The notes under the pieces are model-generated. The model saw nothing but the letters and a program-made list of their open reading frames with translations, ran no database searches and was not told the origin of the DNA. This document shows positions 1 to 64,000 of a stretch of DNA of 64,000 nt, one piece after another. A program made the translations under genes and the position numbers. Each line of letters starts with the position of its first letter. Position 1 is the stretch's first letter. The DNA comes from Selaginella moellendorffii (taxonomy: Eukaryota > Plantae > Lycopodiophyta): NCBI RefSeq assembly GCF_000143415.4, contig NW_003314274.1, forward strand, positions 2,028,623 to 2,092,622. Direction: 5' to 3'.

Positions 1-156
1 TGGTAGTATTTCATTTTTTGGCTGCATGAAAGAGCTCGAGTTTTTGCATGAAACCATTTTGAAAAATAGAAACTTTGGCTCGATCCATAGCATCTTCTGT
101 TCATGATCATTTGCAATTGAGTCTATGCTAAAACTATTCTTTCTTCCCTTTGGCAG

Positions 157-839
157 ACTTCAGCAATACAAACTCGCGGAAATGAAACTGCTAGCGCAAA
201 GAAGAGACCTTCAGGTACTTTGTAAGTGTGATCTTTGCACTGCCCGACTGTGGAAGATCGCTGGTTCCTAAAATTGCTGTTTCAGGCTAAAATTCCAGAC
301 ATAAAGAAATGCCTGGATATCGTCGAGGCACTGTTGAGCAAGAAGAGTTCAGGCGAGGTATAAGATGATAGTATGTTTCCTCCATCGAAAATCTAATTTT
401 CTTCTACGTTCAGGAACCAATGACGGTGGATTTCGAGCTAGCCGAAGGGATCTACTCGCAAGCGCGTGTAGACGATGGAGACTCCGTTTGTTTGTGGCTG
501 GGTGCCAATGTGATGCTCGAATACTCATACGACGAGGTAAAGATCTCGTTTTTCATCTTCTTCCCTTTGATCAATCTTCCATTTGTGTTTCTTAGGCACT
601 GTTGCTCTTAAAGAAGAACCTGGAGAACGCAAACTCCAGCCTTGAGGCAATCATCGAAGATCTCAAGTTCATACGAGACCAAGTTACCGTGACCGAGGTA
701 TTTCTCTTCCAAAAATCGTTTGTTTCTCCTTAGCTTTGTGAATCTCAAGCTTATCACTGGAACTTAGGTGACAATCGCGAGAGTGTACAATTGGGATGTA
801 CATAACCGCCGCAAGTCAAAACAAAAGGACGAGCCCTGA
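157..839 (+). CDS. PFD3: Prefoldin subunit 3 (VBP1-like), 3' exons; start lies upstream of the window
   Basis: GT-AG spliced exons 157-214, 286-357, ~413-536, 596-697 and 768-839 give [11 protein letters not shown]..., [43 protein letters not shown] and [17 protein letters not shown], the prefoldin-3 signature. TGA at 837-839. Confidence 0.93.
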
Positions 840-1112
840 AGAACACACCGTTAAAATTCTTTGGGATTTGAGATAGTTAAATTCGACGGTTATGCTTTGT
901 CCACGTGTGGCTGGTGTTCTAAGTTTTTAGGGCTCTTGGAGCGAGCGGATGCCCCACGGCCGGGATGGATGCGCAGATTCGATCTAATCCCCGGTGAAAT
1001 CCCTCGAAATCTCGCCTCTCCAGCGGCAAGAATCTCGATATTTCGGTGAGATTTCTCTTCTTTTCGCGATCATCGTTCTAGAACGCTCTTGATTCCTCTG
1101 GCAGCGGCAAGA

Positions 1113-2204
1113 ATGCATGGCGCGAGCGATAGAGGAAGAGGAGGAGGCGAGGAGGACGAGGACGAGGAAGAGAGCCAGCAGCAGCTTTTGATCCCTGGCT
1201 TGCCGGACGATCTGGCGATGCGATGCCTAGCCCGGGCGGCTCGGCAGGATCACAGCGCCCTGAGGTCCGTGTGCCGGCGATGGTGCCAAATCTTCACCAG
1301 CGAGCAGCTGCCAGCGCTGCGGCGGGGGTTGGGCGTGGTGGAGGGATGGCTCTACGCTCTCAGCAGGGACAAGTCGGAGTGCCTTTCCTGGCACGTCTTG
1401 GATCCCTCCAAGCGCAAGTGGATGGAGCTGCCGCGATTGCCCGAGGATCTGGCAGGGAAATTCGGCCTCACTTGCGCGGTGCTGGGCCGGGAGCTCTTCG
1501 TCATGGGTGGCTGTGATAAGTACGAAGAGCCCACCGCCGAGGTGTGGCGATACGACGCTCTCAAGAACAGATGGTCCGGGGCTCCACGCATGGAAGTCGC
1601 GCGATGCCACTTCGTCAGCGGCTCCTCCAGCGATCGTCTCTACGCGATCGGTGGCATGGGACTAGTTTCGGGAGCTCTCACTTCGTGGGAGATTTTCGAC
1701 AAGGAGAAGAACCACTGGTCGCTCTACAACGATCCAAACATCGTCTCGGACTTGGGCGAGTCGCTGGTGCTGGACGGAAGGATTTACGTGCGGCATGCCA
1801 GCCCGGGGATCATTCCGCCATTCTACGCCGCGGTGTATGATCCACAGGCGAATGCGTGGGACGCTCTCGACAATCAAATGACCCGGCAGTGGTGTGGCCC
1901 GGCTGTGGCAGTCGGGGGCGACGTTTACATGCTCGACCAGACTCTGGGGATCAAGCTCATGGTGCTCAACAGGGCTACTGGGGAATGGAACACGGTTGGC
2001 AGGCTTTCTCCTCATTCCATTCGGACTCCTTGCCGGATCGCCGCTGTTGGGAAGAACCTATATGTTGTAGGACGCGGGCTCAAGACCATGGTCTTGAACT
2101 TAGAGGAGGCAGGGAAGCACAGGGGGCTGCTGGTGACTTCTTCCATAGAAGGGCTTCGGTCAGTGGACGATGTAGTTGTGAGCTGCAACGTCATTGAGCT
2201 CTAG
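1113..2204 (+). CDS. F-box/kelch-repeat protein (intronless)
   Basis: LIPGLPDDLAMRCLAR F-box motif followed by kelch repeats (LFVMGG, VWRYD..NRWS..PRM..ARCHF, LYAIGG). First ATG at 1113. Confidence 0.93.
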   Translation: MHGASDRGRGGGEEDEDEEESQQQLLIPGLPDDLAMRCLARAARQDHSALRSVCRRWCQIFTSEQLPALRRGLGVVEGWLYALSRDKSECLSWHVLDPSKRKWMELPRLPEDLAGKFGLTCAVLGRELFVMGGCDKYEEPTAEVWRYDALKNRWSGAPRMEVARCHFVSGSSSDRLYAIGGMGLVSGALTSWEIFDKEKNHWSLYNDPNIVSDLGESLVLDGRIYVRHASPGIIPPFYAAVYDPQANAWDALDNQMTRQWCGPAVAVGGDVYMLDQTLGIKLMVLNRATGEWNTVGRLSPHSIRTPCRIAAVGKNLYVVGRGLKTMVLNLEEAGKHRGLLVTSSIEGLRSVDDVVVSCNVIEL

Positions 2205-3088
2205 AGGTTTAGATTACAGGTAGAGGGGAAAACGCAGGACACTTGCGACACAGGTTCAGGTTATCACCGCAGGAAGGGAAACATGGATTCTTACCACTTC
2301 GATGGCTATCAGGCGAAGCGAAGCCACTCGACAATTTATATACAAGTATGGTGGTCTTCTTCGGGATTGTGGGGTTATACTGGAGGGCGACGAGTTCATG
2401 AGAAGCGGGTCAGGTTTCTGGGGAACTTTTTGGTAGAAGTGTGATCGCTTGGAGGAGTTTTGGACAGGATGCGAACGAAAATGTAATGGCTTCTGTCTGG
2501 CTCCGGCTCTTGGGAAGTGTCACTCCATCAATCTCGGCTCTTTAGAAGCGGTCTTTGGGAAAGCTTGGGCCAGAGATGCCAACAGGTTCTTGGACGACGA
2601 GCAGGAACAGGTTCTTGTAGACGCGTGTGGAAGCCTTGGATGACTAGCAGCAGAGGCGAGAGCTGTGCATGGTGTGGATCATAGCTCCGTGCGTCACTTC
2701 GTCACCATGTCACGAGCTCTATGACGCGTTCTACGTTACACAGGCTATCGGTGAGATCGACCGAGAAGCTCTCGAGCTTCATGGATAAAGTTTTATGCAA
2801 GCTAAAGCTTTCTGAAACCATGGGATCGTCGTTAACGCTGGTGGCCTTCAGATGATCGCTTTTGGAAATAAGCTTTCAATTAATTTATTGGTCAAAACCA
2901 AATTTGGAAATATACCCGTTTGAAATACCTTTAAGCCCTAATCTCTTAGGGCTCTTCTCCTCTTCGCGATGGACGAAGAGGAGGTAGGGGCGAGCAGGAA
3001 GGGCTGGATTCTGGCGCTGGACGCGGCGGAATCACGGATTTCTGAGGTGCGTCCGGAAATGCAGCGAAATCGCCGTACGCGGCCTTTG

Positions 3089-3145
3089 CGTCTTGGATCC
3101 GTCCAAGCTGAAATGGATGGAGCTTCCGCGACTATTCAAGGATCT
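3089..3145 (+). pseudogene. Fragment copied from the upstream F-box/kelch gene
   Basis: About 47/57 nt ungapped identity to 1394-1450 (VLDPSKxKWMELPRL). Confidence 0.75.
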
Positions 3146-3162
3146 TCGTGCTGGGCTTGGCC

Positions 3163-4884
3163 ATGACTCTCAAGCGCTGCCAAGGCATTGAGCTCTACTG
3201 CAGAGAACTATGTCTCACTCACCACGGGAAGGAAAGGCGTGGATTCTTGCTTCTTCGGTGGCTGTCAAGCGATGCGAGGCCGCTGGACAACTTGGACAAG
3301 TACGCCATTCTTCTTCGCGAGTGTGGCACACTCGGGGACTACGCCAGTGGCAGGCGGCTTCACGAGAAGCTGGTGCAAGAGGGGCTTTTCGGAAGATTTC
3401 TGGGGAATCTCTTGGTGGAGATGTATGGCAAGTGTGGCAGCCTGGAGGAGGCGCGAGCGGTCTTCAACAGGATACGCACGAAGAACGTCTTTACGTGGAA
3501 TCTCATGGCCGGTGTCTACACGCAAAATGGCCGCGACAGGGAAGCTCTCCGGCTCTACAGGGAGATGTGCGTGGAAGGAGTCGCAGCCGACGACTTCACC
3601 ATCTTGGCCGTGCTCGCGGCCTGCGCGAATCTCCGCTGCTTGAAAGCTGGAAGAGCGGTTCTTGAGAGCATCAGAGGAAGCCGGATGATCCTGGAGAACT
3701 CGCTGGTGGGAAGCTCGATCGTTAGCATGCTTGGGAAGTGTGGCAGCGTCGCGGATGCCAAGAGTTTCTTCGACGACGAGCTCTCCAGCAAGAGCACGGG
3801 CTCCTGGAACGCGATGCTTGCAGCGTACTCGCAGAACTGTTTCGGAGCCGAGGCCATTCTTGTCTTCCGATCCATGCTGCTCGAGGGTGCGAAAGCGGAC
3901 AGTGTGACTTTCGTGAGCGCCTGTAGAAGCATTGGAAGTCTAGCGATGGCGAGAGCTTTGCATGGAGTTGCCCGTAGCGGCGGCCTGGAGAGCGATTCTA
4001 TCGTCGGGAACGCGCTGGTGAGCATGTATGGGAGATGCAAGAGCTGCGAGGATTCGAGGAACGTCTTCGACCGGCTAGTGGTGAGGAACATCGTCTCCTG
4101 GACTGCGATGATCTCGGCCTATGGACAGTGCGGCCATCACCGAGAAGCGCTGGAGCTCTTCGAGGCGATGGACTGCGAGCCGGACAGGGTAGTGCTTGCC
4201 AGCGTCCTGGATTCCTGCGGCAGCCTCTGCGATCTGGATTCCGGGAGGAGGATTCACGAGCGCTACTGCAAGGCGCTGGAGGAGAAGTCCGTCCAGATTG
4301 GAAACGCGCTGGTGGAGTTCTACGCTAAGTGTGGAGCTGTGGAAGACGCTGTGAGATCCTTCGAGAGGATGGCTTCCAGGGACGTCCAGTCGTGGAGCTC
4401 GATGATCGCAGCGTACTCCCAGAGCGATCGCGGCGATCCATCATCGTCATCGCCATCGGCAGTGAGCTTGTTCTTCCGGATGGCGCTCGAGGGAGTGAGC
4501 CCAAACGAATTCGTGCTCACGCACGTCCTCGACGCTTGCAGCCATCTGGGACTGGAGTCGCGAGCTCGCGGCTTGCTGGGTTCCATGGCCGAGGATCACA
4601 GCATCGCCGCGAGCGTGGAGCACTACGGCTGCTTCGTCGATCTGCTGGGACGATTGGGCGAGCTGGATCGAGCGCAGGAGGCGATCGAGCTCTTGCCTTT
4701 CCAGGCCGACGCCGTGATGTGGATCATTCTTCTCAGCGCTTGCATCGTCCATGGCGATGTGGAGCGAGGAGCTCTAGTCGCTGCTCGAATCACTCGGCTG
4801 GATGATGACGGCGCTAGCGCGAGCGCGTGCTTCGTTTTGGCGGCAAATTCCTTCTCCATTAAAGAGTTAATTGTGATTAATTAG
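3163..4884 (+). CDS. PLS-class pentatricopeptide repeat protein with a truncated E region and no DYW domain
   Basis: Repeated GNxLVxMYGKCGSLEEARAVF and VSWTAMISAYGQ motifs, and a C-terminal EHYGCFVDLLGRLG..WIILLSAC..HGD. Intronless ORF. Confidence 0.92.
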   Translation: MTLKRCQGIELYCRELCLTHHGKERRGFLLLRWLSSDARPLDNLDKYAILLRECGTLGDYASGRRLHEKLVQEGLFGRFLGNLLVEMYGKCGSLEEARAVFNRIRTKNVFTWNLMAGVYTQNGRDREALRLYREMCVEGVAADDFTILAVLAACANLRCLKAGRAVLESIRGSRMILENSLVGSSIVSMLGKCGSVADAKSFFDDELSSKSTGSWNAMLAAYSQNCFGAEAILVFRSMLLEGAKADSVTFVSACRSIGSLAMARALHGVARSGGLESDSIVGNALVSMYGRCKSCEDSRNVFDRLVVRNIVSWTAMISAYGQCGHHREALELFEAMDCEPDRVVLASVLDSCGSLCDLDSGRRIHERYCKALEEKSVQIGNALVEFYAKCGAVEDAVRSFERMASRDVQSWSSMIAAYSQSDRGDPSSSSPSAVSLFFRMALEGVSPNEFVLTHVLDACSHLGLESRARGLLGSMAEDHSIAASVEHYGCFVDLLGRLGELDRAQEAIELLPFQADAVMWIILLSACIVHGDVERGALVAARITRLDDDGASASACFVLAANSFSIKELIVIN

Positions 4885-5007
4885 AAACGTAACTAACCCG
4901 CGGCAAAAATAATTTTAGGGCTAGATTAATTTTTAAAACATTTAGATTTAGCGCTCGAATTATCCAGCATTTTAAGTAAATGCAAGTTTAGGGCACACTT
5001 TGCAAAG

Positions 5008-7181
5008 ATGTCCCCCGTCCTCTTGGGCGGCTCCAAGAAATCTTTGAGCGCCATGGAGCAGAGCTCCCGGAGGAGCAAAGCTGTGGCATCCTACTGCTTC
5101 GGCGGCCTCCTCTCGCTCTTCCTCGTCGTCCAGATCATCACCGGCGGCTTCCGTCTCATCGAGAATCCGCTCAAGGTACGTTGATCCGATCTTTCTCGCG
5201 CGCAATCGCTCCCCCTCTCGATATTCTCCCTCCGCGGCGGATTTTCTTGATCGATCCATCGCTTGATCACGGCGGCAGTTTGAACAGGTCGCGCGCGCGC
5301 GCAAGAGCACGGCGCGGATAATCTCCGGCGAACTGGATCATCTCCGATGCATCGAGGGCAGCTTGCGGCAGCTCGGGGACACTGGCATTCTCGTGGATGT
5401 GTGCCAAAATGCTGGATCTCGCGCAGCGGCTACTCTTCCCAGGGGATCAAAGGCATGATCTTTATCTTCTCTTTTCTTCCAGATCTCTGATCTCTTGGCT
5501 GTGTAGAGGGATTGCAATGTGGAGAGCTTGTGGAGTCAGCCGAATTCCAGATTCTATCAGTGTGTCGACCGCACGAATTACCAGAAAAGTAACTTCCGAT
5601 TGCTCTCTCTGTGCTTGGATCTCTAAAGGTTGTTCCCCCCTTTCTTCTTTCTTGCAGGAAGTTCTAGCGATGAGACAAATGGATACTTGATGACCTTTGC
5701 AAATGGTGGGCTCAACCAAATGAGAACTGCCGTACGTCTTCTTTAGTGTTTCTTGCTCCGTGTCCACGAATTCTATAGACTGATTTGCAGCTTTATGTAC
5801 GGGCATTGTTTAGATCTGCGATATGGTGGCAGTGGCGCGTGTGATGAACGCTACATTGGTGATTCCCGATCTCGATCATACTTCTTACTGGGATGACCCG
5901 AGGTATTTCCTTTCACTTTTCTCGCCATTTGAACTGGTTTACTTTGTTTTCTCTTTGCAGTAACTTCGAAGACATTTTTGACGTAAATCAATTCATAAAA
6001 CAGCTGCAACATGACATCAAGATCGTTAAAACACTTCCAAACGACTTTAATTCATCTGACGTTTTCCAACTTGCACCAAAATCTTGGTCGCAAGTAAGAA
6101 CTATTCATTCTGCAGCGTTCGCTGAAAATTTTATTTGTTTGCAGGTATCATACTACCAGGAAGAAATATTGCCTCTTCTTTTGAAACACAAGGTTTTGCG
6201 TTTTTCACTGACTGACTCGAGGCTGGCGAACCAAATCTCTGACGAGTTTCAAAGATTACGTTGTAGAGCCAACTACAAGGCGTTGCGGTTTGAGCCGAGC
6301 CTTCGATCTTTAGGGAACCGGATAGTCAAACGACTGCAAAAGGGAGGCTCGTATATCGCTCTACATTTGAGGTTCACCTTTACAGACCTTCTTTCCTTTT
6401 TCTAACTTTCCTTTTTCTTGGATAGATACGAGAAGGACATGCTAGCGTTTTCGGGTTGTACAGCAGGCCTCTCGTACGCAGAAGCATCCGAGCTTAGAAG
6501 AATCCGCTACAACACAAGTCGCTGGAAAGAGAAGGAGATCAACGCCGAGACTCGAAGAGCTTCTGGTGGCTGCCCTCTAACTCCACTGGAGATTGGCCTC
6601 TTACTGAGAGCCTTGGGATATCCACAGAACACGACGGTATACATCGCCGCGGGCGAGATCTATGGCGGAAGACAAAGAATGCAGTCCTTCACGGCGCTAT
6701 ATCCCAACGTCGTCACGAAAGAGACGCTCACGTCCCCCGAGGAGCTGAAGCCATTTCGGAGGTTCCAAAACAGGCTTGCAGCGCTCGACTACATGGTGGC
6801 AGTGGAGAGCGACGTGTTCATTCCAACGTTTGATGGAAACATGGCGAGAGCAGTGCAGGGACACCGAAGATTTCTCGGCCACCGCAAGACTTTGATCCCG
6901 GACAGGTAAGGCTCTTCTCTTTTAAGTGTTTGCGAGTTCTTACGAGTGATGTTCTTCGATTCTTGTGTTCCAGGACTCGTCTCGTGAGGATCTTTGATGA
7001 GTTTGAGAGGCGGGCAATCGGCTGGGACAGTGTCAAGCTCCAAGTCCAAAAGACTCATAGAAACAGGCAGGGAGAACCCCACTTTAGGAAATCGGGCTCG
7101 TCAAACGCAAAGCTCGAGGAGAGCTTTTACGCAAACCCTCTACCGGGGTGTATATGTGAGAATACAACCACGATTTGCTAG
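5008..7181 (+). CDS. O-fucosyltransferase family protein (DUF246/GT106-like), multi-exon
   Basis: N-terminal TM segment, then [79 protein letters not shown] and [11 protein letters not shown]. Confidence 0.92.
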
Positions 7182-7201
7182 CAGGGAGACGGTTGCTGGT
7201 A

Positions 7202-7290
7202 GACGGCTGGGATTGATCCTCGTGGACGGCTTGGATTGATCCTGGTGGACGGCTTTGATTGGTTTCGGACGGATGGCTTGGATTCATCCT
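7202..7290. repeat. Short tandem repeat (~23-nt unit GACGGCTTGGATTGATCCT, about 4 copies)
   Basis: Units at 7202, 7225, 7248 and 7272 in the ~150-bp gap between two genes. Confidence 0.75.
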
Positions 7291-7328
7291 TACGGAAACG
7301 GTCACATTTTCTAGGGCTTGAGAGGGCG

Positions 7329-8301
7329 ATGGTGTGTCGGAAGAAGAATGCGAGCCATGGAAGTAGCGATGGCGAGGATTGGACCGAGGGGCAGGAGGCT
7401 AGGCTCCATAATGCGCACCTCGTCGTTCGAGCGACGCCGAATTTCTGGCGCGACATCGCGAAGCTTGTGAGTTCTCGCGAAATTCTGGTGATTTGATCGA
7501 TCGCGTGCTTGCCAGGTTCCAGGGAAGACCGCGGACGAGTGCTTCCACAGATTCTACTCGGCCCATCCTACGCCACCGGTGGCGCCCCAGCAGCACGGGA
7601 GGAGGGTGTGCTTGAGCTCGCCAATTCGGCCGCTGGAAGGAAAGCTTCTGTCCCCTACCAGATTGCTACACCAGAAGCAGGCGGCGAAGATTAAAAAGGT
7701 CGGCGGGAGGAGCACGAAGGCGATCTTCCAATCGCACAGGGCTGTCCGCGAGATCCTTCGGAAGCAGCAGATCGATGACCAGGGATACGAAGAAGACGCC
7801 TTTGCTGCCCTGGAGAGCGCGGACGTTCCTTGCTGGGACAAAGCCGCTGCCTTGGTTTCCATCGCCACCCCTGCCGCTACCAAGAGAAAGAAATCAGCCA
7901 AGAAGAAAGAGGTGATCAAAGAGGTGGTGGATTCTTCCAGTGAGAGGCCCAGTTCTTCGGAGGTTCTAAGGCCAGCCTCCACCGATGGGAGGAAGCACGA
8001 GAGGTATCTGGATCTCCTCATTCGCAGGAACAAACAACCGTCACAGAGGAAAAATGCGAAGAAAGACGATCCAAGCAGCAGTGGTGGTGTTGGTGGTGAT
8101 GGTGGCTTTGGTTCAAAGCTCAAGGCGCGGCTTGGATCGAGCAAGAACTTGTCCACTGCCAAGTCCGCGGTGATTGCCAGCGCAAGGGACGTACTGGAAC
8201 AGATACGTGAGAGAAGATCATCTTCCTCCACGGCCACAGAATTAGACCGCGATAGAGACTCGGGATCATGCTCTGACGCGAGCGACTTGGACGATTTCTA
8301 G
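7329..8301 (+). CDS. SANT/Myb-like (homeodomain-like) protein, 2 exons
   Basis: ATG at 7329, intron 7467-7515. The joined sequence WTEGQEARLHNAHLVVRATPNFWRDIAKL|VPGKTADECFHRF is a SANT-type helix-turn-helix, in frame with ORF 7579-8301. Confidence 0.82.
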
Positions 8302-8458
8302 AGACCCATGCGTACAGGTTCGTCACCATTCTTTTTTCTTGAGCTCTTCACCAGTGATTCACTTCTTTCAGATTTGTGATCGTTAGTAGGGGAAGTTTTT
8401 GCGACAAAGATTTTGGGAAGAAACGAATCCCATCCAAACAAAAGTGGCCGCTCTCTTT

Positions 8459-10121
8459 CTACTCGGCGGCTTTAGGAAGAACTATATCCTCCGGGCCCAG
8501 CTCCAAGTCCGTGTCGATCGTCGGCCCATACGAGTGGATCCTCTTGAAGTTCCAGTGGTCAGTCGGGAGTGGCTCCGAGAACCACGACTGGAATTCCTCG
8601 TCCCACCGCTGCTCGACCTGTCCAACCGCGAAGTAATTTATGGGAAACGTGAGCGGCGACCGAACTCCATCCGTGTGCCGTGGGATTTTCTTATCCTGCG
8701 CGCGCGAAGTTAGAACAAATCAGTCGCAACAAAGGAAAGAGACAAGAAGAAACAACGAGAGCTATACATACCAGTAAGAACGCCATCACGGTTTCTAGGA
8801 AACGATCCTCGTCCATCTTTGCGGCCTCGGGATAAATCCGTCCCATAATCACGCGGTGCCTATGCACAGCGATGTTAGAAATGTCAATAAAACAACCAGT
8901 CACAGTACCTCGTTTCCTTGTTGTCGTGAGTTACGAGTATGTCGTACATCCATCCGCCGTTTGTGACGAACTTGCTCTCGTAGTACACGTCGAATGTTAT
9001 CTCTCGATCGTCGGGCGTCTTGACGGAACAAGCCACTCGTTTCGAAGATTCCTCCTCGCGGGCTTTGGCAGCGGCGGCCAGTTCCTCGGGTGTTTGATCT
9101 TTCGACTAGAGTGACTTCACAACGTAAGCTTTTTTTTTTTCTGTGTAGAAAAGGAAAAACTTACTGGCAGGATGTCACACTTTCCCTCTGCGAGCAAGTC
9201 CGGGTTGTAGACCATCTGTTTTGCCGAATACCAACGAAAGATTAGTGAAGTTTTAAGGCGAACGCTTCTGGAGAAACTCTACCTCTTCCAGGACGCCTTT
9301 ATCGAACAAAATTTGTTTGAGCGTCTTGGCTCTATCAGCCGCCGCCGCCGCCTTCCCTCTGTCGGAAATGGATCCAGCGTCGACGGGCTGCTCCCACAGG
9401 TTTCTCTGTGTAATATCTGCGTTTCCCCTTGGAATGCTCCCAAGCTCGTTCACCCACTAGAAAAATGAAAAAAAAAAGCGATCATGCATCAATCTTGTTA
9501 TAGCAACTTCTAGCATACGTACCTGTTGTCTCACAGCGAGCATTTTCTGCTGATCAAGCACCGGCAAGTGGAACACCTTGTAAAAGTGGCAAAGCTCCGG
9601 ACGCCTTCCGATGAGAGTTCTAAGAGAGTTCCTGATATCCTTGGAGAAACCAATGTACTGAACCCTGTTGTTGTTGTCAATTACGGCAAAAATGGTAGCC
9701 GCAGTGTCGGGATCCACTGGTGGCTGAATTCTTCCATCCTTGTTGACATAGGGGCAGAGCGGCAGGTCTTTGAGAGGAGTGACGGCTTCCGTTGTAGCAG
9801 CCGTTGTAGAAGCTGAGAGTGCTACTACAGCAGCAATGCAGCTTGATCTGGCTCGAGACAGACCCCGCCGTGGCGCATAAATCTGCCATTTGCAAAGTGA
9901 ATGGCTGGCGTTGCTACCTTGCTTCAGAAATCCCAGATGAGCAATTCTTGCTGAATCTGGAAACGATTGGAGCTGAGCTGACGTTTGTGACACAGCACCA
10001 TTTTGCAGGGAGATTGAAGCCTGGTACAAGGAACAGATTAAAGAGAGCTCCTTAAGAGAGTCTGGAAAGCTAGAGATTTTGAGATCGGAGAACTCACCGT
10101 TGTTGCGGCAACAGCAGCCAT
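8459..10121 (-). CDS. Probable plastid protein with a GIY-YIG-like (GRXS16 N-terminal type) domain and an unassigned C-terminal domain, multi-exon
   Basis: MAAVAATT|ASISLQ transit-like start, then TIFAVIDNNNRVQYIGFSKDIRNSLRTLIGRRPELCHFYKV. Downstream exons MVYNPDLLAEGKCDILP, KFVTNGGWMYDILVTHDNKETR|HRVIMG and FPINYFAVGQVEQRW...KAAE*. Confidence 0.75.
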
Positions 10122-11012
10122 GAGCTGAGGGACAGTCGCTTTGGCCTTTACTCATATCTTCCGGTGGAAATATCTACTTGACTTCCCTTATCAGGATAGA
10201 ATAGATCTTCACCATCCACGGATTCCGAATCAGGTATCCAGGCCGTCCAAACTACACGTTTGTCACTCGTAGGAACCGTTCTGGAGAAAAGAGGTGTTAC
10301 GGAATTAGACGAATTTCTAACAAAGCTTACTTCCAGAAGAGAAGTTTCTCAAACTCGAACCAGATAAAACGAAGGCGTGGCAATGAGAATGGGAGAACCA
10401 ATCTGCAAAGCACAAAAAAGACTTTCACTTTGACCCGAACACAAGAACGGAGGAACGACGGTTGACACGGTCTGGCGCTCATCCTCGAGCTTAATCGTCA
10501 AGTCAGGAACAGATCATTCTAAACAAAAGCACAGTCAACCCAACGCCAAAGACATGAGCCTTGACAGCGTCAAAGCACGAGCTTGCTTTCGTTTAAAAGT
10601 ACCTGGAGTGGTATAAAAAGATCGCTCGTTGTTCCTCTCCTCTCCCAGCTTTGACATTTTCCTCCTGTTTCAATCAGCGGAAAATCGGATAAGTCTCGAG
10701 GAAGAAGTAAAAAACAAGCGCAGCATCGATCAATTCAAAGCAATTCCGGCAAAAGCACAGCTCAAAAGTTTCGAGAGGCAATGATAGTCAACCCCACAGC
10801 CCACAAAGTACAAAGAAAGGAGAACAGTCTTGGTCCAGCGTGTTTGACAATTTTTAACGCGCGATCTTCCGCTTCGACGTGTTCAAAGAGGTGTCTTGAC
10901 CGGAGTCCAGTGATCACAGCTATAAGTACGAGGAGAAGAAGAAAAGCTTCTCCTTCATCGTAAAGATTGGACCAGCCAAGAGCCAGCCAGCCCAATCCAC
11001 GAAAAAATTCTA

Positions 11013-11032
11013 AGAGAGAGAGAGAGAGAGAG
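11013..11032. repeat. (AG)10 microsatellite
   Basis: Seen directly in the sequence. Confidence 0.95.
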
Positions 11033-11589
11033 TAGCAAGCGAGAGAGCCAAAAAGAAAAGAAAAAATACACGATGATGTCAGGAGGGAGTCACGAAGAAT
11101 AAACAAAGAGCAAAGAAGGAACCGCTGCTTACCTATTTCTTCTCTCCAAAATCCATATTTCTATCCTGCGAGCGAGGCACGAGAGATTCCACTGCACGAC
11201 TCGCCAAATTGGAGTGGAGGAGGAGCCGCCAGCTTGAATCGGCTGTGATCTCTGTCACATTGGCGAGATTATCGATTCTTCTAGCTCCGCCGCGCCGTCG
11301 CCAGCGTGATCCATCCCTGCATTCGCTCGTCCCAGAGGAGAAGCCCCCAAAATTTGTGCTCGCATAGCTAGGGTTAGGGTTTTGGAGGAGGGGGATGGAG
11401 AATGTGAAGCACCAGCGGCATCGCCATCGCCAGTCGCCATTCCCGGGAGCTGGCGATTTGCGGGTAAATTCCTCGTGAGAGCGAGCGAGCGAGCGAGCTA
11501 GCGATAGATGATTCTCTTCACTGTCGGGAAGCGCCAGCGGTAGATTCGTGGCGTAGCTACAGGGAAAAAAAGTAAGAAATTCTCGCGCA

Positions 11590-13467
11590 ATGACGGATGA
11601 ATCCTTGCTGCCGGAGATTTCCAGCCTCGCCATCCGCGACTCTCCGGCCCGGGCCGGCGATTCCGCCTCCTCCCCGCCAGATCTCGACGTGTCGGTGGCC
11701 CTGGATCACGCCGAGGCCGTGGTGCGCAAATGGGAGAATGGCACTGGCGAGCAGATGGTCTGGGAGATCTCCTCCGAGGACGCGCAGGATTATCTCCTCG
11801 CCGTGGATAGCCTCCAAGCTCTCCTTGGCGATGGCGATGGCGGCCCCGATGCTGCCAGGATCCAGGAGGTGCTGCGAATCGCCCAGGGGCGATTGAAGAG
11901 CGAGTTCAAGCACTTGCTCGCGATCCACACCGAGTGCGTCGACCCGAGCTGGCTGCCCGAGAGCTTCTCGGCGCCATCTTTCAGCTCCAACCCGGATCCA
12001 TCCGACGAAGATGGTTCGTCAACGAATCCAGATGGTGTTTCCACCGAGCAGCAGTCGATGCGAGAGCAGAGCTTCATCATAGATCTCCTCCCGCCCGCCA
12101 TCGTCGCGGACTTGAGCGACATAGCCCGGAGGATGGCCAACATGGATCACTCCCGTGACTGCATCGACGCTTACATCCTCGTCCGCAAGGGCGTCCTCGA
12201 GGACAGTATGTTCTTGCTGGGAGTGGAGAGGCTCTCGTCCGAGGACGTCCAGAAGATGGAGTGGAAGGTTTTGGAGCCGCGCATGAAGAAGTGCCTCAAG
12301 GCCATGAAGGTTTCGTTCAAGGTGCTGTTTGCGAGTGAGAGGTTTCTCTCCGACGAGGTTTTCGCCGTGGACCTCGAGGAGAGCGATACGTGCTTTGCCG
12401 AGATGGCCAACGACGCGGCGCTCGAGGTGCTCGACATGATCAGAGTGTTTGCGACGCCGGACAAGCCCGAGAAGCTGTTCCGGCTGCTGGACATGTACGA
12501 GACGCTCAAGGAGCTGCTGCCCGAGATCGAGTTGGCGTTCCAAGGACAGGTTTGCAGTCGAGTGCGCCAAGAGGCTGCTGATGTTCTCGATATACTCAGT
12601 GGTGCTGCCAGGGAGACCTTCGTCGGGGTGAAGAACGCCATCGAGACGAGCTTGTCGACGCAGCCGGTTGTCAACGGTGCCGTGCATCCCCTCACGCGGT
12701 ACCTGATGAACTACCTCTCGTTTCTGTCCGAGTACATGGACACGATGAAGGAGCTCTTTGGTCACCAGGAGTCCGCGAACGGCGAGGCTGGTGTGGCTGG
12801 CGGCGACGAGACGAGCGAAGCCGCGGGTGCCGGTGAGGACGAGAACGAAGTTGGAGCTCTCCGATCGCCGCTGGTGCCGGTTTTGATGGAGATACTAGAG
12901 GCGCTGATGAGGCACACGGACGAGAACGCGAGGCTGTACAGAGACACGGTGCTGAGCACCATCTTCCTGATGAACAACACACACTACATCGTCCAAAAGG
13001 CCAAGCACGCTGGGATCCAGTTCGTCATCGGGGACTCTTGGCTGCGGAGGCACAGCTCGCTGGTGCGGTACCACGCCATGAACTACCAGAGGGTGGCGTG
13101 GGGGAAGATCTTCTCCTATCTCCGGGACGAGGGGATCCGGGGACCGGGGTACAACATCTCCAAGGAGATACTCAAGGAGAGATTCAAGAACTTCAACGCT
13201 GCGTTTGAGGAGATCCACAGGACGCAGGCGGGATGGGTGGTGTCGGACGGCCTCCGGGACGAGCTACGCGTTCTCATCAGTGACAAGCTCATCCCGGCCT
13301 ATCGATCCTTCCTCGGGAGATACAGGGTCCACCTCGAAGGCATGAGACACTCGGAGAGATATCTCAAGTACTCGGTGGAGGACTTGGAGAACCTCATCAA
13401 CAATCTGTTCGTGGGAGCAGCGCATGGTTCGATGAGCAGGCGACGATCCATCACCGGCGGAGGGTGA
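11590..13467 (+). CDS. EXO70: Exocyst subunit Exo70 family protein (intronless)
   Basis: PEKLFRLLDMYE, GAVHPLTRYLMNYL, LSTIFLMNNTHYIVQK, KERFKNFNAAFEEIHRTQ..W and YLKYSVEDLE motifs. Confidence 0.96.
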   Translation: MTDESLLPEISSLAIRDSPARAGDSASSPPDLDVSVALDHAEAVVRKWENGTGEQMVWEISSEDAQDYLLAVDSLQALLGDGDGGPDAARIQEVLRIAQGRLKSEFKHLLAIHTECVDPSWLPESFSAPSFSSNPDPSDEDGSSTNPDGVSTEQQSMREQSFIIDLLPPAIVADLSDIARRMANMDHSRDCIDAYILVRKGVLEDSMFLLGVERLSSEDVQKMEWKVLEPRMKKCLKAMKVSFKVLFASERFLSDEVFAVDLEESDTCFAEMANDAALEVLDMIRVFATPDKPEKLFRLLDMYETLKELLPEIELAFQGQVCSRVRQEAADVLDILSGAARETFVGVKNAIETSLSTQPVVNGAVHPLTRYLMNYLSFLSEYMDTMKELFGHQESANGEAGVAGGDETSEAAGAGEDENEVGALRSPLVPVLMEILEALMRHTDENARLYRDTVLSTIFLMNNTHYIVQKAKHAGIQFVIGDSWLRRHSSLVRYHAMNYQRVAWGKIFSYLRDEGIRGPGYNISKEILKERFKNFNAAFEEIHRTQAGWVVSDGLRDELRVLISDKLIPAYRSFLGRYRVHLEGMRHSERYLKYSVEDLENLINNLFVGAAHGSMSRRRSITGGG

Positions 13468-13617
13468 GCTTGAGTACGCGCTACGATCGAAGGAAACGAG
13501 AAAGCTAAAGTACCATCGGTGCGCGAGAAAAAAGTTCCAAGAGTTGAGGAACGAAGTGGTGAGGAGGATATCAAGTGGAGCGATAACGGAGCATGGATGG
13601 ATTGACCAGGTTGCTTG

Positions 13618-13620
<3 letters not shown>

Positions 13621-13648
<28 letters not shown>
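13621..13648. repeat. (CT)14 microsatellite downstream of Exo70
   Basis: Seen directly in the sequence. Confidence 0.95.
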
Positions 13649-13656
<8 letters not shown>

Positions 13657-14100
13657 TTTTTTCTTACTAAGCAACGTTTTTGAGGAGCGGGGATTTGTGG
13701 CTCTTTTCTTTTTCTCTCTTTTCTCTCCTCTTTTTGCTCCTGTACAGATTAGCGAGCCTCCAGTGGGAAGAAGAAATTTTCTCCACCTCTGGCAGCTGGC
13801 TGCTGTTGTGCTCTTGTCTGGGACTCTTTATTTCATAATGTAATAAAGCGCTGAAAATCAAAAACATCGTTTAAGATTATTCTAAAATTTTGTTCCCTTT
13901 TTACCTTTTGTTCAAATGTTCATCTAGGCTCTTGGATGGATTCTGTTTCGCAAAGACTGGTGGATCCATTTTTAGAGAACTCCATGTGACAGAGGATGAT
14001 ATAGTACCATGGTTTCATCAACATTGCTCGACTCTACTCTACATACTATACCTTTTGAAAATGGATGGCACAATATATTGCTTATGTGGTATTAAGGATG

Positions 14101-14210
14101 TTGCCAAGATGGCCAACGACGCAGCGCTCGAGGTGCTCGACATGATCAGCGTGTTTGCGACCCAGACAAGGGCCGAGAAGCTATTCCGGCTACTGGCCGA
14201 GATCGAGTAG
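14101..14210 (+). pseudogene. Short duplicated fragment of the Exo70 CDS
   Basis: Near-identical to 12395-12533 (AxMANDAALEVLDMI.VFAT...EKLFRLL) with a ~30-nt internal deletion. Confidence 0.88.
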
Positions 14211-14599
14211 GTAGCTGATGCTCTGGATCGATCTTGCCTTCGAGAGGGGCGAAATATTTTACCTGGGGATGGAGGAAATGGACCCGACGCTAGATGGCAA
14301 GTTTAAAATGCGAGGTAGCAAAGAAAAATGTGAAAAAAAATTAACTATCAAACAAATTGCCTCAAGGGAGTTCCTTGCAAACGGAACACAAGAAAATGCG
14401 AGTATATAGCAGCACACACTGCATGAAACCAGTAATCGCAAGCTATCCAGTGACCTCTCTCAGCTGTAACTTCAGAATCCTCCTTCCGGTGACATACTCC
14501 GCAGATGCCGATCGGCCGGTAGTTCCCGCGCTTAAATTCTTCAAAAGCGTTCTAAATTCTTCAATCGGACTCGTCAACCACTATTGTGCACTACTTTGC

Positions 14600-16090
14600 T
14601 GAGCTAACTCCGTTCTGGTTACCTTCGGAAGCGTTCCCCTTGAAGCTGGATACACGATTGGAAAGGCCATGATATATCAAGTATATACTGAGTGCTGCTG
14701 CGTAAGCAGAGGTTTTGGAGCTGCCTTCCTTAGTGGATAGACTTGCGTGGCTTTCATTGACCAGTGAACAGAACAATGGTCTCAGATGCAAAGCGAAAGC
14801 GCCACATCAAGTCCGAACCAGCACCATTGTCTGCTACGAAGAGTGTACACCTGTCACAGATGTAATCCAGGCTCGTGTACTGGCTATCAGCAATGTACAC
14901 AGCCACCGCCTTGTTATCCAGGCGGAGCCTTTCACTATTTCACTTGTTTCCGTCTTAAGCCTCTCCATCGTTTCCGTCAGCGTCAGTCCATCAAACAGCG
15001 CCGTGCGAGCCATCACTCCATTCTCTGCATCCCACCAGCTCCAGCGGAAGAAGAATCCTTGAGGCTGCTTAGCGCGCTATAGATCTTATATTTGATGTCG
15101 TCCACGCTTTGCAAGTAGTTGTGCATCGCCAAAAGCGATAGGGGCTTATCTATAACAACCACATCACGGCCAGGGATCTCTGCCTGCAATGTGTTTGTAC
15201 CAAATGGCAGAGCATAACACCGTCCAAAGTAGAAATACTGAATCGTGGCTTGATGTCTTTGACAGGCATGCCCTCTTTTGTTGTGAGCTGACTCACCACA
15301 TCCCATAGAACCGCGGATATATATCATTGGTGATGATCTTCTCCGCACGCTCGTCAACCTGTAGAATGCCCCTGGACTCCACCATTTGTGTAGCATCTGA
15401 CCAACCCCCAACATCGGTAAACATGTCGTACAAAGTAAAACCTGTTCGCAGAAAATAACCCCCTGTCAAAGACACCTGTAAGAACCGGCTTAGCCAGTGG
15501 TCGTGTTGCATAGACGACAATCCCCCTGGGCCGGATCTGGAGCAGTGATGCCCTGTGCCTAACGGGAGGGATGTCAGCCTCCCGTAAAAGCAGCTCCTCA
15601 CTCAAATCGTCTAACTGTATAATTTCCTGTCGAAGTTGATGTCGGTTAGCAACATAGTTGGCCATCCAGTGTCGTTCAAAGATACCACCCGCATACTGAC
15701 AGCAAGCTTGGATGAGTAGCCAGCGATAAGGCGTTACCCCTCTGTTCTTGCAGTAGAAGAAAATCTCCAGCCGAGTCAAAAGCAGCAACCGAAGTGCAAA
15801 AGTTACCGCTTCGCTACGTCTTCCACCAGGTTTCCGAAGTCCTTTGAGCCCCCGTTGCCGTGGTTATTCACCACGAAAAAGAGTCCAAAGTTCCATGCAT
15901 AGAGTGTCCTCGTTTTATCACCATTGCAAACCGGGTGGTAGCAAGCCAAGGACTTGTCAAACGCATCGGTCCTTTGCTCATGCAAACAATGCAGCAAAAG
16001 TGTCTCCTCCATTACTGGAACAAATCCCCCCGTATAAATGCGTCCAGGAGCTTTTTGTCTAAGAGTCCCCGCAAATCGTCTAGAAATATG
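14600..16090 (-). pseudogene. Frameshifted Crinkler-like P-loop NTPase plus restriction-endonuclease-fold gene
   Basis: Motifs in order across shifting frames: GDKTRTLYAWNFGLFF..GGSKDF; LLLTRLEIF..TPYRWLLIQ; SSAGxWWD; LFVADNGAGSDL..IVLFTGQ*K. Multiple frameshifts and stops. Family assignment is by motif recollection. Confidence 0.55.
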
Positions 16091-16871
16091 GATTTCTAAC
16101 TTCAAACACAGGAAAAGGAGAACTGCAGAAACCAGCATTACAAACCAGACAGAGATAAAAAAGTAAGGTGGCAAGAAAAAGTAAACCTCCAAGGACACAG
16201 GGGTCTACCTATGGTGTGGTTCTGAGGTGAGATTCAAGCGTCCTCCGCAGCCAAGGTCAGGGGTGCTGGATTTTTTGCGGGACGCCTATGGGCATGAGCT
16301 TCTTGTAGATGTAGTTATGGACCAAAGTGTGGAGGGCGGCCAATACATCTACAAACGAGGTTTGTTCGTTGATGCATTTGGGATTTAATTGGCGTGAGGA
16401 TTGTGCCTGCACTTCCTGTTTTCGCAGTCAGCGTGGCTGTAAATCTGTTGGTGCTGGTTGTGCTATGCCGTCCTTCTCGCACCTTGATTTGAGTGAGTAA
16501 TTTGTTTCTGTCACAGTGGCTTCTCGACTGCACCACTTTCGTTGTTTGTGGAAGTGGTGTTGATGATTGATGATGATCTTTTCAGAATGCTTGAATTCTT
16601 CAGCGTTTGCCTGCTCTCTGTCCCGGTGTCTGGCTCATATAGCTTGTCCGAACAATGGAGTGTGTGTGTATGAATGATGGGCCTGGTTTTTGTTGCTAAG
16701 CGTGTGGTGGTGGGTGCCTGTTTTTTGTGGGTATTTTATTTTTCTTTTGGCAAGCATGGATACGACTGCTTGTTGGTTAGGGATGCTTCAGATGTGTTGC
16801 TTAGTTTTGTTTCGGTTCTAATGCACTGTTGCGGGACAAGTCTTCAGGCTGGTTGTTTGAGTTGCGTACGG

Positions 16872-16899
16872 TTTAGGGTTTATGGACCTATAAACCCTA
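16872..16899. promoter_or_regulatory. Inverted pair of telo-boxes upstream of the fibrillin-like gene
   Basis: TTTAGGGTTTA...TAAACCCTAA, about 60-90 nt before the ATG. Confidence 0.55.
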
Positions 16900-16961
16900 A
16901 TATCTTGTTCAAAATGAAAGAATATGCGTTATAGGATCTTAGCTTTATGCCCTTATCTTTT

Positions 16962-17881
16962 ATGGAGGTGGGAGTGGAATTCAGCGTCAGGGCGAAAGGC
17001 TTGAGTCAATACTCATGTTCAAATCCTCGCCATAGTACGCTGGGATTTGGAGCTCTCAAAGCGGACAGGCGAGTTATAAGTACCAGAAGTAGAAATTTTC
17101 ATGCCAGGGTTGCGACTGGAGAATCTCAAGGTAAATTTTCACTCGTATAGAAATTCTAGAAAGCTTTCTTTCACAATCGTTCAGTGGGGGAAGTGGATAG
17201 CAAAGTCGAGGAGAGCGTTCTGGTGCTAAAGGCCGCTGCCAAGAGCAAGAAAATCCCAGGTCCAGAGGTGTTTGCGGCATTTAGAGTTTTGGAGAAAGCC
17301 CGCGTGGATCCATCCAATTTTCTAGAGACTCTGGGAGGAAGTAGTGGAGCTGAGCCAAGGTGCTGGATGCTTGTCTTCACTTCTGGAGCCAAAGTGGTAA
17401 GAAAAACTTGTCATAAATCTAGAACTTTGCTCTTAGTTTTTGCTTTCGATTTGAAGGTGAGAGAAGCTTTGAAAGGTGGTGGTGGAGGTGGCACATACTT
17501 CCCATTCACCGCTGTGCAGCAATACAATGCCACTGTAAGTTTCCAAAAGTTTTCACAAAGATTCGTTGTTAACAATGTGGATCATCGCAGACAAAGAGCA
17601 TACAAAACGGGCTCTACCTCGGCCCTCTTGGTGTGCTGGAATTCATGGGACGCTTCTCATGGTCCAAGAACAAGCTCTTCTTCATCTTCGATTCCCTGAG
17701 CTTCAAGGTTGGGCGTCTCGGCCCCTTCCAATTCGCGATCAGCAAGAAAGAAGAGCTGGATCGAGAGCCCGGGAACAAAGATCCCTTCTTCATCTGGTTC
17801 TACGCGGACGAAGAAATCGTCGTTGGAAAGGGGCGAGGAGGAGGCATTGCTCTGTGGGTGCGTTGCAATCGAAGAGTTTGA
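16962..17881 (+). CDS. Conserved plastid fibrillin-like (PAP-fibrillin/lipocalin-like) protein, multi-exon
   Basis: Transit-like N-terminus, then FLETLGG..PRCWMLVFT, YFPFTAVQ, IQNGLYLGPLG and KDPFFIWFYADEEIVVGKGRGGGIALW. Confidence 0.75.
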
Positions 17882-18170
17882 ACCTCAGCCGCTAGATCAG
17901 AAACTGCAAATCTCAGGCGTTGGTTTTAATCGCATCGTGGCCGTCTGTTCTGAACCTGGCATCGACGGCCATGATGGGCGGGAGACGGACGGCCAAGATA
18001 TGCGGAGGAAGGGAGTGAAAGTAGATGTGTTTGTTGTTTTAGGGTCTTCGCCGCCATAGCCAGTGTGGGGGGGAAGAAGATTTGTGGCGGAAGAGTAGTA
18101 GCAGCTCCAGATCTCTAGCAAAAGAAGGCCTCGCATCTCCGGTAAAGATCGTCCAATCCTCTCCTAGGGC

Positions 18171-18186
18171 TAGGGTTTTGTGGGCC
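18171..18186. promoter_or_regulatory. Telo-box plus site II (TGGGCC) module in the UAP56 promoter
   Basis: TAGGGTTTT immediately followed by TGGGCC, about 120 nt upstream of ATG 18303. This pairing is known for plant translation and RNA-processing genes. Confidence 0.6.
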
Positions 18187-18302
18187 GCGGCAAATCGGTT
18201 CCATGCGCGGCGCTGCCCTTCTCGTCCTGCTCTCTCCACCGCCAAGCCGCCGCCGGAGCGCGCCGTAACACTTTTCTTTGATTCTTTGTAGCCGCGCTGG
18301 AA

Positions 18303-20544
18303 ATGGGTGAAGCCAAGGAGAACGACACTTATCAGGAGGAGCTTTTGGACTACGAGGAGGAAGAAGAAGCGGCCCCCGACGCCGTTGCAGCTAAGGGAGC
18401 GGCAGAAACAGTGAAAAAGTGAGTCTTTTCCTTTCCCTTTTTCTTCGCGACTCTTGCTAATGCTTGTTTCTTCTTCAGGGGCTATGTTGGTATTCACAGC
18501 TCCGGTTTTCGAGACTTTCTACTCAAGCCTGAACTCGTTCGAGCTATCGTTGATTGCGGTTTTGAGCATCCATCAGAAGGTTCGCAAAAGGCTTTAGATT
18601 TTCTTTTGTTATCGAGAGGGGTCTTATGAGGGTTTCCTTTTTCATGTTCGCTAGGTAATTATTCCTCGAGTTTAACACCCAACTTATCTTCCGAACAGTG
18701 CAATTCGAGTGCATCCCGCAAGCTATACTCGGAATGGATGTCATCTGCCAAGCGAAGTCCGGAATGGGAAAAACTGCCGTGTTCGTGCTTTCAACGCTGC
18801 AGCAGATCGAGCCACTGAAGGGGCAAGTTGCTGCTCTGGTCTTATGTCACACGCGAGAGCTAGCTTACCAGGTACAGTAGCTTTTCTTGAGATGTGCATA
18901 CTAACGCTTTCTTTTTTCTCTAGATTTGCCACGAGTTCGAACGATTCAGCACTTATCTTCCAGACATCAAGGTTGCGGTTTTCTATGGTGGTGTCAACAT
19001 CAAGACCCACAAGGACCTCCTCAAAAACGAATGCCCCCACATCGTCGTCGGCACACCAGGGCGTATTCTTCAGCTGACGAGGGAGAAGGAACTGAGCCTG
19101 AAGGGTGTTAGGCACTTCATCCTTGATGAGTGTGACAAGATGCTGGAGTCCCTCGGTATGGTCGGCTGGGTTGCTGCGATCGCTCTCCATCTCTTTCTTT
19201 GTGTTCCTGTACTAACCTTGGAGCTTCTATATAGACATGAGGCGCGACGTGCAGGAGATCTTCAAGCTGACACCCCACGACAAGCAAGTGATGATGTTCT
19301 CAGCCACCCTCAGCAAGGAAATTCGCCCGGTTTGCAAGCGGTTCATGCAAGATGTAATGTCCTGGTGTCACACTCTCATCCGACAGTTTTTCCTGGTTTG
19401 GGCATAGAGGCGTTCTGTTGGTATGCGTCCAAGGAACTCTGGGGCTGCTGCATGATGATTTCTAGTGTTAGTTCTTCTCTGCTACCGCCGAAAGACGGAA
19501 CTATTTCCTGGCTGTGAGTGATGCGTGGGAAAGAACTTCTTTTAGGTGGTGCTTAGATAGTAAGTTCAGGTGACCTGGACCAGCTGCTGCATTTAGTCCA
19601 ACGGAAGCTGTTAGCTTTGGTGCTTCGTTTTCTACAAGGAGTTCACCTCACCTATTGTTTCAATTGGCAGCCTATGGAGATCTATGTTGACGACGAAGCC
19701 AAGCTGACTTTGCACGGACTGGTGCAGGTAAGAAAGCGTTTCTTCGAGTTTTCTTGTTCTGACTTTGGCTCGTTTGCAGCACTACATCAAACTAAGTGAA
19801 GCTGAGAAAAACAGGAAGCTGAACGATCTTCTGGACGCTTTGGACTTCAACCAGGTGGTGATTTTCGTCAAGAGCGTGAACCGTGCGGCGGAGCTGAACA
19901 AGTTGCTGGTGGAGTGCAATTTCCCTTCTATCTGTATCCACTCGGGAATGTCACAAGAGGAAAGGTATGGTGGTAGTTTTTCATGTTTTTCTCGTGTGTA
20001 CAAGGATATAGCTGACTGCCAATGCGGCATGTAGGTTGACGAGGTACAAGGGATTCAAGGAAGGGCACAAGCGAATTCTTGTGGCGACTGACTTGGTGGG
20101 GAGGGGCATAGATATTGAGCGCGTGAACATCGTGATCAACTATGATATGCCAGAATCCGCAGATACTTATTTACATAGGGTGAGCCTCTCTTTTTCCTTT
20201 CGAGTCATCCTCGAGAGCTCATCCTTTTCCTCTCAGGTTGGCCGAGCTGGACGATTCGGAACAAAGGGCTTGGCCATTACATTTGTAGCTTCTTCGACTG
20301 ACTCGAACGTGCTAAATCAAGTGAGTATAGTTCCAAGTTTTCGAGTTTGTTCCTTTGTCTCGTTTTGTTTCTAGACAGTTCTCATGTTGGTAAATGCTGC
20401 ACAGGTTCAGGAGAGATTTGAAGTAGATATTAAGGAGCTGCCAGAGCAGATCGATACCTCCACCTACAGTAAGCAATTTCTCATCGCTCGCAGTTCTCAG
20501 GGACTGATACTGTGTGTTGTGTGTTCTTCGCAGTGCCGTCTTAG
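18303..20544 (+). CDS. UAP56: DECD-box RNA helicase UAP56/DDX39 (RH15/RH56), multi-exon
   Basis: [66 protein letters not shown]; C-terminus IDTSTYMPS*. Confidence 0.97.
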
Positions 20545-21437
20545 TCTCAAGGAGGAACTGAAAAGAAGGATTTACTTTTTAAGGACTTCCATTTCTAAAG
20601 CTGTACAATGTTGAAGTTTTGTTGTAACGATGATTAAGAGTACTTATGATGATATGCACTGGAGAAAATATTTCTAAAATGATGGACATATCCCTGTAAA
20701 GGTGACGGCGGGCCCGCGACACAACACAGGAGCATGTGTTATGTTGAGAGGCTGGGAATTTACACTGGGGCCTTGTCAGGGACACTGTCCCTGGCAAAGC
20801 CACAGTAGCCAGCGAAGCACTAAGAAAGAAAGAAAGAAAGCGTTGCCACACCAACAAAAGTGGTGTGTGAGTGTGTGTGTAAGAGAGGAGGAAAGAAAAG
20901 AAACAAGCGAGGAAGAAGAAGAGAAGAGAGAGCTTGTCTGATTGCTCTCTGTGTGGCGCTGCGCAAAGAATTGATAGATGGTGTGAGAAATTCGTGGGGA
21001 ATTTGGTGAAATCGATTGGGTTTTCTTCCCGTAAGATCGTTGCTGGGCGTGATTGCGACGGCCTCGATCGGCATTTTGCTCCGCTAAAGCGGATCTGGAT
21101 CTACATTCCTTCGTCGCGTCCTTTCCCTTCTTGGATCTCCTGGCGATGAATTGATGAAGATCCAATCAATATGTCCCTTGGCTTTTGGGTAGATCTTGGC
21201 GATTCGGGAGGAGATTGGCGAATTGGATGAGAGGTAATGTGTCTAGTAGATGATGGCTTGATGGAATTGGAGAGATCTACCCGTACTGTAGCGTTCTAGA
21301 CAGAGTCAAGCCTTGATCTATCTCTTTGTCGCTTTTCCTTCGTCCACTCTATCTAAATCTTTTGCCTTTGGCATGGGTTTGCAGGTTTTCTGCTTCGTCG
21401 CCTTCTTTCTTCTCTTCTGCCGCTTTGATTGATTGAC

Positions 21438-23794
21438 ATGGGGAAGTCTACGCGGTGGCTGCTGGCCTTGATTGGCCTCAAGAAATCCTCGAAAAAAACC
21501 TCAGTGGAAGAACAAGATGTGGTAAGCTCCAGATAGTTTACTTCTATGATAATGTTTTCCACACTTTAGAGGAAGAGCAGCAAAGACAAGAGACGATGGA
21601 GCTTTGGGAAATCAGCAGCGGCCCCGGCAGACTTCGTGAAATCCAGCTCCAGTTCCGCGAGAGAGATGGATCACAGCCAAAACGAGCAGGCCAAGCACGC
21701 GATTGCGATCGCGGCTGCGTCCGCTGCCGCCGCCGAGGCCGCCGTCGCTGCTGCTCATGCCGCTGCTGCGGTGGTCCGCCTCACTGGCGCTGCAAACTAC
21801 GCTAGTCCAGTTTTCGAGCTCATCAGTCGCGAGGAATGGGCCGCTATCAAAATCCAGACTGCCTTTCGTGGCTACTTAGTAAGTTGTTCTTCGAGCTCGC
21901 CACCTTGCTTCTTATCGAGAGCTTGATTGTTTTTCTAGGCTCGGCGAGCTTTGCGTGCGCTGAAGGCAGTGGTGAGGATCCAGGCATTGTTTCGAGGCCA
22001 CCGAGTTCGAAAGCAGGCCGCCATAACTTTACGATGCATGCAAGCTCTTGTCCGAGTCCAGGCCCGAGTTCGAGCTCGCCGGGTCCGGATGTCCAAGGAA
22101 GGTCAGGCTGTCCAGCAGCAGCTCCTGGAGCGCAGGGGACGCTATCGAAAATCCATGGTTTGTTCATTGTTTTTTCTTTCGATAGTCCATTTTTTCATTC
22201 TTTTTGTTTTCTTCGATCGTAGGATGGATGGATTGCAAGCACTGGCACTGTGGAGGATTTCCATGCCAAGAACGAGCGAAAGCACCTGGGAGCGATGAAA
22301 CGGGAGCGAGCTCTGGCCTATGCATTCTCCCAATCAAACCAGGTCTGTGTAGGGATTTTGCTCATGTTGAGAGAAAATCGTGCTTGTTTGTCATGTCTCA
22401 AAACAAATTTCTCTTTTTCTATCTCTGGAGTCCAATGTTTCTTTTTGCATGTATAGATTGCGAGTGATGGTTCTGTGCTCTCAAAGTCGTCAAAATTCTA
22501 TCTTTTACATCCCTGGAGATTTTTTTCTTTCTTTTGGCATGTATGGATTGCTCAAAGTTCGGGTGGTGGTCTCTTTTTACTATTTCGTATGTTTCTCTAG
22601 CTGGCTTTCTCGCTATTCTCAAAACTCTTTCGCAAGTTCATCCAGATCACGATGTGTGTGTATTATAGCCACATTTTCATGGTCAATTACTTTGGTTCTG
22701 TTTCTATGATATAGCTGACGAAGTTGCTGGCCGAGTTGCAGAGCCGAACAGCATCACCCATGGTGATCGACTGCGAGCCCGACACCCCGCACTGGGGCTG
22801 GAGCTGGCTCGAGCGATGGATGGCGGCGCGGCCCTGGGAGAATCCTTTCGAGGCCACCAGTCCGGTCGATTCCGGCTGCACCAAGATCGTCGAAGTCGAC
22901 TATAACAACCAGTCCGCCAACAAGCTAAATCCAGCCAAAGCTCCGCCGCCACCACCTTTGTCATCAACACCACCGAGCAGCAACACAGCCATAGCAAAAC
23001 CCGCCAAGAAACGATCCGGCTCCGCCTCGGAATCCATCCCGGACGCGCACAAGATCGTGATTCCAAGCCCCACGAATCCAGCGCCTCCAATCGCCACTGA
23101 TCGCCACGGACTTTCCCCCAACGCGCAAAACTTGCTCTCTCACCCGAGTCCAGTGATCGACCACCACCACCACGCCGATCAATCCTCCAGCGCTGCCGCC
23201 ATTGCCGCTTCTCCAAAAGATCTCCTGGCTCTGGACGACTGTTTCGCCAAGAACACCCTCAAGCCTCTCAAGAACGCTGCTGCTGCTGGTGTGGGTACCA
23301 GCGCGGAAAACCAGAGCTTTGTCCAGGATTTCCAGCAGGGGATCATCCGGGACATGGATCTCACCCTCGCCGGATCCTCGTCCGAGCTCCCGGCGGCGGC
23401 GGTGCCGAGCTACATGGCCACCACGCAGTCGTCCAAGGCCAAAGTTCGCTCCCACAGCACGCCCAAGCAAAGGCCAGAGCAGCTCTTGGGCTTGACGATG
23501 CCCGACACTCCCAGGAAGAGCATGAGAAACTCCATGAATGGCGGGCACGCCCTCCTCCTCGCCGCCACCACCGCCAGTGGAAGTTTCTCCTCCGCCACCG
23601 CTGCCGCCAATAATGCTGGCTCCATCGCTGGAGCCCTGCTGAGAAGAGGCGGGAGCGCTTCCTCCTCGCAGCACGGCAATGGCAGAGGCTTCTCCACTGG
23701 ATCCATGGCGCTGGATAGATCCTTGATCTCTCTCAAGGATGGCCACGCGAGCTTGTCCATCAATGGCGACATGAGAAAGCCCTTTAGATTCTAG
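21438..23794 (+). CDS. IQD: IQ67-domain (IQD) calmodulin-binding protein with DUF4005-like C-terminus
   Basis: [51 protein letters not shown]|[50 protein letters not shown] and [24 protein letters not shown]. Confidence 0.95.
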
Positions 23795-24523
23795 TCTTCT
23801 TCCAAAAGAACTGGAGGACAACGAAGTGTAAGTATACGTAGTTCGTGTGTGAATAATACATATCTCCTCCATACTCGTGTCTCGCGGGAAATTTCAAAAT
23901 TTAAAAAGATACTTTTCAAATATACCAAATTCGATTTGCTTCTCGAAGAAGAATATCCTTAGGAGTAGCTTATTGTAGGAAATTTAAATGTCGGGAGTGG
24001 AAAAACAACGTTCACTGGCCCTCCGTACACCGGGCAGTCAAACCTGTGGCATATTCTCCTAGCCGTGCATACGGATTGCTGGAATTGGCGCCAAACGCCA
24101 CAGGCCGTTGGATGGGCATATTCCAGATAGGGTAAGCTCTCTGTTAGGTGCATTTATGATCTTTAGTAGGGGTTTTTATTGGCTGCGCCGGTGGCAGTGG
24201 CGATCGATTAGTTCCTTCGATCTTCTCTATTTTTTTAGCAGGGTTTCTCCTTCCGGGGCATTGACAAGCGAAGCATTGATCAGTGTTGCAGTAGGATCCA
24301 GGGCGCAGCACACAGCGCTTCTTCCACTTCTTTCTTTTCTCTTCTTTACTCTCCCGGCAAGGGTTCGCTGGGCTCGCATTTGACAGTTCCGTGACAGGAA
24401 TCCCTGGAAAGCTCCCATTTCTCGCGGCAATAAGGAAGGTGAAGTGAAATATCGGGAGCATTGCTGGGATCTTCAGTGATTTCGCATGGCTTGGCGATCT
24501 AGCTAGCGATATTTCGGGGAGCG

Positions 24524-27500
24524 ATGGAGGAATCGGGGGAATTTCGCATGGATGTGAGCAGGGAAGTGGCGAGCACTAGCGGCAGGCGATCCAATTCGCT
24601 CCATTTGCAGCTCGGCGATGTGTTGCATGGCGGCAGCAGCAGCAGCAGTAGCCAGATCGTGCTCGAGGTCACGCTTGACGTTCACAGGGATTCGATCTCG
24701 CTTAAGAGCGTCGCCCCGGCTGGAAATCCCGAAAATATCCTCCGCTTGCATTCGTGGGATAGAATGTTGCATCATGGCAAATCGGAGATGGAGCTCAAGA
24801 AGGTGGGGCGCAATGGGAGCTCCGCGCGGATTTTGCCGCTGAATTTCTCCCCGGATGGCGAGCGCGGCCAGCTCTCGAGATCGATGTCCGGCACGGAGTA
24901 TGCGATCGAGGGCTTGCGCTTCATCGAGAAGACAATTGCCAGCAAGAACGCAAAGTCTCAGTGGGAGGCTGTGGAGCTTAGATTTCACAAGCTCGCCAAC
25001 GAGGAGTGTCGGCTTTCACGCTCGGACTTTGGGGAATGCATTGGTAAGCCAACAAGACAGAGTTTGATGGAAAAGCTGACGATCGTTAACTACTCAGGAA
25101 TGAGCGATTCCAAGGAATTTGCGGAGTTGCTGTTTGATGCTCTAGCCCGGCGGAAAGGCCATGACGAGCTGTGGACCGCTTCGAAGGAAGAACTCCGGGA
25201 CTTTTGGCTTCAAATCACGGACAAGAGATTTAGCTCTCGATTGCAAACATTTTTTGACTTGTAAGTTGTCCAGTCTTTTCTTTGATTGTTCTAAATTTTA
25301 TCCATAGGTGTGACACGGATCTGGACGGTCGCATATCAGAAAACGAAGTGAAAGAGGTACATATGGAGTTGATTTTACTCCCTCTGCTTTTGTTTGAGCG
25401 CTAAACTAAAGGAACAAGCCCCGGATTGCAGATAATTCTACTCAGTGCGTCGGCGAACAAGCTCTCGTTTCTGCAAGAGCAAGCTGAAGAATACGCAGCT
25501 CTCATCATGGGAGAACTCGATCAGAATAAACAAGGATATATTGAGGTAAGAAGCTTCCTACCACGCAACCTTTCAACGTTCAACTTATTTCAGGTGAAAC
25601 AACTTGAACGGTTGATGCGAGAGCCGATCGCACTCGCTGAGGATCCGTCCTATGGGTACGCGTGTGCTCCAACTTTACACTCTCGAAGAAGAAACCGATT
25701 GCATTTACTCCAGAGAACGATCAAGTACTTCGCTCTGGACAACTGGCAGCGGATATGGGTGCTGTGCGTGTGGTTTCTCGCCATGACCGGTCTTTTCACC
25801 TGGAAGTTCATAGAGTACAAGAACAGAGCCGCTTTTAAGATCATGGGATACTGTGTGTGCACGGCCAAAGGCGCTGCGGAGACTTTGAAACTCAACATGG
25901 CATTGGTCCTGCTGCCAGTTTGCAGGATCACAATCACGTCCTTACGCTCCACTGTTTTCGGATCCATACTACCTTTCAACGACAACATCAACTTTCACAA
26001 GGTATGACTTCGTTTGTTCCTGTGTTTGTACGCATGCTTTCTTACGATGGCCTGTTTTCCAGCTTATTGCTGCAGCGATTTTGTTCGGCGTTTTGCTTCA
26101 CGGAGGAACTCATATTGCTTGTGACTTCCCCAAGATGGCCAACGCAAACAGTCGTATATTTCTTGATACTATTGGGCATGGTTTCCACGGCCGGCAACCA
26201 TCTTTCCTTGGCATATTGGCTTCGATTGAGGGGATTACGGGGATTATTATGGTGGTCCTGATGTCGATAGCTTTCCTTCTTGCAACGCACTGGTCCCGCA
26301 AGAACATCGTCAGGCTCCCTTGGCCCCTCCACAGGTTAACAGGATTCAACGCATTTTGGTACTCGCATCATCTTTTTATTTTGGTCTACGCCCTGCTGAT
26401 CATACACTCGGTGTTTCTCTTCCTGACCCCAGACTGGCAGCAAAAGACGGTACCTACATTATGATCTGATTGACTTCTGATATTTTTTGTACTGCAGACG
26501 TGGATATATCTATCCTGTCCATTGCTGCTGTACGTTGGCGAGAGGTTCCTGCGCGTTTTAAGATCGAGGCAGCATCGAGTCAACATAGTAAAGGTAACTT
26601 TCCGCAGCAAATTGTCTCTCACGCTGAAACTTTGTTTCACAGGCAGCAATTCATCCTGGCAACGTTCTTGCCTTGGACATGACAAAACCTCCAGGCTTCA
26701 AGTATCGGAGTGGCATGTACATGTTTCTGCAGTGTCCAGCGATCTCGCCATTCGAGTGGTAAAAATCTTGGTGACCCTAGCAAGCAGATTGAAACACTTT
26801 TTCTTCTTCTTTTGTGTGGCCAGGCATCCCTTCTCGATCACGTCTGCGCCCGACGACGAGTTTTTAAATGTGCACATACGGACGGTGGGGGACTGGACCA
26901 AGGAAATGAGGAAAATCTTTGCCAAGGTTTGTTTGCTTCCCCTTCAATGCCTGTCCTGATCCACAGTTGTGCGTAGGCAGTTGACACTAGCTCTTCCATC
27001 GACGATTCACGGTCAGTGATCCCAACAACCAAACGTTTCCGTTAGTCCGCGGCTGGCTGGCTTACATCCCCTGACAGGTTTCCAAAGCTCTACATTGATG
27101 GACCTTATGGCGCTCCTGCTCAGGACTACCGAAAGTATGACGTGATGCTCCTCGTTGGCTTGGGAATCGGAGCTACACCTTTTATCAGCATCTTAAAGGA
27201 CATGCTCAACAACATCAAATCCACGGAGCAACAGTCGGTAAGCTTCTCTCTTTTGTTTTCTTGTTCTTTTCTTAGCACAAGTTGTGTTGCTTGCTTGCTC
27301 GCAGGACATAGACTTTAGCAAGCCGTTTGATAGCCCGAGAAGAAAGAGCCGCAAGTCTCGTGGCCCAACAAACGCCTACTTCTACTGGGTCACCAGAGAG
27401 CAAGGCTCGTTCGAGTGGTTCAAAGGCGTCATGAATGAGGTGGCCGAAATAGATCACAAGGTCAGCCACTCGTCACCAATCTTAAGTCAGCCCCGCAACC

Positions 27501-28012
27501 ACGATAGAAGCTCTTGGTTGATTGACTCAAAAGAAAAGATTTATTGCTGACGTATAAAGGTTTTGCTTCCGCAGGCAGTAATTGAGATGCACAACTACCT
27601 CACAAGCGTGTACGAGGAAGGTGACGCGCGCTCGGCTCTCATTGCAATGGTACAAGCTCTACACCACACCAAAAACGGCGTGGATATCGTCTCGGGCACC
27701 CGGGTAAAAAACTTTCATCCCCAGAGCTTTCGCTAAGATCTTCTTTTCTTCTTCTTTGTGCCCAGGCACGCACTCACTTCGCAAGGCCAAACTGGGACAA
27801 GGTGTTCGCACGTCTCACTGCCACACACGACAATTCAAGGATAGGTAAGAAGAAGAGAAGAAAATGATGAGAGCAAACTCCACTTACTTTGGTTGTTGTT
27901 AGGAGTGTTCTACTGCGGGCCTTCGCAAGTCGCCAAAGAGTTAGATGTGCTGTCCCGGAAATATTCCCAAGAGTCCAACACCAAATTTATATTCCACAAG
28001 GAGAACTTTTAG
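24524..28012 (+). CDS. RBOH: Respiratory burst oxidase homolog (NADPH oxidase), multi-exon
   Basis: EF-hand region, [82 protein letters not shown] and C-terminal FHKENF*. Confidence 0.97.
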
Positions 28013-28542
28013 GCCGCGCGAAAAGAGCAGTGGAAAAAGAGGAAGAACCTCTCTTTCTCTTCGCTGCAACAGTGGTAGCCTTTTATGCAAGAGCACGACG
28101 CTCTACCTCATCCCAGTAGAAGTTTGGTGGCCATTGTCAGCGGGCCTGGACCACGTCACCACTGGATATATTATGTATAGCTATCGCAACACGAAAATAA
28201 ATTACAAATCCACATTGTACCTGCCATGTCGGTGCTCCAAAATCTTTCCAAAGGTTTGGCTGGCCACCAAAATCTATCGTCATCCACCGCAAGAAGAATC
28301 CACGGCTATGTGATGCTAAAACAACCAGCAATATAAAATTGTGAGCGTCTCAGCTCTTGATAACAATACTTACGCATTGCTCTCTCAGCTATGTTTGTTG
28401 ATCTCTTATTGCGGTGCGAGGATCGCTTTAATGCAGTTTGTTGGTTGGAAAGAAAACCTAAACCCCGCGGCATGCCAACTTGCTTGAACAACCCCGCTCT
28501 GTTGCTTCCGTTGTGGGGAGCTGTCAAGATGGACGCACTCTC

Positions 28543-29910
28543 TCACTGACGATCCACTTCAACCATTTGGATGTCATTAGGCGAGAGTAGCACGCCTGGA
28601 GTTTGTTGAGCAAAGTCGTCCAGGCTGTCCGGGAACAAACTCGTAGATATACCAAGCGACGAGTTCCCGTTTAACAGCAGGCTTTGCCTGTGCTCGAACG
28701 TCCCACCCACAGCTCCCAATGAATCGGCCAAACAGGACGGTACACGAGCAAAGTTAATGCAAAAACAAGTTTTCCACTGCAATGAAGAATCGCTCACCCA
28801 ATACAGGTCCAAAGCCGATGAGCGGAGCAAATCAGAGCTGGATGTGCCTTGCGACGTCCCGAGTAGCGAACAAGCGGCAGATTCCTGGACATAAAACGCT
28901 GGAGTAAATAAAAACACAGAGAGACGCTGGAAGCATGCATACCCGAGCTGGTGGCACAACCCGAATGTGCTCCGTTTTGAAAGAAAACTCATCGCATGTT
29001 TCTTCACCTCCCCACACCGAAGGCGTCAAAGAATATCGATCGGTGTCGTGCTTGGAGGCGTCATTCAATACAATGAAGCGATCAACCGAATAAGCTCCCA
29101 GTAAATCCTGCAAAAGCCCGCAAGATTTGCAAGCACGTCGAACTGTTAGCTTACCTCATCTCGCCAAAGCCGCTGGCCGAAGGGCAGCGACCACATTTCT
29201 GACACAAATGCTGTAGAACAGAGCTTATGCTTTTTGAGGCCTTTAGCGTCAGCTCAAGGTGCGGATGTTTTAGTCTTGTCGTCAATTGGAAAAAGGTGCT
29301 GCTAAACCGAGCGTCAGCGTTTCAAAAACAGACGTGCCAAAATTCCAGTGATTTCTGCTTCTCCATATTATATTCTTCCAGTTCTCCACCTCCAATGATC
29401 TTGCTATTTCGCTCGGATTCAGGAACCGTTTTGGGTTCCAAAACGCTATCTGCAGACATTTTAACTAACACACACACACACACACACACGAAAAACTGCA
29501 AAAAAGAGCAGATCACTAGCTGCTTCAAGTTGAGGCACTAGTACTAGAGCCCGTATCTACAATATTTTCTTGACGTCACCAGTAGCAATACTGGCAGGTT
29601 TGTCCGTGCTTGCCTTAACCTTCTTTTTAGCTTTCTTCCGATCCTTCAGATGATGTTGCTCCTAAATTAGACATAAAAATGCATCAGGAGAGTCCACAGT
29701 AATGAGCATACATACCAAAGCAGTCGTAAATGCCGAGGCTTCAAAATGGAGCTTAAAAGACGAGCACTTGAACTTTTCCAAAGCGACCACCTGAAACAAA
29801 AGATTTAAATGTCTAAGACAAATGAGACCCACCTCACCAACTGAATCTACATCTTTGGAGTCCCTCGCATTGAACTTGTTCATGCGCTTAATATGGCGGA
29901 CCTCCAGGCT
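28543..29910 (-). pseudogene. Partial, internally deleted copy of TKI1 with introns retained
   Basis: High identity to 55778-57695 with several large internal deletions (e.g. ~56460-56810 absent at ~29182) and no 5' exons. Confidence 0.9.
29468..29489. repeat. (AC)11 microsatellite inside the TKI1 pseudogene intron
   Basis: The parent intron at ~57211 has only about (AC)3-4. Confidence 0.9.
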
Positions 29911-29989
29911 ACATACCAATTAAAACAGGATCTTTAGAACAAGACAAACTAAACCTTTGGAACATCGATTGGCTACCGTAAGGGAATGG

Positions 29990-30860
29990 CTGTTGTACCC
30001 TTCGAGTATGGTATGGACTAGCAGGTTTTCAACCTGGAAAACAATAAATTATTTACAAGAGCCACCACTAGCTTGTCCTGTTACTGGGTAGTCTTTAAGT
30101 TCCTCCATGAAGTTGTAATGCATCGTTTGCTATGTTAGAGCAAGCATCCCTAGCAAACATGTTTAGAGCACAACCACCTTTTCGCCATTGCAGCTTTTCA
30201 GCAGTGGCATTTGATACCATCAACCGTGTGATACACAAAAACCTATAATATTCTGAAAATAGGACACAAGTTTCGAGAATTCAATGCTAAAGAACGATGT
30301 GGCTTTAAAAAAGAAGCAGTGTTCAACCATAGGATGCATTAAGATATTCAGTTACTTGTTTGGGAGTAGACGTGAACAGTATCGAGGCTGTGCTCCCCCC
30401 AACACTAATATAAGATGAAACAAGTTATGATAGCAAAACAAAACAGTCATCAAACCCGACCTCCATCAAGACCGATGCCAAATCCTTGTCCCCGATGCCC
30501 AAGCATATTGGCAGGAGGTACATGCACCTCTTCCATGACAGCCAATTAAAACGAGTATCCAACAAGCTTTAAAAGAAGTGGTAAGTTGATCGAGACATCC
30601 CCTTTCAGCGATCTTGTTCGAGCTCTCACCAGGTATAAGTCCTTAGCACTTCCTCTGCTGATGAAAGCCTGAAAGATGAGAAACAATTCTGGGTCTTGGA
30701 GTCGTACTAGACCTTTGATCAATTGAGAATGTAGTCAGACCGTGCTGCTGTGTGAGTTCGAGAAAAGTGTCAACACTTGAAAGTTGAGAGAAGTAATTTT
30801 TGCCTGTAAGGATGCAGCAACTCCCCAAGTTTTGGAAGCCAGTAATCGTTCCCAAACCTA
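29990..30860 (-). pseudogene. Acyl-CoA dehydrogenase (ACAD8/isobutyryl-CoA dehydrogenase-like) pseudogene
   Basis: Minus-strand exon remnants FGND.WLPKL, AFISRGSAKDLYLVRART, EEVHVPPANMLGHRGQGFGI.GLDGGR, AAMAK, QLHG..LKDYP and VENLL.VHTILEG, with frameshifts and deletions. Confidence 0.8.
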
Positions 30861-31479
30861 CACACCACAGAGTTAGAAAAAAGCAAGGAACGAAACATTG
30901 GAAAGACTACGAAGATATCCTGCAGAGCAGCACATCGGTTGAAAACTTGCTTCACTCACCAACGATGGAAGAATAGAATCGCCTCAACACCAAAGATGTG
31001 GCTATTGCCTAACACCACAAAGCGCAATAAACAACAACGCCAGCTAGTTCATCCCCCCAAAATATTTTCAAATTTTGCAATCTAGTGATTAAATTTTTAA
31101 AGCCTTAGTTGCATTAAAACTTAAAAACCTAGAGGTACTTGATTAAGACTTGAAGAACAACTGCATGAAAATTCTTTGAGAACGTTTTCTTTTCCGAGAG
31201 AAAGAAAGAAAATCACTTACTGAAATCTCAGTTGACGTCGATCCACCAATGGATCGATTTAATCGCACCCGCAATCGCTCACCCTTGCACGTAATGAACC
31301 CCCAGAGGCTCGAGAGAGCACTCCATTTCCTCCACATATCCTTCACATATCCCCCTGTCCCAGGTCGATGGAATCCAACGGAAAAGACGTTGGAGAGGCA
31401 TAGCCGCGTTTAATGAAGCATCCCTGCGGAAAACACAAACAAAAAAGCGGTTAAGCGAGCTCAAAGATCTGGTACCTTA

Positions 31480-34400
31480 GAAGGCAGGAGCACTGAGAAA
31501 AAAGTCACTTGAATGGAATCCTTGATATTTGTTTCTACCTTTCCGTCTAATTCCTGGGCAGCTACATGAGTTGCTACTGCAAGCTTCTACTTCTATGCCT
31601 CTTCCTCATCATTTTTGATCAGGTTGATGTGAGCTAGAGCTCTTCCACAATTACTGGATGTTGAACGTGCTACTTCAATAGCTCTTTGCTAGAGAATCTT
31701 ATGGTAATTTCCAGATGAGGATGATGCCAAGGTAGAGTGATCCACAAAAGGCTGCCTCTGGATAAGCTGTTGTCAAGGAGAATGCAGCTTCAGGTGGAGA
31801 TGCCAATAACATGTTGTATCATGAGTGTTCAAGCACACTAGCGTGGACAATGAAGAGGACATGTCTCAGCTAAGAGTCTTATAGCTCAAATCTCCTCAAC
31901 CAGTTTGAGCTGTTGCTCCTATTGCTGTTAGAGAAGCACTTTGTATTCCTTAAATTCAGCTAATGCTGATTCTATGGCTGAACTCATTTGCTTGGCTGCT
32001 AGCTAGATGCGACTAAACATTTGCAGCAAGTCAAGTTTTTCATGCTAGTTTTGACTTGGCATTTTCAAAAAGGCATTATCATTGGATTTTATACTATTCT
32101 TTAGCAATGTGGAAAGTTTTCTTAGTTTCACCAAGAAGTTGATTATCACATAGCACTTTTGGCAAGCAAGTCTTCTAACTTTGACACAGATGTCAAGACA
32201 AAGGATTTGAGTGGAATGACTCATTTCAACTTAGCTAGAGGTGATCTTTTCCCTAGCAACCAGAAAGAGTTCATCAAGTTCCTATCCCACTAGCACAAGA
32301 ACCCACACCCCCTCCACTTTTAGCACCAGCTGTCCACATTTTATAGTGAGGAATGGAGCTGCTTTGAGTCGAGCTTGGGGATATTAGTGGATGATTATAT
32401 TGTGATGTTTTCATCCTATTGCTCTAGGAATTACATAAATGACAATGCCATAAAGTGTGAAGCCTTCTCATAGTCTATGCATGGCTGAGCATAACGTTAT
32501 GTTAGAGCTAGGAGAGAAATAAAACTTTAAGGCACTATTTACATCCTTCTAAAGCACATTCTCTTATAAGATCCCATTGCAATAGCTTATGCAAGATCTT
32601 TTTTAGTTTTAATAAAGTGTGAATAAATCAATCTTCGATTATACCATTTGATTGATGGCCTTTTGGAAGCTCTACCTAGATCACAAGGCTACACAGAAGA
32701 AGGTTACTAATGTCTCATCCAAGGCCTCAAGCCTAAGTTGCAACAAAAGGTGGCAAAGAGATGACACCAAAAATGCCAAGATGCCACCAAGCTTAGGGCT
32801 TCTTTCACTAAAGAGCTCATCCAAGGCCCTCTAGCAGAGCATGATTATGGAATGATAGGAAGAACTATTGTTGGGATTTTGATGAAGAATTCTTACTGTA
32901 GACATTGAATTGGCCCTTAAATTGGCTCTCAACTCTCATAGAAGGAAAATTGATTAAAAATATCTCTCCAACTATGTGGAAATACCACTCAACTTGGTTT
33001 GACACACAAGACAAAGACAAAAAAACTTCTATAAATGAAATTTAGGCTAGTTTTGAACTCAAAAGAAAGTTAAGACAAAATTATCCATATCTACACAAAG
33101 AAAAGTTGAAAAAGCCTTGCACTTTGCCCTTAAAACTATAAAAAGAAAACATTCACTCACAACAAAGGGTGATATGAAATGTTTCTTTCTCACTCAAATC
33201 AAAACCAATTCAAACTTGACATACTTTAGCAGAAACTTAAGATAATATCTAATATCAAGATTTTTGGACTCCAAGAACGCAATAAAAAGGCATACAAAAT
33301 GCGACAAGGAAAAATAAGAATCCTCTCAAATAAATCTATGATCAAAGGTCACTCCAACCATGACAAAACCTACAAAAATAAGGAAAATGAGGCTAAATTC
33401 TCACCAGATTTGCTAAAAGAAGATGGAGTTTTTTCTTGTTGCTACTTATCTCTTTTCTGATTCCTTCAATTTCCATGAACCTAGTGTGCACTAGGCTTAA
33501 ACCTGATTACCCAAGAAGTCGGAATGCAAGAAAGATTGCTACATTATACACATTAACATTTGCTCTTTCCTCACAACAAAATAGAGTAGTGAGCGTGAGT
33601 AATCTATATATCACACCTTTGTGCACATCTTTGGCACACCATTGAAAAGCCTTGGTCTAGATCTATATGTCCATGCTCTCAAATTCAAAGAAAAATCCCT
33701 AATATAGTCGTGATTCAACACCAAAGTGAAAACTAAGCACATAAATGAACTAAACTTGGCATGAAGGGGGCTTGAGAAGAAGCTATAATGGATCCATCCA
33801 CAACTCCCAAGACATGTCATTCTCCTAATAAACCATTAAGGACTGTAGAAAACCAATCTAAAGCAAGAATCAATGAGAACAAGATAAAAACTAAACCATG
33901 AACCAAGATTCTAGGGTTAGGAATCCAGTTAATCCCTAGTGGAGTTGCAACTTTTTAATGCTCTAGCCTCAACCTTCTCTCACACTCACTCTCGTGTGTG
34001 CATAAATGACAATCCCCCTTTCTCTCGCGCTCAAGCATGCACTTTATTGAAGAAGAAGGAATATTCAAAGGATCAGAATATTCCTGGTATCTATCTCTTG
34101 CCTAATGGATTTGTTGGGACAGAGGAAGTTAGGATCAAGCACACTGCACTCGTAGACAGAACAAAAAGCCCTAACATATATATGGCAAGGTGTGTCTTGT
34201 AACACTCACCCCTAAACCAAAGCCATAGACCAAACCAAATTTATTATATAGAAGGTAAAACTAATGTGGTCCCAATAGCTTGGTGAGAAGGTCAACTAGC
34301 ATGTCCTTTGTCCCAAGGTGTTAGACTGCCAAGATGTAGTGAAATTAGACTTCAATTGTAGCATATTTTATTGCTCTCCCCTTAAGCCAATTGGAAAAAA

Positions 34401-37130
34401 GGGGCAATTGCTTAATGAGAGAGCCTTTAATGGTTATTTTATCCCCATTTATCCCCCAAAGGCGTGACTATATAAATAATTCTAACTACCTGTTTACAAT
34501 AGTCTATCTAAGCCTTACTGATGGATTTAATTTCTTTGCTCATGAGGTTTGGGGCCTTTAGCTTCTCTTTCTATATCACTTACAGGTAGGGGCATATCAC
34601 TCTTTTGTAAGTTGGGTGATACCTAGAGTAGTAAGGGTGGCTAACTCCATTAGTCATTTCCTTGTCAGTGACGGTTAGAAGGTGTTTAAGTTATAACACA
34701 TTTGCGTTAACCAAAGAAGTTGCCTTATAACTCATTTAAATTGATGCATTTCCCACAACGTATGAATACCATAAACTTTTTTCTAAAGTTGTTTCCTTAG
34801 TGGTGATCTAAACTAAAGTATGTATTTATAAGGACATCAATCTTCACTAAGAGGGGGAGAGTGTTACAAATAGGACTATGGGTATCTATGTAATGCACTT
34901 TATTTCTCTCTCTTAGATTTTATCCCTATTTATCCCCTAAAATTCTAAGGATCTATGGTGATAAATATCCTATGATCACATATGTTACACTCACTCCCGT
35001 TTTAAAGATGTCAATATTCTTATTAATTATTGACTAAAAACCTTTATTGAGCCAAGAGGAACCATCACCTCCATTTCTACATTAAATCTACCAATCCTTC
35101 CATTGTATAGATTGGCTATTCCATGTGAGGCAACTAATTATTCACATATACCACAGTCCCATGATCGATACTTTTGTCTGTGGATACTCTACAAAAGCAG
35201 GGATATATGTATGGATGCTCAATACATACAATTTCAAATTTAGGAGTAAGAATATACTTAATATCTATAAACAAAGGACGTATATGTGGATGCCCAATTT
35301 GTATAATTTTAAATTTAGAGGTAGGAATATACCTTGCTCCACAAGAGAAAGGATGTACATATATATACACAATATATATGATTTCAAATTTAGGGGTAGG
35401 AATATACCTTACTCAAGGGTATGTTATATTTTAAGTAGCCACTAATTAATAGAAATCAAACCCATTCCATTTTCTTTAATACCACATATAGCACATCTTA
35501 TCTCTCTCCTTAAGCCAATTAAAAAAGGGGCAATTGCTTAATAAAGGAGCCTTTAGTGGCTATTTTATCCTCATTTATCCCCCAAGATTCTAAGGATTTA
35601 TAATGACAATATATTTAAATTTTATCCCATGATTACATGCATTATATTAATGTGCTTTAAGCAAGCATGCTAAATAGGACTCTTGGATATGACAATGCTA
35701 CTCAAGTTATCACACCAAAGAATAGGATCATCTTGTGCATTAGCAGTAGCCTCTGAGCCTAGATCACTTCCCTACTACCAATAGTGAGTGTGATGTACTC
35801 AACTTCTTGGTGAAAGCACCACGATAGATTGTCACTTGGAGGCTCATGCAATGACACCTCCTAAGAAGCAAAGGCAAATGTTAGAAGTCGAGCAATGGCC
35901 TTTATTGTTGGCAAAACTAAGATTCATGTAGCATGTCAATAATGCATTGCCTCTTGAATAAGAAATGCCATAATCTATAATGCCCAAAGGTATTTGATAA
36001 TATGCTTGGATTGACAATGCATAGTGGTTGGTGATATGCTGTACTCCATAGTTATATATATAATGTCATGGTGAGTCATCAGTGCCAAATACATAAAGAA
36101 ACTAATAAGATGGCAATAGAGAGTCCTGGCAGGTAGAGGCACACCTAATTGCTCAACTATGAGATCGATGCCATTGACAACCATCAACATCTTAATGGGG
36201 TGGCAATTGCATATGCCAAACCAATCAAGCAAGACTTTGACCTTATGTTGTTAGCTGCGTATGTAGCCACAGGACATGGGATTGTGTGTGATCTCATAGC
36301 CAAGAAAATAGTAGACTTGGCCAAGGTCCTTTAGAATTACTAGCAATGGTATTGGGTCATCACCAATTATTAGCAATCATTATCATAGAGAGTTATGATG
36401 AGCATGCTCCTAGTTGTGATTAGCATGGGAATAATGAAAGCCTTGAGCATATAAGGTAGCATCAAATTTTTTATATCAAATATAAGAGCTTTGTTTCAAA
36501 CCATACAAAACTTTTCACAATTGCCATACAACTCCACTATTGAATTTACTTGAACATAAGTGTTGTTAACTTGAATGGAAATAACTTCTTCCACAATAGC
36601 TTCCATCCAAAATGAAGCCTCAAATTGAAACAATTTGATTATAGGTCATGGGAATGTTGGTATACTTAAGGCTTTAAAAGACGTTAAACTCCACAGTATT
36701 TGTTTAACATTTTCTTGGACTTTCAATTAAGGTTGATATTCTCAGAAGAATTGGCATCGAATCAAAGTCGATAAGGTGGTGAGCTTATCCTTGATTAGAC
36801 AAGAATTAATAGTTCAAGCATGTTTAAAGGTGAAGATTCCCTAGAGGAAGCTTTGGTGGCAATGCATAAATACTAGGGGCAGAGGTAAGAGTGGACCATT
36901 TCCCATGAGTGGGATTAAAGGATAAAGTTGAGCCTCATCAATTAAAAATGGATTTTGAAGAAGTTATTTTCATTGAATATGACATTCATACTTACAAGGA
37001 CCTTGTGAGATACAAGATCCCACAATTTGTAAGTTTTTCTTCTAATGGCATTATCTTATGTATAAGTTATAAAGATTAATTTCATACTTTTGGGATTTAG
37101 CTTTTTCCTAAGTTGATCAAGGGTATGCAC
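31480..37130. mobile_element. Heavily decayed, AT-rich transposon remnants (gag-like, copia RT/PPT-like and LTR-like pieces)
   Basis: No intact ORFs. FLSGDL-like copia RT remnant near 34795; PPT-like GAGGGGGAGAG followed by TGTTACA at ~34851-34868; ~85-bp direct repeat 34374-34458 / 35502-35584. Confidence 0.5.
35199..35410. repeat. Minisatellite, 3 copies at ~75-bp period
   Basis: Core ...AATTTCAAATTTAGG(A/G)GTA(A/G)GAATATAC(C)TT in units starting ~35199, 35276 and 35350. Confidence 0.8.
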
Positions 37131-37135
37131 ATGTG

Positions 37136-37881
37136 TGTAAGCAATCAAAAGAAACAACTCAAGAGACGATTTATAGGGTTTAAATATAAAGGGAAAGAGC
37201 CCATAAATAAAAGTGCACCTCTTTTCCAATCAGTTAACGGTTTTGGAATATTTAGGGTTAAGTGTCTTTCAGTTTGAATAGTACTGGGCTGAGTGACCTT
37301 TTGGGAAATCTAAATTCAAGATACATTTGGTATTAGAGAGGGTCTTGGTTCTGGGACTAAATTCAAGATACATTTGGTATTAAAGAAGGGCCTCAGTTAA
37401 CATGTTAATTGACATTTGGCAGGTCCAATTTGCTCCGGGCTTGATATAAGGGTTAGGGTGTCAAGAAAGTGGGGAGTGGGGCTTTTTGGAGAGCTATGGC
37501 TCTCAACTTCCATTCACAAGGGTGTAAATTTATAAGGAAATAATCTATGAAGTTCAAATATAGAAGGAAAGGGCCCATGAATAAAAGTGCACCCCCTTTC
37601 CAATTGGTTAAGGGTGACTTAAGGGGTAGGGTGTCAAGAGAGTGGAGAGTGGGGTTTTCTGGAGAGTTGTGGCTCTCAGCTTCCATTCACGAGAGCATAA
37701 ACTCATAAGGAAGTATGGTGGATTATGAGAAAGGGTATATAAAGGGAAAGGGCCCATGAATAAAAGTGCACCCCCTTTTCAATTGGTTAAGGGTTTTAGG
37801 ATATTTAGGATTAAGCGTCTTTGGGTTTGAATAATACTGAGCTGAGTGACTTCTTGGGAAATCCAAATTCAAAAGTTTATA
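37136..37881 (+). mobile_element. Cassandra-like TRIM (5S-bearing LTRs) with partially tandem interior
   Basis: LTR 37136-37325 (TGTAAG...GATACA); PBS-like TTTGGTATTAGAG; duplicated interior; PPT-like GGAAGTATGGTGGA at 37709-37722; 3' LTR ending 37881; perfect TSD ATGTG at 37131-37135 and 37882-37886; 5S-like segment 37257-37311. Confidence 0.85.
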
Positions 37882-39617
37882 ATGTGCTACACAATTAAAA
37901 ACCCAATAGTATTGGGTTGAGTGACTTCCTGGGAAGTCTAAATTCAGGAGTTTACAATGTGCAACACAATTAAAAACCCAAAAGTGGGATATATAAGGAA
38001 TAAAGTTTGTCCAAAATGCTTAAAAGGTTTTACCATCTACTATAATTATAGCTTCTTGTTACAATGTCTTATTGAGATATACATCATTTAACAAAAGGCA
38101 AGCAACATTGACAAGAGTGTGATTTTTTCTTTTCACAATACTATTTTACTAAGAAGTGTAATAGACTATAACTTGAAATTATATGCATATATCACAACAA
38201 TGACCCAAATCTCATTGTTGAGGTGTTCACCACCACTATCAACCCAAAGAACTTTTATCTTGTGGTCAAAAAGATTTTAACAATTATGTTGCTTTTGCCC
38301 ATCAAGAAGTGGATGCATATCTAACAGATATAATTATTAATGAATGTGCTTAAAATGTTTTGCACTATCATGGCTTGGCATGTTCATGGGGCCGCAAAAA
38401 TCAGAATGGACCAAGTCTAGAAATCTAGTTATTTGATATTTGTTTGGTGAGAAATTTTAGTGGTGATACTTGCTAGAACACAAGCTTCATAAATGTAGAT
38501 AGAATACATTGGAAATTCAATCTAGTAACAATGCTTTGGGATATCATTTGCTAGAAAAATTAATAATGTAAATGACCAAGTCTCTTATGCCAAAGTTCAA
38601 TATGAAAATCTGCCTCTATAATTTGGAAAGCTTGAATTGAGTTAATAACAGTAATCTTATAAAAATCCCCTATGCATTTCCCACAAAGCAACTATATATC
38701 AAATATGGATAAGTTGCTAGAGTCAAACTCTTTTTGCATTAAAAACTATCATTACACTTTGATTGCAATTTTTGGTAGCAAACATTAAATTTCATTACAA
38801 GGTGGAAATGTGCATGGCATCATAAAATGCCATAATCCTCCCATGATCAAGTGAGAGTTGAAATTGCTTAATGCCTTTCACAAAGATAGTGGTATCATTA
38901 TTTAAATGAACGCCATATTTTCCAATACTTATCTAGTGATACTCAAAAAGATTTTTCTTTATTACCCATAAGATTAGTAAAATTAAAGCTTAGGAGCCAC
39001 CTACTAGATGCCATAATTTCCTCTAGAGCTCCTTGTCAACCTCATTCCTCAACTTTATCGCTCTTGAGTAGATTAGTTTTTGCCATAGTAGCTAATTACT
39101 TGATAAGTTTCGAAGTTGCAATCTCAAGCTTAATAGCCCATCTCTATGCAGCAAATGTATTGATTTTTATCTTTGGTTAAATTTTTGCCCTTTCTAGGCA
39201 TTTACTACTGCATATGGTTTTGCCACTTTAGCATCACTAGAAACCTACAAAAAATATGTAATCTATGGCATTTTAGCTCTCTTGTTCTACACAACCTCAA
39301 TATTGCCAAGACCTCATGGCATTTGCCCAAGTCATCCTTAAGTGGAAAAGTAGACTCTCAATTGTGTTCTTTTAGCTAGCCAGTAGGGACTTGTAGAGCC
39401 ACAACCTCTACTACTCATCTATGAAACAATATTTTGCCCTAACAACCATAAGTTGTGTAAAGAAGATCTAGAGTTTGGTAGTGTGAGTTTAGATACTACC
39501 ATTTTCTTTTAGCTTGAGAAGTCCATTTGAAATAAATAAGGGAGTGAACCTTAGGCCGATGATAAATTGTACTAAACTTCAACTTGATTAAGGCATTATA
39601 GCTTTAAATCCCATAGG

Positions 39618-40214
39618 TGTAAGTTTCTAAGTTTGGACTTCCCGAGAAGTCATCCAACCCAATACTATTCAAACATAAGGATGCAACCTTAAATATCCTA
39701 AGACCCTTAATCGATTAAAAAAGAGGGTGCATTCTTGTTCATTGGCCCTTTCCCTCTATATTTGAACCCTATGGATTGTCTTTCAAATTGTTTTCTTTGG
39801 TTACTTACAATCCACCATACTTTCCTGCAAGTTCATGCCCTCATGAATGGAAGTTAAAAGCCGCAACTTTCCTGAGAGCCCTGCTCTTTTGACACCCTAC
39901 CCCTCGGGTCAAGCCCAGCCAAAGCAAATTGGATCTGCCAGATGTCAATTAATATATGATGTGATTCTCTTAGCTAACCAATAGAGTTTGACCTAAGACC
40001 TTTCTGATACCAAATGTAAACTCTTGAGTTTAGACTTCCCAAGAGGTCACCCAACCCAATACTATTCAAACCCAAGGATAGTTCTATTTAAACCCAAGGA
40101 TGCTTAACCCAAATATCCCAAAACTTTTAACCGATTAGAAAAAAGGTGCACTCTTGTTCATGGACCCTTTCTCTTTATATGGATCGTCTCTCAAGTCGTT
40201 CTTAGTTATTTACA
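39618..40214 (-). mobile_element. Complete Cassandra-like TRIM nested in the gypsy 3' LTR
   Basis: LTRs 40015-40214 and 39618-39809 (TGTAA...TTACA); PBS TTTGGTATCAGAAAG; ~205-bp non-coding interior; PPT-like GGAAAGTATGGTGGA; imperfect TSD ATAGG/ATATG. Confidence 0.87.
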
Positions 40215-42387
40215 ATATGTTTTAAAATATTCTTAGAATATTCTTGTGGTTTGTGTCATTCTCCCCTCCTTCATAACCCAGCCACGTATGGCAACCTCGA
40301 GAAGTTAAACAAGCTTCACATGAAGGGAGTCCAAGGCAATACAACCATGGAGAAGAGATATGCAAACAACAATACCAACATTGTGACAAATAAGCACGAA
40401 AGAAAGAAAGCAATACAGCTTTCTTACATGACAATACAATCATAGAAATAAGAGAATGAAAATAAAACAAATGGCTTAAATTATATAACAATACAGCTAT
40501 AAAACTCAATTCTCCTCTTCCTCAAGAATGTTATCCAAGTTATAATCAAAACTTGGAAACACTTTTTTCATGTCATCCTTAGTTTCCCATGTAGCTTCGT
40601 CTATGGAATAACCATTCTACTAAACTAACAACTCTATAGTTGTCTTCTAGTGTGTTTTCACCAATCTTTGAGTAAGAATATTAGCCAAACCAGCATCAAT
40701 GTCTAGGACCTAAATGATGGATTGATCCATAATATCACTAAAGTGCAAACATGCTTTAATTTTGCTCACATGGAATATTGGATGAATCTTCAAACTAGCT
40801 GACAATTTCAAAGTGTATGCAAGATCCCCCACATACTATAAAATTGTCAAAGCCCATAATACCATAGAGACAACTTAGCACTGCCACTTCCTTTTAAAGA
40901 CCGTTGTGCATCCAATAGCTTAAAGAAAACTTTGTCACCAACTTTGTACTCTTGATAACAATGATGTTTATTAACTAGTCTTTTGTCTTGATCTTGAACT
41001 TGCCTCTGCCGAGTCAAGCTTGTCTTGCATATCCTCCAAAAAATCATAAACATAAAGTATTTGAACCAAAGCTAAACTTAAACTTATGAGAGATCTAGGC
41101 TTATAACCACATATCATTATAAATGGAGATATGTCAATAGTTGATTGATGAGCGCTATTGTAAGTAAATTGAAGCAAAGACAAGTACTTCTCCTATACTC
41201 TCTGTTGAGTTAAATTTCCCATAAATGACCTTAACATATCTTCCAACAGCTAATTCATACATTTTGTCTGCCCATTTGATTGTAGATGCTCACCACTACT
41301 CATGCTCAACTTAGTTTCTAGCTTCTTAAAGACCGTTTGCCAAAACTTGGATATGAACTTGGGATCCTAATCACTCATATTGTCACCTAACAAACCATAA
41401 AGATTAAATAATTAGTTTATAAATAATTAAGCAAGTTCAAAAGCTTTAATAGTCGTTTTCACTAGGAAGAAGTGAGCCATCTTCATTAAACAATCCACAA
41501 CAACCCAAATAGCATCATTTCCTTGAAAAGTCTTGGGCAAACTAATAATAAAGTCTATTAAGATACTATCTTAATTATTTTTGGTACACATAGAGGATGA
41601 TAGAGGCTAGCAAACTTCTGATGATCAACTTTGACCGCTTGGCTGGTCAAACAATCACATGCATACTTCTCAAAATCTAACTTCATCCTAGGCCAAAAGA
41701 AATGCCTTTTCATTAACATATACATTCTCAATACCCTTGGATTTAACTAAAATCCTTTTGATGAGTTTGTCAACACAAGGAACTAGCACATGTCCCTTTT
41801 TCACTAGGATTCCATTTCATATCTCAAATGACACAAACTTGTCACTTTTCAAATTTGTAAAGGTGTCTCTTAACAAAACCTTCACAAGAATATCAGTGAT
41901 AAATGAGATAAAATTTAACATCTTGGATAATGCATAAACCATTTCATTGTCACCTCCATGCTTGTATCGGATCTTAACAGACATTTCATATAGGAACTCT
42001 TCCTAATGAGCAAGGCAGCTTCAAAGATCCTTTTGTTAGCTAAAATACTAGAGAGATTGATGATCTAAATCCACATAAAAGTTTGATCCATATAGATAAT
42101 GTTGCCATTCTTTCATAGTAGTAATCACAATATACAACTCTTTATCTTGAGTAGGCTAATTCCGTTGTATGGCATCAAATTTGTGAATCATGTATACAAG
42201 AGAATGCCTAACTTGAAGCAATATGGCCCCAAAAACACTATCACTCACATCATTGCTTATAGATTCTATTACAGTCACTTTATCATTCATTTACCCCTTC
42301 AAAACAATCCTTGCTCTAATGTCCATCCCTATGGTAACAAAAACAATTGCCCTCTTTTTTATCCTTTTCTTGTTAACCCAAATCTAG

Positions 42388-42582
42388 TGTAAGCTCTTGA
42401 GTTTGGACTTCCAAGGAGGTCACTTAGCCCAATACTATTCAAACCCAAGGACACTTAACCCTAAGTATCCTAAGACTCTTAACTGATTAGAAAAAGGGGG
42501 TGCACTCTTATTCATGGGCCCTTTCCCTCTATATTTAAACCCTATGGACTATCTCTCAAGTCGTTCTCTTTAATTGCTTACA
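42388..42582 (-). mobile_element. Solo LTR of the Cassandra-like TRIM
   Basis: 195 bp, TGTAAG...CTTACA. The minus strand of 42405-42459 matches the plant 5S rRNA box A-IE-box C segment at 43/55 positions without gaps. Confidence 0.85.
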
Positions 42583-43559
42583 TGCAGTTTCTTAACCTCA
42601 TTGCCATCTTCATGCTTCGAACCCCAATGTATCAACAGTTGTTTCTTCCTTGAATATGAAGTATTGGTTCATCATATCTATCCTGTTGACAAGAGTTGAC
42701 TAAATTGACTGATGGTTTGGGTGAAAAGATGTTAGTGATAGCATCAGTCAATGTTGCTAAAAAATCCTTTTTAACCTTTTATTACATAGCCATTAAGCTT
42801 AAACCTTTGATAAAACATTGCACCTTTATAGATGCCCGTAAAACTAAGGCAAAGATCACAGAATTTGCAAGTATATGCATCCAAAGACAAAGTCCCCTAC
42901 TAAATCTCTAACACCTAGTTCACAAGATTAACCTCTTTAAACTTCTTGACAAACAAAGTATGGAAAAATTTCATTAAATCACTCTAAAAAGTCAGTTTTG
43001 GATTAGCTTTGATGTAATTCTTCCACCATAAAGAAGTATAATCTGTAAGCATTATCACAAAAAAATCAATCTTCACTTTATCCTCACAAGGATTGTGAGA
43101 CTAACAACTTTCCCACAATTCTAACTAAGAATCAACCTTTTGACTATTATAAACATTTGGCAATGACTTCCATTCCATAATACCATAATCTTTAGCATGT
43201 TTGACATATTAATGATAATCATAGACGTAAGGTTGATTCAACCCTTTGAGGATCCATATGAAGCAAGAAATCCTTAATGAGATTGATGGAATCCTTAACC
43301 TCCTTAATGTTGTTTTGAACCTCAGAAATTTAGCATTCTTGCCGCACAACAACATCATCAAGAGTCTCTTCCTCATCATCATGGCCATCATCAACAACAC
43401 CATACTCCTCATCAAGATTAATATCTTGCTCATTTGCCATCCCTAAAAGAACATGTTGCTCCGATACCAATGAAATGAACAAGTTTTAAGGCATTACAAC
43501 CTTAAATCCCATGGCCATAAAATATTCTTAGAATATTCCCATGGTTTGTGTCACCATTG

Positions 43560-43800
43560 TGAATGGATGGATGTTGAAGACATTAATCTCAGTCTTGGCA
43601 CCATAGGTGTCCCTCAACCACTTCCAAAGTGCTGCCACAATAGACTTGGGAATCGATAGAGTAGCAAAGAGAACATTTAAGGGCAAACATATCACAATGC
43701 TCCTTATAGCTTTGGAATCCTAGAGGTTCCAGTCATGCACTTCAACAGCACTAGAGCTGGGAGATGGGAAATGTCCCATCTACAATCCCTAACAAACCAT
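43560..43800 (-). mobile_element. Ty1/copia gag remnant
   Basis: HDWNL*DSKAIRSIV ... SIVAALWKWLRDTYGAKTEINVF, resembling copia gag (UBN2-type) motifs. Confidence 0.5.
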
Positions 43801-44276
43801 GAAACAAAAGGTAAGATTCAAGAATCCCTTCTCCATCAAATTCACAGATGGATAGCTTTCCTTCCATAACTCCTATACTATGAAAAAAATCAGGATCAAG
43901 CATATTGCACTAGCAAACAGACCTGATGTATATGGGGCGAGGTGTGTCTCATAACAGGAGGCAGAGGTGAAAGGAATGCTGCTCCTGAGTGTCGTGGTGG
44001 AAGACAGTGCTAGCCTCAGCCTGAAAGTGGCAGAAGGTGAAGATTGGAAAGATGGCATTTCAAGCGTTGGGAGCACTAGAGGTGGAGGTAGAGAAGGATG
44101 AAGCTGGATATACTGGAGCTGAGATGTGGGAAGAACATGCAGAAGCAATAAGAAGAGCTTGTTCTTGGCAAGTTAGTATTTCCTTCCAGTTCTTCCAGAA
44201 CACTGAAAGCAGCAGCACATGAGAAGCTACAAGCTGAGTGCTGTGATTCTGGGAGGGCTCAAAGGCATGTTGTATC

Positions 44277-44517
44277 TGTTAGAACTAAGCTGAACATGCA
44301 CACAGCCAGGGCAGGTAGCTTACTGGTAGAGTACTTGGCACCAGTGTAGGAGGTCCTGGGTTCAATCCCCGGCCTGTCCAGATCCATTTTCCAACATGGT
44401 ATTGGAGCTATGGCCTGTGGTAGGCAGCAGGTAGGGATGTGTGGCGTGTTCAGCTTAGGGGGGACTGTTAGAACTAAGCTGAACATGCACACAACCAGGG
44501 CAATCCAGTTTAGAACG
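44277..44517 (+). mobile_element. Miniature non-autonomous LTR element with a tRNA-derived LTR
   Basis: LTR1 44277-44396 (TGTT...AACA); PBS TGGTATTGGAGC 44397-44408; PPT AGGGGGGA 44457-44464; LTR2 from 44466, repeating the first 37 nt of LTR1 with one mismatch. Confidence 0.82.
44309..44380 (+). tRNA. tRNA(Ala)-like cloverleaf inside the LTR (probably not a translational tRNA)
   Basis: 7-bp acceptor stem GGGCAGG/CCTGTCC with G3:U70; D arm with A box TAGCTTACTGG; T arm CTGGG-TTCAATC-CCCGG (B box); discriminator A; downstream TTTT. The anticodon arm is weak and lacks U33. Confidence 0.7.
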
Positions 44518-44813
44518 AATTCAAGGCTATACCAACAATGGGGAAATGCTGAGAACTTTGGGCATCTTATCGATGGTTCTTCTATGATGCCGGTCGTTTG
44601 TGCTCAAGGGGTGTTGGCGGTGGCAGAAGATGCTGGTGGAGAGGATTTCGATCAGATTTGTTAGTTTATAAACCACTGAATTTGGAATATTCCTAGACCG
44701 GGTTCGTCATGCCTCTTGATCGTAACTTGGAGAAACGGCATCTTGCCGGGCGTGCCACACCATGCTCGTTTGGAGGTTGGACCATTTTCTTTGTTAGCTC
44801 CAACATTAGCCCG

Positions 44814-47800
44814 TTACAGAAAGAAGAACGATTTACTACAAGTATGTTTTGCTATAGACTTTGATCGAGTCACGTCCATTGCTCCACGCGTCTCTTCGAC
44901 TCTCTTGCTACTCCACAGGCCCTTCCACTCTCTTGCTAGTAGGACACGTGGACCCTGTAGAAAACCTCCCGCTGTTACAAATGTCACAGGACGGTGTTGG
45001 CTTCCATAAACTACACTGTTTACCAGAATTATGACGACACGGAGGCACGTCAGATGTGTCTGGAGCGTCATCACTTCAAGGCCCTGGTGGTTGTAGGAGG
45101 ATTCAGCTAGAAGATTGGCATTAGAACTCGAATTCTTATCTACAGATAGGTACCTTGAGTTGATGTAGGGGACCTGGAAGATCGTGACAACAGTTGTCGA
45201 TTCCCGCTACTCCTATTTTGTCTTGGGTTGAGATGATGGATGTTAGCCTTAGTGGCGCTCGAAGAGAAAAAGACTGTCGAGCCAAAAACAAAAATGACAG
45301 TTAATAAGAAACAACATAAAGACAATACTCACTGTTACGAAGAAAGCCCCGCGGAATTGCAGTCTACTCTAAGTTCTGTTCTATAGCTCGTTCAAATTCT
45401 ACACAGGAAGTTAGAAGATTAGAAAAGGAAGAACATTACAAAACCACGACACTTACCAGCCACTGTCGAGGTGACCCTGAGCTCCCAAGTTGCAAATCTC
45501 TCTCGCAGCTGTTCAATTGCTTGGGTGGTGACAAGAGTTCGTGGTTTTATCCACGTGATGGTAACAGTGGCATCCACGCCATCCATGATTCCTTCAAGAA
45601 TGTGTTCAGAGAACATGTGCATGAGCAAGAATTCCACGTCACGGTTCACTTCTTTCTGTAACAAAGGCAATTGATATGTTCCACAGCTAGGAACAAACAC
45701 AAAGTTTTAGATTTTATCAAACATAGACTTGAACATCATACCTCGTGATTAGACACCTCAGTTTCATTACTTCAAACTTGAATCGTGGAAAACTTTCAAA
45801 GTAAACGGCTGGAAAGATCTTTTCCGTGTAAAGCTTGACATTGGCAGTGTTGAACGTGGTGAGTTGACAACGTCGTTTTTCTCCCTGAATAATTCATGAT
45901 AAATGGTACTGTTCAAAATCAACTTAAAACCTTACCAGATCCGCTTGGCAGGTTAGGAGGTCACCAAAGTCACAGCCAGTGAAAATAGCAGCGAATACCA
46001 TTTCATCCAAGATACGCTATCACACACAGAGTAACAATATGTTATTTTGAGAAGTCGTAGATAGATACCTCTCTGGTGTCTTCATAAGCTGCTCGCAAAC
46101 ATGCCAGGATTGATAACCCGTGGTGGTAGAGTCCTTTCATGTCCTCGGTATACCTGAAGTATTCGTAGAGCTGCCACTGTAGAGCGTCTCTGAATGACGG
46201 ATGCAACGATGTTTTGTCCAACGTGTTTTCAATGTCTTCCAGATGCATGCGACACTCGCTGAATTCATAAGACACTCGCTTTTGCGCAGCCACGAATAGT
46301 TTTCCCAACATAGCGGCTTCTATAGGAAGACCAAGCTTTTGCAGTGCTTCCGTGTAGTCTAGATGCCACTCTCGAATGAGTGGATTCACCACCAGCGTCT
46401 GCCATTTCTGAACACACATTAAAAAAAAAGTGAAATGAGACAAGAGAAAGTGAAATGAAAAGACACATACCTTTTGTGGGATGATCTTAATCCACGGTTG
46501 AAGAAGACCATGCCTCTCCTTCCAATCTCGAAGAAGTACAATAAACATTCCACCACCCTTCAGAGCAGAAAGTCTTTTGCAATAGCTTGTCGGGTCCTTG
46601 GGAAGACCATAGGAAATAACAGCATTTACACCATCTGGAATGGTGTCTAATTTGCACCCGTCCGTCAATATGATGAACCTGGCTGTTGGCTGTTGGTAGC
46701 TGAGCCAAATCTGAGCTGGCTGCCCTGTTTTTGCTTCCACAATATCTCCCACGGTTTTGAGCTGCGACGAAGTATCAGACCAATAAATCAGGCACCTTGT
46801 GAGACCCGGAAACAGAACACCAATGTTCTCTACAACACGTCCGAAGTTTCGAAGCTTTCCGACCATCACGTACTGAATGACATTCTTGGGAAACATATAC
46901 TGTAACGTACGAGGTTTAGATGACGCGCTACAATAACTTTTTTAAATAGTAAGCCATTTACCTTGTCACCATTCTCTTCGAGAGTATCACCGAGAGAATT
47001 GCACTGCGGCTGGCCTGAAAGCTCACACCCTTGCATCGCCTGTGCCAACTAACGGGGTTACAACGACATATCTTGCTTGATGGAAGTACACTTACCTGTA
47101 CTTCGTCGTCCGTGTTTGCTTCATCATGGACTTGACAAACTCCAGTAACGATTTGGTTATCATGCGTCCTTGTGCTCTTGTCGCAGGACTGAAAGCTGGA
47201 GCTTGCGAGCAGCGTCGGATGTCCTTGTAGCTACCAGAAGCCAAACAAGTATGTATACAAAGCTATGTCACAGAACACTCCTATGTACCTCTTGGTGTGG
47301 CGCCTCATTGTTGGAAGCTTTGCAAGAATTGCACTGCGGCTGGCTTGAAAGTCCAGACCCTTGCATCACCTGTGCCAACGAACAGGGTCACCACGACATA
47401 TCTAACTTGATGGAACTACCTGTACTTCTTCGACCGTGCGTGCCTGATCATGGCAAACTCCAGGAATGATTTGGTTATCATGCGTCCTTGTGCTCTTGTC
47501 GCAGAACTGAAAGCTGGAGCTTGCGAGCAGCGTCGGATGTCCTTGTAGCTACCAGAAGCCAAACAAGTAGTATACAAAGCTATGTCACAGAACACTCCCA
47601 TGTACCTCTTGGTGTGGCGCCTCATTGTCGGAAAATGTGCAAGAATTGCACTGCGGCTGGCTTGAAAGTCCAGACCCTTGCATCACCTGTGCCAACGAAC
47701 AGGGTCACCACGACATATCTAACTTGATGGAACTACCTGTACTTCTTCGTCCGTGCGTGCTTGATCGTGGGAAACACCAGTAACGCTTTGTTTGCCATGC

Positions 47801-48316
47801 GTCCTTGTGCTCTTGTCGCAGGACTGAAATCTGTAGCTTGCGAGCAGCGCCGGATGTTCTTGTAGCTACCAGAAGCCAAACAAGTAGTATACAAAGCTAT
47901 GTCACATAAAACTCCCATGTACCTCTTGGTGTGGCGCCTCATTGTCGGAAAATGTGCAAGAATTGCACTGCGGCTGGCTTGAAAGTCCAGACCCTTGCAT
48001 CACCTGTGCCAACGAACAGGGTCACCACGACATATCTAACTTGATGGAACTACCTGTACTTCTTCGTCCGTGCGTGCTTGATCGTGGAGAACACCAGTAA
48101 CGCTTTGTTTGTCATGCGTCCTTGTGCTCTTGTCGCAGGACTGAAAGAGCGGCGTCGGATGTCCTTGACACTACCAGAAGCAAAAGAATATACATACAAA
48201 GCTATCTCACAGAAAACTTTCACGTACCTCTTGGCTTGGCGCCTCGTTGTCGATCTTCTGATCCTAGAAACAGTGGCAATGGCCCGTAATATCGTGTCTC
48301 GATCATCGCACAGCAC
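44814..48316 (-). pseudogene. Lineage-specific multi-exon gene or pseudogene with a degenerate DEAD-box helicase-like domain
   Basis: FIILTDGCKLDTIPDGVNAVISYGLPKDPTSYCKRLSAL..GGMFIVLL resembles helicase motifs V-VI without the catalytic residues. GT-AG introns are present and there are stops in the repeated part. Limits are uncertain. Confidence 0.45.
46995..48250. repeat. Tandem repeat, 4 units of ~317-330 bp
   Basis: Marker AGAATTGCACTGCGGCTGGC at 46995, 47325, 47642 and 47959. Confidence 0.92.
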
Positions 48317-48435
48317 AGCTTTACCTTGTTATCCATCGCAAGATCTGCTATGCGTCTCTCCGGCTGCAAAGCCACACACTGAGGATCGAGAATCATCGCA
48401 GAAACGAAGTCCTACCTTTCAATCCGATGCACAGC

Positions 48436-48575
48436 GCCAGCGGCAACCTGCGATCTAGCAGCGGCAATGCGCAATCCGGCAGCGGCCGCAAGCGGCAATG
48501 CACAATCCACAGGCAGCGGCAATGCGCAAACAGCAGCGGTCGCAAGCGGCAAGGCGCAATCCACCAGCAGCGACG
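48436..48575. repeat. GC-rich degenerate minisatellite (CAGCGGCAA...GCAATCC)
   Basis: About six (C/A)AGCGGCAA cores followed by AACCCTAG. Confidence 0.7.
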
Positions 48576-49418
48576 AACCCTAGCTCCTGGCAAATGAAAT
48601 GTGGCTACAAGTAGTCGCTCCTTACTCCTTGCCGCGAGCTCCATTTGAATGTATCCGACGTGGCGGAACCAAGGTTTTAGCTTTGAGCTCGGGCGAGATT
48701 CGAACCGGGGATGGCTGTGAGCACGCTGACGAAGGAATTGTGAGGCGTGGAGTGTGGAGCTCCCCTATTCTGTGCCCTTTGCTCCCCTGATCTAACCCCT
48801 CCCCACAAACCCTAGGGCTGCTGTTCGTGCGGCAAGTCAGAATATGCTCGTTTCGTTTCTCCAATCCGGAATTTAGGGTTCCTCCCGTGAAGAAGGAGCT
48901 GATCGGCGTGGTGTATGACACGCTGGGCGGGATCCAAATGTCCGGCACTCATTCGCCACCGCGGTTGTGGTGGGCGTGGAGATCACCGCCGTCGCCGCGG
49001 TCGCCGTCGCCGTCGCCGTCGCGGTTGATTTTGGAGGATCGGTAAGCTTTCCCAACAATCCGTTCTCGCAAATTTGAGGCAAAATTTCCATCGATCGATG
49101 CCTAGAGAATGGAATGGAACTGGATGCATGAATTTCTTGCGATTGCTTTCCTTGTTCCTGGAGCTCTTTGCTGCCTTTGTTCTCACAGATGTGTGGAGAT
49201 GTGGTGGTGGTGAGACCACTGGACATGGGGTAAGGCAATGCTCACAGAAGAAACCAAGCCTTACTATTCCTCCTCCAAGAGGTAGCGGTAGCTTCCGCTC
49301 CCTCGAATTTTTTCTTCTTGATTTCTTGTGTGTTTATTCCTTCTCTAAGCGGCTGGCTGGCCGGCTGGCCATCTTTTTGATCCTCTTGTTGGTTTGCTGG
49401 TTTCTTCCAGGGAAAGCG

Positions 49419-50483
49419 ATGGCAGCAATGGGAGGAATGTTTCGGGAATGAAGGCCGCCTCTCAATAACAGAACCGAAAAGCTCATTCACAAAGTTCGCT
49501 GGGGGGTGAGTTCTTTCTTTGTTTTACCAGTTTTTCCAGTGTTCTAGAGTTGTCTCAAGGATGAACTGTGATGTGCGTCGTGACAGTGCATAGAGCGGAA
49601 TTCGAGCTCAAGTGTGGCCATTATGTGAGTGTTAGAAATCCTTTCATACGTTCAAAGTTTCAAACTTTTTCATACCTTTTATCAGATACGAGGTTGAGAG
49701 GTTGATAGCACCGAGGCAGAAAGAAAGGTAACGAGCAAGTTTCCGAAGGTCCCATACGCACAAAAAACTAAACTTTGCTTGGAAACTCGCCTGCAGGAAG
49801 AAATACGAAAAGATACGAAGCTACTGCCAAGAAATCAAGCAATCACTCACGTCCAGAAGAGAAGGAGAGCATGGCATGGAAGAACAAGCAGAAGAAGAAG
49901 AACACGAACTCATGCCATTCTCCGAGAGCCAGATCGAAGCATTCAGCAGCATCGACGACAGCAGCGCGTTCTGGAAGAAAGGACCCAAGGCAGTGGGCGA
50001 CATAGTTACCTGGCAAAGGATCATCCGCCTGGACGCCGTCCGGATGAACGCCGAGTGGGTTCCATAGGCCAACGTGAAGGACGAGGAGACGTTCCAAAGT
50101 AGCCCGCAAGGCCGGTCTGTCCGACGACGAGCACCTGGAAACTTGCCGCCGCTACCGCCGCCAGGCTCGTCTCCATCCTCGAGGCCTACGCGCTCTACGA
50201 TCCGGACACGGGCTACTGCCAGGGATGAGTGGCTTGCTCTCGCCGTTCGTGGCGTTCATGGACGACGGCGCGGCACAGCTTCCGGCTGGGCATCCTGCGG
50301 CAGCTAAACGGGACCTCGGATATCATCAAGGTGGTGGGCCTGAGCACCTGGTGCCTCCGTGCTGTTCCGGTGACGTTCGAGCAGACGATATACCTGTGGG
50401 AGGTGATATCGGCCGAGGCCCGGAAGACGAAGAAGAATGTCTCGGGCTGCTGGCTCACAGACGAAGTAGCCATGAGTTTTTGA
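49419..50483 (+). pseudogene. TBC-domain Rab-GAP (Gyp7-like) pseudogene
   Basis: IRAQVWP, TWQRIIRLDAVRMNAEWVP*, RLVSILEAYALYDPDTGYCQGMSGLLSP and TFEQTIYLWEVI, with stops, frameshifts and deletions. Confidence 0.85.
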
Positions 50484-51377
50484 GAGACGCGGCTACGCCT
50501 GTCGCGGACGCTGCCGGGGCGCTTGTCCGGGCGACCTCGGCGTTTAGTCACGTAAAGCTCATTTCTTGGGCAATCGGCTAAAAGGGTAATGTTATATAAA
50601 AAGGATTACGTAGGGCAAGGTTTTGTGGGCATGGCACCAAAGGGCTCACGAAAGCGGGACAAGGTTCGTGTCATGGCGCCAACGTGGGCACCGGTAAAAG
50701 GCGCAGGCGGGCGATGTGGACAAGCCATATGGGCAGTTGCTCGGGACTGGCCACTGCTACTGCCAAAGGGATCAGTGGCAGAGGCTAGAGGGAATGAGGT
50801 TGAAAAGGCCATGGATTTGGGTAATATGGGTGTGAAGCTCAAGAACGAGAGTGAAGAGCGTGAGAACGAGAGTGAAGAGAGTGACAGCGAGAGTGAAGAG
50901 AGTGAGAGCGAGAGTTCTAGTGACGAGGACATTGACGAGGATGCCAAACTCCTCAAGGAGCTTGACAGATTGCATGCCAAAAAGGAGCACACAGAGGAGC
51001 ACACAGAGGAGCACAAAGAGGAGAAAACAGAGGAGCAATCAGTGCCAAGTATCCCTTTGATACTTATGCCCAAACACTGTGGCAAAGATTTAGCCACAGG
51101 GTATAAATTGTGTAAATAAATAGCCTTTTCAAACCTAATGGGAACACTGCTATTCACTAAAATTCTCCAACCCAAACAATGTGACAACTTTTTTTTTATA
51201 CTAGGACTTGCTCCAGGCCACTCTAACTCACTAAAGACTTCCTCAGGACTTTCAACACACTTTTGGATCATTGTTTTTCTACAGTTCATTAAAAACAACT
51301 TTAACATTCCATCTGTTGGTCTCATGATAAAGTTGTCATTGTCAATATCACTAGCCAAGTGTTGGGCATTCAACAAT

Positions 51378-51530
51378 ATTGAGGATTATATGTTTGTGAT
51401 GAGGCATTTTTTTTGGATTGGGATGAAGTTAGACATTAAGAAATATATATAATATATATATGGTTGTTTGACTTATTAGGCAATTGAGGTTGATCATTAA
51501 AAATTAACTACCCTTAATCATCCTTTACAT
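51378..51530 (+). mobile_element. Gypsy integrase zinc-binding fragment
   Basis: YMFVMRHFFWIGMKLDIKKY..C; homologous to the reverse complement of ~41590-41735. Confidence 0.6.
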
Positions 51531-52449
51531 ATATCATTGTTGTCATCATCTACTGCAATGTCTTCTTTTGCCTTTGTATAGTGATATTATCTCCTCTTTG
51601 TCCTCCTACAAAACATACCAATTGATTGGTTAATTTTGGTGCTTATAGGAGCCATATCTTCTATGTCTGATAGGGATTAAACTTTTATTGCTTTAACGTA
51701 GAAGTAGTTCTTATTAACTTTGGACTAACATCGATTGTTGAAGTAAATATACAACAACTTCTAAACATGATTTGTTCATAACTGATTATAAGATATATTA
51801 TGGATGAATTTCTGTGTGCTAAAGCTCTTTTTCGGTATCACACAAAAACAAAAAAGAAGAGAATAAAAAGAGGAAGAAAAAAGTAAACACAACTAAATCA
51901 GCTAAACCTAAGCACCCCACCTAACAACTTAGATACTATAGTCTAAGGTGCTACCTTGAAAACATCTTGGTCATTGGTGCCTTCAAGATTGTAAAAGATC
52001 TTGACTGGCCTTTGTCATTTAAAACATTGTGATTTGATTTTATCGTAGACAAAAGACATATTTGTTGAAATTTGAATCTATGCATTATAGGGAGGTGAAA
52101 GTTCTATACATATTTGAAGTCATTAGTGACATATGATATTTTATGCCTTGCTCATTCAAGTCAATTGAAGAAATAACTACAGCAATGCTACAAAATGCTA
52201 TAGCTTCTAGTGCGAAGTTATGCAGAAACTATATCCAGCACATGAGGCCTCAATGATGGGAACCATGAACCAAGGAAGAGGTGATAATGTAAATTAACAT
52301 ATCTATAAGACCTCTATAGAACTTTGGGTTCTAGATTTAACATTGAAGTGTTGCACATAAAGCCACTTACTATGTAAAAATAAATTGCAAAAAATTTATA
52401 GCATGTTGGGAGAGATTAATAGTGGGGGAGAGAGGTAGTTTCAAAGTGA

Positions 52450-53330
52450 ACACCACCAATGTCTATGAAGTTAATGTTGAGGAAAGATGAGGATCCAATC
52501 TTAAATGGTTTGTTGTGAAACTTGTAATAAGTTCTATAGTGAGATAATGGATATAGTAGAAGTTGTTGACTACTAAATAAAAACTACAAGTCCACAATAC
52601 AATTCAGCAAAGCAATGGCCACTAGATACAAAGAGGCTATTGGTAATCAAACACCATAAACTATTTTGTGAAATATCACAAATTTAATGCTTAGTTGTGA
52701 AAAAACTAATGAGAAATGAGAATATAAAGTAAAATCAAGATTGATTGCCTATCAATAGCTGTAGAAGTAGATGTATTTGGAGTGGTAGATGTTAGCTAAA
52801 TTGAATAAATGGAAAGTTTCCATGCAATTCTTGTGCAACAGAATGCCATCCTATTATATGGTAAGTATGCAAAACATTTTAACATACCTATGAAAACATA
52901 TGATAGGTTTTTATAGTTAAAAGAAGCATTAAAAGGCAAATAAAATGATAGAACATACCACTAATGTTATGGGAACCACTAACATTTACATCCACTGCAA
53001 TTTTATGTTTTTTATAAAATAAATTATATGATAGATAAAAACTATTAGATACCAGCAATGTTGTCTGTCATTGGCTGGTGATACAAGGAAGACACTCTCA
53101 AGCCAAGGTTATTTTTGTTGACATTGTTCTCAACCATTGCTTTTGGAAGTAAATTTGATCCTATTGGATATATGGTAAGGCAAGGCAAATGTCTATAAAA
53201 ACCTTGCAACATTTGTGTTGACAGTACATCAAAAGATATTAAGCAAGTGTTTAAACATCTTATAATGTAGTTGAAGATATAGTAATTTGATGGGGAGCAC
53301 AATAGCATTCCTAATATTTAATATGTCCTT
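52450..53330 (+). mobile_element. Possible decayed hAT (DUF659-type) transposase
   Basis: Weak remnants only (VEVVD, FVDIVLNHCFW..DPI..VY); no ORF and no TIRs identified. Confidence 0.3.
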
Positions 53331-53639
53331 TGTTTGCTTCTATTATAACAACCTAATGGTAGAGATGCAAACTCCAATAGCACACTTGACAATAGTGGTA
53401 TACACTATTATTTTGTTTATTTTGATAACTTTTGACTGTTTATGACTAACATTGACAAAAGTCACTCGATGCATTTTAAAATTCTTTTATCAACCCTTCC
53501 TATAAACAAGCAAGCCATAGTTGCCTTCTTTGATTTTTCATATGTATCTATGAGTCTATTCTCTAAACTTTCCAAAGATATAAAAAATAAAGAAATAGAG
53601 ATAAAAATATTTGAGCTCTTAGATGATTGATTCCTCTAA

Positions 53640-55070
53640 GATTCTTAAGAAATTTTCTTAAATTTTCAAGTACACATGAACAAGAGAGAACCCACTTAAA
53701 TATATTATCATAAACAAAGAAGGAATTTTAAATTCTTAATAAAAATTATGTACAAAACCCACTTAAAATCTCTATTGAAATTTTAAATTAGAAACAGAAA
53801 AAATGATTTAAATTTACAATAAAAATTATATAAACTTTCTAGATTACTATCTTATGACTTTTAAAATCATACAATATGAAAAATTGGAACCACTTTAAAA
53901 ACATTTAACTATGAGACCCTACATTTAAATAGTTGTAATTAAAAATAAATATAGCTGATATATATACAATACTTATGTTACCCAACTTCATTCTTATTTT
54001 TATTTCTGGCTTTCTACTTATTTTTTAATGTAAATTTAAAATTGATTACACTTTAAAAACAATTATTCAACCTTTCTAGATTTGAATATAAAAATAAAAT
54101 TTCTTGGAACCATTTTAAATATATATAAAAACAAAACTTTCATTAAAATAACTACAATTTAAATTAAATATAAGTAGTATATATATAGTACTCATGTTGG
54201 CCAAACTTCCTAATGCATTCATATTCATTTTATATTCTCTTTTGTGTTTGAATTCTTTCTTAAATCGTTAAGGTCCAAAATGCAAACACTTATTATATAA
54301 TGATGAAACGAATATAAATTAAAATATCTTTATAAAGTTTATATTATGTTTAAGAGATCCTAATTCACCATTAAAGTGCATTAATACTAAAGAAGCATTA
54401 TTCACTTAATCCTTAATATTCTCCTAAATATTCTATTTTATCAAATACTAAAAATTTACTCTAAATTTTAAAATTCCTTTATTAGCTTTCCAATAAATCT
54501 ATAAGCCACACATTACCATTTTTTATTTCTCATGTGTATTCATCAATATGTCCTTTAAAGTTTCCACTGATATAAAAAAGAGAAGAAAATTTAACTTTTA
54601 TTTTTCAAAGATTTTCAAGTAAATTCCCCTAAATTTTCAAATGCATGTGAGCAACAAGGAACCCACTCAAAATCCTATATCATAAAAATATAAATAATTT
54701 AAAATTATTAATATAAAGTAAATAAAAACCCACTTAAAATATTTATTAAAATTTAAAATTGGAAATTAAAAAATGATTTAAATTCACAATAAAATCTGTA
54801 TAACCTTTCTAGATTACTTTATTGCTTTTAAAACCATGCAACATTAAAATAAAATTTTTTGAAACTATTTTAAAAATTAAATAGTTATTTTTAGATAATT
54901 GAGTATATATATAGTGCAAAATGTTCACAATAAAAATTAAATAAAAAACCAAAAATAGAAAGAGGATTAATAAAACCTATATAACTACTTGTGGTTTATG
55001 TAGCCAAACTTTGGAGTGCATTTGATTTCATTTTTCATTTTCTCTTTTTTTTTCAAATTATTTTCTAAAT
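53640..55070. repeat. Very AT-rich region with diverged direct repeats
   Basis: 53640-53870 resembles 54610-54840 (AACCCACT(T/C)AAA...CTTTCTAGATTAC), and 54195-54260 resembles 55000-55070. Confidence 0.65.
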
Positions 55071-55329
55071 CATTGAAGTATTTTTGTTATTTCATTTTTT
55101 TTTTTAAATTCTTTACTAAACTCCAAAACAGACCCTTCTTTTACAACTATAAAATGGACATTTGGACAAGCAATAATATTAATTTCATGGGCAAAATTAC
55201 GTGTAACTACAAAACAAATGTTTCTGAAGAGATCTTAATCTACCATTAAAGTCTCACAAAGCAAATGTTTCTTGGTTGACATGCATGTGGTGGTGATCAA
55301 ACTGGCTGCACAACATGCGTCTTTGGCAG

Positions 55330-55610
55330 TGGAGAAGTTAAACCGAGACTCTCGAAATGGTTTGGACTCACAGGTTTTCAACCTGGAAAACAATAAATTA
55401 TTTACAACAGCCACAACTAGCTTGTCCTGTTACCGGGTAGTCTTTTAAGTAGCCATGTCCTCCATGAAGTTGCAATGCATCAAGCAAGCATCAGTGCGAA
55501 CCTGAGAAAGGAACAAGCAAAAATGTTTAGAGCCAAGCAATGGGCACAACAACCTTTTCGCCATTGCAGCACAAGCCGAGGCTTTCAGCAGCGGCATTTA
55601 ACAAAGGTGA
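55330..55610 (-). pseudogene. Second acyl-CoA dehydrogenase 3' fragment
   Basis: CAAMAK|RFA.DAC..DALQLHGGHGYLKDYP|VENL; homologous to 30017-30215 including an intron. Confidence 0.8.
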
Positions 55611-55777
55611 GCGTCAAAAGCACGAGAAAAGTACTTACGTATTTCTTTCTCCCAGCTCGCTGCGAAGATCATTTTAATGCTGCTGTTTGTTGGTTGGAAA
55701 GAAAAGTTAAAACACCGCCGATGGTTTCCATCCCAACTGTGCTTGAACAACCCGGGAGTCCAGATGGATGCACTCTC

Positions 55778-58204
55778 TCACTGACGATCCACTTCAACCA
55801 TGTGGATGTCATTAGGCGAGAGTAGCACGCCTGGAGTTTGTTGAGCAAAGGCGTCCGGGCTGTCCGGGAACAAACTCGTAGATATACCACCTCCGAGCGA
55901 TGAGTTCCCGTTTAACAGCAGGCTTTGCCCGTGCGCGAACGTCCCATCTACAGCTCCCAATGAATCGGCCTAACAGGAGAGTACACGAGCAAATTTTAAT
56001 GCAAAAACAAGTCTTCCACTGCAATGAAGAATCGCTCACCCAATACAGGTCCAAAGCCGATGAGCGGAGCACGTCCGCGTTTGACGATGAGCGGAACAAA
56101 TCAAAGCTGGATGTGCCTTGCGACGTCCCGAGTAGCGAACAAGCGGCAGATTCCTGGATAAAACGCTGGAGTAAATCAAACACAGAGAGACGCTGGAAGC
56201 ATGCATACCCGAGCTGGTGGCACAACTCGAATGTGCTCCTTCGTTTTAAAAGAAAACGCATCGCATGTTTCTTCGCCTCCCCACACCGAAGGCGTCAAAG
56301 AATATCGATCGGCGTCCTGCTTGGAGGCGTCATTCAATACAATGAAGCGATCAACCGAAGAAGCTCCCAGTAATTCCTGCAAAAGCCCGCAAGATTTGGA
56401 ATAAAGAAGTACGTCGAACTGATAGCTTACCTCATCTCGCCAAAGCCGCTGGCCGAAGCCATCCGTACTTCTATCATACAACCAGCTACAGCCAGGTACT
56501 TGAGAATCCAGTTGAGAATGATCTTCATGTCTCTCGATGACAGTGACTGGCTCCGCACCAGATTTTGAACTCTTTTCACAAACATTTTGGCACCAGCCAT
56601 ACCTGTCCAGCATAGCATGGTGGCAGTGAAGTTAGCAACTCCAAACTAAAGAACGCAAAAGAAAAAACAGGCATTACCTCAAGCGAAACACTGAAGGTCT
56701 TCCTACGGCATCGTAAACGTCTGCAGCACACACCACATCTTTCGAGTTCCAGCTTGTAGAGGAAGGCTGTCGAATGAAAGGATAGAGACGAATATCTCCA
56801 GTAGCCACAGAGCAGCGACCCCATTTCTGAGACAAGTGCTGTAGCACAGAGCTTATGCTTTTCGAGGCCTTGAGTGTCAACTCAAGGTGTGGATTGTGAC
56901 CCTCCTGTAGCAAACAATATTTGTTAAAAATGGTTGTAAGCTGAATACTCAAGTTTTTAAGATACCTGCTCCAGTGCTGTTTTAGTCTTGTCGTCAATTG
57001 GGAAAAGCTGCAACTTGATTTTCAAAACCGCAGTCTCCATTTGAGGAACAGATGTGCTAGACTTCAAGTTAGGCTCAGAGGGCGTGGGTGTTGATACAGA
57101 GTTCTGCTTCTCCATATTATTTTCTTCCGGCTTTCCACCTTCAATGATCTTGCTATTTAGCTCGGATTCAGGGGGCTCCAAGACGCTATCTGCATACAAA
57201 TTTTTATTTAACACACATAAAAACCTGCAAACAAGAAGCGTACCACTAGCTGCTTTAACTTGAGGCCTCACTGGAGCTCTCGTGAACGATCTTTTCCTGA
57301 CTTCACCAGCAACAACACTGGCAGGTTTGTCCGTGCTTGTTGAGGGAGCTTTAACCTTCTTTTTAGCTTTCTTCCTATCCTTCAGACGATGTTGCTCCTA
57401 AATTAGACATAAAAATGCATCAGGAGAGTCCACAGTAATGAACATACATACCAAAGCAGTCGCAATAGCCTTCAAACGCCGAGGCTTCAAATGAAGCTTA
57501 GAAGACGAGCACTTAAACTTCTCCAAAAGCGACCACCTGAAACAGAACATTTAAATGTCTCAGACAAATGAGATCCACCTCACCAGCACAACATCGCCGA
57601 ATCTACATCTTTGGAGTTCCTCGCATCTATCAAAAGATCTGATCGCAGGAACTTGTTCATGCGCTTAATCAAGCGATAGTAGTAATGCCGGACCTAAAAG
57701 AAGATATAAAGCTAAACAGCATACTTGCATCCAGACAACGCACCTGATCCTTATTTTTGCTCACAACTTGAGATGTGATTTTCTCGAAATCCTGCAAATA
57801 GTACTCAAAGTTCTTTACATTGGAAAGTGTCACTGCGATAGTACCTTGCCAACTTGTCGTAACGCGGAAAAAAACTTTTCCTCTTCTTCATGAGTCCACG
57901 CTGCCCATTGCCGCGTCCTTTTTCCTGAAAGAACAAAGATAAAGAGTCAAAATGTCCGGTCCATGTAAAAAAAACCAAGAACTAGAACTAGAACAACATA
58001 AAAAAACCCGGCCTCCCAAGAAAAGACGGTGCCTTACATGAAATACAGCGGCAATCTTCTCTGTTTCTTGGCAAAAACTGAGATTCAACAAGAGTAGAGC
58101 TAAATTCTGCCGAGCTAGGACTCCATACCTGATTCGACTGGCTCCTGCTGCTCCGGAGTAGTGTCTTGGCTCAGAGCCGGCGAAGAATCCGTGGTCTCCA
58201 GCAT
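55778..58204 (-). CDS. TKI1: TSL-kinase interacting protein 1 (SANT/Myb, Cramped-like), multi-exon
   Basis: QWAAWTHEEEEKFFSALRQVGKDFEKIT..KNKDQVRHYYYRLIKRMNK, KIKLQLFPID, GHNPHLELTL..K.ISSVL.HL..KWG, FRLRYGW and LYW|ADSLG; TGA at 55778-55780. Confidence 0.88.
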
Positions 58205-58379
58205 GAATATCGTAGCCGCATCAACGAAGACCCCCCCGCACAGTGCTCTACCCTAGAAAATCGACTGAGACCCTGGATTTCCAAGCCTGGAAGCTACGCG
58301 ATCCCTGACTCCCTGCGAGCGCCTAGATCCAGCCTCCGGCTCCTCCACGAATGACCTAAAACAACGAGAGAGGGAAAGA

Positions 58380-58556
58380 GTTTGGGCGGGCTTTTGGACG
58401 GGCCGGTTTTCTTGGTACTTTTTGAAAAGGCAAAGCCAGATTGTATGCCAGCTAAGCAGAGCTACACTGCCACGTCTGCATAATATCCAACCTGGTATCT
58501 CACGTGGAGATTGAAGTGGTTTTTGCGTGGCACAATCGCGAGTGCTTAAACCCTAA
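58380..58556. promoter_or_regulatory. Short divergent promoter between TKI1 and ATP10
   Basis: About 360 bp between start codons, with TGGGC/GGGCC motifs, CACGTG at 58501-58506 and telo-box AAACCCTAA at ~58548-58556. Confidence 0.5.
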
Positions 58557-58563
58557 TCTCGAA

Positions 58564-59710
58564 ATGGGGAGTATCATGAGGGCGTCAATCGCGCGCCTTG
58601 CGAATGCGCTTGGATCCGGCGGAGCGCTCGCCGGTAGGATGATTCGCGAGGAGCAGTCCGTGCGGCACGACCAGGCGCGATTCTTTTGGTCGATTTCAAG
58701 AGTAAGTTTTCCAATATCATGATCTGCAGGCCTAAATTCTTTATCCCAATTGTATCAGGCGATCAGCAGGGGTGATCGCAAAGCTGCGAATCTCAAGGAG
58801 CGAGCCAAGATGTACGTGAATTCCTCCCTGCATTTCTTCTTTCTTTGCAAAGGAATTTTTGACGCGGTGTCCTACATTTCCATTCTTTAGTGCAGAATGG
58901 AGGATATCGATCAAGGCTATTTCTTTGACTTCAAGGACTTCAAGAAACACAGTGGAAAGGTATGCATTCTCTTTTTAAAATTTTTAATTTTGTTCTTGAG
59001 CTTTGTTCTTGAGCAACTTTGCTTCTTTCAGGTAGTAGCGACGAGCACAGCGCTAGACCCTCCAGCATCAGCGACCATCTTTCCAAAGTCGACAGTCTAC
59101 ACTCCAACGAGGGAGTCATCCATCTTTCCATTGAACAGAAACTCTTGCGTTACGTTGGTGTGCTTGTCATTCCGGAACAGTGCCGAGGTATACATCGTAG
59201 AAAACAAAATCCAAGACTAAAGCTTCGCTTTTTTTCGCAGGCAATGGTGGATTCCTGGGTCTCGCCACTTCGAGAAGCTTTCCCTTCCACGAGTGACATC
59301 CAAGTCATTGAGGTCGGGTCGATTTTCACGACTATAAACATTCTAACGTTTCTAGTTTCATTGCAGCTTTCATGGGTGGAATCCGGAGTTTTATCCTTCG
59401 TCCCGGTGAGGCACTTGTTTCTCATGTGCATAAACTCGTCCAAAGCGTGCACGAAGGCTGACAGGAAGTTACTCTACGCATTTGGTGATTCTTACGACTT
59501 CAGGAAAGAGCTACGCGTTACGAATCGATTAACTGGGTAAGCGAAAGAACTGTCATTCTCGAGACAAATCTGTGACTTTGAGTTCTTCCCAGGTATATGT
59601 TTCTGGTCGATCGCGCTGGTCGCATAAGATGGAGATCTAGTGGTCAAGCCTCGCCTGAGGAGGCCTCCCATCTGGTATCGTGCACAGCAAGTTTGCTGCA
59701 AGAATCATAG
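58564..59710 (+). CDS. ATP10: Mitochondrial ATP synthase assembly factor ATP10, multi-exon
   Basis: Presequence-like start, then GYFFDFKDFKKHSGK, TLVCLSFR, MVDSW..P and YAFGDSYDFRKEL.V.NRLTGYMFLVDR.GRIRW..SG.AS.EE. Confidence 0.9.
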
Positions 59711-59825
59711 CTTGGAACGATGTGGGCTTGGAGCTTATTCAAAGAAAGAACTTTCATTGCATTTACTCGGGCTGAATAGAAGTTAGTCCCTCAAGCAAAA
59801 AACGAAGAGCAACACTGCTGAAAGT

Positions 59826-61034
<1,209 letters not shown>

Positions 61035-61107
61035 CTAGGTAGAGCAAGTAGAAGAAAAGAGACTAGAAATTAGGGTTCTTGGCAAGAGAGGTTTCTTCAT
61101 TGGTTTA

Positions 61108-64000
61108 CTATTTAACCAGCTTTGCCAATCGCTCATCCATGCTCGAGAGTTGGCCCATGAGACTGTCAATAACGCTGTTTGTTTCGTCTTGTCGTGGTTT
61201 CTCTCGTTCGTCCGGGTTGGTCTCCCGAGGAAATGGCGTCTCGTCCTAGAAAACAAAAATTATTACAAGGAAAGAACATCGAGTAGAGTTTTCTCCTCAA
61301 TCTTTGACATACCTCGCACATTTTAAAAAAGAAGGAGCCGTGCTCGCTGGCTGCGAGAGCTTGGGAATCGTCATACTCTCGAATGAGAAACCTGTCGGAT
61401 TTTCTTCGAGTGTCAGCTGATAAGCTCTGAGAAAAAATGGAAGCAAACCTTATGTCTCCACAGTTAACACCATGCCTCCGCTTGATATACTCTTCCATCG
61501 TGGACCAGGTGGACCGGACGAACTTGTCAAACTTGCCTCCCCACTGAAGCTCGCTCATACCGTGAACTGTGCGTATGACATCAGCTAGAAAATAGGCACA
61601 ACAAACTCAGTTCAGCGCTCGGAAAGGCGAAGTTTTCTTTCCATTACCCATGAGTGTTTGTGCAAACTCATCTTGGTGGCTCTGAGAATGCGAATAGTGG
61701 CCGATGCAATAGAGTTTGTAGCCTTGCCAGAAATCCCGAGGTCTGCCAAAAGAAAAAATTCAAAAGAATGGGACGCGAGCTTTGAAAACGCCACAAACCT
61801 GAAGTTTACGTCATCCAAAACTTCCAGCAATTTCTTAAGGGAGACATCGTCTTCATCAAAAAGCTGTAATGCCTATCTTCGTTAGAGTATTGCACACATG
61901 TTGTAACTTACTGAGTCAAGCTCAAAACTGATGCTTGGAGGGGGATTTAAAACTGCTAGACCAGCGGTGCTATCAATGCTGTCCTTAGAGCCATCGCTGG
62001 AACAGCCTGCTTCTGAACACCCAAGCAAGGCCTTTTTCATGTCCTCGGAGCTCCTAAACGTATTCGGATTTCTGTAAACGAAAGATTCCTGAGTAATAAA
62101 ATCAAATGTAAACGTATACCTTCGAAGGGGCTCAAGGAGCTCTTCCCACAGAGAATTTCTTTGTAAGTTGGATGCACTTCCAATTATGAGAAGATGATGT
62201 CTAGCTCGAGTAAGAGCAACATTTAGTCTCTGCTTGGATGCCAGAAATCCCAAACCAGCCGTCCGGCAACAAGATCTGTCACAGCTAGATAAAAACAAGT
62301 TTCCGCGAAGTTAAACTTACAGGATGATCACGTCTTTCTCTAGGCCTTGAAATGCGTCAACTGTTGACACTTTAACATTTTCCACTTCACTATGAGCGGT
62401 TTCTTTCTTCCTTCCAAAACCAACACACGCATCTTTGGGGTACAGCATTTGACGTATCAAACTTTCCTGCAGAAGATAAATGAGTAAATTAAACTGGAAA
62501 ACATGCTAACAACCTGTGATTTGTACAGAGCGATCACTCCAATTTGCGACCCCGAAATCATCTTCGAAATTAGAAGTTTGACAAAGGAACACACCGTCTC
62601 TGCTTCATAAGGATTTGAATAGCTTCCTGTCAAGAAATCCTTCTTTTCTTTTCCTTCCTTGCATGTGTCGCAGAACACCAAAGGTGGTATACTAAGAAGC
62701 AAAGCCGATCGCTCCATCTCACTAAAACCACAACACACGAGCACTTAAAACATTGATACAAAGGTCATACATGAAGTACCTGCACCCGTCGACAAGTCGT
62801 CCTTCGTAAAACAAACGATTGGGGACTCTTGATAATCTGCTGCCATTATTTAGTCGATTGAAAACTTGAAGTGAATATTATCAACCTTGGATGACAACGA
62901 TACTGCGTCTGAAGGGGTACAGGACGGTGTCCAAGAGCCGCTAACCTTTCAAAGAGAGTCCTAGAGAAAACAAACAGGAAACTTCCACAATAGCAAAAAG
63001 AAGGATAAAAATGACACCTTGAAAGATCTGCAGACTTCGCAAAACTGTTTGTTTCAGTTGGTGAAAGAACTGGAGGAAGTTGCTGTGGATCACCGACAGC
63101 GACAAGTCTTAAGTGTAAAGAATACCGTCAGTCTTAAGTGTAAAGAATATAGTCGACGAAATACCTTTCACATCGAAATTGGGATATAGGCAACAAACTC
63201 AATGGCTCCACTATTTGCGAACATTCATCCAGAAAACATATCTTGAAAGATTTTTCAAAATTCAATAACGAGAACAGAAAGAATAAGACTCAGTACCTTG
63301 AACGTATTGCCATGCAAAACCTCATTGATTGTAGAACAGCAGGTGACCCCAACAGCGCGTACTTTTTGTAACCTCGTCTTGCGGTGCTTTAGTTTTCCAT
63401 CTTTTATTGCTTTCAGTTCGTTTTCAATCCTCTGCAAGGTACGAAGTTAGAACTTGCATTCGGTACGACGAGGATTACCATACCGCTCTCTCCTTTCCAA
63501 CCGCATCTTTCAACAGCTCTTTTAAGTCTTTTTCGGCATCATCTTCCTCCTTGCAGTTTTTTGAGGTTGCGTGCACAGAATAGCTACACAAACTGTTAGG
63601 CAAAAATAAAATCGTAACAGTGTTCTTACGGAAGAATATTGCTAGCAATTTTGCCAAGAGAACCCACGCGTAGAAAGTCATCAAATCCATGCTCTAAGAG
63701 CCCTGTTAACACCCTGAAATCTTATAGTCAGGCCTGTACCCAACTATCTCTAAAACTACCTGTCAACGGCGCTATTAGTTGCACTTGCAATGATAAACCT
63801 GGTAGAGAGGTCATTTTGTTTCTGTATTGATAATGTTAGGCAGTGTAGAAAACTTGAATACTAAAGTAGTTTACGTTCAAAATCTCTGAAAGAAAAATAA
63901 CCAACGCCACTAGAAGGTGACCTGGAATGAGACTTGTCAAATCTCAAAACTACAGAGAGACGGTAAGCTTACTTTTCCCCGATCCAAATGGTCCATGTAC
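61108..64000 (-). CDS. Upf1-like SF1 helicase (ZGRF1/DNA2-NAM7-like), 3' part; continues beyond the window
   Basis: FLRVGSL.KIA..ILPYS, VGVTC.S, LDECSQIVEP.SLLP, VGDPQQLPP, QYRCHP, SQIGVI..YKSQ, STVDAFQG.EKDVIILSC.RT and RLNVALTRARHHLLIIG. Assignment of the downstream exons ending ...ERLAKLVK* at 61108 to this gene is inferred. Confidence 0.85.

Follow-up and report, generated by a model that had tools for sequence, protein, structure and literature searches.

Identification of a truncated Helenus-1_SMo copy

A tRNA-like cloverleaf lies within an LTR-type sequence in a 64,000-nucleotide stretch of the Selaginella moellendorffii genome (the window), which raises the question of what kind of element carries it and how this locus reached its present form. 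An earlier note, made from the sequence alone, had described positions 44277 to 44517 as a gene-less LTR retroelement (TRIM) of ~240 bp with a tRNA-derived unit in its LTR, possibly of the Helenus kind and then of limited novelty. The kind of element and its family were borne out by the match to the published Helenus-1_SMo consensus. With a high degree of confidence, the best explanation as a whole is that 44277–44502 is a degraded, 3′-truncated copy of Helenus-1_SMo, a tRNA-bearing TRIM, whose family would use the mechanism and whose locus would have the insertion-then-deletion history presented below.

Helenus-1_SMo has been described from S. moellendorffii with an LTR of 120 bp, an internal region of 85 bp, a total length of 325 bp and 5-bp TSDs (PMC10886601). 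Its consensus, the LTR of which includes the tRNA part, is printed in Data S1 of Kojima (2024, Biology 13:119; PMC10886601; Repbase). Identities to this consensus were counted by eye and not by machine alignment. The 5′ LTR agrees with it in 114 of 120 positions (differences at 44305, 44321, 44323, 44332, 44335 and 44343), the interior in 67 of 69 positions, collinear apart from two gaps of 8 nt, and the remainder of the 3′ LTR in 37 of 37 positions (consensus positions 1–37), resulting in an overall identity of about 95% by eye. The copy shares with the family the 120-nt LTR, the tRNA-like unit at LTR positions 33–104, the primer binding site (PBS; one change) and the purine tract. It differs in the absence of 3′ LTR positions 38–120 and of the 3′ TSD, in two internal deletions of 8 nt, in eight substitutions and in its length of 226 nt compared to 325. 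The family being already published, the copy is an ordinary, damaged member of it.

Extent of the element

Direct reading of the sequence identified a unit of 120 nt with TGTT...AACA ends at 44277–44396 (+), where the first LTR had been proposed; contigs of other copies share its ends, and the comparison with the consensus identifies it as a complete 5′ LTR of Helenus-1_SMo. The proposed second LTR was confirmed in its start (TGTTAG...) but not as a whole LTR, since only 37 nt of it are present (44466–44502, +; LTR positions 1–37, identical to the 5′ LTR in 36 of 37 positions). A repeat search detected a direct repeat of 38 nt (44276–44313 and 44465–44502), and pairwise alignment of the two LTR regions showed no similarity beyond it. 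The bases at 44503–44517, formerly counted to the element, are flanking DNA without LTR similarity and are also found after the empty site of the sequencing run X5 described below. The element thus ends at 44502, and the locus holds a 226-nt remnant of a 325-bp element, with the 5′ LTR whole and the 3′ LTR reduced to its first 37 nt; both LTRs are found in other copies, as represented in contigs of public runs.

A complete, shorter TRIM variant of ~240 bp with unequal LTRs would also present the TG start, the PBS, the purine tract and the second TGTTAG... start, all of which were found. In such a variant, however, the repeat would not be expected to end after 37–38 nt and to be followed by flank bases that recur at the empty site, with neither a CA end nor a TSD, and the 3′ LTR of other copies goes on into the tRNA part. 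This explanation is therefore given almost no credence here.

A precise loss of the tRNA part from the 3′ LTR was considered as well, on the grounds that atccagttt after 44502 resembles LTR positions 106–114 and that ccaaca is found at 44531–44536. It was dropped: these bases are flank that recurs at the empty site, no similarity was seen in the alignment and a TSD is missing.

No Pfam match was obtained for the two ORFs checked at this place, namely ORF 44410–44664(+), which overlaps the element, and ORF 44716–45009(+) downstream of it. A search of the whole 64,000-nt window revealed no further Helenus pieces.

Primer binding site, internal region and polypurine tract

As the earlier note had stated, the PBS directly follows the 5′ LTR and a polypurine tract precedes the 3′ LTR. 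The PBS TGGTATTGGAGC (44397–44408, +) shows one C>T change compared to TGGTATCGGAGC of the family, and the polypurine tract AGGGGGGA (44457–44464, +), adjoining the 3′ LTR, equals the end of the published internal consensus, which is thus matched on both sides of the interior. The internal region (44397–44465, +) measures 69 nt in the by-eye consensus comparison, instead of the ~50 nt first estimated and of the 85 nt in the family. Eight nucleotides are missing from it after 44413 and another eight after 44426, and the bases at 44403, within the PBS, and at 44465 are substituted (by eye).

The canonical PBS TGGTATCAGAGC did not occur anywhere in the searched window, and the variant with G is probably no more than what this genome uses.

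The tRNA-like unit of the LTR

The 72-nt cloverleaf proposed at 44309–44380 was recovered at exactly these coordinates (+; LTR positions 33–104) with the Rfam tRNA model RF00005. The match reached 42.3 bits compared to a gathering score of 29 (E-value 1.3e-5 over the 64-kb window; model positions 1–71), and no Rfam family other than RF00005 attained its gathering score anywhere in the window. Counting of the stem pairs showed 7 of 7 pairs in the acceptor stem, including G3:U70, 4 of 4 in the D stem, two of them wobbles, and 5 of 5 in the T stem, with a T loop of UUCAAUC. The intact acceptor, D and T arms described before were thereby confirmed, as was the TTTT run (44387–44390, +), a possible Pol III stop located 7 nt after the unit. 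The anticodon arm, previously considered decayed, is not grossly so: 4 of 5 pairs are formed and the loop CACCAGU has 7 nt, although it carries an A at position 33.

Putative Pol III promoter parts were identified by sequence motif as an A box (about 44316–44326, +) and a B box (GGTTCAATCCC, 44359–44369, +). The tRNA-like unit, and with it the LTR, contains the corresponding motifs TAGC..TGG and GGTTC.

The anticodon is CCA (Trp) in this copy and CCG (Arg) in the family consensus. The former description as tRNA(Ala)-like is right in that G3:U70 is present, but the label depends on this pair and conflicts with the anticodon CCA/CCG. ARAGORN called no tRNA at 44309–44380 with default settings and a tRNA-Trp(cca) with relaxed settings. 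In MFE folding the cloverleaf was not recovered, and the stability was no better than that of shuffled sequences (z = −0.26). A functional tRNA would have U33 and an anticodon in accord with its identity elements, neither of which was found. With A33, a CCA/CCG anticodon that clashes with the Ala-type G3:U70 and no ARAGORN call at default settings, the unit does not qualify as a functioning tRNA gene.

Other copies in public sequencing runs

Contigs of the public runs X1, X2, X3 and X5, of which X5 is DNA, were compared with a segment of 1,601 nt at 85% likeness. The earlier note had named a single-copy locus, and relatives with LTRs free of the tRNA segment, as findings that would speak against it. 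The contigs instead showed many other copies, with a summed contig depth of 6000–9900 over the LTR compared to about 257 in the flanks, and these copies hold the tRNA part in both LTRs.

Contigs from other loci leave the window sequence exactly before 44277 and after 44396, and these breaks at 44276/44277 and 44396 therefore confirm the LTR ends. A second group of joints runs backwards in the window, from 44495 to 44308, from 44470 to 44325 and from 44500 to 44362, which means that the 3′ LTR of other copies runs into the tRNA-like part; intact copies therefore hold the tRNA segment in both LTRs.

The contigs also display the consensus state at positions where this copy deviates. C at 44321, 44332 and 44335 was found in ten to eleven X5 contigs and also in contigs of X1–X3, and G at 44465 in seven contigs. 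In one other copy TGGACTG is inserted after 44426, and in another, seen as the loose end of an X3 contig, TTGGATGG continues after 44413. These are the two 8-mers missing from the copy at 44277–44502.

The truncation junction 44502|44503 was found without any difference in contigs of X1 (44473–44624) and X3 (44373–44530). It is not an assembly slip, because both runs carry it unchanged.

At this locus the tRNA part is seen only in the 5′ LTR, as would be expected if, at this locus only, an ordinary TRIM had by chance received a tRNA-derived SINE or a tRNA pseudogene in one of its LTRs; such a route was proposed by Kojima as the distant origin of these families (PMC10886601). Against a chance insertion here, the published consensus LTR holds the tRNA part (PMC10886601), dozens of contigs of other copies carry it, 3′ LTRs included, and at this locus it is missing from the 3′ LTR through truncation. 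No intact members with tRNA-free LTRs were seen in the public-run contigs. The probability of this explanation is considered to be vanishingly small.

Empty site and history of the copy

The five bases preceding the element, GTATC (44272–44276), are presumed to be the 5′ copy of a 5-bp target, for which the X5 empty site reads GTAGC. No twin of GTATC was found after the stump at 44466–44502, and the 5-bp TSD of the family is accordingly missing at this locus. This is a defect of the copy that stems from its lost 3′ end and does not speak against the family assignment.

One X5 contig with a depth of 234, corresponding to single-copy DNA, joins 44262 to 44500 via 17 letters and lacks the element. 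The joining letters are a repeat of the 5′ flank as far as GTA, after which GCGCCA follows. The contig is in effect an empty site, reading ...GGCATGTT GTAGC GCCAGCA ATCCAG..., where the window reads ...GGCATGTT GTATC (element) ATCCAG.... The flanks in X5 differ from the window by about 3–7%, though the run is labelled as the same organism.

Comparison of the two states suggests the following as the simplest and most likely history. The element would have integrated at the 5-bp target GTATC in unique intergenic DNA. A later single deletion of ~95 nt would then have taken LTR positions 38–120 together with the GTATC on the 3′ side and some 7 nt of the adjoining flank (GCCAGCA). Its endpoints would lie in CCAGGGCA of the LTR and in CCAGCA of the flank, with the microhomology GCA common to the joint. 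Both sequence states were observed, with a junction that is ambiguous by a few bases; as the flanks of the empty-site sample differ by about 3–7%, we infer the order of events, insertion followed by deletion, from the sequences.

The same observations were weighed against a truncation at the time of insertion, in which the repair of a chromosome break would have taken up an incomplete Helenus cDNA via CCAG..GCA microhomology, with neither integrase nor TSD; this cDNA would have had its whole 5′ end but would have stopped at position 37 of the 3′ LTR. Such a capture would fit the microhomology at the junction (CCAGGGCA of the LTR compared to CCAGCA of the empty site), the non-existence of a second TSD and the bases beside the 5′ end, which are TC in the filled and GC in the empty site. 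However, the element begins precisely with the terminal TG of the LTR, the state that integrase leaves, and the five preceding bases match the empty site in 4 of 5 positions, in a sample whose flanks are diverged by 3–7%. One later deletion accounts for all of this in fewer steps, and capture is regarded as improbable.

In addition to the later deletion, the preferred history would include the two internal 8-nt deletions and eight substitutions gained by the copy. Six of the eight substitutions are transitions, and four of the eight fall on CG or CHG sites as C>T or G>A, a pattern as expected for the usual decay of methylated repeats. Two of these four convert G:C pairs of the D stem to G:U; the kept D-stem pairing therefore needs no selection.

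Proposed mechanism of the family and comparison with known elements

Helenus-1_SMo is without genes, and the mechanism proposed here draws on its anatomy and on the TRIMp3 model of Kojima (2024; PMC10886601). RNA polymerase III would be attracted by the A and B boxes that the LTR owes to its tRNA ancestry, and would produce the template RNA. Transcription would begin around LTR position 33, pass the first T-run and terminate only at that of the 3′ LTR. On this view the repeated part R corresponds roughly to the tRNA-like segment, giving a U3 of about 32 nt, an R of about 80 nt and a U5 of about 6 nt. Reverse transcriptase and integrase would be provided by an autonomous LTR retrotransposon. 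Priming would occur by the 3′ end of the initiator tRNA-Met on the PBS, the purine tract would serve for the plus strand, and integration would create the 5-bp duplication.

We infer that Pol III drives Helenus from this anatomy; its activity is unvalidated for Helenus, as stated by Kojima (2024; PMC10886601). Over the locus 44277–44502, RNA-like contigs have a depth of 3–4, and contigs are blind to starts, ends and strand. Because these contigs cross the T-run, they look like read-through or DNA carry-over.

The copy described here is dead: it cannot be copied again, because the R region of the 3′ LTR and its terminator are missing. At most, its 5′ LTR could still yield a short tRNA-like Pol III RNA.

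Cassandra follows the same logic, being a TRIM whose LTRs hold a Pol III promoter derived from 5S rRNA (Kalendar et al., 2008, cited in PMC10886601). Both are gene-less LTR elements, the LTRs of which contain a segment of a small-RNA gene bearing an internal Pol III promoter (Kojima's 'TRIMp3' class). In Cassandra this segment is derived from 5S rRNA and not from a tRNA, and the element is larger (565–860 bp). In Cassandra, unlike Helenus, transcription by Pol III has been demonstrated (PMC10886601).

A Cassandra-like element is also present in the window, at 39618–40214 and 42388–42582. A permissive Rfam search returned a 5S_rRNA match at 40018–40126(−) that scored 34 bits (E-value 1.8e-4), slightly short of the gathering score of 38. 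LTR-like repeats begin at 39618, 40015 and 42388, which may reflect three copies of the LTR or else a nested or tandem organization.

Similar to Helenus, tRNA-derived SINEs (SINE2) start with a head of tRNA origin that contains A and B boxes, continue with a short body without coding sequence and rely on an autonomous element. They are copied by non-LTR (LINE) machinery and are without LTRs, PBS and purine tract, whereas the element at 44277–44502 has all three.

Genomic surroundings

The element adjoins DNA that is single-copy in X5 (43870–44276, depth about 257). Beyond this, one side is a repeat-rich, AT-rich tract with an LTR-like end and a PBS at 43458–43469(−), where an exact TGGTATCGGAGC follows an LTR-like ...TTTCA end. 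The neighboring region 43600–43870 is highly repeated in X5 (depth up to 7000), and the contig of another copy continues into GCTCCGATACCA. The frames downstream of this PBS are full of stops. Together, 43458–43469(−) and 43600–43870 probably belong to a decayed LTR retrotransposon, as its 5′ LTR and PBS.

Owing to its exact family PBS beside an LTR-like end, this place was considered as a candidate for an autonomous partner of Helenus. It shows no Helenus likeness past the 12-nt PBS, the one ORF near it has no Pfam match, and no autonomous partner was found within the window.

On the other side lies a spliced minus-strand transcript, 44782–45200(−), which is present in contigs of X1 and X3 without differences. 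These contigs skip 44954–45022 and 45107–45153, both with CT..AC ends, which are introns of a minus-strand gene. The 3′ end of this gene is located about 280 nt from the Helenus copy. ORF 45422–45700(−) gave a weak, sub-threshold Pfam match to WI12 (19 bits), and none of the flanking ORFs checked had a convincing Pfam match.

At 46995–48252, about four copies of a unit of about 317 bp follow one another in tandem, with 82–97% identity. The GC content falls from about 0.50 to 0.34–0.37 across the repeat-rich tract 30000–44000 and falls once more, to 0.29–0.31, at 52000–56000.

Significance of the locus

Beyond annotation the significance of this locus is slight. For annotation, it demonstrates that tRNA-like matches in this genome can be retroelement LTRs and not tRNA genes. 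It also provides a documented case of how a Helenus copy may die, in which a microhomology deletion would have taken the 3′ LTR.

That a different sample has an empty site is a hint that Helenus could be used as an insertion-polymorphism marker in Selaginella. Tentatively, and with considerable doubt, the X5 empty site would mean that Helenus-1_SMo insertions are polymorphic among S. moellendorffii accessions and that the family has moved recently, and the remaining 5′ LTR may still be the source of a short tRNA-like RNA made by Pol III about 280 nt past the 3′ end of the spliced minus-strand gene.
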